This document shows positions 1 through 64,000 of a stretch of 64,000 nucleotides of DNA, one piece after another. The position numbers and the translations under genes were made by a program. The stretch lies in contig CAWGTS010000002.1 of NCBI GenBank assembly GCA_963825655.1, forward strand, positions 144,549 to 208,548, read 5' to 3'. The notes beneath the pieces are model-generated. The model did not search any database. It saw only the letters and a program-made list of their open reading frames with translations, and was not told where the DNA came from. The DNA comes from an uncultured Alphaproteobacteria bacterium. Its GTDB lineage: Bacteria; Pseudomonadota; Alphaproteobacteria; Rhizobiales; Methyloligellaceae. How positions within the stretch are numbered: the first letter of the stretch is position 1; the number at the start of each line of letters is the position of its first letter.

Positions 1-628
1 TCACTCGCCGCTCGAAGTTGGCCGCAACGTTTCGACCTGCCCGTCCGCGATGGGCGGCAAGGATCAGCAGCCCGCTTCGGTCGATCCCAAGGAGCCGAAC
101 CTGTTCTATGTGCCGACCAACAACTGGTGCATGGAGCTGGAGCCCCAGGAGCGCACGCACACCAACCAGGGCACGGTCTACGTGTTCGCCAACGTGTACA
201 TGTATCCCGAGAAGCCCGGCACCACCGGCAAGATCAAGAAGTACGACGTCTTGACCGGAAAGACGGTGTGGGAGATCCCGGATCCGTATCCGAACTGGAG
301 CGGCACCATGGTCACCGACGGCGGCCTGATGTTCTACGGTTCGCTCGGCGGCGACTTCCGCGCGGTCGACCGGAACTCGGGCAAGGTCCTGTGGAGCCGC
401 AAGCTCGCCTCCGGCATCATCGGCAATCCGATCACCTTTAAGGTGGGCGGCACGCAGTATGTCGGCATTTACTCCGGCATCGGCGGCTGGATCGGCCGTC
501 CGGTCACCGCGGGTCTGGATCTGAGTGACAAGTTCGGCGCCATCGGTGCCACCGCCATGACCAAGGCCGCTGGCCTGCAGCACGTGCCTCAGGGCGGCGC
601 GCTGAACGTCTTCCGCATCTACGAGTAG
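1..628 (+). CDS. xoxF: PQQ-dependent methanol dehydrogenase, XoxF-type, copy 1 (5' end outside window)
   Basis: Frame open from nt 2 (HSPLEVGRNVSTCPSAMGGKDQQP...GIGGWIG...NVFRIYE*). Matches the C-terminal 208 aa of 1339..3246 with 12 substitutions. Confidence 0.9.
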   Translation, partial: HSPLEVGRNVSTCPSAMGGKDQQPASVDPKEPNLFYVPTNNWCMELEPQERTHTNQGTVYVFANVYMYPEKPGTTGKIKKYDVLTGKTVWEIPDPYPNWSGTMVTDGGLMFYGSLGGDFRAVDRNSGKVLWSRKLASGIIGNPITFKVGGTQYVGIYSGIGGWIGRPVTAGLDLSDKFGAIGATAMTKAAGLQHVPQGGALNVFRIYE

Positions 629-653
629 TAGGCGCGACCCTGACGAGACGGCT

Positions 654-689
654 GACGCCCGATGCCTACCGGCATCGGGCGTCTTTATT
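654..689 (+). terminator. Intrinsic terminator after xoxF copy 1
   Basis: GACGCCCGATGCC-tacc-GGCATCGGGCGTC followed by TTTATT. Confidence 0.85.
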
Positions 690-943
690 AATAGCCCCGC
701 ACCTGGCGGAGCAGGGCATCGGAACGGCCTCGAGGGACCAAGCGGCAAAGCGCCTTGAGATTAGGACAGCGTGACGGGGCGACGTGAGTTTCGCGACGAG
801 CGGCTTTCCGTGTTCCCGATGCGGCCGGTTCAGACATTGGATCAACGTGTCGGTGCGCTGCACACAAACTCCGAAAGATTTCACTTAATGCCGGGGCTTG
901 TCGGTTTGCGCCTTTGATGCAGCGCAACAAGGGGGAATGGGAT

Positions 944-1023
944 TTGGCAGATTCCATTGCCATGAGCACTTTTCACTTGCATTGGCATTACATTTGGCAA
1001 TTATGAGCGGGCAGCTTGGCAAT
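944..1023. promoter_or_regulatory. Cluster of TTGGCA(AT) motifs upstream of xoxF copy 2, putative regulator sites
   Basis: TTGGCA at 944, 982, 994 and 1016, inverted ATTGCCA at 956, further copy at 1244. Confidence 0.4.
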
Positions 1024-1338
1024 GTGTGGGATGCGTGTTTCCACAAACAAAGCGGAATCACCGTGTCCCACTCTGAGTTAGGCTGAAATTCCTCGTGAGG
1101 TGTCACCGCGTGATGTGTTCATCGGAGAACCCGCCGCCAGGAGCGGGCGCGAGGCGCACTGATTTGCTTCGGCGCTTTCGGGCCGCCTCCAACATCCACA
1201 ACCACAGTGACAGCTTGAAAACTTGCAAGGGCTCAGTGACCTCTTGGCAATAGCGCCTAGGGGTACGAAGACCCAAGCAAAACAGAATAGCTCAGCTTTC
1301 GTTTCGGTGAACTGAGTAGCTAGGGAGAGGAGAACGAT

Positions 1339-3246
1339 ATGAAACTGAAGTATGGTGTTCTGGCCGGCACCCTCGTCGCAGTGACGATGGGTCTGTCTGG
1401 TCAGGCGTTAGCAAACACCGATGAGGAGCAGCTGAAGCGTATGGCTGATCCCGACCAGTGGCCTGCCCCTGGTCGTGATTTCGCGATGACGCGTCACAGC
1501 GAACTCTCCGACATCACCACCAAGAACGTGAACAAGCTGCAGATGGCTTGGCTGCAGGGCACCAACGCCCTTCGAGGTCACGAAGGCCAGCCGCTTGTGA
1601 TCAAGGACGTCGGCGGCAAGACCATGCTGTTCATGGTTTCCGGTTGCCCGTCCATGGCCAACTGTAACGTTGTGCAGGCTCTCGATCTTACGGATCCTGA
1701 CAACCCGAAGCAGGTTTGGTCCTACGTGAAGAAGACCGACCGTGACGAGTCGGCTGTGCCGCGCGCTTGCTGCGACACCGTCAACCGTGGCGGCTCCTAT
1801 GCCGATGGCAAGTTCGTGTATGGCACTCTCGACGGTTTCGTGATTGCCCTCGATGGCCAGACCGGTAAGGAAGTCTGGGTCGTCAAGTACGCCTATCCCG
1901 AGAAGGGCGAGACCATCACGCCGGCTCCGTTGATCGCCGACAATTTGGTGGTCATGGGCTTCGGTGGTGACGAGTTCGCTGCTCGTGGCCGCGTCGCCGC
2001 CTTCAATCTGTCGGACGGCTCCGAGGCTTGGGTGTGCCACAGCACGGGTTCCGACGAGGACGTGTGCCTGACGGCTGAGACCAACAAGGCCAATCCGCAC
2101 TTCGGTCAAGCCGGTCAGGATCTTGGCATCAAGACCTTCCCCGGCGAAGACTACAAGATCGGCGGTGGTGCTGCTTGGGGTTGGTTTACCTACGATCCCG
2201 AGCTGAAGCTGGTGTACTACTCGACCGGTAACCCCGGCCTGTGGAGCCCCCAGTATCGTTGCCCCGACAAGACCCACGAAGAATGCAACGAATTCGATTC
2301 CTCGATCGGTTCGGGCCCATTCGACAACAAGTGGTCGATGACCATCTTCGCTCGCAAGATCGAAAATGGTGAGGCTGTCTTCGCCTATCAGATGACTCCT
2401 TTCGATCAGTGGGACTATGACGGCATCAACGAGAACATCCTGACCGACATGAAGATCGACGGTAAGGATGTGAAGGCGCTTACTCACTTCGATCGTAATG
2501 GCTTTGCTTACGTGCTCGACCGTACCGACGGTACCCTTCTCCGCGCCACGAAATACGTGACGACGGACTGGGCCGAGAAGGTCGACATGAAGACTGGCCG
2601 TCCGGTCAAGGTGCGTGACCACTCGCCGCTCGAAGTTGGCCGCAACGTCTCTAGCTGCCCGTCCGCGATGGGTGGCAAGGACCAGCAGCCTGGTGCGGTC
2701 GATCCGAAGGAGCCGAACCTGTTCTACATGCCCACCAACAACTGGTGCATGGAGCTGGAGCCCCAGGAGCGCACGCACACGAACCAGGGCACTGTCTACG
2801 TGTTCGCGAACGTGTACATGTATCCTGAGAAGCCCGGCACCACCGGCAAAATCAAGAAGTACGACGTCCTGACTGGTAAGACCGTCTGGGAGATCCCGGA
2901 TCCTTACCCGAACTGGGGTGGTACAATGGTTACCGACGGTGGTCTGATGTTCTACGGTTCGCTTGGTGGCGACTTCCGCGCGGTCGACCGGAATTCCGGT
3001 AAGGTCCTGTGGAGCCGCAAGCTTGGTTCCGGCATCATCGGCAACCCGATCACCTACAAGGTGGGCGGTAAGCAGTATGTCGGCGTTTACTCCGGCATCG
3101 GCGGCTGGATCGGTCTTCCGGTCACCGCTGGTCTGGATCTGAGCGACAAGTTCGGCGCCATTGGTGCCACCGCCATGACCAAGGCCGCTGGCCTGCAGCA
3201 TATCCCGCAGGGTGGTGAACTGAACGTGTTCCGCATCTACGAGTAA
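1339..3246 (+). CDS. xoxF: Lanthanide-dependent PQQ methanol dehydrogenase, XoxF-type, copy 2 (clade possibly XoxF1, inferred)
   Basis: Signal peptide; vicinal CCDTVNRG; GGDEFAARG (metal Glu); TGNPG (metal Asn); WDYDG with the extra Asp diagnostic of Ln binding (MxaF has DYAG); GIGGW; RBS GGGAGAGG. Confidence 0.92.
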   Translation: MKLKYGVLAGTLVAVTMGLSGQALANTDEEQLKRMADPDQWPAPGRDFAMTRHSELSDITTKNVNKLQMAWLQGTNALRGHEGQPLVIKDVGGKTMLFMVSGCPSMANCNVVQALDLTDPDNPKQVWSYVKKTDRDESAVPRACCDTVNRGGSYADGKFVYGTLDGFVIALDGQTGKEVWVVKYAYPEKGETITPAPLIADNLVVMGFGGDEFAARGRVAAFNLSDGSEAWVCHSTGSDEDVCLTAETNKANPHFGQAGQDLGIKTFPGEDYKIGGGAAWGWFTYDPELKLVYYSTGNPGLWSPQYRCPDKTHEECNEFDSSIGSGPFDNKWSMTIFARKIENGEAVFAYQMTPFDQWDYDGINENILTDMKIDGKDVKALTHFDRNGFAYVLDRTDGTLLRATKYVTTDWAEKVDMKTGRPVKVRDHSPLEVGRNVSSCPSAMGGKDQQPGAVDPKEPNLFYMPTNNWCMELEPQERTHTNQGTVYVFANVYMYPEKPGTTGKIKKYDVLTGKTVWEIPDPYPNWGGTMVTDGGLMFYGSLGGDFRAVDRNSGKVLWSRKLGSGIIGNPITYKVGGKQYVGVYSGIGGWIGLPVTAGLDLSDKFGAIGATAMTKAAGLQHIPQGGELNVFRIYE

Positions 3247-3275
3247 TCGTCGATAGCAGAAACGTGTAGATTAAC

Positions 3276-3311
3276 GGCGTCCGATGCCCTTGCGGCATCG
3301 GGCGCCTTTTT
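3276..3311 (+). terminator. Intrinsic terminator after xoxF copy 2
   Basis: GGCGTCCGATGCC-cttgc-GGCATCGGGCGCC-TTTTT; nearly the same stem as after copy 1. Confidence 0.85.
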
Positions 3312-3409
3312 CCTATATAACGCTGAAAGATTAGGCACCCACGGCGGGTCAGTCCGGTGGGATTTCAATCCTAGCGTTCCGGCCCGCCTTGCAAACAAGG
3401 CGATAGTCC

Positions 3410-5242
3410 GTGTCATCCCCCCAATTTTCCCTTACCGCGGTTCTGGCTGCGGGCATTCTCACTATCGGCATCGCGGCGGCGTCTGCTGCCGAAAGCAAGA
3501 CCGTTCAGCGCGACCTCAACAAGACGTATGAGGAGCTCACCCCGAGTGAGCACATCGCCATCCGGGCCGCGGCCAAGGCGGCCTACAAGGCCAAGAAGCT
3601 CAGGACGCTCAATATCTGCGCCGATCCCGGCAATATGCCGCTCTCGAACATGGAGAGAGAGGGTTTCCAGAACAAGCTGGCGAAGCTGCTCGCTGACGCC
3701 ACCGGCGCCGAGATCAAGTATCATTGGCAGCCCTTCATCGAGCGCGGGCTAACGCGCTCGACATTCGAAGAGCATTACTGCGACGTGATGTTCGATGTCC
3801 CATCGAACTATGATCGGCTTCTCACGACCGAGCCGATTTACAAGACGCCTTACGTGCTCGTTTATCGGAGCGACGAGGGGCTGGAACTTTCCGGGTTGGA
3901 CGATCCGAAGCTCAAGGATCTCAAGATCGGCGTGTTCCAGACTTCTGGCGTTCGCCGGGCCCTGGCCAAACGCGGCATCTTCGAGAACGTAGAGCTGCAG
4001 CTCCAGACCCACGATGGCGATCTGGTTCCCGAGAACCAGCCCTGGTACGTGATTCAGAAAATGCTCGACGGAAAGCTTGATGTGGCTGCCGTGTTCGGGC
4101 CCTTCGCCGGCTGGGTGAAGACCATGAAGAACGAGCCGATCGCGATCCAGCCGATCAATCTCGATGACGACACAGTGCAGATGGAGTTCGAGCTCGCGAT
4201 CGGCGTGCGTCCGACGGACGTCTTCCTCAAATATCTGCTCGATTGGGCGCTTGAGGATAACGCCGAGCAGGTCGAGGCGATTATGGAAGAGTACGGCGTC
4301 CCGCTCGTTCAGTGCAGCAAGTGCATCGTCCCGGGCAATCTGCCGGCCCATGGCAGCTACATCAAGCTCGCCGACCAGAAGTTCGAAGCGCGTCCCGACC
4401 TTGCCTCGCCCGATCAGATCGTGACGCAAGAGAAGCTGGAGGAGTGGCTGGCCGGAGGCGCCGACCCGCAGCAGGAGCTGAGCAACGCGCTCATCGCCAA
4501 TGATCACGATCGCATCATGTTCCTGGTCGGCAAAGGCGCCGACGTCAATAAGCGCGACTTGCAGGGGTGGACCCCGCTGACCAGCGCCGCGCGTCAGCGC
4601 CACGACAAAACGATCGATCTTTTGGTCGAGCTCGGGGCTGACCCCAATAAGCATGACGGCAACGGCATTACGCCACTCGCCGCCGCGCTGATGCGCGACC
4701 ATATTCCCTCGATCAAGACGCTGATCGATCACGGCGCCGATCTGGAAGAGCCTGGCCAGGACGGTTTCAGGCCGCTGGCACTGGCGATCGCGGAGCAGAA
4801 ATACGAGGCGGCAATGGCGCTTATGGAGGGGGGCGCCGATGTGAGCACGCCTTCCGGCAGCGAAGGTTTGACGCCGTTGATGATCGTTGCCGCCCAGACC
4901 GGCCCGGCGGAAGGCTCGATCTTTCTACCCGGCAGCACGCGGCCGACCGACCTCGCCAAGGCCTTGATCAACGAGGGCGCGGACGTGGACGCACAGGCCA
5001 AGAACGGCATGACGGCACTGATGATCGCGGCCGCCAACAACAGCGCTCCAATGATCGGACTGCTCATGGATGCGGGCGCCGATCCCACGGTGAAAAACGC
5101 CCGTGGCGAGACCGCCGAGGATGTCGCCAACCTCAATAACAACAAGGAAGCCTCCCAGGCGATCCGGGTGTTGTCCCTCTCGCGGGCAACCGTCCCGCCT
5201 CAGGCCTCGGACGCTGAAAGCGGAGACACGGCGAAACAGTGA
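3410..5242 (+). CDS. xoxJ: XoxJ/MxaJ-like periplasmic binding protein fused to C-terminal ankyrin repeats
   Basis: Signal peptide; ICADPGNMPLSN...GFQNKLAKLLA typical of MxaJ/XoxJ; about six ankyrin-type repeats (PL..A....LV..GADVN/ADPN). Confidence 0.8.
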   Translation: MSSPQFSLTAVLAAGILTIGIAAASAAESKTVQRDLNKTYEELTPSEHIAIRAAAKAAYKAKKLRTLNICADPGNMPLSNMEREGFQNKLAKLLADATGAEIKYHWQPFIERGLTRSTFEEHYCDVMFDVPSNYDRLLTTEPIYKTPYVLVYRSDEGLELSGLDDPKLKDLKIGVFQTSGVRRALAKRGIFENVELQLQTHDGDLVPENQPWYVIQKMLDGKLDVAAVFGPFAGWVKTMKNEPIAIQPINLDDDTVQMEFELAIGVRPTDVFLKYLLDWALEDNAEQVEAIMEEYGVPLVQCSKCIVPGNLPAHGSYIKLADQKFEARPDLASPDQIVTQEKLEEWLAGGADPQQELSNALIANDHDRIMFLVGKGADVNKRDLQGWTPLTSAARQRHDKTIDLLVELGADPNKHDGNGITPLAAALMRDHIPSIKTLIDHGADLEEPGQDGFRPLALAIAEQKYEAAMALMEGGADVSTPSGSEGLTPLMIVAAQTGPAEGSIFLPGSTRPTDLAKALINEGADVDAQAKNGMTALMIAAANNSAPMIGLLMDAGADPTVKNARGETAEDVANLNNNKEASQAIRVLSLSRATVPPQASDAESGDTAKQ

Positions 5243-6081
5243 TGGCAGTCTTCTCGCAAGTGCTGAGACGGGCAGGGGCCGCGGCGATAGCCGTGGCCTT
5301 CTGTCTAAGTATGGTCGCGTCCGTCTTTGCGGCCGACTATCCCGACTTCAACGACGAGTCGGTGACGAAAAGGACCGAGGAGATCATCAAGGAGCGTTCG
5401 AAGGACGGAGTGTTCGTTTTTCACGATCCAAAGCTCAATGAAGATCTCAATCTGGTCTATGAGAAGATCCGCGTCATTCGTGGCATGAAGGGCTATGGCT
5501 GGTTCGCCAACGCGATCTTTCACGACAAGGATGAGCCCAAGAAGCAATACGCGCTGGATTTCTGGTTTAAGCCCCAGACCGATAGCGACGAGCTCAAATT
5601 GATCGAAATCCGCGTGCAGAAAGGCCCTAAGCGCGACGGCGATAGCTGGATCATGATCACCCGGCTGCCGGTGGCCTGGTGGTGGCTGCCCGTGCAGGAG
5701 CACCCCGGCGATATGGAAGTCGTGCGCGCCTGGCACGTGATGAGCGCGATCCACAATTACATCACGGAGAACAGGAACGAAGACGGCGCCCTAGAGCTAA
5801 AGAACCCGAAGACGGGGGAAGTTATCCCCCTCGATTTCGTCGAGATGCACCAGCCGATCCGCTACTTGAAGAAGCAGGGTGAGTACTTCGCCTGCACGGA
5901 TTTCCGCAAGGCGGGCACCGAGAACGAGTATTACGACGTGGATTTCTGGGTGGACGAAAAGACCGGCCGGCTAAAGGTCTCGGACGTGAAAATCCACAAG
6001 GTTCCAGTCCAAGAGGATGGTATCTGGACCCAAGAAGACCTCTACACTTTCGAGGGCATGGACTTCGAAATCACCCAATAA
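5242..6081 (+). CDS. Secreted protein of unknown function with two homologous domains
   Basis: TGATG overlap with upstream stop (in-frame GTG at 5239 also possible); signal peptide ending VFA; internal duplication; host-like codon use. Confidence 0.85.
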   Translation: MAVFSQVLRRAGAAAIAVAFCLSMVASVFAADYPDFNDESVTKRTEEIIKERSKDGVFVFHDPKLNEDLNLVYEKIRVIRGMKGYGWFANAIFHDKDEPKKQYALDFWFKPQTDSDELKLIEIRVQKGPKRDGDSWIMITRLPVAWWWLPVQEHPGDMEVVRAWHVMSAIHNYITENRNEDGALELKNPKTGEVIPLDFVEMHQPIRYLKKQGEYFACTDFRKAGTENEYYDVDFWVDEKTGRLKVSDVKIHKVPVQEDGIWTQEDLYTFEGMDFEITQ

Positions 6082-6465
6082 ACCAAGCTCTTGGAGGGCG
6101 CCGTTAAGGAAGGCATAATGACGCATCGGCCCTCCCTTTGCGCTCTCCGCAATTTGGATTATGACAAATTATAGCATGGCCATAGTGCCCAAGAGAGCAT
6201 TCCTCATTGTCCCTGATGGGAAGCAAGCTCCAAACAGCATGGGTTCACGGAGGATACGGCATCGCGACCGTGAGGGACAATTCGGCAAGCCCGTCTGAAG
6301 GCGCTGCCGTAAGGGTAGGTGATCCGTTCCCAGGGTCCAAGCCCAAGACAGGGGCCGCTCGCCGACCGCGAGGGGCCGCCTGTGGCGTGCCCATAGTTGT
6401 TCGTGACGAAACCGGGCGTCGAAGCCTTGTTGGCGCCCGTGCGCGCTTGCTCCTTGGCGGCGCGT

Positions 6466-6497
6466 CAGTCCGGCTCCCTGAGCCGGCTGGCTTTTTG
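6466..6497 (+). terminator. Terminator-like hairpin about 50 nt upstream of the first cytochrome c gene
   Basis: CCGGCTC-cct-GAGCCGG core followed by CTGGCTTTTT. Confidence 0.5.
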
Positions 6498-6545
6498 ATT
6501 TCGATAGGCTGAACGAAGATTCCAACTAGGGTAAGGAAACGAAAC

Positions 6546-7067
6546 GTGCGCAAAATCATCACTGGAGTACTGACGGTCGTTCTGTTGGGCGCCGTGAGTG
6601 TATTTGGCTTCAAGGCCATGGCAGAAGAGGAGTGCTGCCCGAAGGACGATCAGACCCCGCCGCTCGAGCTGATCGAAAAGACGCCGATCGGTGGTCTGCA
6701 CAACCCGTATAACGACGATCCCGCGGCCATGGAGGAAGCCGGTCACAAGAAGTACCTCTCCTTCAGCTGCAATGGCTGCCATGGCGGCGGCGGCGGCGGC
6801 GGCATGTGCCCCCCGCTGACCAACGATACCTTTGTCTATGGCGCTGACGACGACACGCTGTTTCGTCTGATCGCCCTTGGCTCGGACGATCTCCAAAAGC
6901 AGGGCTACACGCGCGTCAGGAAGGAGATCGTGACCGGTCCGATGCCGCCTTTTGGCAACATCATCAAGACCTCTGACGATTTGTGGAAGGTCATCGCTTG
7001 GATGCGCGTCAAGAATCCGGGTTCTGTGAAGGACGTGGACAAGCCCGCGCAGACGCCGGGCCAGTAG
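6546..7067 (+). CDS. xoxG: Cytochrome c, XoxG-like electron acceptor, copy 1
   Basis: Signal peptide; single CNGCH heme motif; GPMPPFG axial-Met region; position in xoxF cluster. Confidence 0.75.
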   Translation: MRKIITGVLTVVLLGAVSVFGFKAMAEEECCPKDDQTPPLELIEKTPIGGLHNPYNDDPAAMEEAGHKKYLSFSCNGCHGGGGGGGMCPPLTNDTFVYGADDDTLFRLIALGSDDLQKQGYTRVRKEIVTGPMPPFGNIIKTSDDLWKVIAWMRVKNPGSVKDVDKPAQTPGQ

Positions 7068-7094
7068 CGCTCGCGCCACCGCGATGTCGATTTG

Positions 7095-7130
7095 AAGGCC
7101 GCTGCGCCCCTCGGGGCCGGCGGCCTTTTT
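7095..7130 (+). terminator. Intrinsic terminator
   Basis: AAGGCCGC...GCGGCCTT plus T run. Confidence 0.75.
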
Positions 7131-7435
7131 GTTTGCGTGGCATGCAGGCGCCGCGGCCAAGCACTTATTTATGACTTTCCTTCCGCTGCGGCGGCTGCCA
7201 TGGTGCCCGTGAGGAGCGGGGAATGTTTCCGCTCGCTGGCCACGCCGTAGGTCTAAGACGGTGACGCGTTGTTGGGGCTGGTCTGGGTCTAGCGAGAATC
7301 ACCAACATCTTTGACGGTCCGGCAAGGCTAACGCCTTTTCGATCGCCGACTGCGAACGTGCTGAAGCGCAGCGGGCGATACGCCTGCGCGACTTTATCGC
7401 CCCAAGATCATCCCTAGGGTAAGGAAACCGAAATC

Positions 7436-7954
7436 GTGAGCAAGATTATCACTGGAGTACTGGCCGCCGTTCTCGTTGGCGGTATGAGCCTGATTGCTGG
7501 GACGGCCACGGCAGAGGAGTGCTGTCCGAAGGATGACCAGACCCCGCCACTCGAGCTCATCGAGAAGACGCCCATCGGCGGTCTGCACAATCCCTATAAC
7601 GACGATGTCGATGCGATGGCCGAGATTGGACACAAGAAATATCTGTCCTTTAGCTGCAACGGCTGCCATGGCGGCGGCGGCGGCGGTGGCATGTGCCCGC
7701 CGCTGACCAACGACGCCTGGGTCTATGGCGCCGACGACGACACGGTTTTCAGGTTGATCGCTCTTGGCACCGACGAGCTCAAGAAGCAGGGCTACAAGCG
7801 CGTCCGCACGGAAGTGGTGGTCGGACCGATGCCGCCTTTCGGGACCATCATCAAGACCTCCGATGATCTTTGGAAGGTCATCGCCTTCATCCGTACGAAG
7901 AACCCCAGCTCCATGGAGAAGGTGAGCACGCCGGCACAGACGCCGGGCGAATAG
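7436..7954 (+). CDS. xoxG: Cytochrome c, XoxG-like, copy 2
   Basis: Paralog of 6546..7067 with the same CCPKDDQTPPLELIEKTPIGGLHNPY and CNGCHGGGGGGMCPPL; shared leader CTAGGGTAAGGAAAC. Confidence 0.75.
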   Translation: MSKIITGVLAAVLVGGMSLIAGTATAEECCPKDDQTPPLELIEKTPIGGLHNPYNDDVDAMAEIGHKKYLSFSCNGCHGGGGGGGMCPPLTNDAWVYGADDDTVFRLIALGTDELKKQGYKRVRTEVVVGPMPPFGTIIKTSDDLWKVIAFIRTKNPSSMEKVSTPAQTPGE

Positions 7955-7976
7955 CGCGCGCGGATTTGCATTTTGG

Positions 7977-8010
7977 AGGGCCGCCGCACCCATCGGGCCG
8001 GCGGCCTTTC
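7977..8010 (+). terminator. Intrinsic terminator
   Basis: GGCCGCCG...CGGCGGCC-TTTC, related to the hairpin after copy 1. Confidence 0.65.
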
Positions 8011-8215
8011 TGCTTCCTGAAACATTGGTAATGTTTTTACCACGGCCTGGAAGGGTGTGGTCGAAGTCCATATATTCGTTCAAGAATTCCAGCTCGGCCC
8101 GCTGGCGATTTGGTTGCCATATTGTGCGGTGCGCATTGCCAATCGGTAGCAGGTCTGAGACAGAAGAGCGCCCAGCTCCGGAACACCTCCCATAACCGGA
8201 AACGTTCAGAGAGAC

Positions 8216-9610
8216 ATGCAGCCTTTGCCTCCGCCCCTTTCCCGTGACCCGCGCGCTCCTTGTTTGGGAGCGGTCCTCGCCGGCGTCTTTTTCATTTCGA
8301 CGATTGCCGGAAGCGCCATTGTGGCCGCGCAGGATGCGCCGCCGGCCGCCGGCACGCCCCAAGCAGGCGACACGTCTAAAGACAGCGACACGCCGAAAGC
8401 CACCGAGGCGCCGGCCAAGCCCGACGAGGCCGCCGAGAAGGCTCCCGCACCCGCCGAGGACACGGCCGCCGAAGACAAAGCCGACGACAAGAAGCTGATG
8501 CGAGTCTACTACCTCGGCAAGGAATACGACGAGCCGCTGCCGCTCTCTTATGCCGAGGAGATCATCACCGACAAAGGCATCCAGGGCGCGCGCCTCATGG
8601 AGAAGGAGGCGAACCAGGCCGGCAATTTCATCGGCTACGAGTTCAAGCTCGAAGAAGGCATCGTGCCCAAGGACGGCGACGTGGTCGCCAAGGCCAAGGA
8701 GGCGCTGGCCGCCGGCCACCGTTTCATCCTTGCCGATCTGGAGCCCGACGATCTGCTCGCGGTGGCGGATCTGCCGGAGGCCAAGAACGCGCTCATCCTC
8801 AACATTCGTTCCAGCGCCACGAAGTTGCGCCAGGAGGAATGCCGCAGCAACGTCTTCCACATCATTCCCGACTACGCCATGCGCGCCGACGCGCTTGCGC
8901 AATATCTGATCTGGAAGAAATGGCCCCGCTGGTTCGTCATCCGCCGGGACACCGAAAAGGATCAGGACTATCTGGCCCAGGTGAAGCGCTCGGCCGCCCG
9001 CTATGGCGGCAAGGTGGTCGAGGACCATGTCTACGACCTGCCGCCCGGCGCGCGGAACCTCGACTCCGGCCATCAGCAGATCCAGACGCAGATGCCCATG
9101 GAGACCGAAAGCGCGCCGGAGCACGACGTGGTTTGGGTGATCAACAGCGACGACGATTTCGGCGACTATCTGATGTACCGCACCTACACCCCGCGTCCCG
9201 TGGTCGGCACCCAAGGGCTTCAGGCGACCGCGTGGGACAAGTCCTACACGGAATCCGGCGCCATGCATTTCCAGAACGCGATCCCCCGCATCGCCGACCG
9301 AAAGCCTGTCGAGCGCGACTACACCGCCTGGCTCGGCTTCCGCGCACTCGCCGACGCCGCCATGAAGTCCGGCAAGGTCAAGCCGAAAGACGTCAAGAAA
9401 TACATGCTGTCCGACGACTTCAAGCTCGAGGCCTTCAAGGGCCAGGCGCTGAGCTTCCGCGATTGGGATCAGCAGATGCGCCAGCCGATCATCCTCGGCG
9501 GCGGCACGCGTGTCCCGGTCTCGACGTCGCCCCAGGAAGGCTTCCTGCACCAGACCAATCTCACCGATACGCTCGGCTTCGATAAGCCCGAGTCCAAATG
9601 CAAGTTCTAA
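8216..9610 (+). CDS. ABC transporter substrate-binding protein of PQQ alcohol-dehydrogenase systems (PedA1-like)
   Basis: Signal peptide and acidic Ala/Pro linker; LNIR...LR.E.CR.NVFH..P..AMRADALAQYL..KKW.RW and LSFR.WD.Q.RQP motifs recognised from this family. Confidence 0.8.
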   Translation: MQPLPPPLSRDPRAPCLGAVLAGVFFISTIAGSAIVAAQDAPPAAGTPQAGDTSKDSDTPKATEAPAKPDEAAEKAPAPAEDTAAEDKADDKKLMRVYYLGKEYDEPLPLSYAEEIITDKGIQGARLMEKEANQAGNFIGYEFKLEEGIVPKDGDVVAKAKEALAAGHRFILADLEPDDLLAVADLPEAKNALILNIRSSATKLRQEECRSNVFHIIPDYAMRADALAQYLIWKKWPRWFVIRRDTEKDQDYLAQVKRSAARYGGKVVEDHVYDLPPGARNLDSGHQQIQTQMPMETESAPEHDVVWVINSDDDFGDYLMYRTYTPRPVVGTQGLQATAWDKSYTESGAMHFQNAIPRIADRKPVERDYTAWLGFRALADAAMKSGKVKPKDVKKYMLSDDFKLEAFKGQALSFRDWDQQMRQPIILGGGTRVPVSTSPQEGFLHQTNLTDTLGFDKPESKCKF

Positions 9611-9635
9611 TGCCCATCCAACTGAAGGTAGACCC

Positions 9636-10640
9636 ATGACTCGTATTAGTCTTGCCGGGGCCTCCGCTGCGGCGCTGCTTCTGTTCGCCGTCCCGTCCCA
9701 CGCCGAGACCATCTTCGTCTCCAACGAGAAGGACAACACGGTCACCGTCATCGACGGCGAGACCCTGAAGACGATCAAAACCGTCGAGACCGCGCGTCGG
9801 CCGCGCGGCATCGTCCTGAGCCCGGACAACAAGGAGCTGTTCGTGGCCGCCGGCGACGGCGACATCATCGATGTGGTCGACACGGCAAAGCTGGAAGTCG
9901 TGCGCACGCTGGAATCGGGACCCGATCCCGAGCTCATGGCCGTCGATTCCAAAGGTGACGTCATCTACATCGCCAACGAGGACGATAGTTTGGTCACCGT
10001 CATGAACATCGCCAGCGGCGAGGTTCTGGGCGAGGTGCCCGTCGGCGTCGAACCGGAGGGCATGATCGTAAGTCCGGACGATCGCTACACCGCCGCCACG
10101 TCCGAGAGTACCAGCATGGCGCATATCATCGACAACGCGACGATCAAGCTGGTGGGCAACATCCTCGTCGACAGCCGCCCCCGAGAGGTCAAGTTCTCGA
10201 AGGACATGAAGGAGCTTTGGGTCTCCTCGGAGATCGGCGGCACGGTCTCCATCGTCGACACCAGCGATTGGGACAATCCCCAGAACTGGAAAGTCATCAA
10301 GAAGATCAGCTTCGAGGTCCCGGGGTTGCGCCCTGAGCAGCTTCAGCCCGTCGGCATGGACTTCGACGAGGACCATGGCCGCATCTTCGTTCCGTTGGGG
10401 CCGGCCAATCGGGTCGCGGTGATCGATGCGAAGAAGAAGGAAGTCATTGACTACGTCCTCGTGGGCCAGCGACCCTGGCACGGCGAGTTCAGCCCCGACT
10501 ATAAGAAGTATTATGTCGCCAACGGTCTCACCAACGACCTGACGGTGATCGACGCGGAAACCTTGAAGGCCGAGAAGTCGGTGCCGGTGGGGCGTCTGCC
10601 TTGGGGTGTCGCCGTCATGCCCGGCAAGCCGGGCGAATAG
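9636..10640 (+). CDS. PQQ-catabolism-associated YVTN beta-propeller protein (PedA2-like)
   Basis: Signal peptide then ETIFVSNEKDNTVTVID; repeats such as PELMAV, VGVEPEG, VGQRPW, VANGLTND, VGRLPWG. Confidence 0.85.
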   Translation: MTRISLAGASAAALLLFAVPSHAETIFVSNEKDNTVTVIDGETLKTIKTVETARRPRGIVLSPDNKELFVAAGDGDIIDVVDTAKLEVVRTLESGPDPELMAVDSKGDVIYIANEDDSLVTVMNIASGEVLGEVPVGVEPEGMIVSPDDRYTAATSESTSMAHIIDNATIKLVGNILVDSRPREVKFSKDMKELWVSSEIGGTVSIVDTSDWDNPQNWKVIKKISFEVPGLRPEQLQPVGMDFDEDHGRIFVPLGPANRVAVIDAKKKEVIDYVLVGQRPWHGEFSPDYKKYYVANGLTNDLTVIDAETLKAEKSVPVGRLPWGVAVMPGKPGE

Positions 10641-10655
10641 GGCCGCCACGGCCGG

Positions 10656-11351
10656 CTAATCGCTGCGGACGCGCCGGCCGATGAACTGGGCGACCGCTTC
10701 CGCGGCGAGGATCGCGCCGAGCGAGATCGCGACCGACACGAGCGTGAGGCGCAACGCGCCCGCGTCGCCGCCGGGCACCTGCGTGAAGGTGTAGATCAGG
10801 CTCGGCAGGGTCTGCGTCTCGCCGGGGATGTTCGAAACGAAGGTGATGGTCGCGCCGAACTCGCCCACGGACCGGGCGAAGGCGAGAATCGCGCCGGCAA
10901 TGATCCCGGGCGCGATCAGGGGCAGCGTCACCGTGAGGAACACGTAAGCCCGGCTGGCGCCGAGCGTGCTTGCCGCCTGCTCGAGCCGCCGGTCCACCGC
11001 CTCCACCGACAGCTGAATGGCGCGGACGAGAAGCGGAAACCCCATGATGGCGCAGGCCAGCGCCGCGCCCGTCCAGCGGAAGGCGATTACGATCCCGAAC
11101 GTCTCGTAGAGCCAGCTGCCGATCGGGCCTTGGCGGCCGAACAGCAGCAAGAGCACGTAACCTGTCACCACCGGCGGCAGCACCAGCGGCAGAAGCACCA
11201 ACGCGTTGAGGAGAGGGCGCCCCCAAAACCGGCCTCTCCCGATCAGCATGGCGACCGCGATGCCAACGGGCAGGCTTACGAGCGTCGCCACCGCGGCGAC
11301 GCGGAGAGAGAGCTTGATGGCGGTGAGTTCCTCGGGGGTGAGGCTCAGCAC
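10656..11351 (-). CDS. modB: Molybdate ABC transporter permease
   Basis: LPLVLPPVVTGY; EAA-like loop LEQAASTLGA; FARSVGEFGATITFVSNIPGETQTLP. Confidence 0.92.
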   Translation of the reverse strand: MLSLTPEELTAIKLSLRVAAVATLVSLPVGIAVAMLIGRGRFWGRPLLNALVLLPLVLPPVVTGYVLLLLFGRQGPIGSWLYETFGIVIAFRWTGAALACAIMGFPLLVRAIQLSVEAVDRRLEQAASTLGASRAYVFLTVTLPLIAPGIIAGAILAFARSVGEFGATITFVSNIPGETQTLPSLIYTFTQVPGGDAGALRLTLVSVAISLGAILAAEAVAQFIGRRVRSD

Positions 11352-11375
11352 GGAAGGACGACTTCGCCGTGCGGC

Positions 11376-11660
11376 CTAGCCCGGATCCTCCCGTCCGCCG
11401 CTTGCGTCGCATTTTGCGGTGCTCGGCAGATATTCCGGATCCTTTTTCTCATCGCGGAGCAACTCGATCGCGCGGAGCGAGGGCCCTTCGAGGCCCTTGC
11501 CGCCAGTTTGCTCCATATAATCGATGATCGCCCGGCGCATGCGCAAGTCCCAGAATAGGCAAAGATGGTTCGCGATCTCCTCGGCCGGGTCTTCGCCGCG
11601 CTGATATTTGAAGTAATCGCCAATCTGATTGGCCATCGCGACGAGGCGTTCGGGCTGCAT
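11376..11660 (-). CDS. fdsD: NAD-dependent formate dehydrogenase delta subunit
   Basis: MQPERLVAMANQIGDYF...IANHLCLFWDLRMR; start reassigned to the ATG at 11660. Confidence 0.88.
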   Translation of the reverse strand: MQPERLVAMANQIGDYFKYQRGEDPAEEIANHLCLFWDLRMRRAIIDYMEQTGGKGLEGPSLRAIELLRDEKKDPEYLPSTAKCDASGGREDPG

Positions 11661-11701
11661 AGGCCGGGCTCTCCGTGAGGTGAGGGAAGGGAAGCGGGAG
11701 C

Positions 11702-14548
11702 TTACTCCGCCGCCACCAGAGGCTCGGCGATGCGCCGCGCGGCCTTCGACAGTTCCTCGTATTCCTCCTGCCACTCGGACGGCCCGTTGGACGGCGCGAC
11801 CTGCACGGCCGTCACCTTGTACTCGGGGCAATTCGTGGCCCAGTCGGAATTCTCGGTGGTGACCACGTTGGCTTGCGTGTTCGGGTGGTGGAACGTCGTG
11901 TAGACCACGCCCGGCGCCACGCGATCGGTGATCAGCGCCCGCAAGGTGGTCTCACCGGCGCGGCTCGCGATCTTGACCCAGTCGCCGTCGCGCACGCCGC
12001 GGTTCTCGGCGTCGTGGGGATGGATCTCCAGGCGATCCTCCTCGTGCCACACCACGTTGGCGGAGCGCCGCGTCTGCGCGCCCACATTGTATTGAGACAA
12101 GATGCGGCCCGTGGTGAGCAACAGCGGGAAGCGCGGGCCGGTTCTCTCATCCGTCGCCACGTATTCGGTGATGACGAACTTGCCCTTGCCGCGGACGAAG
12201 TGATCCATGTGCATCACAGGCATGCCTTCCGGCGCCTGCTCGTTGCAGGGCCATTGCACCGAACCGAGCTTGTCCAGCGTCTCGTAGGAGACGCCAGTGA
12301 AGGTCGGGGTCAGGCGCGCGATCGCGTCCATGATCTGCGAGGGATGATCGTACTGCATGGGATAGCCCAGCGCGTTGGATAGAAGCTGGGTGATCTCCCA
12401 ATCCTCGTAGCCGTTGATCGGCGCCATCACCTTGCGCACGCGCTGAATGCGGCGCTCGGCGTTGGTGAACGTGCCGTTCTTCTCCAGGAAGGTGGAGCCC
12501 GGCAGGAACACATGGGCGTAGTTCGCGGTCTCGACCAGGAACAGGTCCTGCACCACCACGCATTCCATCGCGGCGAGGCCGGCGGCCATGTGCTTGGTGT
12601 TCGGGTCGGACTGAAGGATGTCCTCGCCTTGGATGTAGAGGCCCTTGAACGAGCCGTCGAGCGCGGCGTCGATCATGTTGGGAATGCGCAAGCCGGGCTC
12701 GTCGTCGAGCGGACGGCCCCAAGCACTCTCGAACTCTTCGCGGGCCTGGGTATTGGAGACGTGCCGGTAGCCGGCGAACTCGTGCGGGAACGAGCCCATG
12801 TCGCAGGAGCCCTGCACGTTGTTCTGGCCGCGCAACGGGTTCACGCCCACGCCTTCGCGGCCGATATTGCCGGTCGCCATGGCGAGGTTGGCGATGGCCA
12901 TGACCGTGGTCGAGCCTTGGCTGTGCTCGGTGACGCCGAGGCCGTAATAGATGGCGCCGTTGCCGCCGGTGGCATAGAGCCGGGCGGCGCCGCGGATGGA
13001 TTCCGCCGGAACGCCGGTAATCTTCTCCACCGCCTCGGGCGCGTGGCGCGGCTCGGACACGAAGCGCGCCCAATCCTGAAACTCGTCCCAGTCGCAGCGC
13101 TCGCGTACGAAGTCCTCGTCCACCAGCCCCTCGGTCACGACCACATGGGCCAGAGAGGTGACCAGGGCGACGTTGGTGCCGGGCTGTAGCGGCAGATGGT
13201 AATCGGCTTGGATGTGCGGCGTGCGCACCAGGTCGATCCGGCGTGGGTCGGCGATGATCAGCTTGGCGCCTTCGCGCAGGCGCTTCTTCATGCGCGAGGC
13301 GAACACCGGATGACCGTCGGTCGGGTTGGCGCCGATGATGAGGACGATGTCGGTCTGCTCGACGGAGTTGAAGTCCTGCGTTCCGGCGCTCGTGCCGTAC
13401 GTGGTCTTGAGACCGTAGCCCGTGGGCGAATGGCAGACGCGGGCGCACGTGTCCACGTTGTTATTGCCGAAGGCGGCGCGGATCAGCTTCTGCACCAGGA
13501 ACGTCTCTTCGTTGGTGCAGCGCGAGGAGGTGATGCCGCCGATCGAGTTCCTGCCGTATTTGGCTTGGATGCGCTTGAACTCGGACGCCGTGTACTGGAT
13601 GGCCTCCTCCCAGGAAACCTCCCGCCACGGATCGGTGATCTTCTCGCGGATCATCGGCTTGGTGATGCGGTCCTTGTGGTGCGCGTAGCCGTAAGCGAAG
13701 CGGCCCTTCACGCAGGAATGTCCGCGATTGGCTTTGCCCTCTTTGTGAGGGATCATGCGCACCAGCTCGTCGCCGCGTATCTCCGCGCGGAAGGTGCAGC
13801 CCACGCCGCAATAGGCGCAGGTGGTGACGACCGAGCGGTCCGGCGTGCCGATATCGATGACCGACTTCTCGTTGAGCGTCGCGGTGGGGCAGGCCTGCAC
13901 GCAGGCGCCGCACGACACGCACTCGGAATCGATGAACGCCTCTTCCATGGAGGGTGAGACCACGGAGGAGAAGCCGCGTCCGGCGATGGTGAGCGCGAAG
14001 GTGCCCTGCACCTCCTCGCAAGCCCGCACGCAGCGCGAGCAGACGATGCACTTGGAAGGCTCGTAGGTGAAATAGGGGTTGGAAGCGTCGATGCCCGGGT
14101 TGGGGTGCCGCGCGCCTTCGTAGCCGTAGCGCACGTCGCGCAGGCCCACGGCGCCGGCCATGTCCTGCAGCTCGCAGTCGCCATTGGCCGAGCAAGTCAG
14201 GCAGTCGAGCGGATGCTCCGAGATATAGAGCTCCATGACGCCCTTACGCAGCTGCTTGAGGCGGTTGGTCTGGGTCTTGACCACCATGCCGTCGGCGGCC
14301 GGTGTGGTGCACGAGGCCGGCGTTCCGTTGCGGCCCTCGACCTCCACCAGACAAAGCCGGCAAGACCCGAACGATTCGACCATGTCGGTGGCGCAGAGCT
14401 TGGGGATCTGGGTCCCCACCTCCATGGCCGCGCGCATGATCGAGGTGCCCTCGGGCACCTCCACCGCGACGCCGTCGATGGTGAGGGTCACGAGCTTCTC
14501 GGACTTCGATTCTGGCGTCCCGTAGTCGATTTCCGGGTTCAAAGGCAT
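11702..14548 (-). CDS. fdsA: NAD-dependent formate dehydrogenase alpha subunit
   Basis: N-terminal Fe-S motifs; CAYCGVGC; active-site CARVCH (Cys, not Sec); RGQNNVQG. Confidence 0.95.
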   Translation of the reverse strand: MPLNPEIDYGTPESKSEKLVTLTIDGVAVEVPEGTSIMRAAMEVGTQIPKLCATDMVESFGSCRLCLVEVEGRNGTPASCTTPAADGMVVKTQTNRLKQLRKGVMELYISEHPLDCLTCSANGDCELQDMAGAVGLRDVRYGYEGARHPNPGIDASNPYFTYEPSKCIVCSRCVRACEEVQGTFALTIAGRGFSSVVSPSMEEAFIDSECVSCGACVQACPTATLNEKSVIDIGTPDRSVVTTCAYCGVGCTFRAEIRGDELVRMIPHKEGKANRGHSCVKGRFAYGYAHHKDRITKPMIREKITDPWREVSWEEAIQYTASEFKRIQAKYGRNSIGGITSSRCTNEETFLVQKLIRAAFGNNNVDTCARVCHSPTGYGLKTTYGTSAGTQDFNSVEQTDIVLIIGANPTDGHPVFASRMKKRLREGAKLIIADPRRIDLVRTPHIQADYHLPLQPGTNVALVTSLAHVVVTEGLVDEDFVRERCDWDEFQDWARFVSEPRHAPEAVEKITGVPAESIRGAARLYATGGNGAIYYGLGVTEHSQGSTTVMAIANLAMATGNIGREGVGVNPLRGQNNVQGSCDMGSFPHEFAGYRHVSNTQAREEFESAWGRPLDDEPGLRIPNMIDAALDGSFKGLYIQGEDILQSDPNTKHMAAGLAAMECVVVQDLFLVETANYAHVFLPGSTFLEKNGTFTNAERRIQRVRKVMAPINGYEDWEITQLLSNALGYPMQYDHPSQIMDAIARLTPTFTGVSYETLDKLGSVQWPCNEQAPEGMPVMHMDHFVRGKGKFVITEYVATDERTGPRFPLLLTTGRILSQYNVGAQTRRSANVVWHEEDRLEIHPHDAENRGVRDGDWVKIASRAGETTLRALITDRVAPGVVYTTFHHPNTQANVVTTENSDWATNCPEYKVTAVQVAPSNGPSEWQEEYEELSKAARRIAEPLVAAE

Positions 14549-14558
14549 TTGGGCTTCC

Positions 14559-16115
14559 TCATTCAGCAGCTTCTAGGCGCTTCTTGGTGGCGCCGAAATC
14601 TTCGGGAAAATGGGTCAATGCGCTCATCACGGGATACGGCGTGAAGCCGCCAAGAGCGCAAAGGGATCCCCATTTCATTGTGTCGCAAAGGTCTTCGAGC
14701 ACGGCCAGATTGGACTCCCGGTCCTGATCGGCAATGATCTTGTCCATCAGTTCCATGCCGCGGGCGGAGCCGATCCGGCAGGGCGTGCACTTGCCGCAAG
14801 ACTCCACGGCGCAGAACTCCATGGCGAAGCGGGCCTGCTGGGCCATATCCACCGTGTCGTCGAACACCACGATTCCGCCATGGCCGATCAGCCCGTCGAC
14901 GGCCGTGAAGGCCTCGTAGTCGAACGGCGTGTCGAACAGCGCGCGCGGCATATACGCGCCGAGCGGACCGCCTACCTGGACCGCGCGCACGGGCCGGCCC
15001 GAATAGGTGCCGCCGCCGATCTCGTCCACCAGCTCGCCGAGCGTGATGCCGAAGGCCGTTTCGTAGAGGCCGCCATGCTTGATATTGCCGGCGAGTTGGA
15101 TGGGCATGGTGCCGCGCGACTTGCCCATGCCGAAATCGCGATAATACTCGCCGCCCTTGTCCAGGATCAGCGGCACGGAGGCGAGCGACAGCACGTTGTT
15201 GATGATCGTGGGCTGACCGAACAGGCCGACATGGGCCGGAAGCGGCGGCTTGGCGCGCACTTCGCCGCGCTTGCCTTCCAGGCTGTCCAGCAGCGAGGTC
15301 TCCTCGCCGCACACATAGGCGCCGGCGCCGAGCCTGACTTCCATGTCGTAGGCATGGCCTGAGCCCATGACGTTGTCGCCGAGGAAGCCGGCCTTGCGCG
15401 CTTCCTCGATGGCGATGTTCAGGCTCTCGAAGGCGTGGGGGTATTCGGAGCGGAGATAGATGTAGCCGTAGGTGGCGCCCACCGCGATGCCGGCGATGGT
15501 CATGCCTTCGATCAGCACGAGGGGATCGCCTTCCATGATCATGCGGTCGGCGAACGTGCCGCTATCGCCTTCGTCGGCGTTGCAGACGATGTATTTTTGC
15601 TGAGGTGGCGTCTCGGAGACCGTGCGCCATTTGATGCCTGTGGGAAATCCCGCGCCGCCACGGCCGCGCAAGCCTGAGGTCAGAACCTCCTCGATAATGG
15701 TCTTCGGGCCGCCGTCGATGGCTTTCTTCAGGCCTTCATAGCCGCCATGAGCCTGGTAATCCTCGACCGAGCGCGGATCGATGATGCCGCAGCGGGCGAA
15801 AGTGAGGCGGGTCTGGTTCTTGATCCACGGATATTCGTCCACCAAGCCGATGCATGTCTCGTGCGGCTTGCCGTCGAGCATGCCGGCAGCGATGAGATCG
15901 CCGACCTTCGAAGCCTTGACCGGCCCGTAGCCGACGCGGCCCTCGGGCGTCTCGACCTCGACCAGCGGCTCCAGCCAATACATGCCGCGTGAACCCGTGC
16001 GCACGATCTCCACATCGAGACTGCGGTCCTTGGCCTCGTCGCGGAACTTCTTCGCGACGGCCTCGGCGCCCACGCAGAGCGCGCCGGAATCGCGGGAGAT
16101 AAAGATGCGGGTCAC
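14559..16115 (-). CDS. fdsB: NAD-dependent formate dehydrogenase beta subunit (NuoF-like)
   Basis: SGLRGRGGAGFPTG; CNADEGD; GAGAYVCGEET; ESCGKCTPCR. Confidence 0.95.
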   Translation of the reverse strand: MTRIFISRDSGALCVGAEAVAKKFRDEAKDRSLDVEIVRTGSRGMYWLEPLVEVETPEGRVGYGPVKASKVGDLIAAGMLDGKPHETCIGLVDEYPWIKNQTRLTFARCGIIDPRSVEDYQAHGGYEGLKKAIDGGPKTIIEEVLTSGLRGRGGAGFPTGIKWRTVSETPPQQKYIVCNADEGDSGTFADRMIMEGDPLVLIEGMTIAGIAVGATYGYIYLRSEYPHAFESLNIAIEEARKAGFLGDNVMGSGHAYDMEVRLGAGAYVCGEETSLLDSLEGKRGEVRAKPPLPAHVGLFGQPTIINNVLSLASVPLILDKGGEYYRDFGMGKSRGTMPIQLAGNIKHGGLYETAFGITLGELVDEIGGGTYSGRPVRAVQVGGPLGAYMPRALFDTPFDYEAFTAVDGLIGHGGIVVFDDTVDMAQQARFAMEFCAVESCGKCTPCRIGSARGMELMDKIIADQDRESNLAVLEDLCDTMKWGSLCALGGFTPYPVMSALTHFPEDFGATKKRLEAAE

Positions 16116-16585
16116 GACTGCGCCTCCCTGAGCAGCTCATCGAGCCGCTCTTCGTCCAGCGCGCCGTAAACGTCGTGATCGAGCATCGCGGCAGGCGAGG
16201 AGTGGCACAGGCCGAGGCAGTAGACCGGCTCCAGCGTCACGCGGCGGTCCGCGGTGGTGCCGCCCATGTCCACGCCGAGCTTCTCGCATGCGCGCTTTTC
16301 GAGCGCCCGCCCGCCGGAAGCCTGACAGGACTCGGCGAGGCAAAGCTTCAGGGTTCGGCGGCCGCCCGGCTCGCGCTTGAAGTCGTGATAAAAGGTCACG
16401 CAGCCATGCACCTCGGCGCGCGAGATATTGAGCACATTGGCGATCATCGGCTCGGCCGCGAGCGGTACGCAGCCGAAGGCGTCCTGCAAGGCGTGCAGAA
16501 TTGGGAGCGTGGCGCCCTTTTGATCCTGATGCTGCGCGATGATTTCGCTCGCGCGCTCAGGCGTCCATGGTTCATGTCGTGGCAT
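16112..16585 (-). CDS. fdsG: NAD-dependent formate dehydrogenase gamma subunit (NuoE-like)
   Basis: CLAESC and CLGLC 2Fe-2S motifs; overlaps the fdsB start. Confidence 0.93.
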   Translation of the reverse strand: MPRHEPWTPERASEIIAQHQDQKGATLPILHALQDAFGCVPLAAEPMIANVLNISRAEVHGCVTFYHDFKREPGGRRTLKLCLAESCQASGGRALEKRACEKLGVDMGGTTADRRVTLEPVYCLGLCHSSPAAMLDHDVYGALDEERLDELLREAQS

Positions 16586-16749
16586 TGCCCAGCCGCGTTA
16601 TTGACGCTCCTTCGACGTTTTGGAGCGTTTATAAAAATGAGTAAAAACGGCTGCGGAATCAATAAAGCAGCCCCATCGCCCGATCGGGATTCCTGATGGA
16701 TGACAAAGAGTTAGGGGCCCGCTTTGGTCGGCGGGGCGCGCCGTTCGGC

Positions 16750-17673
16750 TCAGGCTTTGAGGATAGGACCCGAGGGCACGTGCGCGCTCAGGATCGGCGC
16801 GAGCTGCTTGGCCTCGCTCACCAGCGCGTTGATCAAAGGCGTCAATGGGTTGCGCTGAGGCACCACGAGTCCGATCGAGTGCGACACCTCGGGCTCGACG
16901 ATGGGAATGGCGCGCACCTTCTCCGTGAGGCCGAGACCTTCGGCAAGCTTGGCGGGCATGACGCTCGCCCACTTTCCTGTGCGTACATGGGAGAACAAAA
17001 CGATGATGGAATCGGATTCCAGCGTCGGCGCCACCTCCGAGCCCGCCTCGCGGAGCAGCGTCTCGATGATCCGCCGATTCTGCATGTCCGGCGTCAGCAG
17101 GCAGAGCGGCACCTTGCCGACCTCCGCCCAAGTAACTTGGTCCCGGTCGCCGAGCGGGCTGTCGGCGGAGGCGAGCAGCCGGTACTCCTCGCTATAGAGC
17201 GGTACGGTCTGCACCCGGCCAAGCGGTTCGTTGTCGAGATATGTAAGCCCGGCGTCGATCTCGAGATTCTCCAACATGCCGAGGACTTCGATCGAGTTGC
17301 GCGACCAGATGGTGAAGCTCACGTCCGGGTGCTGCGCCCGGTAGGGCGTCGTGATGAGCCCTACCATCGCCAGCGCCGTCGGGATCGCGGCGATGCGGAT
17401 ATGTCCGGCAAGGCCATGCTTCAGTGCGTCGATCTCCTGGCGCATGGCGCGGGTGTCGCCCACGATGCGCCGGGCCCAGTCGAGCACCCGCTCGCCTTCC
17501 GGTGTGAAGCCGCGGAAGCGGGAGCCGCGCTCCACCAGGAGCACCCCGAGCGTGTCCTCGAGCTGCTTGATGCCGGCCGAGAAGGTCGGCTGGCTCACGC
17601 CGCAGGCTTCCGCCGCGTGCCCGAAATGCCGCTCGCGGGAGAGCGCGATGATGAATTCAAGCTTATCGATCAT
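16750..17673 (-). CDS. LysR-family regulator, probable FdsR
   Basis: HTH HFGHAAEACGVSQPTFSAGIKQLE; directly upstream of fdsG. Confidence 0.88.
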   Translation of the reverse strand: MIDKLEFIIALSRERHFGHAAEACGVSQPTFSAGIKQLEDTLGVLLVERGSRFRGFTPEGERVLDWARRIVGDTRAMRQEIDALKHGLAGHIRIAAIPTALAMVGLITTPYRAQHPDVSFTIWSRNSIEVLGMLENLEIDAGLTYLDNEPLGRVQTVPLYSEEYRLLASADSPLGDRDQVTWAEVGKVPLCLLTPDMQNRRIIETLLREAGSEVAPTLESDSIIVLFSHVRTGKWASVMPAKLAEGLGLTEKVRAIPIVEPEVSHSIGLVVPQRNPLTPLINALVSEAKQLAPILSAHVPSGPILKA

Positions 17674-17762
17674 GCCGTGCCGGGTCGGGAGGTCTGGTGG
17701 CCGAGACTATAGGGATTTTGGGCCGGGCGGGCAGCCTCATCAACCTGCCGGGGGACGCCGCC

Positions 17763-18221
17763 TCAATCCTTCTCTTCCATCCGGAATGTCTTGTGGCAGG
17801 TCTTGCAGGCGTCGATCAGGCCCTTGAACGGGGCTTTCCAGTCGGGCGCCCCGGGGGCTTCGAGCGCGAGGATCAGGTCCTTGGCCGCCGTCTCCAGCCC
17901 CTCCGCGTCGCCGGTGAACTCCTCCCATTTGGTCCAGACTTCGGGCTTCGCCTCGCTCGGGTGCCCGCCGGTCCCTTCGGGAAAGAGCTCGGGGATCTGC
18001 TTCGAGGTCCTTTCGATCTCGCCTGCCGCCTCGGCGGCCTTGGCGGCGTCGAAGGGCACCTTGCCCTTGGCCATCTCGCCGATGACCTTCATGGCATCCT
18101 TTTGCGTGTCCATCAGGTCCATGCGCTCCTTCACCACGCCGGTCGCGCCTTCATGGGCGAGCGCCAGGGGGACGAAAGCGAGGAGGGCTAGGGTGGTCAG
18201 GGCTGCGGGCCTGGTGAGCAT
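17763..18221 (-). CDS. Class II cytochrome c (c'-like)
   Basis: Signal peptide from MLTRPAAL; C-terminal CKTCH; helical bundle with VWTKWEEF. Confidence 0.85.
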   Translation of the reverse strand: MLTRPAALTTLALLAFVPLALAHEGATGVVKERMDLMDTQKDAMKVIGEMAKGKVPFDAAKAAEAAGEIERTSKQIPELFPEGTGGHPSEAKPEVWTKWEEFTGDAEGLETAAKDLILALEAPGAPDWKAPFKGLIDACKTCHKTFRMEEKD

Positions 18222-18349
18222 GAAACGATCCTTGGCGACTTCGGCAACGGCGTTCGATGCTTGTTTATCATGCTGCGGCCCGTTGCAAGGCTCGCGAGCC
18301 ATCACAAAATGGTTTACCACCGGGCCTCCAGAGGATACCGGCAGCACCG

Positions 18350-19330
18350 ATGAGTAGAACGAGCCCAATCCCGCCGCGCGCACTCGTCGCCGATATCGGC
18401 GGGACCTACGCGCGCTTCGCCGTGGCCGATCTCGTCACGCTCGAAGTCTCGGCCGTCCGCCGCTTCCGCAACGCCGATCATGCGAGCCTCGCGGAAGCCA
18501 TACGCTTTTATCTCGAGGACGTGGGCGAGGAGGTGGCGCATGCGGGCATCGCCGTGGCCGCACCGCTGCTGGAGGACACGGTCCAGCTCACCAACGCGCC
18601 GTGGTCTTTTTCGCAAAGCGCGCTCGCCGGCGAGGCGGGGCTCGACGTGATTCATTTGTTCAATGACTTCGAAGCCTTGTCCTTGTCCTTGCCGTATCTG
18701 GCCGAGGTCGAGCTGCATCAGATCGGCGGCGGGGCGCCGGTTGAGCACGGTCCCAAGGTCGTGCTCGGGCCGGGGACCGGTCTCGGTGTTGCCGGGCTCG
18801 TCTGGTCGCCGATGGGCTGGGTGCCGGTGTCGAGCGAGGGCGGCCACGCCACCCTCGGCGCGGAGACCGAGGCCGAGCTTGCGCTCGTCGAGCGTCTGCG
18901 AAAGGGACGCGAGCGCCTCTCGGTGGAGCGCGCCCTGTCGGGTCCGGGGCTGACGGCGTTGCACCAGGCCATTGCCGCCTCGCGCGGGCATAGCGAAGAG
19001 GTGTTGGAGCCGGTCGAGGTGGAGCGGCGGGCGCTGAGCGGCGAGGATGAGATCGCCGAAGAAGCACTTGATATCTTTACCACTTGGCTCGGCCGTTTCG
19101 CCGGCGACGTGGCGCTGGTGTTCGGCGCGCGGGGCGGCGTCTATCTCGGCGGTGGCATCGCGCCCAAGCTCCTGCGCCGCCTGACCCAAGGGGATTTCCG
19201 CGAGGCCTTCGAGCACAAGGGCCGCATGAAGGAGTTCGTCGCCCCCATCCCGGTCTATGTCATCCTGGCGGAGTTCCCGGCCCTGAAGGGTGCCGCCGTG
19301 GGCTTGCGGGCGAAGCTCGCCAACGCCTGA
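18350..19330 (+). CDS. glk: Glucokinase
   Basis: ADIGGTYARF; NDFEA; GPGTGLG; EGGH; GGVYLGGGIAPK. Confidence 0.93.
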   Translation: MSRTSPIPPRALVADIGGTYARFAVADLVTLEVSAVRRFRNADHASLAEAIRFYLEDVGEEVAHAGIAVAAPLLEDTVQLTNAPWSFSQSALAGEAGLDVIHLFNDFEALSLSLPYLAEVELHQIGGGAPVEHGPKVVLGPGTGLGVAGLVWSPMGWVPVSSEGGHATLGAETEAELALVERLRKGRERLSVERALSGPGLTALHQAIAASRGHSEEVLEPVEVERRALSGEDEIAEEALDIFTTWLGRFAGDVALVFGARGGVYLGGGIAPKLLRRLTQGDFREAFEHKGRMKEFVAPIPVYVILAEFPALKGAAVGLRAKLANA

Positions 19331-19341
19331 CAAGAAACTAT

Positions 19342-20220
19342 TCAGCCCACGGCCGTCGCGACCGCGCGGGCCACGTCGGCGATGGCCGTGTTCTGCGCCT
19401 CCGGGCTGGCATCCGACTCCGCCAGATAGACCGCGATCAGAACGGGCTTCCCGCTCGGTGGCCAGGCGATGCCCACATCGTTCGCCGTCCGCACGTTACA
19501 GGTCCCCGTCTTGTCGCCGACCCGCTAGTTCTCCGGCAGGCTTGCGCGCAAGCGGGCGTCGCCCGTCTCGTTGCCGATCAGCCACGCCGTGAGCTTGTTG
19601 CGCGACGCGCGGCTCAGCGCATCGCCGATGAGCACCGCGTCGAGATCGGCGATCATCACCAGCGGCGTCGTCGTGTCGCGCGGGTCGCCCGGCGCGGCCT
19701 CGTTCAAGGCGGGCTCGATGCGGTCGAGGTGCGTCACGCCATCTCCCAGCGAACGGACATAAGCGTTGAAGCCCTCCGGTCCGCCGAGCGCAGCCAGCAT
19801 GAGATTGCCTGCCGTGTTGTCGCTCAAGGTGATCGCCGCTTCGCAAATTTGCTCGAGCGGCATGGTCTCTCCCACATGCTTCTCGGTCGCCGGCGAATAG
19901 GTGACGATCTCCTCGGCCCGTATCGGCACCTTCCGCTTGAGCGTCTCATTACCTTGATCGACCCGCGCGAGGATCGCGGCGCCCGCAAGCCATTTGAATG
20001 TGCTGCACAGGGGGAAGCGTTCGTCACCGCGCCATGCCGCCTTCAGTCCCGAGCCTGTGTCGTACGCCGCCACGCCGAGACGCCCGCCGGCCTTCGCTTC
20101 GATCGCCGCGAAGGTCTGCTCCAAGGATTTAGCTGGTGTGGCGGCCCGGGCCGGTGGCACGACAGCGCATGCCAGCAAAGCGGCGGGCGCGCCCGCGAGA
20201 AGTCGGCGCCGCGTGATCAT
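19342..20220 (-). pseudogene. Class A beta-lactamase with in-frame TAG before the KTG motif
   Basis: Tat-like RRR leader; STFK, SDN and E166 region intact; TAG at 19525-19527, then the same frame continues RVGDKTG...to TGA at 19342. Confidence 0.88.
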
Positions 20221-20279
20221 GGCGCTGTCTTTACGGACGGGAAGGGGCGGAATTTGGGCTCGGGAAGACGAGCGGCCGG

Positions 20280-20753
20280 CTATTTGAACTCGACCTTGAC
20301 GATCTCGTAGGATTTGCCGCCGCCGGGCGTCGAGACCTCGACCACGTCCTTCTTGCGCTTGCCGAGCAGGGCGCGCGCGATCGGTGAGGTGATGGAGATC
20401 TTGCCGTCCTTCACGGATGCCTCGGTCTCGCCGACGATGCGGTACTTGACCTTGTCGTCGGTGTCCTCGTCGACCAGGGTAACCGTCGCGCCGAACATGA
20501 CCTGGTCGCCCTTGAGCTTGGAGACGTCGATGATGTCGGCGCGCGACAGCTTGTCCTCGAGGTCGGCCATGCGCGCCTCGGTGAGGCCTTGCAGGTCCTT
20601 CGCCGCGTGATATTCGGCGTTCTCCGAGAGGTCGCCGTGCGCGCGGGCCTCCGCGATCAACTTGATGATGCGCGGCCGCTCGACGGTCTTGAGATGCTTG
20701 ATCTCAGCCTCAAGCGCGGTAAAGCCTTCCGCGGTCATCGGTACCTTTTCCAT
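20280..20753 (-). CDS. greA: Transcription elongation factor GreA
   Basis: [28 protein letters not shown]. Confidence 0.96.
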
Positions 20754-20845
20754 GTCAGTCAAAGCTCCTTCGGGGGGTCCCCTTGGCAATACTGTCAAGG
20801 AATAGACCCGTCCAAGTCAAGAATCTGTTGATTTTGACCGGTTGC

Positions 20846-23800
20846 CTAAGCCATCTCGGCGAACTCTGCGGAGCCTTTGCCGATATAGCTTTGCAGGGGG
20901 GCGACGGTCAGGCTGCCTTCCCGGAGGGCCTTGATGGCCTCGGTGGCGGCCAGGGCGCCAGCGAGTGTTGTATAATAGGGAATGTGGTTGATCAAGGCCG
21001 ACCGCCGGATCGACATGGAGTCGGCCAGCGCCTTGGCGCCCTCGGTCGTGTTGAACACGATATCGATCTCGCCATTGGTAATGGCGTCGACGATATGAGG
21101 GCGGCCTTCCAGCACCTTGTTGACCCGCTCGCACGGGATACCGTTTGCGTCGAGATGGCGCTTGGTGCCGCGGGTGGCGACGATGCGGAAGCCCATGTCC
21201 ACGAGCTTGCGCACCGGCGCCAACAGCCGGTCCTTGTCCGAATCCTTCACCGAGACGAAAACCGTGCCGGAGAGCGGCAGCTTGGTGCCGCCGCCGAGCT
21301 GGCTCTTGGCGAAGGCGACCGCATAGTCCCGGTCGATGCCCATGACCTCGCCGGTCGAGCGCATCTCCGGACCGAGCACCGGGTCGACGCCCGGGAAGCG
21401 CGCGAAGGGGAACACCGCTTCCTTCACCGCGATATGGTTGAGCTGCGGCCGCTTCAAGCCGAACGCGGCGAGCGGCTTTCCGGCCATGACCCGCGAAGCG
21501 ATGCCGGCGATGGGCAGGCCGATCACTTTGGCGACGAACGGCACCGTGCGCGAGGCGCGCGGATTGACCTCGAGTATATAGATGTCGTCGTTCTGGATGG
21601 CGAACTGCACATTCATGAGCCCGATCACGTTGAGGGCGCGGGCAAGCTCGATCGACTGACGCTCGAGATCGGCGATGATTTCCGGCTTCAGCGAATGCGG
21701 CGGGAGCGAGCAGGCAGAGTCGCCGGAATGCACGCCCGCCTCCTCGATATGCTCCATCACGCCGCAGACGAACACGTCCGTTCCGTCGGCGAGCGCATCC
21801 ACGTCCACCTCGATGGCGTCGCGCAAATACGAATCGAGCAGCACCGGACTCTTGCCCGACACCACCACGGCCTCCGTCATGTAGCGGGCAAGCTGGATCT
21901 CGTCGTGCACGATCTCCATGGCCCGGCCGCCCAGCACGTAAGACGGACGGATGACCACGGGGAACCCGATGTCCTTGGCGATGGCGACGGCCTCGTCCGC
22001 GGAACGCGCGATGCCGTTATGCGGCTGCTTGAGACCGAGCCGGTCGATCAGCGCCTTGAAGCGGTCGCGGTCTTCCGCGAGATCGATGGCGTCGGGCGAG
22101 GTGCCGAGGATCGGCACCTTGGCGTGCTCGAGCGCCGCGGCGAGCTTGAGCGGCGTCTGGCCGCCGAACTGCACGATCACGCCTCGTAGCGTGCCGGCCT
22201 CTTGCTCCTTGCGCACGATCTCCAGCACGTCTTCTTCCGTCAGGGGCTCGAAATAGAGCCGGTCGGACGTGTCGTAGTCGGTGGAGACGGTTTCGGGATT
22301 GCAATTGACCATGATGGTCTCGAAGCCTGCGGCCGACAGCGAGAACGCCGCGTGACAGCAGCAATAGTCGAACTCGATGCCTTGGCCGATGCGGTTCGGG
22401 CCGCCGCCGAGGATAATGATCTTGTCCGCGCCGGAGGGCCGCGCCTCGCACGCTTCGCCGCCAGGAAAGCCCGTCTCGTAGGTGGAATACATATACGCGG
22501 TGGGCGAGGCGAACTCGGCCGCGCAGGTGTCGATGCGTTTGAAGACCGGATGCACGTCGAGATCGCGCCGCCGCTTTGCGACCTCGGCCGGCTCGAGCTT
22601 GGCCAAGGTCGCCAGCCGCTCGTCCGAGAAGCCTTGTCGCTTCAGCGCCCGGAACTGCGAGGCCGTCGTCGGCAGGCTGTGCTGGCGAACCCGCAGCTCC
22701 GCGTCGATGATGTCCTGGATCTGGCGGATGAACCACGGATCGATACGGCAGCTGTCGTAGATCTGCTCGTGGCTGAAGCCGAGCCGTAAGGCTTGCGCGA
22801 CTTTCAGCAGCCGGTCCGGCGTTGGCGTGCCGAGCGCCTCGCGGATCACGTTCTTGTCGTCGCCTTGGCCGAGCCCCGCGAACTGGAAGTCATCGAGACC
22901 CGTCAAGCCGGTCTCCATGGAGCGGAGCGCCTTTTGCAGCGACTCTTGGAAGGTCCGGCCGATGGCCATGGCTTCGCCCACCGATTTCATCGACGTGGTC
23001 AAGGTCGGCGCGCTTCCTGCGAACTTCTCGAAAGCGAAGCGCGGGATCTTGGTCACCACGTAATCGATGGTCGGCTCGAAGCTCGCGGGCGTCGCACCGC
23101 CGGTGATGTCGTTGGAAAGCTCGTCCAGCGTATAGCCGACGGCGAGCTTGGCGGCGATTTTGGCGATGGGGAAGCCGGTCGCCTTCGAAGCAAGCGCCGA
23201 GGAGCGCGACACGCGCGGGTTCATCTCGATGATGATGAGCCGTCCGTCGTCCGGGTTGACCGCGAACTGCACGTTTGAGCCGCCGGTCTCAACGCCGATC
23301 TCGCGTAAGACCGCGATCGAGGCGTTGCGCATGATCTGATATTCTTTGTCGGTCAGCGTGAGCGCCGGCGCCACGGTAATGGAGTCGCCGGTATGCACGC
23401 CCATCGGGTCGATGTTCTCGATGGAGCAGATGATGATGCAGTTGTCGTCCTTGTCCCGGACGACCTCCATCTCATATTCCTTCCAGCCGATCACCGATTC
23501 CTCGATCAGCACCTCGCAGGTGGGTGAGGCGTCGAGTCCCCGCTCGATGATCTCGAGGAACTCCTCGCGGTTGTAAGCGATGCCGCCGCCGGTGCCGCCG
23601 AGCGTGAAAGAGGGGCGGATGATCGCGGGCAGGCCGATGTCCTGCAGCGCTTCGAGCGCCTCGATCAGGCCCTTCTCCACGTAGCGTCTGCGCCGCTCGC
23701 TTTCATGCCGGGCCCAATCGGCCTCGAACTCGAGCATCGCCTTGGCGCGGGCCTCCGGCTCCGGGTTCTCCGCCTCGATGCGCGCGATCTCCGCCTTATA

Positions 23801-24283
23801 GGTCTTCCGGTCGGCACGCTTGAGTGAGGCGGCGTCGGCGAGCCGCGAGCGTGGCGTCTCGAGCCCGATCTTCTCCATCGCCTCGCGGAACAGCTCCCGG
23901 TCTTCCGCCTTGTCGATCACCTCGGCGCGGGCGCCGATCATCTCCACCCCGAACTCTTTCAGCACGCCCGAGCGGTCGAGGCTCAGCGCGGTGTTGAGGG
24001 CCGTCTGCCCGCCCATGGTCGGCAGCAGCGCGTCGGGCCGTTCTCTCTCGATGATCTTGGCGACGACCTCCGGCGTGATCGGCTCGATATAGGTGGCATC
24101 GGCCAGCTCCGGGTCCGTCATGATCGTGGCCGGGTTCGAGTTCACCAGCACGATCCGGTAGCCCTCTTCTTTCAGGGCCTTGCAGGCTTGGGTGCCGGAA
24201 TAGTCGAACTCGCAGGCCTGGCCGATCACGATCGGCCCGGCCCCGATGATCAGGATGGACTTTATGTCTTCGCGTTTGGGCAT
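20846..24283 (-). CDS. carB: Carbamoyl-phosphate synthase large subunit
   Basis: [30 protein letters not shown]; duplicated ATP-grasp domains; MGS-like C-terminus. Confidence 0.98.
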
Positions 24284-24463
24284 TTAGGCTGACTCGGGCC
24301 CCGGCTTTGTGGATGGAAAGGCGGGGGCCGCGGAGGTCTTAGACCAGATTCCGCGGCGAGGGAAGCAAAGCAGGCCCGGACCAGGCCGGAAAACCCGCAT
24401 TTTTTCGCAACTTTGTGGCCCACGGTGAGTTTCCTTTCAAACCCCGCATGTAAACCTCACCCG

Positions 24464-25687
24464 ATGGCAGCCCAACCACGCGCAAACACGCCCCTTTGGC
24501 TCGACCTGTTGATCGCATCCGGCGCGATCGGCGGGGCCTATGCGCTCGACCGCTACGTGCTTCCGTCGTCGCGCGTGCCGCGCCACAACGCCACGGACGG
24601 GAGAGACCGGCCAGTCGATTCCGGCGATGCGGCTCCCAAGCCCGCCGAGGCCCCGGACGAGTCTCCTGACACAGAGTCGGGGGCTATGGCGATGCGGCCG
24701 TCGCAGGAGCCGGGGCATGTTCAGCAGGCCCGCGCCTACGACAAGGGCCGCGGCCGGCGCGCGACAGGTCCGCACAAGATCCCGGCCAAGGGCTGGATGG
24801 ATGTCGGGTATCGCGTCTTCACGCAAATCAGCGAGGATAGGCTGCTCGCCGTGGCCGCAGGCGTCGTCTTCTATATGTTGCTCGCGCTTTTTCCCGCCGT
24901 GACCGCGCTGGTCTCGCTTTACGGTCTTTATAGCGACCCCGTCACCATCAACAATCAGCTGTCTCTCTTGTCAGGCGTCATGCCCGCGTCCGGCATCGAG
25001 ATCGTGCGCGAGCAGGTGACCCGCATCGCCGAGACGAGCAGCAGCTCGCTCAGCTTCGGCTTTGTCTTCGGTCTCGGTCTTGCTCTTTGGAGTGCGAACG
25101 CCGGCATGAAGGCGATCATCGACTCTCTCAACGTCGTCTATGACGAGCGGGAGAAGCGCGGCTTCGTGCATCTCACTCTCGTCGCCTTCGCCTTCACCGT
25201 CGGCGCGCTTGTCTGTGTGCTCCTCGCGCTTTCCGCCATCGTGGTGCTGCCGCTGGTGCTCGCCTGGGTCGGCCTCGATACGCAAATGGGCGTGATCTTG
25301 TCATGGCTCCGCTGGCCGGCGCTGTTGCTGGTCGTGCTGATCGCGCTCTCGGTGCTCTATCGTTACGGGCCAAGCCGTGCCAAGGCGCGCTGGCGTTGGC
25401 TCAGTGTCGGCGCGGTCTTCGCCACCGTCGCCTGGCTCTTGGGCTCCGCGTTGTTCTCCTGGTATCTGTCGAACTTCGCCAACTACGATGCGACCTATGG
25501 CTCTCTCGGCGCAGGCATCGGCTTGATGATGTGGCTGTGGATGAGCGTGATCGTCATCCTGGTGGGCGGCGAGCTCAACGCGGAGCTCGAGCATCAGACC
25601 GCGGAAGACACCACCGCGCCGCCGCAACAGCCGCTCGGCCAGCGCGGCGCGACCATGGCCGACGCGGTCGGCAAAGCCTGGCGCTAA
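24464..25687 (+). CDS. YihY/BrkB family inner membrane protein
   Basis: [31 protein letters not shown]; multiple TM helices; start uncertain. Confidence 0.85.
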
Positions 25688-26922
25688 GCCTTCTTTTTGG
25701 CCTCTTCCATCAGCGCCACGAAGCGCGTGAAGAGATAATGGCTGTCTTGCGGGCCCGGTGACGCCTCCGGGTGGTATTGCACCGAGAACACCGGCTTGCC
25801 CTTGAGCTTCAGCCCGGCGTTCGAGCCGTCGAACAGCGAGACGTGCGTCTCCTCGACCGTCTCGGGCAGGCTTTCGCGCTCCACCGCGAAGCCGTGATTC
25901 ATCGAGGTGATCTCCACCTTATGCGTGGTGAAGTCCTTCACCGGATGGTTCGCGCCGTGATGGCCTTGATGCATCTTGCTCGTCGTGCCGCCGAGCGCGA
26001 GGCCGAGCATCTGATGGCCGAGACAGATGCCGAAGGTCGGCAGGCCGGACTCCACCAGCTTCTTGATCTCCGGCACCGCATATTCGCCGGTTGCCGCCGG
26101 ATCGCCGGGACCGTTGGAGATGAACACGCCGTCGGGGTTGCGCTCCAGGATCTCTTGCGCCGACGTGGCCGCCGGCACCACCGTCACCTTGCAGCCGGCT
26201 TGCGCCAATTCGCGCAGGATATTGCGCTTCAGCCCGAAGTCGATGGCGACCACATGGAAGCGTGGGGCCTCTTGGCGGCCGTACCCCTTGCCCCATTCCC
26301 AGGGTGTCTCGTCCCAGCTGTAGCTCTGCAAGCACGTGACGTCCTTGGCGAGGTCGAGCCCGACCATGCCCGGCCAGCCGGCCGCCTCGCGCTTCAAGGC
26401 ATCCACATCGAATTGACCGTCGGCGGCGTGCGCGATGACGGCCTGCGGCATGCCTTTGTCGCGGATCAGGGCGGTGAGCGCGCGCGTGTCGACGCCGGTG
26501 ATGGCGATGATGCCGCGCGCCTTCAGCCAGGCGTCGAAGTCTTGGCTCGCGCGCCAGTTCGACGGCGCGGTGATGGGCGCGCGCAGGACGCAGCCCTGCA
26601 CGCCGGACGAGGCGGCAAGGTTCGATGTCTCGATGTCCTCGATATTCGTGCCGACATTGCCGACATGCGGGAAGGTGAAGGTGATGATCTGCCCCGTGTA
26701 GGACGGGTCGGTCAGGATCTCCTGATAGCCGGTCATCGCTGTGTTGAAGCAGACCTCGCCCACGGCGGTGCCCGTGGCGCCCGCGCCTTGGCCTTCGATC
26801 ACCGTACCGTCGGCCAGCACGAGCACCGCCGTGGGCGTCTCGTCGGCCCAAGGCGGCATGGTCCGCGCGCGCGAAGTGGTGGCCCCCGTGGCCGGAGTGT
26901 CGGGTTCGTCGGTCATCGGCAA
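25684..26922 (-). CDS. carA: Carbamoyl-phosphate synthase small subunit
   Basis: [32 protein letters not shown]; start may be 26916. Confidence 0.97.
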
Positions 26923-27164
26923 ACGATGGGCGGCCGTGCGTTATGCGGCCAAGGCCCGCTCTGTTCGGTCGGATCCGAGGGCCTGCGCGCCAGGCGACGC
27001 GCATCCTCTGGTCGCGCTATTTACGTCAGCTCGGTGACGCGGTCAATCCGCAAGAGCAAATATTTTCCTGTTAAAACAACATCTTAGGTTCGCAAATTCG
27101 CTTGCGCTGCCTCGCGCCCTCGATTAGGTTGGGAGCTTCCTTCCTGAACACCCTTAAAGACATC

Positions 27165-27614
27165 ATGCGCGAGACCATCACCGCCGCACTTCAAGCTGCG
27201 ACCAAGGCGCGTGATGCGCGCCGGCTCTCCACGCTGCGCCTGGTGAGCGCCGCCATCAAGGACCGCGACATCGCCGCGCGCACGGCCGGTAGCGGCCAAG
27301 CGACCGACGCCGAGCTGCTCGAGCTCCTCGCCAAGATGATCAAGCAGCGCGAGGAGTCGCAGAAGATCTATGCCGACGCCGGCCGCACCGAGCTCGCCCA
27401 ACAAGAAGGCGAGGAGGTCGCGATCATTCGCGAGTTTCTGCCTAAGCAGCTTTCAGATGAAGACATGACGAAAGCGATCGACGACGCGATCGCCGAGACG
27501 GGTGCGGAAGGCGTGCGCGACATGGGCAAGGTTATGGCCGTGCTCAAAAGCCGCTACGCCGGACAGATGGATTTCGGCAAAGCAAGCGGCGCCGTCAAAG
27601 CAAAGCTCGGTTAA
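27165..27614 (+). CDS. GatB/YqeY domain protein
   Basis: KMIKQREES..Y..AGR.ELA..E..E; DMGKVM. Confidence 0.9.
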   Translation: MRETITAALQAATKARDARRLSTLRLVSAAIKDRDIAARTAGSGQATDAELLELLAKMIKQREESQKIYADAGRTELAQQEGEEVAIIREFLPKQLSDEDMTKAIDDAIAETGAEGVRDMGKVMAVLKSRYAGQMDFGKASGAVKAKLG

Positions 27615-27841
27615 CGGCCCAGGCCTGCTGGACATCTTATGTGCGCGTTATGTGCGCGGCGCACATCATCCGTGCACAATCATCAAACTCAATCGAACTC
27701 TTCGGAGAACACGTGCGGCAGCCGGACACGCGGCAGTTTGTCGTTGCACTGCAACATAGATTTGTCGCGTTGCAACACTATGTTCGTTGCAATGCAGCAC
27801 GAAGCAATTCGTGCTGATCATCGTCAAATGGAGGCCTACCG

Positions 27842-28246
27842 ATGTTGCTGCGAACCCTGAAACTTCTTCCTATTGCTGCGGCGGTCGCGTTGACCGCGCT
27901 CGCCGTGACACAAACTGCAAACGCCGACGACGCGCGGGCCAATCTCGGCCCCGTGCGTCCGAACGAGCCGATCCTGGCGACGGTCGGCACCGCGCGCATG
28001 ATCGCGTACTACGAGCCCCAGCACGGCAAATGCGCGGTGAGCGCGGTCGTGTTCGATACATCGCCCAATGGCGGCGGCGAGGCTTCGACGCGCGTGCGTG
28101 TGGCGCTGCATCCCGGCGAGATCTTCAATCTCGATGTCGTCAAGGATGAGCGCGTGATGCTGACCTGCGGTCCCAACGCGGCCATGATGACCGTGCTCAA
28201 TCGCGGCGAGCTCCGGACCAACTCGGCCCGCAATATCGTCTACTAG
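27842..28246 (+). CDS. Secreted hypothetical protein
   Basis: Signal peptide (ANA site); two Cys; RBS GGAGG; followed by a terminator. Confidence 0.75.
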   Translation: MLLRTLKLLPIAAAVALTALAVTQTANADDARANLGPVRPNEPILATVGTARMIAYYEPQHGKCAVSAVVFDTSPNGGGEASTRVRVALHPGEIFNLDVVKDERVMLTCGPNAAMMTVLNRGELRTNSARNIVY

Positions 28247-28269
28247 CAGCCTTTGCTGCACAGGAGGCC

Positions 28270-28308
28270 AAGCCGGGTGGTGCGCAAGCGCCGCCCGGCT
28301 TTCTCTTT
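28270..28308. repeat. Terminator hairpin, copy 1 of a direct repeat
   Basis: AAGCCGGGTGGTGCGCAAGCGCCGCCCGGCTTT; near-identical to 28695. Confidence 0.8.
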
Positions 28309-28326
28309 GTCCTTGGAGCATTTTAG

Positions 28327-28665
28327 GCGCCGGCCGCGCCGGGCATCGCCTGCCAGCTCGCCGAGGTCTATGCCTGCACGCCTGCCGGCTGCCAGAAGGC
28401 CTCGGCCCAGGCGAATAATCTCCCGGCCGCCGTCGAGCTTAACGTCAAGGAGAAGAACCTGTTCTCTGGCCTGTTCGGCGGAGAGGGCATGCTGCACTCA
28501 GGCGACGTTTACGAGGACGAGAAGGTGCTCATCCTGCATGGCCGCAGAGCGCTCCAGACCTGGACCGCGGTGGTGGACAAAACCACGGGCTCATATTCCG
28601 GATCGGTCTCCCAGATCGGCAAGAGCTTCACCCAGTTCGGGACCTGCACGGGCATCACGCCCTAG
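28327..28665 (+). pseudogene. Remnant of a small secreted-protein gene lacking start codon and signal peptide
   Basis: 112 open codons after an in-frame TAG at 28324 (…GIACQLAEVYACTPAGC…LILHG…WTAVVDKTTG…FTQFGTCT…); first ATG only at 28489. Confidence 0.55.
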
Positions 28666-28694
28666 GTCCGAATTTGCAAGCGAGGCAATTGGTG

Positions 28695-28733
28695 AAGCCG
28701 GGTGGTGCGGAAGCGCTGCCCGGCTTTTCTTTT
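28695..28733. repeat. Terminator hairpin, copy 2
   Basis: AAGCCGGGTGGTGCGGAAGCGCTGCCCGGCTTT, 425 nt after copy 1. Confidence 0.8.
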
Positions 28734-28737
28734 GCGC

Positions 28738-28977
28738 TTAGAGCGGAGGCCGGGCGCGGCGCTTCACCAGGAAGTAGGCCGAGAAGGCGCCGATGGCGAG
28801 CAGCAGAATTCCGCCGGCCCAGGCGAGCGGCGTGCCGTACCAATAGATCAGGCAAATGCCGACAATGGGGGTGACGCTGGAGGCGACGATGTCGGAAATG
28901 TCGATATCGAGCAGCCACCACACCGCGATTGCGATGATGGCGAAGATCGCCAGCGCAATGACGAGAATAATGATCAT
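28738..28977 (-). CDS. Small membrane protein
   Basis: 79 aa, three hydrophobic segments, basic C-terminus. Confidence 0.6.
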   Translation of the reverse strand: MIIILVIALAIFAIIAIAVWWLLDIDISDIVASSVTPIVGICLIYWYGTPLAWAGGILLLAIGAFSAYFLVKRRARPPL

Positions 28978-29010
28978 CGTTCTGTCGGCTCTCCCTTCCG
29001 TTGGCGCTGT

Positions 29011-29784
29011 CTAGGCCTCACGAGGTTCGGGAACCAAGTCACGATAGGCGCGCCAACTTGTCAGCCCAAGCCATGGGAAGATGATAAAGAGGGCCAGGAA
29101 GCCTGTCGCGGCGGATAGCAGGATGAGAATCCCGATTATCGCGGCCCAGAGAGTCATGGGCCAGAAGTTCTCTATCACGGCCCGGACGCTCGTGGCGACC
29201 GCAGCCCAAACGCTCGTCTTCTGATCGAGCAACATGGGCGCGGAGACGACCACCAGACAATAGGTGAGATAGGCGATAGCGCCGCCCAACAGCGTGCCGG
29301 CTATGAGCATGTTGTGCCCGTCCTGAGTCCCGATGGCGTAGGCGACGAACTCCTCGGTCGTCCGGTGGAGGTGATAAGTCGACAAGCCATAGACGATCTG
29401 AGCGATACGCCCCCAGAATAGATAAATCAGGACCAGGAACAGGCCGAGATAGGCGATGTCCTGCCGGAGGGCTGAACGAACGAAGAGCATTTGCGCGAGC
29501 GTAGGCTTTTCGCCGCGCTCGATCAGCCGTCCGGCCTCGTAGAGTCCCATGGCCAGCATGGGAGCGATGAAAACGAAACCGATGGTCAACGACAGGACCC
29601 AGAACGCTGCGTCGGAGACGACGAGCGCATAGCACAACGCAAAGCTCAGCGCCGCCAGGATCAGCCCGTAGGCGAGGCAGGGCCCGGGCACCTTCCACAA
29701 ATCCCGCCAGCCGCCGCCCAGCCATCGGAACGGTGCCTTGGCACTAATGGTTGCGACGTCCGGTAGCCCGCCAGATGATGCCAT
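29011..29784 (-). CDS. DUF2189-like integral membrane protein
   Basis: APFRWLGGGWRDLW; GFVFIAPMLAMGLYE; FPWLGLTSWRAY. Confidence 0.8.
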   Translation of the reverse strand: MASSGGLPDVATISAKAPFRWLGGGWRDLWKVPGPCLAYGLILAALSFALCYALVVSDAAFWVLSLTIGFVFIAPMLAMGLYEAGRLIERGEKPTLAQMLFVRSALRQDIAYLGLFLVLIYLFWGRIAQIVYGLSTYHLHRTTEEFVAYAIGTQDGHNMLIAGTLLGGAIAYLTYCLVVVSAPMLLDQKTSVWAAVATSVRAVIENFWPMTLWAAIIGILILLSAATGFLALFIIFPWLGLTSWRAYRDLVPEPREA

Positions 29785-29988
29785 GGATTCCCCCCGTTTT
29801 TGGACGTTCTACCACAGCAGCCCGGAAGGCATCCGTTGGTCTCCTGACGAACATCAGAAGCCGGTGAGAGCCCGCTGGGGATGACAGTGGTATTCGAGCA
29901 GTTCCTAATTTGTTCGCATTCGGTGGATAATGGGTATGATCGGAAATCGGGTTCGCGCCATCCACCGCGAAGGGCCACTGTCCCTGAA

Positions 29989-31893
29989 ATGAAGTTCTCC
30001 GATTCGTTCCTCGATGAGATCCGCGCCCGGCTCCCCGTGAGCCAGGTCGTCTCGCGCCGCGTGCAGCTCAAACGGGCCGGGCGCGAGTGGAAGGGCCTGT
30101 CGCCCTTCAACCGTGAAAAGACGCCGTCCTTCACCGTGAACGACCAGAAGGGCTTCTATCACTGCTTCTCCTCCTCGAAGCACGGCGACATCTTCACCTT
30201 CGTCATGGAGACAGAGGGCTTGAGCTTCCCCGAAGCTGTCGAGCGGCTGGCGGGCGAGGCGGGGGTGCCCATGCCCGCGCCCGATCCCCAATATGAGCGC
30301 ACGGTGAAGGAGCGGCTCGGGCTGATGGATGCGCTCGAGGCCGCCGCCAAGCTCTACGAGCAGGCGCTGCGGTCGGAAGCGGGACGCGAGGCGCTTCACT
30401 ATGCGGAAGGCCGCGGCATCTCCCGCGACACGATCAGCGAGTTCCGCATCGGCTACGCGCCGGGCGGCCGCGACAGATTAAAGACCGCGCTGCTGGAACG
30501 CGGCTTCACCGAGGCGCAATTGCTGGATGCAGGGCTCGTCATTAAGCCGGACGACGGCCGCCCCACCTATGACCGCTTCCGCAACCGGCTCACCATTCCC
30601 ATTCTCGACCTCAAGTCGCGAGTGATCGCTTTCGGCGCCCGCGCGCTTGAGCCGGACGCCCAGCCCAAATATCTGAACTCGCCGGAGACGCGCCTCTTCG
30701 ACAAAGGCTCGATGGTCTACAACTTCGCCCGCGCCCGCCCCTCGGCGTTCGAGAAAGGCGAGCTCATCGTGGTCGAAGGCTATATGGACGTGATCGCGCT
30801 CCACCAGGCAGGTTTCAAGAATGTGGTGGCCACGCTCGGCACCGCCTTCACCGAGCGGCAGATGGAGCAGCTGTGGCAGCTCGCGCCGGAGCCCGTGATC
30901 TGCTTCGACGGCGACAAGGCGGGCGAGGGGGCGGCCGCGCGCGCCGTCGACCGCATGCTCCCTGCATTGCGCGAGGGCCACTCCTTTCGCTTCGCCTTCC
31001 TGCCCCAAGGCCAGGACCCGGACGATCTCGTGCGCGGCGCGGGGCCGGGCGCCTTTGCCGAATGCGTGAACAATGCGCAGCCGCTCATCGACATGCTCTG
31101 GCGGCGGGAGAAGCAGGCCATGGTTCTCGATACGCCCGAGCGCCGGGCCGCCTTCGAGGCGCGCGTCGAGAACCTGCTCGGCGAGATCGGCAATATGCGG
31201 GTGCGCGAGCATTACCGCCGCGAGATCAAGAACCGGCTGTTCGAGCTGTGGCGTCCGCAAGCCTCGCGTGGGCGCGGGGCCGGTAAGGGCAGGTCGCCCG
31301 CCAAGCCTGGGCGCCGCGAGGCGATGCCGCCGCCGACCGCTTACGGCTTTGTCACCATCGTCATCCTGGCGCTCGTCAACCATCCCTGGCTGCTCGATCA
31401 TTTCGCCGAAGAGGTCGCGAGCGTGGAGGTGCGCGACAAGCCGCTCGCGGCGCTGCTCGCGAGCGTCACCAAGGCGATCTTCGAGGATCCCGCCATCACC
31501 CGCGAGGGCTTGATCGCCCAGCTTCGCGACGGGCCCCATGCCAAGGTGCTGGAGCGGCTCTTCTGGGAGAGCCCATTCAAGCGCGTGGCCTTCCTCCAGC
31601 CCGAGACGCCGCAAGCCGACGTGGAGGCGCAGTTCACCGACGTCCTCTACCGCTGGCGGGCGCTGCCGACCCTCAACCGCGAGATCGCCGAGAGCGCCAA
31701 CCACCTCGCGGAAATGTCCGACGCCGAGTACGAGCGCTTCACTACGCTTCAGCAGGAGGTGGCGAGCATCGGCCAGCATCACGAGGCGGACGATGCCGGC
31801 GAGGGCGAAGCCAATAAGCGCTTTCAGGAGATGCTGGCCCGCCTCAAGAAGGAGCCCTTATCGAAGGGCCGGCGCGCCGAGAAGCGGCATTAG
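29989..31893 (+). CDS. dnaG: DNA primase
   Basis: Zn-finger region PFNREKTPSF...HCF; KYLNSPET; TOPRIM VEGYMDV and FDGD; DPD. Confidence 0.96.
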   Translation: MKFSDSFLDEIRARLPVSQVVSRRVQLKRAGREWKGLSPFNREKTPSFTVNDQKGFYHCFSSSKHGDIFTFVMETEGLSFPEAVERLAGEAGVPMPAPDPQYERTVKERLGLMDALEAAAKLYEQALRSEAGREALHYAEGRGISRDTISEFRIGYAPGGRDRLKTALLERGFTEAQLLDAGLVIKPDDGRPTYDRFRNRLTIPILDLKSRVIAFGARALEPDAQPKYLNSPETRLFDKGSMVYNFARARPSAFEKGELIVVEGYMDVIALHQAGFKNVVATLGTAFTERQMEQLWQLAPEPVICFDGDKAGEGAAARAVDRMLPALREGHSFRFAFLPQGQDPDDLVRGAGPGAFAECVNNAQPLIDMLWRREKQAMVLDTPERRAAFEARVENLLGEIGNMRVREHYRREIKNRLFELWRPQASRGRGAGKGRSPAKPGRREAMPPPTAYGFVTIVILALVNHPWLLDHFAEEVASVEVRDKPLAALLASVTKAIFEDPAITREGLIAQLRDGPHAKVLERLFWESPFKRVAFLQPETPQADVEAQFTDVLYRWRALPTLNREIAESANHLAEMSDAEYERFTTLQQEVASIGQHHEADDAGEGEANKRFQEMLARLKKEPLSKGRRAEKRH

Positions 31894-32016
31894 GCCAAGG
31901 CCCGTGACAAGGTTCGTGAAACCGTCGGCCATGGGTTAGAGTTGAACCCACCTGAGAGGACAAGCCCGCCCACAATGTGCGGGTGCTTGGTTCTCCCAAG
32001 GAGGGAGCGACGGGGA

Positions 32017-32550
32017 ATGGGATGCCTCCGGTTTTTGGCCGCACTACTGCTTGCGGCATGCGTTTTCTGCGCTGCGGGCACGGCGGCGCACGCCAACATC
32101 GCCATTCTCATCGACAAGCCGACCCAGACCATGACCGTGACGGTCGACGGCCAGGTGCGCTACCGCTGGCCCGTGTCGACCGGCGCCAGCAAATATTCGA
32201 CGCCAGCCGGCTCCTACACGGCGTTTCGCATGGTGCGGATGCACTACTCGCAGGAATGGGACAATGCCGGCATGCCGCACTCGATCTTCTTCACCACGCG
32301 CGGCCACGCGATTCACGGCTCCAACCATCCCGGTCTCGGCACCCCGGCCTCTCACGGCTGCGTCCGCCTCTCGCTGCCGAACGCCGCCACGCTCTTTCAG
32401 CTGGTCGAGGCCCGCGGCGTGACATCGGCTAAGGTCGTGGTGCGGGGGTCCGATCCGCCCGGCTACCATGCCCCGACCGACATCCCCACGGCCGCGGCGC
32501 CGTCGCGGCAGAAGCGGCGCGGGCTCTTTGGCGGCCTATTCGGCCGGTAA
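32017..32550 (+). CDS. L,D-transpeptidase (YkuD family)
   Basis: WPVSTG; AIHGS; ASHGCVRL; signal peptide. Confidence 0.9.
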   Translation: MGCLRFLAALLLAACVFCAAGTAAHANIAILIDKPTQTMTVTVDGQVRYRWPVSTGASKYSTPAGSYTAFRMVRMHYSQEWDNAGMPHSIFFTTRGHAIHGSNHPGLGTPASHGCVRLSLPNAATLFQLVEARGVTSAKVVVRGSDPPGYHAPTDIPTAAAPSRQKRRGLFGGLFGR

Positions 32551-32741
32551 AGGCCGATCACGGACGAAAAAAGTATCAAAACCAATCGGATGGACAATCC
32601 GCGGTTGAGTGTTGCCTATCGGCACTATTTTTGAGCGGACCGGTTTCCTAAACTTATCTCACGAATCTTTGGCTGGCGCAGGCGAACGCGCGCCGGCACG
32701 ACGCTTGAGGGGGTTTCAGTGGGGCGCCGTTCTACACGGGG

Positions 32742-35709
32742 ATGACCACCGGCGTCTGCGCGGACGCGCAGACGCGCTGCGCGCGAGCCCGCCCGTCGAA
32801 CGGCTCCGCACGTTCTCCATCTCCGCTTATGATCGGCAACGCGCCATTCGCTGCTGCTCGGCACGGCGCTCGCCTCGACGCTTCTGATCGCCACGGTGAC
32901 CGCGCCGACGCCGGCCAGCGCGCAAGTGACCTGTCCACCCGGGACCTTCCCGCCGCCAGGCCCCATCACGCTCAACCCTGCTGGAGACAGCGTCAATTGC
33001 GTGAATGTTTTCAACCGCAACAATGCCGGTGCTCCCGTTATCGACCTGGTGACCTACGGCGCTGGTCAATTCATTACGCTCAACAACAGCGGGGACCTGA
33101 CGTCGCCCGACGACCGCGGCATCCGCGCCTATAGCCAGGGCCTCAACAGTCCCGTCGATGTTTTCAACACGGGCGACATCGACTCCTACAGGGCAGGCAT
33201 TTACGCCAAGGCCCGCTTCGGCGCGCTCGACGTCTTCAATTCCGGCCATATTACCGGCGTTTATGCCGGTATCCAGGCTGCGACCGGCACCGGTGGGGGC
33301 CCAAATAGTCCTCTGAGTATCATCAACACCGGCGACATCGATCTGCAGCAAGGCACAGCCATCAGCGCGAATACCTACCAGGCGCAGAGCGAACTCTCGG
33401 TCGTGAACAGCGGCGCGCTCACAGGGGGCCGGACCGGACTCGGTGCCTCAACCTCTGGTGCGGATAGCCGGCTCACAATCCACAACAGCGGCCCTATTCG
33501 ATCGGTCAATGAGCCGACCAATTACAACTTTGGTGCTTTTGGCATCAACGCGTACTCGTACGGCGCGAACAGCCCCATCCATATCGTCAACAGCGGCGAC
33601 ATCTGGGCGACCGCCCCTGGCGGCTACAGCTTCGGCCTTTTAGCGGAGTCCTATGGCGACAACAGTCCGGTCACCATCATCAACAGGGCTCCGATTTGGG
33701 TGCGCGCGCCGGGAGGCGAGGCTGACGGCATCAACGGCGATAGCGAGGGCGCCGACAGCCCCGTCAACATCGTGAACACTGGCCCTCTTTCGGTTATGGG
33801 TCGCTACGCCGATGGCATCGATGTTGAAACCGATGGTGACCGCAGTCCGGTCAGTATCGTAAACAGCTCGAGTATCTCGGTGACCGGAAGCTACTCTGCG
33901 GTTGGCATAAGCGTGACCGCCGAGGGCGCTTCGAGCCCGATTACGATCAACAACGCGGGCTCGGTGCATGCTACGGGCTCCGGCCCAGACGTCGCTGCCA
34001 TCTACGTGTCGAGCCCAAGCGGCACGACGATCGTCAATTCGGGCGACATTGGCGCGTCGAACAACCTTGCCATTCTCGGTTACAGCGGTCCGGTCGACAT
34101 TCTCAACACCGGAACCATCACCGGCTTCGTGCTTCTCGACGCGGACGACCGCTTCATCAACCAAGCCGGTGGCGTGTTCGAGGCGCGGGGCACGTCCGAC
34201 TTCGATGCCTACGGCACGGGCGGCGACGATCTGTTCCGCAACGAGGCGGGCGGCACGGTGCACGTTGCCGGCGATGTCGGCATCGTCAATCTGGAGCGCT
34301 TCGAGAACCAAGGCCTGATCTCCATGGTGGACGGGCGCCCTGGAGACAGTTTCGCGATCTCGAACACGCCCGGCGGGACGGATCTCGACTTCGTCGCGTC
34401 CGGCAATTCGCGGCTGGCGGTGGATGCCTTCCTCGGCGGGCCCGGCAACTCGTCGTCCGACACCTTCACCATCGAAGGCGACGTGTCGGGCGTGACGAGG
34501 GTTTCGGTCGTCAACACCAATTACGGGCCGGGCGTGTTCAACCCGTCCGGCATGCGGGTGGTGACCGTGACCGGCGCCATGCCGAACCCGAACGCCTTCC
34601 AGTTGGACGAGTCCATCGACACCGGCTTTTTCAATTACGATCTGTTCTTCACGCCGACAGGCAGTGGCTACTGGAACTTGCGCAGCTTCCCCGGTGGCGG
34701 GGCTTATTTGCTGCCGCAGCTCGTGACCGCGGCGCAGGACATCTGGCATCAGAGTTCGTCGACCTGGTTCGACCGCACCGCGGACTTGCGCGTGCTGCTC
34801 ACGGGCGGAACTGCGCCGACCGCCTACGATCCGGGCGGCAAGTCGCTCAGCGCGGCAGGACCCTATCCGCTGACGCCGGCCGTGTGGGCGCGGGGGTCCG
34901 GAAGCTGGCTCGACCGGAACGACACGGCGCGCATCACCGCTTACGGCCGCGACTATACGTTCGACATGGACCGGGAGCTGCAGACCCTCGATTTCCAGGT
35001 TGGCGTGGACATGGGCAAGCGCGACGCGCTGACCCAAGGGGACGCGCTGGTGTTCGGTCTCTTGGGCGGGTTGGTCCATGGCGATCTCGACTACGACGCG
35101 CTCGCCCGCAACTTCAATTTCGACGGCGGTCAGGTCGGCGTCTACGCCACCTATCTCAATGGCGGCCTGTTCGTGGACACGCTGGCCAACGTGCACCTCT
35201 ATTCGCTGGAGACCAGCACGCTGGGCTTCCCCTCCAGTCTCGACGCCAACACGGTGGGCCTCCGCACCGATACCGGCTACCGCTTCGGCTCGTTCTCGGG
35301 AGGCCCGTTCCTCGAGCCGCTGGCGACCCTCGAAGTGACCTGGGCCGATATCGACGGCTTCTCGCTCGGCGGCAACACGATCAGCTTCGACGATGACGCC
35401 AATGTCCGCGGGCGGCTCGGCTTGCGCGCCGGCACCACCATGAATGCCTGGGAAGGCACGCTGATGGAGCCCTTCGTCACCGGAAGCCTTTGGGGCAACC
35501 TCACCGGCGACAATTCCGCGACGCTCGTCTCCACTGGACGGACGTTCCGCTTCGAGGACCGGCTCGAAGACGTGTGGGGCGAGGTCTCGGCGGGCGTGAA
35601 CGTCTTCAACTTCACCCAGACCACAGCCGTATTCGCCAAACTCGACGTCACCTTCGGCGATGACCTCACCGGCGTCGGCGGCAAAGCCGGCATGCGCGTC
35701 AACTGGTAA
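32742..35709 (+). pseudogene. Autotransporter whose signal-peptide region is frameshifted
   Basis: Repetitive I.NSG.I passenger and beta-barrel ending GMRVNW; h-region RHSLLLGTALASTLL lies after an in-frame TGA (32830), while ATG 32742 is one base out of frame. Confidence 0.75.
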
Positions 35710-35711
35710 CA

Positions 35712-35778
35712 GCGCTCAAGTAGGCCAGAGGCCGGTAGCGCATTACAAAACCGCGCTCAAGTAGGCCAGAGGCCGGTA
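35712..35778. repeat. Tandem 28-bp palindromic repeat, locus 1
   Basis: GCGCTCAAGTAGGCCAGAGGCCGGTA at 35712 and 35753. Confidence 0.85.
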
Positions 35779-36235
35779 ATGCTGAAAAGATTCCGCGGGT
35801 GAGGGGGTTTGGCTCTGCCCGTTAGAACCACCACCCCAAATCCGGCCCCGAACTTGCACCACTCCAGCAGGCTGTTTCCGAGCAGGAAAGGGACGAAAAA
35901 ACCTTACTGGCACGGACTTTGCGGCCTTGACAGGGGGGGCGCCTCTCGCCAAGTCATGCCCATAGCGCGGGCATCCGCGTGAAAACCCCGCAAATGGCGG
36001 AAAAGCGTTGCGTCTGTGCCGCGTTGCAGTCGCTTCAAGTGCCGCGTGGGGACGGTGCCGCGTGCGGCAGTGCCGGGTTGGCCCCTCCCGAGGGAGGTTC
36101 GACCGAAGGCCCCGTGAAGCCCCGCGTCGATAAGTCTGAGAACTGTGTTGCAGGCTGGATGGTCTAACAGGAGGCATTTCGGCCCCGAATTGGGCGAAAA
36201 ACGCGAGGCTTTCTCGCATTCCCCGGGGGCCATGC

Positions 36236-36250
36236 TTAATTGACGGTTAA
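36236..36250. promoter_or_regulatory. CtrA-type box upstream of rpoD
   Basis: TTAA-ttgacgg-TTAA, about 150 nt before the rpoD start. Confidence 0.65.
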
Positions 36251-36401
36251 GGGTGCGCCCGTTAATCGCTTCTGGGACGTGCCGCCGCTGGGCGCCCAGG
36301 GCCAGACGGTGGCAGATATAGAGATGCGGATATTGAGAGGTTTTTCCCCTCTCCCGACCATGAGAGCGGCGCCCTTCAAGGGACAGCCCCGGAGTATATG
36401 A

Positions 36402-38381
36402 ATGGCAACCAAGACAGCTGAAGCCGACGAGCAAGAGCCCGAGACCCAGTCCCAGTCCCAGGATGGACCGGTGCTCGACATGTCCGACGCGGCCGTCAAG
36501 AAGCTGATCAAGACGGCGAAGGCCCGCGGCTTCGTGACCTATGACGAGCTGAACGAGGTCCTGCCCTCGGAGGAAGTATCCTCCGAGCAGATCGAGGACA
36601 CCATGTCCATGCTGTCGGACATGGGCATCAACGTCATCGATAGCGACGACGCCGAAGAGGCCGAGAGCGCGGACGGCGAAGGCAAGGCCGTGGTCGCGCA
36701 GGCCGCCGTCGCCAAGCCCGAGACCGCCGCCAAGGAGCCCACCGAGCGCACCGACGATCCCGTGCGCATGTATCTGCGCGAGATGGGCACCGTCGAGCTT
36801 CTTTCCCGCGAGGGCGAGATCGCCATCGCCAAGCGCATCGAGGCCGGCCGCGAGGCCATGATCGCAGGGCTCTGCGAAAGCCCGCTCACCTTCCAGGCCA
36901 TCATCATCTGGCGCGACGAGCTGAACGAAGGCAAGATTCTGCTCCGCGACATCATCGATCTCGAAGCCACCTATCAGGGCCCCGACGCCAAGGTCGTGCC
37001 CTCCCAGCCGCTGCCGGGCGAGGAGCCCGAGGAGGAAGAGGAGAAGGCCGCCGAGGAGGGCGAGGAGAAAGAGGGCGAAGAGGAAGAGGACGACGAGGAC
37101 GATCTGGAGAACTCGCTTTCGCTCGCCGCCATGGAGGCCGAGCTCAAGCCGCAAGTGCTCGAGACCTTCGATCTGGTCGCCACCAACTACAAGAAGCTCC
37201 GCCGCCTTCAGGACCAGCTGGTCGAACGCGCGCTGAAGAACGACACGCTCTCGTCTTCGCAAGAGAAGCGCTACAAGGTGCTGAAGGACGAGATCGTCAC
37301 CGAGGTGAAGTCGCTCCAGCTCAATACCAACCGTATCGAGTCCCTGGTCGAGACCCTCTACGACATCAACAAGAAGCTGATGGGCTATGAGGGCCGCCTG
37401 CTGCGCCTGGCCGAAGGCTATGGCGTCGCGCGCGAGGACTTCCTCGGCGAATATCAGAGCAACGAGCTCGACCCCAACTGGCTGCGCCGCGTCGGGCGCC
37501 TCAAGAAGAAGGGCTGGGCCGATTTCATCAAGGACGAGCGCGGGATGGTGAAGGAGCTCCGCTCCGCCATTCAGCAGCTCGCCGCCGAGACGGGGCTCGA
37601 GATCTCCGAGTTTCGCCGCATCGTGCATATCGTGCAGAAGGGCGAGCGCGAGGCGCGCCAGGCGAAGAAGGAGATGGTCGAGGCCAATTTGCGTCTCGTG
37701 ATCTCCATCGCCAAGAAATACACGAACCGCGGCCTTCAGTTCCTCGACCTCATCCAGGAAGGAAACATCGGCCTGATGAAGGCCGTCGATAAGTTCGAGT
37801 ATCGCCGCGGCTACAAGTTCTCGACCTACGCCACGTGGTGGATCCGTCAGGCGATCACCCGCTCGATTGCCGATCAGGCGCGCACCATCCGCATCCCCGT
37901 GCACATGATCGAGACCATCAACAAGATCGTGCGCACCTCCCGCCAGATGCTGCACGAGATCGGCCGCGAGCCGACGCCGGAGGAGCTCGCCGAGAAATTG
38001 GCCATGCCGCTGGAGAAGGTGCGCAAGGTCCTCAAGATCGCCAAGGAGCCCATCAGCCTCGAGACGCCGATCGGCGACGAGGAGGATTCCTATCTCGGCG
38101 ATTTCATCGAGGACAAGAACGCGGTGCTCCCCATCGACGCCGCGATCCAGTCCAATCTGCGCGAGACGACGACGCGGGTGCTGGCGTCCCTCACGCCGCG
38201 CGAGGAGCGCGTGCTCCGCATGCGCTTCGGCATCGGCATGAACACCGACCATACTTTGGAAGAGGTCGGCCAGCAGTTCTCGGTCACCCGCGAGCGCATC
38301 CGCCAGATCGAGGCCAAAGCCTTGCGCAAGCTGAAGCACCCGAGCCGCTCGCGCAAACTCCGCAGCTTCCTCGATAATTAG
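36402..38381 (+). CDS. rpoD: Primary sigma factor sigma70
   Basis: Region 1.1; [47 protein letters not shown]. Confidence 0.98.
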
Positions 38382-38404
38382 CGCGCCAGCGTCTCACCAC
38401 ACTC

Positions 38405-38504
38405 CTTCGTCATGCCCGGGCTTGTCCCGGGCATCCAATAGGGCATCGCCGCATATACGGAAGCGCCTCATTGGATTGCCGGTAGAAGTCCGGCAATGAC
38501 GAAG
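38405..38504. repeat. Intergenic palindromic element
   Basis: Terminal inverted repeats CTTCGTCAT/ATGACGAAG; internal hairpins ATGCCCGGG-CTTGT-CCCGGGCAT and ATTGCCGG...CCGGCAAT. Confidence 0.75.
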
Positions 38505-38532
38505 TGGGTGTTGCGCTTTCTCGACAACTAGC

Positions 38533-38644
38533 CGTCATCCTGAGGTGCGCGCAGTAACGCGCGCCTCGAAGGAGGGCCTTTGCTTGCCGGCGCGTGCTTC
38601 GAGGCTCCCCCCGGATCAAGTCCGGGGCGCACCTCAGCATGACG
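38533..38644. repeat. Second intergenic palindromic element
   Basis: CGTCATCCTGAGGTGCGC...GCGCACCTCAGCATGACG with internal CCTCGAAG/CTTCGAGG. Confidence 0.75.
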
Positions 38645-38698
38645 CGCCGCCCCCATTCGGCTTAAACTCCTCACCCCGCCACAAAGAGGAAGCCGGCC

Positions 38699-39400
38699 AT
38701 GTTCGAGGATCCGCTGTTTTGGCTGTTCGTGGGCCCGGGCCTGTTGCTCGGCCTTTACGCGCAAGGCCGCATCAAGGCGAACGTCGCCAAATATGCGCAA
38801 GTGCCGACGCAGAGCGGCGTCACGGGCGCCGAGGTAGCGCGGCGGCTTCTGGATGCGCAAGGCCTGCAAGGGGTGAGGATCGAGCCCACCGAGGGCGTGC
38901 TGTCGGATCATTACGACCCGCGCGCCAAGGTGCTCCGCCTCTCGCAGAAGGTCTATTACACGCCGAGCGTCGCCGCCGCCGGCATCGCCGCGCACGAGGC
39001 GGGGCATGCGCTGCAGGATGCGGAGGATTATTTCCCCATGGAGGCGCGCACCTACATCGTGCCGGTGGTGCAGCTCGCCTCGCAAATCGCGCCCTGGGCG
39101 TTCGTGGCGGGGCTCATGCTGCAGTGGAACACGCTGACCTGGATCGGTGTCATCCTGTTCGGCGCCTCGTTCTTCTTCGCGCTGCTGACGTTGCCGGTGG
39201 AATTCAACGCGAGCTCCCGCGCGAAGGCGCTCTTGGTCGGCCACGGCATCGTGGGGCGCGATCAGATCGAGGGCGTCGACAAGGTGCTGGATGCGGCGGC
39301 CTGGACCTATGTGGCGGCGGCGGTCTCGGCCGTCGGCGTCTGGCTGTTCTATATCTTCATGCTGTTGGGACGCGGGCGCAGCGCCTCGGCTGCAAGGTAG
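38699..39400 (+). CDS. Membrane zinc metallopeptidase (YugP-like)
   Basis: LSDHYDP; AAHEAGHALQ (HExxH); TLPVEFNAS; AAWTYVA. Confidence 0.9.
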   Translation: MFEDPLFWLFVGPGLLLGLYAQGRIKANVAKYAQVPTQSGVTGAEVARRLLDAQGLQGVRIEPTEGVLSDHYDPRAKVLRLSQKVYYTPSVAAAGIAAHEAGHALQDAEDYFPMEARTYIVPVVQLASQIAPWAFVAGLMLQWNTLTWIGVILFGASFFFALLTLPVEFNASSRAKALLVGHGIVGRDQIEGVDKVLDAAAWTYVAAAVSAVGVWLFYIFMLLGRGRSASAAR

Positions 39401-39402
39401 AT

Positions 39403-39492
39403 GCGCTCAATTAGGCCAGCGGCCGGTAGCGCAAAAAAGATGCGCTCAAGTAGGCCAGAGGCCGGTAGCACACCAAAGAAGGCCGGTAGCGC
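39403..39492. repeat. Tandem 28-bp palindromic repeat, locus 2
   Basis: Copies at 39403 and 39442, partial GGCCGGTAGCGC at 39481. Confidence 0.85.
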
Positions 39493-39505
39493 CAATAAGG
39501 CAATT

Positions 39506-40030
39506 TTACTCGATGATCGGCTCGCCGGGATCGTCGACGGAATCGGTCGGCACCGGGGCGACCTCGACCTCCGTCACGCCGTCCTCGACCATGCCGAGCT
39601 TGCGGGCCGCTTCCTTGGAGACGTCGATGATCCGCCCGTCCGCATACGGACCGCGGTCGTTGACCCGGACCACGACGGTGCGGCCGTTCTCGACGTTCTC
39701 GACCTCGACCTTGGTGCCGAAGGGCAGCGTGGGATGCGCCGCGGTCAGACGGCTCGGATCCATGGTCTCGCCGTTGGCCGTCGTCCGGCCGTCGAAATCA
39801 TACCAGGAGGCCTCGCCGGTCTTGGTCTTGAGCAGCGGGGCGTTGCTCGCGTCGGCGGGGAGGTTGGCGGGCACGACGGCTGCCGGGCCCGCTTTGTCGC
39901 GCGCCTCGAGCTTCTGGGGGATCAGGCCGGATTGGGCAAGCGCCACCGCGAACAGGAGGGCCGCAAGGGAGGCCAGCGTAATGCTGGTGGCGCGGGTGTT
40001 GCCGCTTTTGCAAGGTTGGCGCTCGGTCAT
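39506..40030 (-). CDS. RlpA-family double-psi beta-barrel protein
   Basis: GEASWY; TANGE; LTAAHPTLPFGT; VNDRGPY; RIIDVS. Confidence 0.88.
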   Translation of the reverse strand: MTERQPCKSGNTRATSITLASLAALLFAVALAQSGLIPQKLEARDKAGPAAVVPANLPADASNAPLLKTKTGEASWYDFDGRTTANGETMDPSRLTAAHPTLPFGTKVEVENVENGRTVVVRVNDRGPYADGRIIDVSKEAARKLGMVEDGVTEVEVAPVPTDSVDDPGEPIIE

Positions 40031-40199
40031 GCCGGGAAGTCCTCGACACTGTACCATCACGACTGCTTAACGTGCGGCGCGGCGAAGGGTTCCCAGCCCT
40101 TTTGCACCGTTCTGGAGGCTCGATTTTATGGCTCGCGGGGGCCGGATGCGGGCGGATTGGTCGTAAAGACACCATGCGGAGCGCTGATATAGTCGGCCC

Positions 40200-41464
40200 A
40201 TGACCGACACCGCCACGACTGACCGGGAGACCGGCCCCGAGACCGAGCCGGAGACCCGCTTGCGCCCCGCGCCGATCGATTTCGCCTCCGCCATCATCGC
40301 CTCGGGGATCGCCGACATGCCCGTGGCGAACCTGGTGGAGACCGCCATGGAGCGGCTGGTGGCGGCCGGCGTGCCGCTCGCCCGCATGCATGTGGGTTTC
40401 CGCATTCTCCATCCGCTTTTCGACGGCATGAGCATCAGCTGGACGGACGAGACGGGCGTCCAGGTCGGCTATTTCGAGAACCTGGACGCGGACAACTCGG
40501 TCTACCGCCTGAGCCCGTTCTATTTCATGCTGTCCAACCAGCGCACCGAGTTCCGCGCCCGGCTCGATCGCGATGCGTGCGTGGAGAACTTTCCGCTGCT
40601 GGTGCAGCTCCGCGACGGCGGCCACACCGATTATCTGGCGCTGATCGTGGCCTTCGGCACCGCGCCGCTCCACCCGGAAAGCCATGACGGGCTCGGCACC
40701 ACATGGGCGACCAAGTGCCCGGACGGCTTCACGGAAGATCATGTTTGCGCCATGCGCCAGGTGTTGGCCCCGCTCGCGCTGGCACTGCGCGTCGTCATCA
40801 AGGACCAGATCACGCGCAACGCGCTCAATACCTTTCACGGGTCCCTGGTCGGCGGGCGGATCCTCTCGGGCACCATCAAGCGCGGCGACGGCGAGCGGTT
40901 GACCGCGGCCTTGTGGTACTCGGATCTGCGCAACTCGACCGCGCTGGCCGATCAACTCTCCGTCGAGGGGTTCCTTGATCTGCTCAACGTCTATTTCGAT
41001 TGCGCCGCCGGCGCGGTGATCGAGCAGCGCGGGCAGGTGCTCGACATCGTAGGCGATGCCATCCTGGCCTTCTTCCCGGCCGAGGAGGTGGGGGAGGAGG
41101 CGGCCTGCGGCGCTGCGCTGCGCTGCGCGCGGCGATCGGCGCGCAAAGCCGTCTTGCCGCGATGAAGGCGGACGGGTGCTCGCGCGCGGCCGAGATCGAT
41201 TTCGGCATTGGCGTGCATTTCGGCGACGTGGTGTTCGGCAATGCGAGCACGGCGGAGCGCTTGAAGTTCGGGGTCATCGGCCGCGCCGTGAACGAGGTCG
41301 CCCGCAACCAGGACATGTCGAAGCTCTTGGGCCAGCCGATCGTGGTGTCGGATACGGTGGCGGATCGCGCCGGCACGGGCCAGGATTATCGCCTTCAAAG
41401 TCTCGGCATGCACGATCTGCGCGGCATGCCCACCGCCCGGCGCCTGTGGGCTTTGCGGGCCTAA
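40200..41464 (+). pseudogene. Class III adenylate/guanylate cyclase frameshifted by a 5-nt tandem duplication
   Basis: YSDLRNST and VGDAILA in one frame, GIGVHFGDV and VIGRAVNEVAR in another; (CGCTG)3 at 41111-41125, deleting one unit restores the frame. Confidence 0.85.
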
Positions 41465-41531
41465 CATCCAAAAACAAAACACCCCCGGAAGCTTGGAGCT
41501 TCCGAGGGCGCTGAACTGAAAGGCGAGAGGA

Positions 41532-41744
41532 CTAGTTATTGATGATGTCGCTCTCTTCCATCTCGCGGGCCTCACCCGGATCGGGAAGGTCGTTCGGGGT
41601 CGGCTTCATCCAGGAACCCTCGGGATTGGGGTCGTTGTTCTGGTCGAGCTGGATGGGGTCGTTCTCGCTCGTGGCGTCGTCGACGGCCCAGGCGCTGCCG
41701 GCGAAGAAGGTGATGGCGATCACGGCAACGAGGGTGCGAAGCAT
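41532..41744 (-). CDS. Small acidic secreted protein (70 aa)
   Basis: RBS GGAG; MLRTLVAVIAITFFAGSAWA signal; D/E/N/P-rich mature part. Confidence 0.7.
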   Translation of the reverse strand: MLRTLVAVIAITFFAGSAWAVDDATSENDPIQLDQNNDPNPEGSWMKPTPNDLPDPGEAREMEESDIINN

Positions 41745-41935
41745 GTTTAACGTCTCCTTTGGGTCGCCCGCGGGGTCCCGGCCGGGATGGCGCGAGACGA
41801 TCTCGCCGCGGGGCGATGATGCTGGCTTTCTTGCCATTTTCCGAATTCCGTTTTCCGCGTGAAGATGCAGGCAAAAAGAAGCCCCGCTCCCCCGGGGGGG
41901 GACGGGGCGGGGCCTCTTCGTCGGCGAGGGGCGCG

Positions 41936-42238
41936 CTAGTAGTCGTTGCGCGAGCCGCGCCAATATTCGCCGTCGTCTGAGCGTCCGTAAGTGCCCGGCG
42001 CCGTATCCGGCGGCGCATAAGCTTTCACGTAAGGCAGCGCATAGCGGTCGTAGTAGTACCGTCCTTCGTCGCCATCGTCGGCTAGCACTTGGCCGAAGCT
42101 CATCAACAGCGCCGCCGTAAACAGTGCGCCGGTGAGCAGAAATGAGAAGATCGCCGGCATGCGGCTTGGCGTATAGGCAATGACCCCGTGGTTCTTGAGA
42201 ACGCGCTGGGTCTCAGGCGAAAGGGCCTGGTGAGACAT
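41936..42238 (-). CDS. Small membrane-anchored protein with Tyr-rich tail
   Basis: RBS GGAGG; one hydrophobic segment; 100 aa. Confidence 0.6.
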   Translation of the reverse strand: MSHQALSPETQRVLKNHGVIAYTPSRMPAIFSFLLTGALFTAALLMSFGQVLADDGDEGRYYYDRYALPYVKAYAPPDTAPGTYGRSDDGEYWRGSRNDY

Positions 42239-42518
42239 GGCTGGATGGCCTCCTGTTAGGCTGCGGCCCGGCTGAACAACTTTCCGGGCTCTTATCCACG
42301 GTCTAACAGAGGCGCCTGAAGAAACTGGTCAGCGCGCTGCCGCCAATTTTAGGGAAAAACGACGGAACCCGTTCAGCTTTTGGCCAGCCGACCGAGCTGG
42401 ACTAAGAGAGCTCCGGAAAACTTAGTGCTGCATTGCAACATCGCGGGCCTTGTCTTATATCCCGAGTGAGAACAATGGGGCGCCTGCGGGCGCCGGCTGG
42501 GAATCCAAGGGCGATTAC

Positions 42519-42875
42519 GTGCTCCTAACCATGTTGAAGGCCAAGCTGCACCGGGCGACGGTGACGGGCGCGGACATGCACTATGAGGGGTCGATCGGCA
42601 TCGACCGCGACTTGCTGGATGCCTCCGGCGTTCTGCCGCATGAGCAGGTGGACGTGCTGAACATCAATAGCGGCGCGCGCTTCACGACCTACGCCATCGA
42701 GGCGCCGCGCGGCTCCGCGGATATCTGCGTGAACGGCGCCGCGGCGCGCCTGGTGCAGAAGGGCGACAAGGTCATCATCGTCGCCTATTGCCAGATCCCG
42801 GCCGAAGAAGCGCGCAACTACCGGCCAACCGTCTTGGTGCTCGGCGAAGGCAACGACATCGTCCGCATGCCGTAA
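42519..42875 (+). CDS. panD: Aspartate 1-decarboxylase
   Basis: [16 protein letters not shown] autocleavage site; RFTTYAI; NGAAAR. Confidence 0.95.
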
Positions 42876-42896
42876 CGCCCGGCGCAGCTTTTCGCC

Positions 42897-44960
42897 TTAC
42901 AATCCAAATGGATACGTGTCGTCAGGCCCATGCGGATGAGCTTGCGGCCGCGCGGCCACTGCTTGCGTCTGCGAGAACCAGATCCATGCATCGAACTGCC
43001 GCGACAGCTCCGCCTGGAAGTAATGGGAGAGAAGCTCTGTCTCGGGGCGGTAGATCACCCCGATCGCCCGCTCCAGTAGCGGCTCGGCCAGAGGTTCGCG
43101 AACGGCGTCTTGCTGTCCCGGCCCCGTCTCCATGAAGAATGCGGCAATACCGGCATCCCGTGAGCGGCCTTCGTAGGAATCGCTGCGGGCGGGGCGCACG
43201 CGCTTGATCTCCATGGGCTCGTCCCAGTTGGAGGCGGCCGCGACCGTGCCGCGGTCGGTGCCGAACCCGATAAGGGCGCAATCCTCGCCGAAGCGTGCGC
43301 GGGCAAGTTGCCCGATATTATGCTCGCCGCGCACCTGGCCCATTTCCGTGTACGCCGCGTCGCCGATATGAGAGTTGTGCGCCCAGACCACGGCTTTCGA
43401 GTCGGGCCCGCGGTGCGCGAGTACCCGCTCGAGCGTATCGAACATGTGCTGATCGCGCAGGTTCCAGGACTGGGCGTCGCCGTAATACATGATGCGATAA
43501 TATTGCTCGGCCGCGGTCACGATGCGCGCGTTCTGTTCCGCGTTGAAGAAGGACTCGCCGTCCCTGGCGAGATAACCGAGCCGGTTCTTCAGGAGATCGA
43601 CTAGCGCCTCGGTGACGGGCTTCTCGCAAACGGCAAAACCTCGCGACAGCGCCATGCGCCCATATTGCGCAGGCTCGGCGCGGAACGGCGCCAGGCAGCC
43701 ATATCGATGCCGGGCAATGCGCGCGGCTTGCGGATCGACCCGATCGAGATAGGCGAGCACCGCCTCGATGGAAGCCGCCAGGCTGTACACATCGAGGCCA
43801 TAGAAGCCGGCGCGCAGATCGGGATCGGCGATCGTCTCATTGATGGCCTTTAGCCGCCCGAGGAAGGCCGTCACTTGGCCGTTCCGCCACATCCAGGCGG
43901 GAAAGCGCGAGAAGGGGACTCTCGGCAGTTGCGGACGGGCCAGTCCCCGCACATGGGCATCGTACACCCGCGCATCGGGCCAATCGGCCTCCACGGCGAC
44001 GATATTGAAGCCGTGCTTCTTGACCAGAAGCTCGGTGATGCGCGCGCGGGCATCATAGAACTCCGCCGTGCCGTGGGTCGCCTCGCCGAGCAGCACCACG
44101 CGGCGGTCAGCGAAGCGTTCGGCGAGCGATGCCAGTTCATCAAGGTCGCCGAACGGTTCGGCGGCTTCCGCGATCAAATGGCTCAGATTTGTCCGAACGA
44201 CCTCGGCGCGCTTGGAGGGGACGAGGAGACCGTTCGCGAAGCCGGACGTTTCAGCATCGATACGTGTTTCTGCCTTCGCTTTTTCCGGAGCGTCCCAGCC
44301 TTCTTCGCCGATCAGCGGCACGAACGTGACAGCACCGTGATCTTCCGCTTCGAACGTGTCGTGTCCGGTGCGCCGCACGCGCAGCAAGGTCTGATGCACG
44401 TCGCGGCCCACGGGGATCACGAGTTGTCCGCCGATCGTCAATTGCCGCTTCAGGGCCTCGGGCACTTTGGGCCCGCCGGCGGACACGATGATCGCATCGT
44501 AAGGAGCGCTTTCCGGCCGGCCTTTGGTGCCGTCGGCGCAAATGATCTCCACATTGTGGTAGCCGAGCCGGTCCTCGCGGGCGCGGGCTTGCGTGGCCAG
44601 CGCCTCGTGGCGCTCGATGGCGTAGACTTCGCCGGCGATGCGGCTCATCACGGCTGCCGCGTAGCCGGAGCCGGCGCCCACTTCGAGCACCTTGTCGCCG
44701 GGCTTGAGCTCGGCGAGCTCGATCATCCGCGCCACGATATAGGGCTGGGAGATGGTTTGCCCGGCTTCGATGGGAAGCGCGGAATCCTCATAGGCGAATT
44801 CGGTCAAGAACTCGCCCACGAACGCCTCGCGGGGCACCTGACCCATGGCCTCTAGAACGCGAGGGTCGTGGATGCCGCGCGCTTCGAGATGGCGCGACAC
44901 CATGATAGCGCGGTCGCGGGCGAGGGGATCCCCGCCCAGCTCGGGATTGAGGGCGGTCAT
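42897..44960 (-). CDS. Protein-L-isoaspartate O-methyltransferase fused to an erythromycin-esterase-like domain
   Basis: N-terminal GQTISQPYIVA and VLEVGAGSGY; C-terminal LLGEATHGT.EFY, VEADWPD, WNLRD, WAHNSH; start uncertain. Confidence 0.85.
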   Translation of the reverse strand: MTALNPELGGDPLARDRAIMVSRHLEARGIHDPRVLEAMGQVPREAFVGEFLTEFAYEDSALPIEAGQTISQPYIVARMIELAELKPGDKVLEVGAGSGYAAAVMSRIAGEVYAIERHEALATQARAREDRLGYHNVEIICADGTKGRPESAPYDAIIVSAGGPKVPEALKRQLTIGGQLVIPVGRDVHQTLLRVRRTGHDTFEAEDHGAVTFVPLIGEEGWDAPEKAKAETRIDAETSGFANGLLVPSKRAEVVRTNLSHLIAEAAEPFGDLDELASLAERFADRRVVLLGEATHGTAEFYDARARITELLVKKHGFNIVAVEADWPDARVYDAHVRGLARPQLPRVPFSRFPAWMWRNGQVTAFLGRLKAINETIADPDLRAGFYGLDVYSLAASIEAVLAYLDRVDPQAARIARHRYGCLAPFRAEPAQYGRMALSRGFAVCEKPVTEALVDLLKNRLGYLARDGESFFNAEQNARIVTAAEQYYRIMYYGDAQSWNLRDQHMFDTLERVLAHRGPDSKAVVWAHNSHIGDAAYTEMGQVRGEHNIGQLARARFGEDCALIGFGTDRGTVAAASNWDEPMEIKRVRPARSDSYEGRSRDAGIAAFFMETGPGQQDAVREPLAEPLLERAIGVIYRPETELLSHYFQAELSRQFDAWIWFSQTQAVAARPQAHPHGPDDTYPFGL

Positions 44961-45050
44961 GAGAGGAAAACTACCGTGAACCGCGATAGTTCGGCCTTGA
45001 TCTGGATCAGTCTGAGTGTTGGTTCTCAACGCGTCAGCGTCCCAATCGCG

Positions 45051-45773
45051 TCAGCGCAACTCCCACGTCACGCGGAGCCGCACCTGTACGGTCGTGGTCC
45101 CGGCTTCGATCGGTACGGCCTTGTCCATGGCCATGGGCGCCGCAGCTTCGGCATAGCGCGGGATATAGCCGCCGTCCTCCTCGGTGATGGTGAGCACGGG
45201 CCCGAGCTCGACGCCGGCCGTCTCCGCATAAAGCTTCGCGTCGGCGATGGCGTTGCGCATGGCCTGTTTGCGCGCCTCGTCCTTCAGCTCTTCAGGCTCC
45301 GACACCCCGAATTCGATCGAGCCGATTTGATTGGCCCCGAGCCGCACCACCGTGTCCAGAATCTCGCCGAGCTTTTCGGTATCCCGCACGGTGATGTGGA
45401 CTTGGTTCGTCACCCGGTAGCCCGTGATGAAGGCGGCCTGGCCTTGCTTTTTTTGCTCGTAGATTGGTGACACGGAGAAATTCGTGGTCTGGATGTCCTT
45501 GGAGTCGATGCCCGCCTCTTTGAGCCCGGCCACGACCTTGCTCATCGCTTCGGTGTTCTTGTCGAGCGCGTCCCGCGCGGTCTGGCCTTCGGCGGTGACG
45601 CCCGTGGTGATGTCCACCTTGTCGGGCGTGGTCTTCACCGCGCCCGTGGCGGACAGCGATAGGGTGCGCTTCTCGGGCGCATCGGCGAGCGCGGCCGGCG
45701 CTTCGAAGGCGAGGAAGGAGGCGAGCAGGGCGAGCGCCGGGAAGACGAGCTTCAAGGGTGAGGAAAGGGTCAT
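45051..45773 (-). CDS. SIMPL (DUF541) periplasmic protein
   Basis: Signal peptide; G.V...PD; DIQT.NFSV.P.Y; GY.V.N. Confidence 0.88.
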   Translation of the reverse strand: MTLSSPLKLVFPALALLASFLAFEAPAALADAPEKRTLSLSATGAVKTTPDKVDITTGVTAEGQTARDALDKNTEAMSKVVAGLKEAGIDSKDIQTTNFSVSPIYEQKKQGQAAFITGYRVTNQVHITVRDTEKLGEILDTVVRLGANQIGSIEFGVSEPEELKDEARKQAMRNAIADAKLYAETAGVELGPVLTITEEDGGYIPRYAEAAAPMAMDKAVPIEAGTTTVQVRLRVTWELR

Positions 45774-45902
45774 TGTCTGGGAGATTTCCGCAATTGGAGG
45801 GATCGGTTCGGTGTTGGGAGTATCAGGAATCTGCTATGAGGCGGAATTGTGAGGCGCGAATAGCATCCCGAAACACAAGGGATTTTGCTTATCCTCGCGT
45901 GG

Positions 45903-45979
45903 GGGCCCGTAGCTCAATTGGTTAGAGCCGGCGGCTCATAACCGTCTGGTTGGAGGTTCGAGCCCTCCCGGGCCCACCA
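45903..45979 (+). tRNA. tRNA with CAT anticodon, probably tRNA-Ile2 (lysidine type)
   Basis: Acceptor GGGCCCG/CGGGCCC-A-CCA; anticodon loop CTCATAA; GGTTCGA T-loop; lacks initiator features. Confidence 0.92.
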
Positions 45980-46106
45980 CCCTTCGCTCCCGCTTCCGCG
46001 AGCTACAAGCCGGGGGACACCCGTAACCCGCGCGTCAGCATTCCGGCAGGCGGATATCCTCGGCGGCCTTAACGGCGTCCGCCAAGTAGCCGAGGATCGC
46101 CTTCAG

Positions 46107-46367
46107 CTAGCGACCGAGCGCTTGACGTTTACGGTTCACTTCTGCCTGAGAGACGGCGCCGGCCTGGATCAGTCCTTTGACGCACCGTTTGCTCAAATAA
46201 TTCCCGTGGGCGCGCATGCAATTCTGCAAGCCTCTGGTCTCAAGTCCCCATTGGCCGCAGAACCGCCGGTAGTCTTCTGCGCATTTTCTCTTGCCGGCCT
46301 CGGCCGTGCTCACGGCGCCGACGATCACAGCAAAGACAATGAGCAGAATTGCGCGATGGTACGTCAT
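46107..46367 (-). CDS. Small secreted four-Cys protein (86 aa)
   Basis: Signal peptide (AEA); C..DYRRFC...C..H..LS..C cysteine-rich-repeat pattern. Confidence 0.75.
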   Translation of the reverse strand: MTYHRAILLIVFAVIVGAVSTAEAGKRKCAEDYRRFCGQWGLETRGLQNCMRAHGNYLSKRCVKGLIQAGAVSQAEVNRKRQALGR

Positions 46368-46884
46368 TGACTTCTTTCCTTTTTGCTTTGGCTTAAAGCT
46401 TGTAGCTGGCGCGTAACGGCTAGGCTTGGCGGCTGAAGCCGACATTGTCGCCGATGACCGTGGTGGGTCCGATGGGCAACGGTTCGGGGTTATCGCCCAA
46501 GACGCCCCCGCCAACAGGGCGGACTGCCTGGCGGCCGGAGGCATCTGGGATGCCCAGAACAGCGCTTGCGTTGAGAAAGAGTAACATAGCGGCGGCGGGT
46601 CACGGTTAGGTCCGGGCCCGCCGCTCGATTGCTTCCCTGCAGCGTCCGACAAATGCGGGAAACCACGCCCGGCCCCTCGAGGCCGCTGCAGCAATCCATA
46701 ACCAACCGCGACAAGCCTCGCCGGTCCCTGTGGACGTCGCCATACCGAAACTGGACCACGGTGAACCAACCACACTTTGGGTAATTCAGGGGCAGGCTGC
46801 CTTAGTTTGCATCGGCTGGGAACGCAGCCCGCCAGTGCTGGTTAGTGATGCGCCTTGCATCGTCGCAGGCGTCAAACAGAGGGT

Positions 46885-47028
46885 ATGACCATGAAGTATT
46901 TCGTTTCCATGCTTGCCATCGCGTCGGCGCTTGCCGTCACCAGCCCCGCTTTCGCCGGCGATACCCAGGCCGACTGCGAGGCGGCGGGCGGCACCTGGAA
47001 TGTCGATACCGCGAGCTGCGAGCAGTAA
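46885..47028 (+). CDS. Small secreted peptide (47 aa precursor), absent from the ORF track
   Basis: RBS AGAGGG; MTMKYFVSMLAIASALAVTSPAFA-GDTQADCEAAGGTWNVDTASCEQ; terminator hairpin follows at about 47042-47067. Confidence 0.7.
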   Translation: MTMKYFVSMLAIASALAVTSPAFAGDTQADCEAAGGTWNVDTASCEQ

Positions 47029-47067
47029 GCGAGCTTTTGGTGGCGGGCCTCTCGGGCCCGCCGCTTT

Positions 47068-47754
47068 CTACTCAAACGCATAGCCTAATAGCTTGATTTC
47101 CGGCGCATACCACTCCGCCACGCGATCTCGCAGCTCCGGCGTGTAGTAGCTGCGATAGTCTGCGGACTCCGAGACGTTTGTCTTCGGCAGGGCGAGTTCC
47201 GTCTCGACGCCCACAGTCTGCATGACCGACGCAAGATCCTCACTCAGCGTCTCGAAGCGTCCGATGAAGTCGACCGCCACCGTACCGTTGATCGCATAAA
47301 GCTCGTAATTCCGAACGAAGGCGGTGCGGCTGCGCATGAAGCGCTCGAAGCTCGGGCGCCGGCGTTTGCTTTTTGTCTTGTAGTGGTACCAGGAGACTTG
47401 CCTGTCCCACGGATTGCGATCGAAGGCGAACTTGTAATAGCTGCGCCAAACGTCTTCGCCGACATACTCGCGGATTTGCCACGCGGGCATATGCTCGTAG
47501 AAGCCGACGCTCGGATGCCAATAGCGTTCCGGGCGCCCGAACAGCGTCCGCCACCAGGGGCGTTTGGGTTTCGCGGGATGCTCAATCCGATAGTTCTGAG
47601 GACCGCGTCCTGCGCGATAGGGTTCGTTATCGGCGCGGAAGGGCGTGATCACGGCCCGTCCGCCGCAAAGCGACGTCAGCGCCGCCTCGATGCTGGTGCC
47701 GGCCGTCTTGTTGGTCTTGATGAAGATGAAGCGATGCGTGTGCGAGATAATCAT
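47068..47754 (-). CDS. Sulfotransferase family 2 protein, paralog 1
   Basis: KTNKTAGTS (5'-PSB loop); RNPWDRQVSWY (3'-PB). Confidence 0.85.
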   Translation of the reverse strand: MIISHTHRFIFIKTNKTAGTSIEAALTSLCGGRAVITPFRADNEPYRAGRGPQNYRIEHPAKPKRPWWRTLFGRPERYWHPSVGFYEHMPAWQIREYVGEDVWRSYYKFAFDRNPWDRQVSWYHYKTKSKRRRPSFERFMRSRTAFVRNYELYAINGTVAVDFIGRFETLSEDLASVMQTVGVETELALPKTNVSESADYRSYYTPELRDRVAEWYAPEIKLLGYAFE

Positions 47755-47760
47755 GACGGA

Positions 47761-48453
47761 TCAGAATTCGTAGCCGAGTAGCGCGATTTCAGGGCGATAC
47801 CATTCGCCGATGAGGCGCTGCGTTTCCGGTGTGTAGTACGCCTGATAGTCCCGTTGATCCTTTCTGATATCGCCTTTAGCCCGCGGGAGCGAGGGAGTCG
47901 CCGTCAGGCCCACGTGAGAAAGTGCGCGTTTTAGATCGTCTTCGAGCGTCTCATAGCGTCCCACGAAGTCGACCGCGACATCGCCGCCGATCGAATAGAT
48001 CTCGTAGTTGTTGAGGCGCGCCCGCCGGTCTGTCGCGATGAAGCGATCGAAGGACGGTCGCGTATCCGCGTCGCGATAGCAGTAGTGATAGTAGGAGACC
48101 TCGCGGTCCCAGGGATTTCGATCGAAGGCGAACTTGAAATAACTGTGCCACAATTGGTCGTCATTGATGAGGGCCTTCGCCGCCCCGGCCGTCATGTGGT
48201 TGTAGAAGCCATGGTCCTGGGGGGCGGCCCTTAATATACGGCGCTTCCAAATGGGACGCGGACTCTGCCACCAGCCATGCTGCCGCCAATTCTGCGGGCC
48301 GCGTATGCCGGCGCGAAGGCGCTCGTCGGTCTCGACCAGCGGTGTGAGCACATCTTCATCGCCGCAAAGCGACGATAGGGCCACCTCGATGCTCGTGCCC
48401 GCTGTCTTCTTCGTCTTCAGAAAGATGAACTTATGCTTATGCGAGATGATCAT
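47761..48453 (-). CDS. Sulfotransferase family 2 protein, paralog 2
   Basis: KTKKTAGTS; RNPWDREVSYY. Confidence 0.85.
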   Translation of the reverse strand: MIISHKHKFIFLKTKKTAGTSIEVALSSLCGDEDVLTPLVETDERLRAGIRGPQNWRQHGWWQSPRPIWKRRILRAAPQDHGFYNHMTAGAAKALINDDQLWHSYFKFAFDRNPWDREVSYYHYCYRDADTRPSFDRFIATDRRARLNNYEIYSIGGDVAVDFVGRYETLEDDLKRALSHVGLTATPSLPRAKGDIRKDQRDYQAYYTPETQRLIGEWYRPEIALLGYEF

Positions 48454-48718
48454 AGGCCCTGATCGCGCTTCGGCTCGACTGATTGCGGCCAGAAACTAAT
48501 CGTTTGGCCCGGGTCCCGGCAAGGTTTCCGCGAGTCAGCTTCTCTGCTCGTAGGGGCTAGGATGGCGTCCCCGCGGAAGGCATAGCGACATTTTGGGTAG
48601 TATCGAGGCAGGCGACTCTTCTCATAGTAGCTAGGAACGAGCGCGAACGAAGGGATGTTCTTCCGCGCCTGCACCCGCCCGCGGTGGCCGGGCAAGGCTG
48701 GCGAAGGAACGGATAAGA

Positions 48719-49324
48719 ATGGCCGGGAACAGCAAGCTTATCGAGGCCTACGCGCAGATCCATGCAACTGGGACCTATGGCAACACGTCGCTCAAGAGCT
48801 TGCGCTTGCTGCGCCCGGAGATCCAGCTCCTCAAGCCTCGATCCGTGGTCGACTATGGCTGCGGGCAGAGCGTCGTCGCCGACCGGCTTGATCTCGGCTA
48901 TCCGCTCGATCTCTACCGCTACGACCCGGCGATCCCCGCTTTCGCCGAGAAGCCCAAGGTGATGGCCGATCTCCTCATCAATATCGACGTGCTCGAACAT
49001 ATCGAGGAACTTGACCTCGACGACGTGCTGGCCGACATGCGCTCCATGTGCCGCGACGCGTTGATCGTCGTGGATACCGCGACCGCGAAGCGCTTGCTGC
49101 CCGACGGGCGGAACCTGCATGTCACGCTGAAGCCCCATGATTGGTGGCGGGCGCGCATCGGCAAGCATTTCGGCGCGCTGCATCCCGTACGCACGTTGCG
49201 CACGGCACGCGCCGGCTTCAAGACCTGGCAGCGTAGTCCGGCGGACACGCTCCGTTATCACATGATGCGGGCGCGCGAGGATGTGCGCTATTACGCCAAG
49301 CGGATGCGGGGAAAAGTGTACTAG
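48719..49324 (+). CDS. Class I SAM-dependent methyltransferase
   Basis: VVDYGCG motif I; YDPA; DVLEHI. Confidence 0.85.
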   Translation: MAGNSKLIEAYAQIHATGTYGNTSLKSLRLLRPEIQLLKPRSVVDYGCGQSVVADRLDLGYPLDLYRYDPAIPAFAEKPKVMADLLINIDVLEHIEELDLDDVLADMRSMCRDALIVVDTATAKRLLPDGRNLHVTLKPHDWWRARIGKHFGALHPVRTLRTARAGFKTWQRSPADTLRYHMMRAREDVRYYAKRMRGKVY

Positions 49325-49335
49325 GGCAAGCCGGC

Positions 49336-50022
49336 CTAGAACTCGTAGCCGAACGCCTCGATCTCGGGCGCGTACCAGTCCTCGACGAGCTTGCGCGTCT
49401 TATCCGTATAGAGCGTCCGGTAGTCGCCCCGGCTGCCAAAGACATTGAGCTCGGGCAGGAGTGCAGTGTTCTCGATGCCGACCTCCTTAAGCACATGGGC
49501 GAGGTCGTCGCCCAGCGTCTCGTAGCGGCCGAGAAAGTCCACCGCGACTTTGCCGTCGGTGGTGTAGAGCGAGTAGTTCTCCACGCACGCCTTCTCCTTG
49601 TCGGCCATGAAGCTCTCGAAGGAGGGGCGCTGTGTCTTGCTCTTGGTCTTGTAGAAATACCAGGAGATCTGCTTGTCCCAGGGATTCCGCTCGAAGGTGA
49701 ACTTGTAATAGCTGTTCCAGATCTCCTCGCCCACATAGGCCTTGATGCGCCAAGCGGGAATGTGCTCGTAAAAGCCGATCGTCGGGTGATAGACGCGCTC
49801 CGGCCGCAGCAGAAAACGGCGGAGCAGCGAGCGTTTCGGCACGAGCGGGTGGTCAAGCCGGAAGTTTTGCGGAGGCATGCGCTCGCCCGTCATCAACCGG
49901 TCGGTGGTAGGTGTGATCACGTCCTCGGGCCCGCAGATCCGCGAGAGCATCGCCTCGATGCTCGACGAGGCCGTCTTGCGCGTCTTGATGTAGATGAACT
50001 TATGCTTGTGCGAGAGGATCAT
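49336..50022 (-). CDS. Sulfotransferase family 2 protein, paralog 3
   Basis: KTRKTASSS; RNPWDKQISWY. Confidence 0.85.
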   Translation of the reverse strand: MILSHKHKFIYIKTRKTASSSIEAMLSRICGPEDVITPTTDRLMTGERMPPQNFRLDHPLVPKRSLLRRFLLRPERVYHPTIGFYEHIPAWRIKAYVGEEIWNSYYKFTFERNPWDKQISWYFYKTKSKTQRPSFESFMADKEKACVENYSLYTTDGKVAVDFLGRYETLGDDLAHVLKEVGIENTALLPELNVFGSRGDYRTLYTDKTRKLVEDWYAPEIEAFGYEF

Positions 50023-50103
50023 CGGCCTTGAGGCGCGCGCCGCAGCGGACTGGAATAGCGGGCAGAAACTAGTCGGTCCCGGCGGGCTTCGGCAAGGTGG
50101 CCC

Positions 50104-50508
50104 TTAGCTTTTCTGCCTGGCGAGCCAGATTGCCAGGTCTTCCAGGATCGCGCCGAAATGGATTTCCGGGATCTTCAGGGCGTGGGACAGGTCCTGAAGC
50201 TTCTTGCGCTCTTCGCCCGCGATCCTGTCGTCGGCGAGCAGCACGAGATAGGCCGAGCGGATCATCTCTTCCTTGGTGTCCTGGTCGAGAGTCTCTGAGG
50301 CCGCGGCGAAGTTCGCGAGCATGTGGCCGCCGGCGTTGTCGCCGGCCGCGCGGGCGATCTCATCGGCGGTCAGCGTCCGGCCCGACTGGTCCTTGTAGAC
50401 CTGCTGGATGAGGCCGACTTCGCGGGAATCGAGACGCCCGTCCGAGGCCGCGATCGCTATCATCGCCTTGAGGATCCATTCGGCATGAGGGTCTTTTGCG
50501 GGTGCCAC
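50104..50508 (-). CDS. TerB-like helical domain protein
   Basis: IAASDGRLD.RE; VLLADD.IA.EE; RBS AAGGAG before GTG at 50508. Confidence 0.75.
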   Translation of the reverse strand: MAPAKDPHAEWILKAMIAIAASDGRLDSREVGLIQQVYKDQSGRTLTADEIARAAGDNAGGHMLANFAAASETLDQDTKEEMIRSAYLVLLADDRIAGEERKKLQDLSHALKIPEIHFGAILEDLAIWLARQKS

Positions 50509-50668
50509 GTCATGCTCCTTCTCTTTCTTCACCTGCCGCCAATACTGCTGAGGCGCAAGCCCTTTGCCAACCCGCGCCGGGGCGATTCGGGGAAAACGAA
50601 GCTTTGGAGCCAGCGCCATGATTGGGCTATGACGCTGGCAGCCATCCCAGCCGAGGTCCAAGCCAGCG

Positions 50669-51704
50669 TTGCGCCCGCTCAGAATCATCTTCCTCGCCGA
50701 CACCAGGCCCGGGCACTACCACATCGCTCAGGGCGTGATTACGGCACTGTCGCGCCTCCGCCCCGTCGAGGTGACGCGAATCGAGGTGCAGCGCAAATGG
50801 ATCGTGCCGACGCGCTGGCTGCGGGCGCGCATCAACGCCAAGACGTTCTACCCGCCGCGCATGCTGCGCATGGCCTATCGCATCGAAGCCGAAGCGCTGC
50901 CCGAGGCCGATCTCGTCGTCTCCGCCGGCGGCGAGACCCAGATGCCCAATATCTGCGTCACCCGGCTGCTCGGCGTCCCCAACATTTTCTGCGGCTCGCT
51001 GCTGCGGGGGCTGGAGCCGGAGAATTTCAGCCTGATCATCTCCTCGTATGACCGGGACGCCACGAGCGAGAAGCACCTCGTCGTGCTCAAGCCGTCCTCT
51101 CTCGATCCCGAGGAGCTCGGGCGGCCTGAAATTGTGCCGCGCTTCGGACCGGACCGGCGCCCTGAGATCGTCGGGCTTCTGATCGGAGGCCGCGCCGGGC
51201 GTTTCCACTACACGAGGCGCGAATGGGAGAGGCTCTTGAGCTTCGCCGCGGAGGTCTCGAAGGCCTGGGGTACGCGCTGGCTGATCTCCACCTCGCGCCG
51301 CACCCCGGATAAGGTGGCCGACCGCATCGCCGAGCTCGCGCACGACGGGAGCGTCGTCGCCAAGTTCATCGATTTCCGTACCGCCGGCCCCGGCACGCTG
51401 CCGGAGATTTTCGCCCAAGCCGACGCCATCGTCTGTACCGAGGACTTCGAGCTCCATGATCTCCGAGGCCGTCTCGGCACGGCTGCCCGTGGTCGGCGTG
51501 GCGCCCAAGCGCCATCGGTTCAACGAGGACGAGAAGGCCTATCGGGAGTTTCTCATGAAGAACGGCTGGTCCCGCGTGCTGCAAATCGGGGACCTGTCGC
51601 CGGAGACCTTCGCCCAGGCGCTCTCGGAAATCGAGCCGATCCAGGAGAACCCGCTCGACGCGCTCGCCGGGAAACTGAAAGCGCGCCTGCCTCAGCTCTT
51701 CTAA
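50669..51704 (+). pseudogene. ELM1/GtrOC1-like (glycosyltransferase-associated) protein with +1 frameshift
   Basis: D.RPGH; SAGG; LLIGG; STSRRTP; expected TEDSSSMISEA is broken at GACTTCGAGC (extra T near 51446), and SMISEAV continues in the 51456..51704 frame. Confidence 0.75.
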
Positions 51705-51816
51705 GCGCCGTCTTTGCGCTCTTGCCATCTACTTCCTACATTGAGTTGGCGCGCGCGATTGGCTAAAAGCGCGAGCGAAATTTCCTTACAACCCCGAACA
51801 GCTCGAACGGACGCCC

Positions 51817-53475
51817 ATGGCCACCCCGCAATACGTCTACGTCATGAACAAGCTCAACAAGACCTATCCCGGCGGGAAGCAGGTCTTGAAGGACGTGACG
51901 CTCGCCTTCCTTCCCGGCGCCAAGATCGGCGTTGTCGGTCTCAACGGCGCGGGCAAGTCGACCCTGCTGCGCATCATGGCGGGCGACGAGAAGGAGTTCG
52001 TGGGCGAGGCCTGGGCGGCGGACGGGGTCGCGGTCGGCTATCTGCCCCAGGAGCCCCAGCTCGACGAGAGCAAAGATGTCATGGGCAATGTCATGGAGGG
52101 CGTGGCGGCGAAGAAGGCGAAGCTCGACCGCTATAACGAGCTTGCCGTGAACTATTCGGACGAGACCGCCGACGAGATGGCGCAGCTTCAGGACGAGATC
52201 GACGCCGGCGATTTGTGGGACCTCGACACCCAGGTGGAGCAGGCCATGGATGCGCTGCGCTGTCCGCCGGGCGACGCGGAAGTGGTGAAGCTGTCGGGCG
52301 GTGAGCGTCGGCGCGTGGCGCTGTGCCGCCTGCTGCTCGCCAAGCCCGACATTCTGCTGCTCGACGAGCCGACCAACCATTTGGACGCGGAAAGCGTCGC
52401 CTGGCTCGAGCACCATTTGCGCGATTATCCCGGCACCATCGTCATGGTGACCCACGACCGCTACTTCCTCGACAACATCACCGAGTGGACGCTCGAGCTC
52501 GATCGCGGGGCGGGGGTTCCCTACAAGGGCAACTACTCGTCCTGGCTCGAGCAGAAGCAGAAGCGTCTTGAAGTCGAAGGCCGGCAGGAAGAGGCCAAGC
52601 AGCGCACGCTCGCCCGCGAGCTCGATTGGATCCGCGCGAGTCCGAAAGCCCGTCAGGCCAAGTCCAAGGCGCGTATACGCGCTTATGACGAGCTTCTGGC
52701 CGAGGCCGGCAAGGACAAGTCGGCGAAAACGCAGATCACCATCCCGCCGGGCCCGCGTCTCGGCGAGGTGGTCATCGAGGCGGAGGGGCTTGAGAAAGCG
52801 TTCGGCGAGCGCCTGTTGATCGACGATCTCTCCTTCAAGCTGCCGCCGGGCGGCATTGTCGGCGTCATCGGTCCGAACGGCGCGGGCAAGACCACGCTGT
52901 TCCGCATGATCGTCGGCCAGGAGACGCCGGACAACGGCGATATCCGGGTGGGCGACACGGTGAAGCTCGGCTATGTGGACCAGTCCCGCGACGCGCTCGA
53001 CGAGAAGAAGTCGGTCTACGAGGAGATCTCTGAAGGCGCTGAGGTGGTGACGCTCGGCAAGCGCGAGGTGCCCGCGCGCGCTTATGTTGGCTGGTTCAAC
53101 TTCAAAGGCGGCGACCAGCAGAAGAAGGTCGGCCAGCTTTCGGGCGGTGAGCGCAACCGCGTCCATCTCGCCAAGATGCTGAAATCAGGCGCAAATCTGA
53201 TCTTGCTCGACGAACCCACCAACGACCTCGACGTGGAGACACTGTCGTCGCTCGAAGCGGCGCTGGAAGATTTCGCCGGCTGCGCCGTCATCATCAGCCA
53301 TGATCGCTTCTTTCTCGACCGTATCGCCACCCACATCCTGGCGTTCGAAGGCGACAGCCACGTGGAGTGGTTCGAGGGCAATTTCGAGGACTACGAGGAG
53401 GACAAGAAGCGCCGCCTCGGCGAGGACTCGATCATCCCGAAGCGCATCAAATACAAGAAATTCGCGCGCGCCTGA
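51817..53475 (+). CDS. ettA: Energy-dependent translational throttle protein (ABC-F)
   Basis: Two ABC domains ([21 protein letters not shown]); YKGNYSSWL linker; IKYKK end. Confidence 0.95.
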
Positions 53476-53487
53476 GCATAGTGGCCG

Positions 53488-53628
53488 ATGACCGTCACCA
53501 TAACCGCCTTTGAACGGTCGCCAGATGGCGGCAGGGGACTGGCGCGCGATACGCGCGTGCGATGGGCGCTTGAACACCGCAAGCGAGCGGCCAGCCGATT
53601 GAGGTTCGTCCTTGCTCGAAGCCGCTGA
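53488..53628 (+). pseudogene. Glutathione S-transferase N-terminal remnant
   Basis: MTVTITAFERSPDGGRGLARDTRVRWALE, then GQPIEVR in a shifted frame; rest missing. Confidence 0.7.
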
Positions 53629-53631
53629 CCC

Positions 53632-54468
53632 CTAACTCGCCGGCTTCACGAATTTCAGGGTCATGCGATCACTCTCGCCGATCGCCTCGTATTTGTCGCG
53701 GTTCTCGTCGCCGAGGCGAAGCGAGGGGGGCAGCGTCCACACGCCCTTCGCATAGTCCTTCGTGTCTTTCGGATTGGCGTTGATCTCGGATTTTTCCGCG
53801 AGCTCGAAGCCCGCCTTCTCGGCCAACGCGATCACATACTCCTCGTTCACGTAGCCTGAGCCCCCTTTGGGGTCCTGCTCCACCTTGGGATCACCGCGAT
53901 GCTGTACGACGCCGAGCACGCCGCCCGGCTTGAGCGCCTTGAACATCGTGGCAAAGGCCTCGTTCTCGGTGCCTGATCCCATGAAGCTATGCAGGTTGCG
54001 GAAGGTGAGGACGAGGTCGGCCGAGCCTGCCGGTGCGATGTCGCCGTCCTTGGTCAGCGTCGTCCGTTTCACTTCGCCGTAAAGCTCGGGCGCGTCCTTC
54101 ACTTTTTGATCGAAGGCTTCGAGCGATCTCTGACCCGGTGCGTAGGACGGATCGCTCGGGCGCTGGGCGGCGTAGAACGTGCCGCTGCCTTTGAGATAGG
54201 GCGCGAGAATTTCAGAGTACCAGCCCCGGCCCGGATAGATTTCGACTACCGTCATGTCCGGCCTGATGCCGAAGAAGGTGAGCGTCTCGTACGGGTGGCG
54301 GTATGCATCGCGGGCTCTGTTCTCCTTCGATCGGTGGTCGCCGGCGATAGCCTCCTTGAGGCGATCGTCTTGCGTCGGCGTCTCCTCCGCGTGAGCGGCG
54401 AGAGAGCCGAGCGCCAAAAATCCGAGCAAGAAAATCAGGCGAGTCGGGCTGGTGCGTACTGCGGTCAT
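53632..54468 (-). CDS. Secreted predicted SAM methyltransferase
   Basis: Signal peptide; RD.YRHP.ETL.FFG; VVEIYPG.GWY; LTFRNLH; GESDRM. Confidence 0.85.
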   Translation of the reverse strand: MTAVRTSPTRLIFLLGFLALGSLAAHAEETPTQDDRLKEAIAGDHRSKENRARDAYRHPYETLTFFGIRPDMTVVEIYPGRGWYSEILAPYLKGSGTFYAAQRPSDPSYAPGQRSLEAFDQKVKDAPELYGEVKRTTLTKDGDIAPAGSADLVLTFRNLHSFMGSGTENEAFATMFKALKPGGVLGVVQHRGDPKVEQDPKGGSGYVNEEYVIALAEKAGFELAEKSEINANPKDTKDYAKGVWTLPPSLRLGDENRDKYEAIGESDRMTLKFVKPAS

Positions 54469-54613
54469 GGTTCCTCTTGGCTGGTGGGACGGTCGATATG
54501 CTAGGAGCCTAGCAGCTAAGGACCGCGTGCGAACGCTTGAGCCTGTTCAAGTTTGCTTGAAATCGGCCGGTTTTTGGCGGCCCTCCGAAGCCCTTGCACC
54601 ACCCTCCGGGAAG

Positions 54614-54633
54614 ATATAAACATATCTTTATGT
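54614..54633. promoter_or_regulatory. SahR-type operator overlapping the regulator's start codon
   Basis: ATATAAA-CATATC-TTTATGT inverted repeat at the head of the met operon. Confidence 0.7.
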
Positions 54634-55664
54634 CAGGTGATGATCAGAGCCGCGCGGCCATGCCAGGTCTTTCCGCCGATCAAGCGCTTGCCGCGCTGCG
54701 GGGCGCGGGCGAGGCCACGCGCCTGCGCATCCTGGCCTTGCTCGCGGGCGCCGAACTGAACGTCAAGGATCTGACCCAGATTTTGGCTCAGAGCCAGCCG
54801 CGCATCAGCCGCCACCTAAAACTCATGGCCGAAGCCAGCCTCATCACCCGGTTCCGCGAGGGCTCCTGGGTGTTCTTTCGGGCCGCCGACAGCGGGCCGG
54901 AAGGGACGCTCGCCCGCGCCATCGTGGGCAGCCTCGACCCGGCCGATTTGACGCTCGCCCGGGATCGCGCCCGCGCCGAAGCCGTGCAGAAGGCGCGCGC
55001 CGAGGCGGCGCAGAGCTACTTCAAGGCGCATGCCGCGGAGTGGGATTCCATTCGCACGCTTCATGTGGCCGAGAGCCAGGTCGAAGCCGCCATGGACGAG
55101 GCCTTGGGCGAGGGGCCTTTCGAGCGCCTGGTCGATCTCGGCACGGGCACGGGTCGCATCCTCGAACTGTTCGGCCCGCGCGCCAAGAAGGTGCTCGGCT
55201 TCGATCTCAATCACGACATGCTGGCCTATGCGCGCATGAAGCTAGAACGCGCCGGGCTTTCCCAGGCGCAAGTCCGCCACGGCGATCTCTATAACGTGCC
55301 GCTGCCCGACGAGGCCGCCGACGCGGTGGTGCTGCACCAGGTGCTGCACTTCCTCGACGACCCAGCGTCCGCCGTGGCCGAAGCGGCCCGCGTGCTGGCG
55401 CCGGGCGGCAAGCTGCTGGTCGTGGATTTCGCGCCGCATGAGCTCGAATTCCTACGCGAGCAGTCGGCGCATCGGCGTCTCGGCTTCGGCCGCGATCAGC
55501 TCGGGCGCATGCTCGAAGGCGCGGGCCTCAAGCTGGAGCGCTTCCGCGAACTGAGCCCGGGCCCTGCGGAAGGCAAGCTGATCGTTTCGCTGTGGCTCGG
55601 CCAGAAGCCCGTCACCGCCGGCAAGAAAAGAAAACTGAGTCCCAAGGTGGAGGTCGCCGCTTAG
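54630..55664 (+). CDS. sahR: ArsR-HTH plus SAM-methyltransferase-domain regulator (SahR)
   Basis: SQPRISRHLK HTH; VDLGTGTG; LHQVLH; heads metF-metH. Confidence 0.85.
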   Translation: MSGDDQSRAAMPGLSADQALAALRGAGEATRLRILALLAGAELNVKDLTQILAQSQPRISRHLKLMAEASLITRFREGSWVFFRAADSGPEGTLARAIVGSLDPADLTLARDRARAEAVQKARAEAAQSYFKAHAAEWDSIRTLHVAESQVEAAMDEALGEGPFERLVDLGTGTGRILELFGPRAKKVLGFDLNHDMLAYARMKLERAGLSQAQVRHGDLYNVPLPDEAADAVVLHQVLHFLDDPASAVAEAARVLAPGGKLLVVDFAPHELEFLREQSAHRRLGFGRDQLGRMLEGAGLKLERFRELSPGPAEGKLIVSLWLGQKPVTAGKKRKLSPKVEVAA

Positions 55665-56624
55665 ATGCTCGCATCCCAAGACCCACACAACCAAGAGCCG
55701 CACAGCCAGGAGCCGCCCAAGCGCCGCTTTCTCGGCCGCGGCGACATCGACGTGTCGTTCGAGTTCTTCCCGCCGAAGACCGATGCCATGGAGGACACCC
55801 TGTGGCGCTCGATCCGCAGGCTCGAACCGTTGCGCCCGAAATATGTCTCGGTGACCTACGGCGCCGGCGGTTCGACCCGCGAGCGCACGCACGCCACCGT
55901 GGGCCGCATGCTGCGCGAGACGACCCTGAAGCCCGCCGCGCACCTCACTTGTGTCTCCGCCACCAAGGAGGAGATCGACGAGGTCATTCGCGATTATTGG
56001 GATCTCGGCGTGCGCCAGATCGTGGCGCTGCGCGGCGATCCGCCCGGCGGGGTGGGTGCATGCTACGAGCCGACGTCCGGGGGCTATGCGAACGCCGCCG
56101 ATCTCACCGCGGGCATCAAGAAGATCGCCCCCTTCGAGATCTCGGTCGGCTGCTACCCGGAGAAGCATCCGGAATCCAAATCCGTCGAGACCGACATCGA
56201 CATGCTCAAGGCCAAGATCGACGCGGGCGCCACCGGCGCCATCACGCAGTTCTTCTTCGATAACGAGGTCTATTTTCGCTATCTCGACCGCGTGCGCGCC
56301 GCCGGGATCGATATCCCCATCGTGCCCGGGCTGATCCCCATTCATAGCTTCAAGCAGGTCTCGAGCTTCGCCGGTCGCTCCGGCGCGAGCGTTCCCGATT
56401 GGATCGGGAAGCGTTTCGAGGGACTGGACGAGGATCAGGAGACGCGCCATCTCGTGGCCGCTGCCGTCGCGGCGGAGCAGGTGCTCGGGCTCGTGGACCA
56501 AGGCATCACCGAGTTCCATTTCTACACGCTGAACCGCGCCGACCTCGTCTACGCCATTTGCTATCTGCTGGGCCTGCGCCCGGCCAAGGCCTTCACCGAA
56601 GCCAAAGTGGAAACCGCGACATGA
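55665..56624 (+). CDS. metF: 5,10-methylenetetrahydrofolate reductase
   Basis: [36 protein letters not shown]. Confidence 0.96.
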
Positions 56625-57682
56625 CCCGTGAAGAGCGTATCGAAGCGCTGAAGCGCGCCGCCAAGGAGCGCATCCTCATTCTGGATGGCGCCATGGGCAC
56701 TGCCATCCAAGGCTACAAGCTGGACGAGGCCGCCTATCGCGGCGAGCGCTTCAAGGACCATCCCCGCGATCTGAAAGGCAACAACGACCTCCTCGTGCTG
56801 AGCCAGCCCGACATCATTCGCGAGATTCACAGCAAATACCTGGAGGCCGGCGCCGATATCCTGGAGACCAACACCTTCAACGCCCAGGCCATCAGCCAGG
56901 CCGATTACGGGTTGGAGGATATCTCCCACGAGATGAACGTGGCCGCGGCCAAGCTTGCGCGCGAGGCCGCCGATGAGTGGACGGCGAAGACGCCGGACCG
57001 GCCGCGCTTCGTGGCGGGCGCCGTCGGCCCCACCAACCGCACCGCCTCCATCTCGCCCGACGTGAACAATCCCGGTTTCCGCAATGTCAGCTTCGACGAG
57101 CTGGTCGAGGCTTATGCCACGCAGGTGCGCGGCCTCATCGAGGGCGGCGCCGATACCATTCTCATCGAGACCGTGTTCGACACGCTGAACGCCAAGGCCG
57201 CGGGTTTCGCGGTCGAGCAAGTCTTCGACGAGATGGGCGTCGAGCTGCCCATCATGATCTCCGGCACCATCACGGACCTCTCGGGCCGCAACCTGTCAGG
57301 CCAGACGCCCGAAGCGTTCTGGTATTCGATGAAACACCTCAAGCCCTTCTCCATCGGGCTCAACTGCTCCTTCGGCGCCGAGCAGCTGCGCCCGTCCGTC
57401 GATGAGATGGCCCACGTCGCCGACACCTATGTCAGCGTCTATCCCAATGCCGGGCTCCCCAACGAGATGGGTGAATATGACGAGAGCCCTGAGCAGATGG
57501 CCGTGCTGCTGGAGGATTGGGCCAAGAACGGCCTCATCAACATTGTCGGCGGCTGCTGCGGCACCACGCCGGAGCATATCGGCGCCATCGCCGCCGCCGT
57601 GGCCGACTACAAGCCGCGCAAAGTGCCCGAGGTGGAGCATGCGCTTCGTCTCTCCGGCCTCGAGCCCTTCGTGCATGGGTGA
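56621..57682 (+). CDS. metH: Methionine synthase, homocysteine-binding module (split gene, part 1)
   Basis: LDGAMGT; GLNC; GGCCGT; ends [15 protein letters not shown] overlap with metF. Confidence 0.92.
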
Positions 57683-57712
57683 TCGATTGAATCAACAATG
57701 GAATCCGACTGA

Positions 57713-60394
<2,682 letters not shown>

Positions 60395-60496
60395 ACCGTC
60401 GTCCCGGCGCCCCGGCAGGTTGGATCCGCCGGTGGCGCCTCATGGACCGCTGAAATGTGGGTTGTGGCCTTAAGCTAAGAGGCCGAAAGCCTCGCC

Positions 60497-60580
60497 CTAG
60501 ATCATCCCGAGGATGACGGCGGCGAGGAAGCTGAACGATACGATGGCCGTGACCATCGTTAATTTGGCTGTGAGTTCCAT
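60497..60580 (-). CDS. 27-aa single-helix membrane peptide
   Basis: RBS AAAGGAG; MELTAKLTMVTAIVSFSFLAAVILGMI. Confidence 0.5.
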   Translation of the reverse strand: MELTAKLTMVTAIVSFSFLAAVILGMI

Positions 60581-60952
60581 CGGAAGCTCTCCTTTCCGAT
60601 TGGAGGGGTGCCCGTTCCGCAACCGGGTGACTCTATCGGCTCCCCTCGGCCAGTGCCAAGCCGTTTTCTTGTTGCGCCGCACAATGAAAATTCGCCCCGA
60701 CGCTGAGGCCAACAACGCCTTCAGGGGCTTCTGAGTTCAGGCTGCGACAAATTTTTTTTGCGCAGGAATTGTGGCCGCCGAATAAGCCCGGAAAACCGCG
60801 CCCCGTGGCGGATTGTGCAGCCCAGGGGTGCTAACGCCCTGGATAAGCTGTGTATAGTTCCGGTCGGCAGGTGCCCAGCAAGAACCGTCGTAGCGATTGC
60901 GGGTCTCTTCCTGGACACCGGCCCGTTGATGTCCTTCTCGAGGAGGAAAAAG

Positions 60953-61198
60953 ATGATCAAGACTCTGGTGTTTGCCGGCTTCGCGTCGGCAGTTGCGATG
61001 GGTGCTGCTTCTGCGGCCGATCTTTGCAACGAGGGTCACATGAAGCAGATGGACCAGATGATCGCCGACATGACGGACGAGGCGAAGCAGAAGGAGGCCA
61101 TGGCGGCATTGGATCAGTCCAAGGCGGCCATGAAGGACGGCGACACCGACGAATGCATGAAATACATGGGCGAAGCCCATGCGGCCATGGGCCTCTGA
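60953..61198 (+). CDS. Small secreted Met-rich helical protein (81 aa)
   Basis: RBS AGGAGG; signal (ASA); mature part has 9 Met, 2 Cys, 2 His. Confidence 0.8.
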   Translation: MIKTLVFAGFASAVAMGAASAADLCNEGHMKQMDQMIADMTDEAKQKEAMAALDQSKAAMKDGDTDECMKYMGEAHAAMGL

Positions 61199-61220
61199 GA
61201 CGAGCCTGAGCTGTCGGCAA

Positions 61221-61970
61221 TCAGCGGACGAGCGGAGCGAGCGGCGCCTGGGAAACCATGGGACAGTCGAGCGTCTTCTCGAGAGCCTCGACCAGCTCGC
61301 TCTCGTCGTTGGCTTTGATGTACATGCCGTTGTTCTGATCGGCGATGCACATCAGGTCCATGATGCTGTTCTGCCCGGTCCATGAAAAGCCGCTATAGCG
61401 GAAGCCGATCACGTGGATGGTGAGCTGCGCCGCGTTGTCATGGAGCATCTTGGCGACATCGCACGGCGAGCGCCCGCAAGTCTCCTCGCCGTCGGTGACG
61501 ACCACGATCACGCCGGGCTTGTTGCGGTAGTCGAGCGCCTCGGCCGCTTGCTCGAAACCAGACGTTAGCGGCGTCTTGCCCGCCGGCACGAGTCGGCTGA
61601 CCGCCCGCATGATCGGCTTGGCGGCGTTCGCCGTTGGCTTGAGGTCGAGGCTGACATTGCACTGGTTGTAAGGGCCCGGACCGTACGACACGAGGCCGAC
61701 GCGGCGGAACTTGGTGGCGCTCGGCAGCACTTGCGCCAGCGCCGAGCGCACCTCGTCGATGCGCGGGCGCGAGTTGGGGATGCCGAGTGTCTGATTCCCC
61801 GACATGGACCCTGACGCATCGAACACGATCATGGCGTCGTCGGTACAGGGCCCCGGCTTGACGTCCTCGGCGGCGGCTGCCCAAACATGCCCGGCAAGAG
61901 CGATCGCGGCGGCGCCGGCGATCAGCCGAAAGGGCAGACGGTCGGCAAAGGCGATGCCACGATGCTGCAT
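61221..61970 (-). CDS. Secreted von Willebrand factor A domain protein
   Basis: MIDAS DASGS; G.TPL; VTDGEETC. Confidence 0.88.
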   Translation of the reverse strand: MQHRGIAFADRLPFRLIAGAAAIALAGHVWAAAAEDVKPGPCTDDAMIVFDASGSMSGNQTLGIPNSRPRIDEVRSALAQVLPSATKFRRVGLVSYGPGPYNQCNVSLDLKPTANAAKPIMRAVSRLVPAGKTPLTSGFEQAAEALDYRNKPGVIVVVTDGEETCGRSPCDVAKMLHDNAAQLTIHVIGFRYSGFSWTGQNSIMDLMCIADQNNGMYIKANDESELVEALEKTLDCPMVSQAPLAPLVR

Positions 61971-62084
61971 TTCTTGGACACTCCCTAAGCAAGTTTTGCC
62001 CGGAGTGTAGCGAAGATCGTGGGCACAAGGGAATAGCAGGAAAACCGGGAAAGTCGCTGTTAGCCTTACTTTTCAGAGCGCCCT

Positions 62085-63219
62085 TTAGGGGCTGAAGAGC
62101 AGCGCCACGTAGACGAAGAACAAAAGAAGGTGCACCGCGCCCTGGAGCACGTTGGTGCGTCCGCCGGCAAAGGTCAGCCCGCTCACGAACAGCGTCAACA
62201 CCAGGAGCACGGTCTCGACGTCCGTGAGGCCGAGATGGACATGGATGTTGGCGGCGAACCCGATGATCAACACGGCCGAAATGGTCAGCCCAATGGTCGA
62301 AAGGGCCGAGCCCAGACAGACATTCACGGCGCGTTGGAGATGGTTGGCCAGCGCTGCGTGAAATGCGGTGAGCCCTTCGGGGGGCAAGGACGAGGACAGC
62401 GATCAGCAGACCGCCCAACGGCTCCGGCAGGCCAATATCCTCGATACCGAAATCGACGATCACCGCCAGGTACTCCGACAGAGCCACCACGGGAACCAGC
62501 GTCAACACGAGCATCACCACTTGGTAGGCGAGTGAACGGGTCGGTTTGCGCGATGGGTGGGAGGAGCTCTTCTCGGACCTCGTTTCCGGGTCGGCAAAAA
62601 ACGCGCCGTGCCGCATCGTCTGGATAAAAATGAAGACGGCGTAGAACAAGACGGTGATGGCGATGAACAAGATTGCCTTGCCGGGGGCCTCGACCGGGCT
62701 GGGCGCCGTCTCGGTGAATTTGGGCAGAACGAGCGCGACGATCGACAGGGCCGACATGACCACGAGAAAGGAACGTGCGCCGGTCAGGTTGCACTCCTGC
62801 TCCCAGTAGCGCAGCGCACCGATGAGGAGCGCCGTTCCCACCATGCCGTTGAGCACGATCATTAATGTGGCGAACATCACGTCGCGTGCGAGCGTCGGGT
62901 TGTTCTGCCCGTGCAGCATGATCGCCGCGAGCAGTGCAACCTCGATGATGATCACCGAAAATGTCAGCACGAGCGTGCCATAAGGCTTGCCGAGTTTCTC
63001 GGCCACGGCGTCGGCGTGGCGCACCACGCCGAACGCGCCCCACATCATCACCGCGAACAACCACAAGAACATCGCGATGGTGAGAAAATGGTTCTCGAGG
63101 TCGGAAAGGAGCGCGTCCCCGAACCTCATGAAGACGAGGGTTGTGAGGATGCCGGCTACCGCCGGCGTCTCGGTGGCGAGAAACGACCTTATGCCAGGCT
63201 CTGTCTCGGCTGCTGTCAT
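62085..63219 (-). pseudogene. Ca2+/H+ antiporter (ChaA-like) with homopolymer frameshift
   Basis: GTLVLTFSVIIIEV; MIVLNGMVG; APE broken by C6 (62379-62384); GSALSTIGLT and LQGAVHL continue in the 62085..62387 frame. Confidence 0.85.
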
Positions 63220-63315
63220 GCTGTTCGTTTGCCTCGGACAGGCGGATGACGATCCCCTGAATATCCTGGGCTGATTCTGTTTTGAACATAACGGTCGCTG
63301 GCGACAGCCAAGGTG

Positions 63316-63340
63316 TTCATGTAAAAGCCTTTTACATGAA
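63316..63340. promoter_or_regulatory. Perfect 25-bp palindrome, probable TetR operator
   Basis: TTCATGTAAAA-GCC-TTTTACATGAA covering the ATG at 63336. Confidence 0.75.
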
Positions 63341-63998
63341 TCACTCTGGCCGCGGCTGGCGGCGCCCAAGCTCTTATCATCACGGCAACCTCAAAGAGGT
63401 GCTGCTGGAGGCCGCGCGCAAGCTTATCGAGGAGCACGGCGCCTTCGGCTTCAGCTTGACGGAGGCGGCTCGGCTTGCCGGCGTGAGCCCCGCCGCGCCC
63501 TATCGTCATTTCAAGGATCGCGATGCGCTGCTGGCCGAGGTTGCCCGCCACGGCTTCGAGCGTTTCGCTGCGCGTCTCGGTACGGCCTGGAACAACGGCG
63601 TGCCGACGCCTCTCTCGGCCTTCGTGAATCTGGGCCGCGCCTATCTCGCTTTTGCCCGCGAGGAACCTGCCAGCTACACGGTGATGTTCGGGGCCGGGCT
63701 GGCGCCGGGCACCGAGGGCGAGACGATCCCCGCCGCGGAACGCTCCTTTGACATATTGCAGCAGGCCGCCGCGGCACTCTGCCGCCATCTTCCCGACGAC
63801 AAACGCCCGCCGATCAAGCTTGTCAGCCTGCATATTTGGACCATGGCGCACGGCGTCGCTTCGCTCTTCGCCCAGGAGGGCAGGGCGTCGCGCAAAGTGC
63901 CGATGTCGCCCGAGGACGTGCTCGAAAGCGGGCTGCTTATCTATCTGAAAGGACTCGGGGTTCTCTCCGACGAAGAGAGCGGGGGGACGCAGTCATAG
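63336..63998 (+). CDS. TetR-family regulator
   Basis: YHHGNL; SLTEAARLAGVSPAAPYRHF; HG.ASL. Confidence 0.92.
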   Translation: MNHSGRGWRRPSSYHHGNLKEVLLEAARKLIEEHGAFGFSLTEAARLAGVSPAAPYRHFKDRDALLAEVARHGFERFAARLGTAWNNGVPTPLSAFVNLGRAYLAFAREEPASYTVMFGAGLAPGTEGETIPAAERSFDILQQAAAALCRHLPDDKRPPIKLVSLHIWTMAHGVASLFAQEGRASRKVPMSPEDVLESGLLIYLKGLGVLSDEESGGTQS

Positions 63999-64000
63999 CG

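Follow-up and report, generated by a model that had tools for sequence, protein, structure and literature searches.

Gene content of the locus

The window, that is, the whole 64,000-nucleotide stretch of DNA analysed, carries a gene for a XoxJ-like protein fused to ankyrin repeats, here termed xoxJ-ank, in the following setting.

1..628, + strand: 3' end of another xoxF copy in tandem, cut off by the window edge; 91% nucleotide identity to 2620-2919
1339..3246, + strand: xoxF, assigned by sequence to the XoxF1-type lanthanide/PQQ methanol dehydrogenases, 635 aa; TIGR03075, 540.6 bits; DYD motif; 'GGDEF' Asp
3276..3313, + strand: 13-bp GC-rich hairpin followed by a T tract, between xoxF and xoxJ-ank, seen in the sequence
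3410..5242, + strand: xoxJ-ank, whole ORF, GTG start, 610 aa plus stop codon
5239..6081, + strand: p280, a 280-aa exported protein with a GTG start codon that overlaps the stop of xoxJ-ank (GTGA)
6546..7067, + strand: XoxG-like cytochrome c, copy 1; CNGCH, then Gly7-MCPP
7436..7954, + strand: XoxG-like cytochrome c, copy 2; profile matches
8216..9610, + strand: TIGR03863-like binding protein of a PQQ-dehydrogenase system; 387.7 bits, under the 413.6 cutoff
9510..10640, + strand: TIGR03866 'PQQ-dependent catabolism-associated' beta-propeller; profile match

The gene order is thus xoxF-xoxJ-(p280)-xoxG, and the true start of the propeller ORF probably lies near 9636. A near-identical hairpin occurs 3' of the other xoxF copy, at 654-683. 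Neither the window nor any of the 80 loci described below yielded a second, unfused MoxJ-like gene. No RNA run from the source organism was found; the one trace of transcription, a 223-nt contig in a metatranscriptome that is identical to 4571-4793, is too little to demonstrate co-transcription.

Among methanol dehydrogenases XoxF enzymes are the most widespread, and among lanthanide enzymes they are the best known. The product of xoxF at 1339-3246 matched PDB entry 7o6z best (E 3.5e-255), followed by 4mae (XoxF2; 6e-166) and 6oc5 (XoxF5; 3e-140). Entry 7o6z is an XoxF1-type structure, and the extra Asp before Glu in 'GGDEF' is diagnostic of XoxF1 (PMC8546591). The motif 'GGDEFAARG' aligned with 'GGDEFGARG', and 'QWDYDG' was present; the Cys that makes room for the extra Asp in 7o6z is Ala here. 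Judged from these motifs and matches, the neighbouring dehydrogenase is XoxF1-type.

Domain architecture of XoxJ-Ank

Homologues of xoxJ-ank encode 599-613 aa from the same start position. Xanthomonas and a Methylacidimicrobium-like contig carry a shorter form of the fusion; the form encoded in the window is referred to as the long form. The protein comprises the following segments.

3410..3490, + strand: predicted Sec signal peptide, aa 1-27, ending ...AASA before AE, read by eye from the sequence
3491..3604, + strand: N-terminal helix region, aa 28-65, 'LTPSEHIAIRAAAKAAYK', long form only according to the alignments
3605..4309, + strand: MxaJ/XoxJ-type periplasmic binding-protein domain, aa 66-300; TIGR03871, PDB sequence and fold matches
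4301..4360, + strand: Cys knuckle, aa 298-317, 'PLVxCxxCxVxGDLPxHGxY'
4361..4426, + strand: variable flexible linker, aa 318-339
4427..5188, + strand: ankyrin-repeat domain, aa 340-593, seven helix-pair repeats; Pfam, AlphaFold2 and Foldseek
4898..4942, + strand: 15-aa insertion in repeat 5, aa 497-511, 'GPAEGSIFLPGSTRP', specific to the long form

Exported ankyrin-repeat proteins are uncommon in bacteria. The N-terminus of xoxJ-ank (MSSPQFSLTAVLAAGILTIGIAAASA, followed by AE) is hydrophobic and carries an AxA site, and XoxJ-Ank reads as a Sec-exported periplasmic protein. An AlphaFold2 monomer model built on 108 homologues reached a mean pLDDT of 84.6 and replaced an earlier run on 39 close homologues (pLDDT 71.9), in which the knuckle and linker had scored 25-36. 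Residues 1-31 fell below 50 in the model. A helix was modelled at aa 45-61, within the region (aa 28-65) that the alignment shows to be missing from the short form.

The binding-protein domain matched TIGR03871 (NCBIfam ABC_peri_MoxJ_2) over the full model at aa 67-300 with 225.7 bits (cutoff 212.15, E 5.8e-67), and TIGR03870, MoxJ proper, with 109.8 bits, under its cutoff of 258.1. A PDB sequence search retrieved XoxJ (6onp; E 8e-33, approximately 30% identity) and MxaJ (9ism_B; E 4e-26). Both chains stop at '...YGVPL(L/V)', equivalent to residue 300 of xoxJ-ank, so that everything beyond this residue constitutes an extension. Foldseek comparison of the N-terminal half returned 6onp (TM 0.89, rmsd 2.3), 5sv6 (TM 0.80) and 9ism_B (TM 0.79), and pLDDT across the domain was 85-97. 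According to the model, the N-terminal half is a type-II periplasmic binding-protein fold like that of the solved XoxJ and MxaJ. Two of its cysteines, C70 and C124, were invariant.

This fold, together with the database family name 'quinoprotein dehydrogenase-associated putative ABC transporter substrate-binding protein', could be taken to mean that XoxJ-Ank serves an ABC transporter that takes up, for instance, PQQ, a chelated lanthanide or a product for the quinoprotein dehydrogenase, with the ankyrin domain as an accessory docking module. We regard such a role as very unlikely. The window holds no paired ATPase or permease, the sole nearby permease being ModB of a molybdate system, encoded on the opposite strand beside formate dehydrogenase; no ABC ATPase or permease was present among the called genes of loci L081-L084; and the solved relative MxaJ binds MxaF rather than a transporter (PMC12276312).

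The Cys knuckle that follows was the most conserved segment of the protein across the 108 sequences, with a conservation of 0.79; the binding domain scored 0.67 and the ankyrin domain 0.59. Residues P298, L299, C302, C305, G309, H314 and G315 were invariant. It was ordered in the 108-homologue model (pLDDT 82-92), and the small Cys-x2-Cys-x8-His knuckle appears to pack at the end of the binding-protein domain.

The invariance of C302, C305 and H314 and the order of the segment in the model would also suit a redox-active or metal-binding element that forms the functional core of the extension, for instance by assisting formation of the strained vicinal Cys-Cys disulfide of XoxF1 or by binding Zn or Cu, with the repeats serving only to position it. 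Some p280 homologues carry the source label 'YHS domain-containing protein', YHS being a putative metal-binding domain. A further point in its favour is that the disulfide-ring region of MxaF is reshaped on PQQ binding while MxaJ is bound (PMC12276312). However, the same vicinal disulfide is made in MxaF and in other XoxF clades, whose J proteins do not have the motif, a periplasmic CxxC may be a mere structural disulfide, and only three obvious ligands are present. This role, which can coexist with that of a chaperone, has a small chance of being correct.

Beyond the knuckle, the linker at aa 318-339 was poorly conserved (column conservation 0.37) and modelled with a pLDDT of 58-62. So long and flexible a connection between the halves would permit the ankyrin domain to bend round and cover the binding-protein cleft, an autoinhibitory lid freed when apo-XoxF1 arrives; intramolecular autoinhibition is known in eukaryotic ankyrins, and 5y4e was among the fold matches. 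The model nevertheless contained no confident interdomain contact and gave the relative orientation of the two domains without confidence (pTM 0.56), and we consider this arrangement extremely unlikely.

The remainder of the protein, over about aa 357-600, matched the Pfam profiles Ank_2, Ank_4, Ank, Ank_3 and Ank_5 at E values of 1e-29 to 6e-17, the best being Ank_2 (1.1e-29), Ank_4 (1.1e-27) and Ank (6.6e-27). Foldseek matched this half to DARPins and ankyrins at E values of about 1e-16. Seven helix pairs were modelled, starting near aa 353, 389, 422, 455, 489, 536 and 569 with a spacing of approximately 33 residues; the insertion in repeat 5 had a pLDDT below 50. The original prediction of a XoxJ-like protein fused to ankyrin repeats is therefore borne out by TIGR03871, the Pfam ankyrin profiles, the PDB matches and the AlphaFold2 and Foldseek results. 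Its estimate of a roughly doubled length agrees with 610 aa against 284-300 aa for canonical XoxJ and MxaJ chains, and the CSKC motif it placed after the XoxJ domain corresponds to C302-S-K-C305; its count of about six repeats was close, but the AlphaFold2 model has seven.

Canonical target-binding positions of the repeats were conserved inside each form of the fusion. The long form retains Q385, W387, R395, Q396, R397 and M428-H431, and in the short form repeat 3 retains Trp at its positions 5 and 13. When both forms were pooled, the conserved ankyrin residues belonged almost exclusively to the structural consensus, with the exception of R395, and hence no single universal binding surface is evident.

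Distribution and conservation

The genome survey retained the best 80 matches, from Methyloceanibacter, Methyloligella and Hyphomicrobium, and all 80 had the full-length fusion architecture; two Hyphomicrobium loci held a second copy. A search of cluster representatives was dominated by giant eukaryote-type ankyrin proteins and yielded a dozen full-length fusions of 34-55% identity. The identical layout was retained in 108 sequences down to 33% identity, and on this alignment the fusion is under purifying selection. Four proteins considered as non-fused relatives (P0131, P0144, P0168 and P0202) proved to be fusions disrupted by frameshifts, their Arg-rich tails being read out of frame, and so provide no evidence for a split form.

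XoxF was encoded directly upstream in 59 of the 60 loci with enough flank, which upholds the proposed link to XoxF. Downstream, a XoxG-like cytochrome c was present in 64 of 67 loci, the TIGR03866 propeller in 59 of 59 and TIGR03863 in 58 of 59. The order xoxF, xoxJ-ank, cytochrome c also occurred in Xanthomonas (L081), a JGI metagenome (L083) and the Methylacidimicrobium-like contig (L101). XoxF1 is the most consistently adjacent candidate for a partner of the ankyrin domain. The cytochrome c and the propeller are, however, almost as constant, and adjacency does not single out XoxF.

This constancy bears on a different assignment, under which the ankyrin domain binds the XoxG-like cytochrome c, the TIGR03866 propeller or the TIGR03863 protein instead of XoxF1, forming a scaffold for an electron-transfer or maturation complex around the enzyme. 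The downstream counts speak for it, as does the presence of the cytochrome and propeller beside the short form in Xanthomonas and L101; moreover, a XoxG-XoxJ fusion has reportedly been found in Methylacidiphilum, so that J and G can work in proximity. Set against this, three Hyphomicrobium loci (L073, L077 and L080) hold the fusion and XoxF without an adjacent cytochrome c, and no propeller lies within 8 kb of the fusion in L083. A scaffold of this kind is unlikely.

The product of the adjoining gene at 5239, p280, was considered as a general ankyrin partner and rejected. It was encoded downstream in 52 of 67 loci and is absent in Methyloligella, many Hyphomicrobium, Xanthomonas and the verrucomicrobial-type locus; being missing from many lineages that retain the fusion, it cannot be a general partner. 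The motif of the repeat-5 insertion followed the presence of p280 only partly. Separately, a loop insertion in XoxF, 'SGCPxMAxCN', accompanied the long form in five of five cases and the short form in none of three, a pattern that is confounded by phylogeny and represents a lead only.

The fusion architecture is very common in sequence databases, RefSeq Xanthomonas included, yet, as to whether it had already been described, no paper in the literature library searched mentions the ankyrin fusion. The xoxJ-ank gene is a real, widespread and undescribed variant of that for a known accessory protein. The labels 'ABC transporter substrate-binding protein' or plain 'xoxJ', borne by many database entries, hide half of the protein, and the mislabelled entries include the plant pathogen genus Xanthomonas and verrucomicrobial-type methanotrophs.

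Proposed function

XoxF enzymes have no small subunit MxaI. MxaJ was shown in 2025 to be a chaperone that pulls open the 'roof sheet' of MxaF for PQQ insertion (Zhou et al. 2025, PMC12276312); MxaI displaces it, and the same authors expect XoxJ to act like MxaJ. The view that XoxJ function is unresolved, from which the original prediction started, is accordingly outdated in part, and its suggestion of a chaperone for XoxF maturation is now better grounded through the work on MxaJ; its further suggestion, a scaffold or XoxF-cytochrome docking, stays conjectural. How XoxF acquires PQQ and metal, and how XoxJ is released without a small subunit, is an open question (PMC12276312).

On balance, XoxJ-Ank is probably the XoxJ of XoxF1-type clusters, a PQQ-insertion chaperone in which the ankyrin domain may add a second contact, most likely to XoxF1. 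From homology and gene position, the N-terminal domain would bind the newly folded large subunit XoxF1 in the manner of MxaJ and keep the lid over the active site open, allowing PQQ to enter; the N-terminal half, by this analogy, most likely does for XoxF1 what MxaJ does for MxaF. The knuckle, linker and seven-repeat solenoid are a conserved module that the canonical XoxJ and MxaJ structures used for comparison do not have. The solenoid may provide a second protein-binding surface, whose target would most likely be XoxF1, where an additional contact on the dimer could, for instance, tighten capture or govern release. The hairpin 3' of xoxF would fit a helper protein made in smaller amounts than the enzyme.

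A stronger version makes XoxJ-Ank a maturation hub for XoxF1 and not a transient chaperone. Either XoxF1 or the cytochrome or propeller on its way in would be gripped by the solenoid, release of the chaperone would be coupled to arrival of the electron acceptor in place of the MxaI step, and the invariant Cys2-His knuckle would sit where PQQ enters the channel and serve there as a switch, redox-driven or metal-driven. This version is unlikely; if true, cofactor insertion would be controlled by a mechanism new to science, and the trait would define the XoxF1 clade. A protein-binding domain fused naturally to XoxJ throughout a clade offers a concrete handle on XoxF cofactor loading and XoxJ release. 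The ankyrin domain should indicate the partner, and the invariant knuckle may mark a step that other clades perform differently.

Comparison with known systems

MxaJ of Methylorubrum extorquens (9ISM/9ISO) shares the type-II binding-protein fold (TM 0.79, E 4e-26), the two conserved domain cysteines and a gene position adjoining a PQQ methanol dehydrogenase large subunit and a cytochrome. It differs in stopping, at 300 aa, where the extension of xoxJ-ank starts, having neither the CxxC...His knuckle nor the ankyrin repeats, and in its client, the Ca-dependent MxaF, from which it is displaced by MxaI. The L8-loop residues known to grip MxaF are only partly retained in xoxJ-ank: E208 replaces Arg161, N209-Q210 align with N162-Q163, and the Tyr164 stretch is deleted, leaving the loop five residues shorter. 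Of the L8 positions, only P211 reached at least 80% conservation over the whole set of 108 sequences.

The closest structural match to the N-terminal half is XoxJ of M. extorquens AM1 (6ONP), from an XoxF5-type cluster. It is likewise the accessory of a lanthanide-dependent XoxF and is needed for XoxF-dependent growth, loss of xoxJ mimicking loss of both xoxF1 and xoxF2 when La3+ is present (PMC7391723). By contrast, it is a single-domain protein of 284 aa that belongs with another XoxF clade, and its genes are ordered xoxF-xoxG-xoxJ (gene numbers 1740-1742), as opposed to xoxF-xoxJ-(p280)-xoxG in the window. The order xoxF1-xoxJ-xoxG is found in M. thermophilum AP8, where expression of xoxJ is below that of xoxG (PMC7907005).

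Two further systems resemble the fusion in part. One joins XoxJ to a second periplasmic component of its pathway, as here, except that the partner is an electron-accepting cytochrome and not a set of generic protein-binding repeats: this is cytochrome cGJ of Methylacidiphilum fumariolicum SolV (XoxF2-type), reportedly the XoxG-XoxJ fusion referred to above. The other is AnkB of Pseudomonas aeruginosa, said to have been placed in the periplasm by Howell et al. 2000. Encoded beside the catalase gene katB in the katB-ankB operon, it is a bacterial ankyrin-repeat protein needed for the full activity of the neighbouring enzyme, its loss lowering KatB activity (PMC2830190). AnkB differs from XoxJ-Ank in standing alone, without a binding-protein domain, and in serving an unrelated client, a haem catalase.

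Domain organisation of XoxJ-Ank

The xoxJ-ank open reading frame (3410-5242, + strand) begins with GTG, encodes 610 amino acids and is the only long ORF at this position with database support. The sequence AAGG lies 11-14 nt 5' of the GTG, and the start position is the same in homologs of 599-613 aa. The product is organised as follows.

aa 1-27: putative Sec signal peptide (hydrophobic N-terminus with an AASA/AE end, judged by eye)
aa 67-300: MxaJ/XoxJ-type binding-protein domain (NCBIfam and PDB sequence matches)
about aa 357-600: ankyrin repeats (Pfam models, best E 1e-29)

Residues 67-300 matched the NCBIfam model TIGR03871 (ABC_peri_MoxJ_2) at 225.7 bits, above the cutoff of 212.15; the strict MoxJ model TIGR03870 scored 109.8 bits, below its cutoff of 258.1. 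Sequence matches in the PDB were XoxJ of M. extorquens (6onp, E 8e-33) and MxaJ (9ism_B, E 4e-26). Both chains stop at '...YGVPL(L/V)', equivalent to residue 300, and all that follows in XoxJ-Ank therefore extends beyond the canonical J protein. An XoxJ-type domain followed by a CSKC-containing linker (C302-S-K-C305), at roughly twice the usual length, had been predicted originally and was confirmed.

The TIGR03871 family is named 'quinoprotein dehydrogenase-associated putative ABC transporter substrate-binding protein'. A function in ABC transport is unlikely: no cognate ATPase or permease was located nearby in the window, and the one permease close by, ModB, belongs to a molybdate system and lies on the other strand beside an NAD-type formate dehydrogenase. 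The annotation repeats the family name and is no finding in itself.

The motif originally described as part of a linker is the best-conserved segment of the protein, as seen from mean column conservation in an alignment of 108 sequences.

Knuckle, aa 298-317: 0.79
Binding-protein domain: 0.67
Ankyrin domain: 0.59
Linker, aa 318-339: 0.37

In this alignment P298, L299, C302, C305, G309, H314 and G315 are invariant, and conservation is 90% or higher at D310, L311, P312 and Y317, yielding the consensus GVPLVxCxxCxVxGDLPxHGxY. The knuckle occurs in Methyloligella, Hyphomicrobium and Xanthomonas, and as CPEC...H in a Methylacidimicrobium-like contig, whereas the solved XoxJ and MxaJ chains lack it. 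Its two cysteines may form a structural disulfide or act as a redox pair, or may bind metal together with the His as a Cys2-His site.

Predicted structure

AlphaFold2 gave a mediocre model from 39 close homologs (pLDDT 71.9) and a mean pLDDT of 84.6 from 108 homologs of 33-95% identity. In the latter the binding-protein domain is modelled with confidence (pLDDT 85-97), the segment aa 301-320 containing C302-S-K-C305 and H314 is ordered (82-92) and aa 321-340 remain flexible (58-62). Seven helix-pair repeats start near aa 353, 389, 422, 455, 489, 536 and 569, a count that includes the capping repeats and is close to the earlier estimate of about six; a 15-residue insertion in repeat 5 (aa 497-511) was modelled poorly. 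With a pTM of 0.56, the orientation between the two halves is undefined. Foldseek paired the N-terminal half with XoxJ 6onp (TM 0.89, rmsd 2.3), MxaJ 5sv6 (TM 0.80) and 9ism_B, the MxaJ of the MxaF/MxaJ cryo-EM complex, and the C-terminal half with DARPins and ankyrins in the PDB.

Distribution of the fusion

The fusion is not rare. A protein search yielded over 120 clusters (90% identity level) of 590-635 aa, 66-95% identical and of equal Pfam content, and a scan of one genome per species returned 428 relatives. The best 80 of these, from Methyloceanibacter, Methyloligella (sp. GL2, M. solikamskensis) and Hyphomicrobium (including H. zavarzinii ATCC 27496), all cover essentially the entire protein, the closest being that of Methyloceanibacter marginalis R-67177 (95%), which marks the window as DNA of a Methyloceanibacter relative. 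An exhaustive search of representatives added about a dozen full-length fusions of 34-55% identity. A short form of 533-591 aa lacks the N-terminal helix and the repeat-5 insertion of this long form; a profile built from it recovered many further clusters, including RefSeq proteins from many Xanthomonas species, one titled 'MoxJ protein [Xanthomonas arboricola]'.

Four close database relatives that appeared unfused (P0131, P0144, P0168, P0202) proved to be gene calls with frameshifts. In these the GC-rich ankyrin region is read out of frame, which gives an Arg-rich C-terminal half, and such calls can mimic unfused or novel architectures in this family. In some Hyphomicrobium genomes the gene is preceded, a few kb away, by a second copy (696-2453 in locus L069, 5-649 in locus L066) that is 47-49% identical to the window protein.

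Genomic context

The gene lies in a xox cluster arranged as follows.

1-628: partial xoxF, running off the left edge of the window
1339-3246, +: xoxF
3276-3313: strong hairpin with T tract, between xoxF and xoxJ-ank
3410-5242, +: xoxJ-ank
5239-6081: p280, an exported 280-aa protein of no known family, its start overlapping the xoxJ-ank stop (GTGA)
6546-7067 and 7436-7954: two XoxG-like cytochromes c
thereafter: TIGR03863-like binding protein, then TIGR03866 beta-propeller

Neighbours were counted across 80 genome loci, each count being limited to loci with sufficient flank.

XoxF directly upstream: 59/60
Cytochrome c downstream: 64/67
280-aa protein downstream: 52/67
Beta-propeller downstream: 59/59
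TIGR03863 protein downstream: 58/59

The 3' ends of the two tandem xoxF copies are 91% identical in DNA, and behind each copy stands a GC-rich hairpin of 13 bp with T tract, near-identical in the two cases (hairpins at 654-683 and 3276-3306). The arrangement matches the tandem pair GL4_1360/1361 reported in M. caenitepidi Gela4 (PMC6417678). No match to p280 was found in Pfam, NCBIfam or PDB sequences; it apparently consists of two similar halves ('YALDFWFKP...IEIRVQKGP' and 'YYDVDFWVDEKTGRLKV...IHKVP'), and nearly all of its 858 homologs are annotated 'hypothetical', with a few longer ones (338-361 aa) 'YHS domain-containing'. In both paralogous cytochromes the haem motif CNGCH is followed directly by seven glycines and MCPP, a Gly-rich motif shared by Methyloligella, Hyphomicrobium and Methylacidimicrobium-like homologs. 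An 856-aa ORF (7394-9964, - strand) running antisense to the genes for cytochrome c and the TIGR03863 protein is low-complexity, Arg/Gly/Ala-rich and almost certainly an artefact of GC content rather than a gene.

After ModB come the genes of an NAD-linked formate dehydrogenase with subunits of 948 aa (alpha), 518 aa (NuoF-like) and 157 aa (gamma); together they occupy 10656-16585 on the - strand, so that the final part of C1 oxidation is encoded right beside the xox cluster. The other genes of the window are housekeeping. A 710-aa protein (42897-45029, - strand) joins a protein-L-isoaspartate O-methyltransferase domain (aa 47-243) to an erythromycin-esterase-family domain (aa 336-688), and about six small genes (199-234 aa) stand head-to-tail at 46107-50703 (- strand), with a Sulfotransfer_2 match in at least three.

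Association with XoxF1

Against the PDB, the window XoxF matched 7o6z (E 3.5e-255) ahead of XoxF2 4mae (6e-166) and XoxF5 6oc5 (3e-140). The 7o6z enzyme is the XoxF1-type dehydrogenase of Methylacidimicrobium thermophilum AP8, with a diagnostic extra Asp within 'GGDEF' (PMC8546591); the window XoxF carries 'GGDEFAARG' and the lanthanide-ligand motif 'DYD'. As a converse check, metagenome contigs were retrieved using the 7o6z sequence. One Methylacidimicrobium-like contig (L101) opens with 16 residues that are 100% identical to the C-terminal end of that XoxF1; a 539-aa protein of XoxJ, CPEC knuckle and ankyrin repeats comes next and then a cytochrome c, with a propeller on the other strand. 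In the AP8 genome xoxF1, xoxJ and xoxG are consecutive, the xoxJ product being termed just a periplasmic substrate-binding protein (PMC7907005). The order in Xanthomonas is XoxF-like protein (60% identical to the window XoxF, with a 4-nt overlap with the fusion gene), xoxJ-ank, cytochrome c, propeller, Zn-dependent dehydrogenase, TonB receptor and sigma-54 activator, and a JGI metagenome contig (L083) has XoxF (71%), xoxJ-ank and cytochrome c adjoining a RuBisCO cluster. Taken together, these data indicate that the fusion accompanies XoxF1-type enzymes. Among the clusters examined, such carriers belong to the Alphaproteobacteria, the Gammaproteobacteria and a verrucomicrobial-type lineage.

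A XoxF loop insertion with two Cys (SGCPxMAxCN; 'SGCPSMANCN' in the window, XoxF residues ~100-110) was present at all five long-form loci examined and absent from the three XoxF that accompany short-form genes, namely those of Xanthomonas and L083 and the Methylacidimicrobium-type XoxF1. This may reflect a co-evolving interface or shared ancestry and is a lead only.

Proposed function

Assembly of MxaFI was reconstituted by Zhou et al. 2025: MxaJ binds MxaF with about 10x the affinity of MxaI, its L8 loop draws the 'roof sheet' of MxaF away from the PQQ pocket, PQQ binds to the MxaF/MxaJ complex only (Kd about 77 nM) and MxaJ is afterwards displaced by MxaI (PMC12276312). According to the same authors XoxF maturation is yet to be worked out, and xoxJ suggests the same mechanism (PMC12276312). 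In M. extorquens AM1 with lanthanum present, losing xoxJ has the same effect as losing both xoxF genes (PMC7391723). The L8 loop is partly conserved in XoxJ-Ank (N209-Q210 correspond to N162-Q163 of MxaJ, with E208 for R161 and a 5-residue deletion at Y164). From homology and gene position, the N-terminal half is most likely a PQQ-insertion chaperone for XoxF1; the original interpretation is partly supported, its chaperone reading being strengthened by the MxaJ work.

The ankyrin solenoid is a protein-binding device. Canonical target-binding positions are kept within the long form in repeat 2 (Q385, W387, R395, Q396, R397) and repeat 3 (M428, R429, D430, H431), and within the short form as Trp at positions 5 and 13 of repeat 3, whereas little besides the structural ankyrin consensus and R395 is common to both, a pattern that fits a partner co-evolving with the ankyrin domain. 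XoxF has no MxaI. Since XoxF1 is also the most consistent neighbour, our best guess is that the ankyrin domain provides a second contact to XoxF1, which would help capture or time release. Cytochrome c and the propeller, both regular downstream neighbours, are live alternatives as the partner. p280 was rejected as a general partner, being absent from many lineages that carry the fusion.

In AP8 xoxJ is reportedly expressed below xoxG (PMC7907005), which, together with the hairpin after each xoxF copy, fits a helper less abundant than the enzyme. The repeat-5 insertion bears the motif xEGxxFLPGSTRP in Methyloceanibacter, Methyloligella and p280-carrying Hyphomicrobium loci and differs in Hyphomicrobium loci without p280, again a lead only.

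Comparison with known systems

Searches for ankyrin together with XoxJ, MoxJ, XoxF or periplasmic methanol dehydrogenase, and for xoxF and xoxJ in Xanthomonas, returned nothing relevant in the full-text literature covered, which includes few subscription journals. Public databases have for years contained the architecture under an unspecific name. XoxJ-Ank is probably a chaperone of the XoxJ/MxaJ kind to which a conserved module of knuckle and ankyrin repeats, linked with the XoxF1 clade, has been added. For specialists in lanthanide methylotrophy it is a useful and somewhat surprising variant, opening an experimental route to how XoxJ is released without MxaI. Known kinds of biology cover everything observed, with no departure from them. 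In Methylacidiphilum XoxJ is reportedly fused to its cytochrome, a precedent for XoxJ fusion, and the ankyrin protein AnkB, needed for full KatB activity, is a precedent for an ankyrin protein helping a partner enzyme (PMC2830190).
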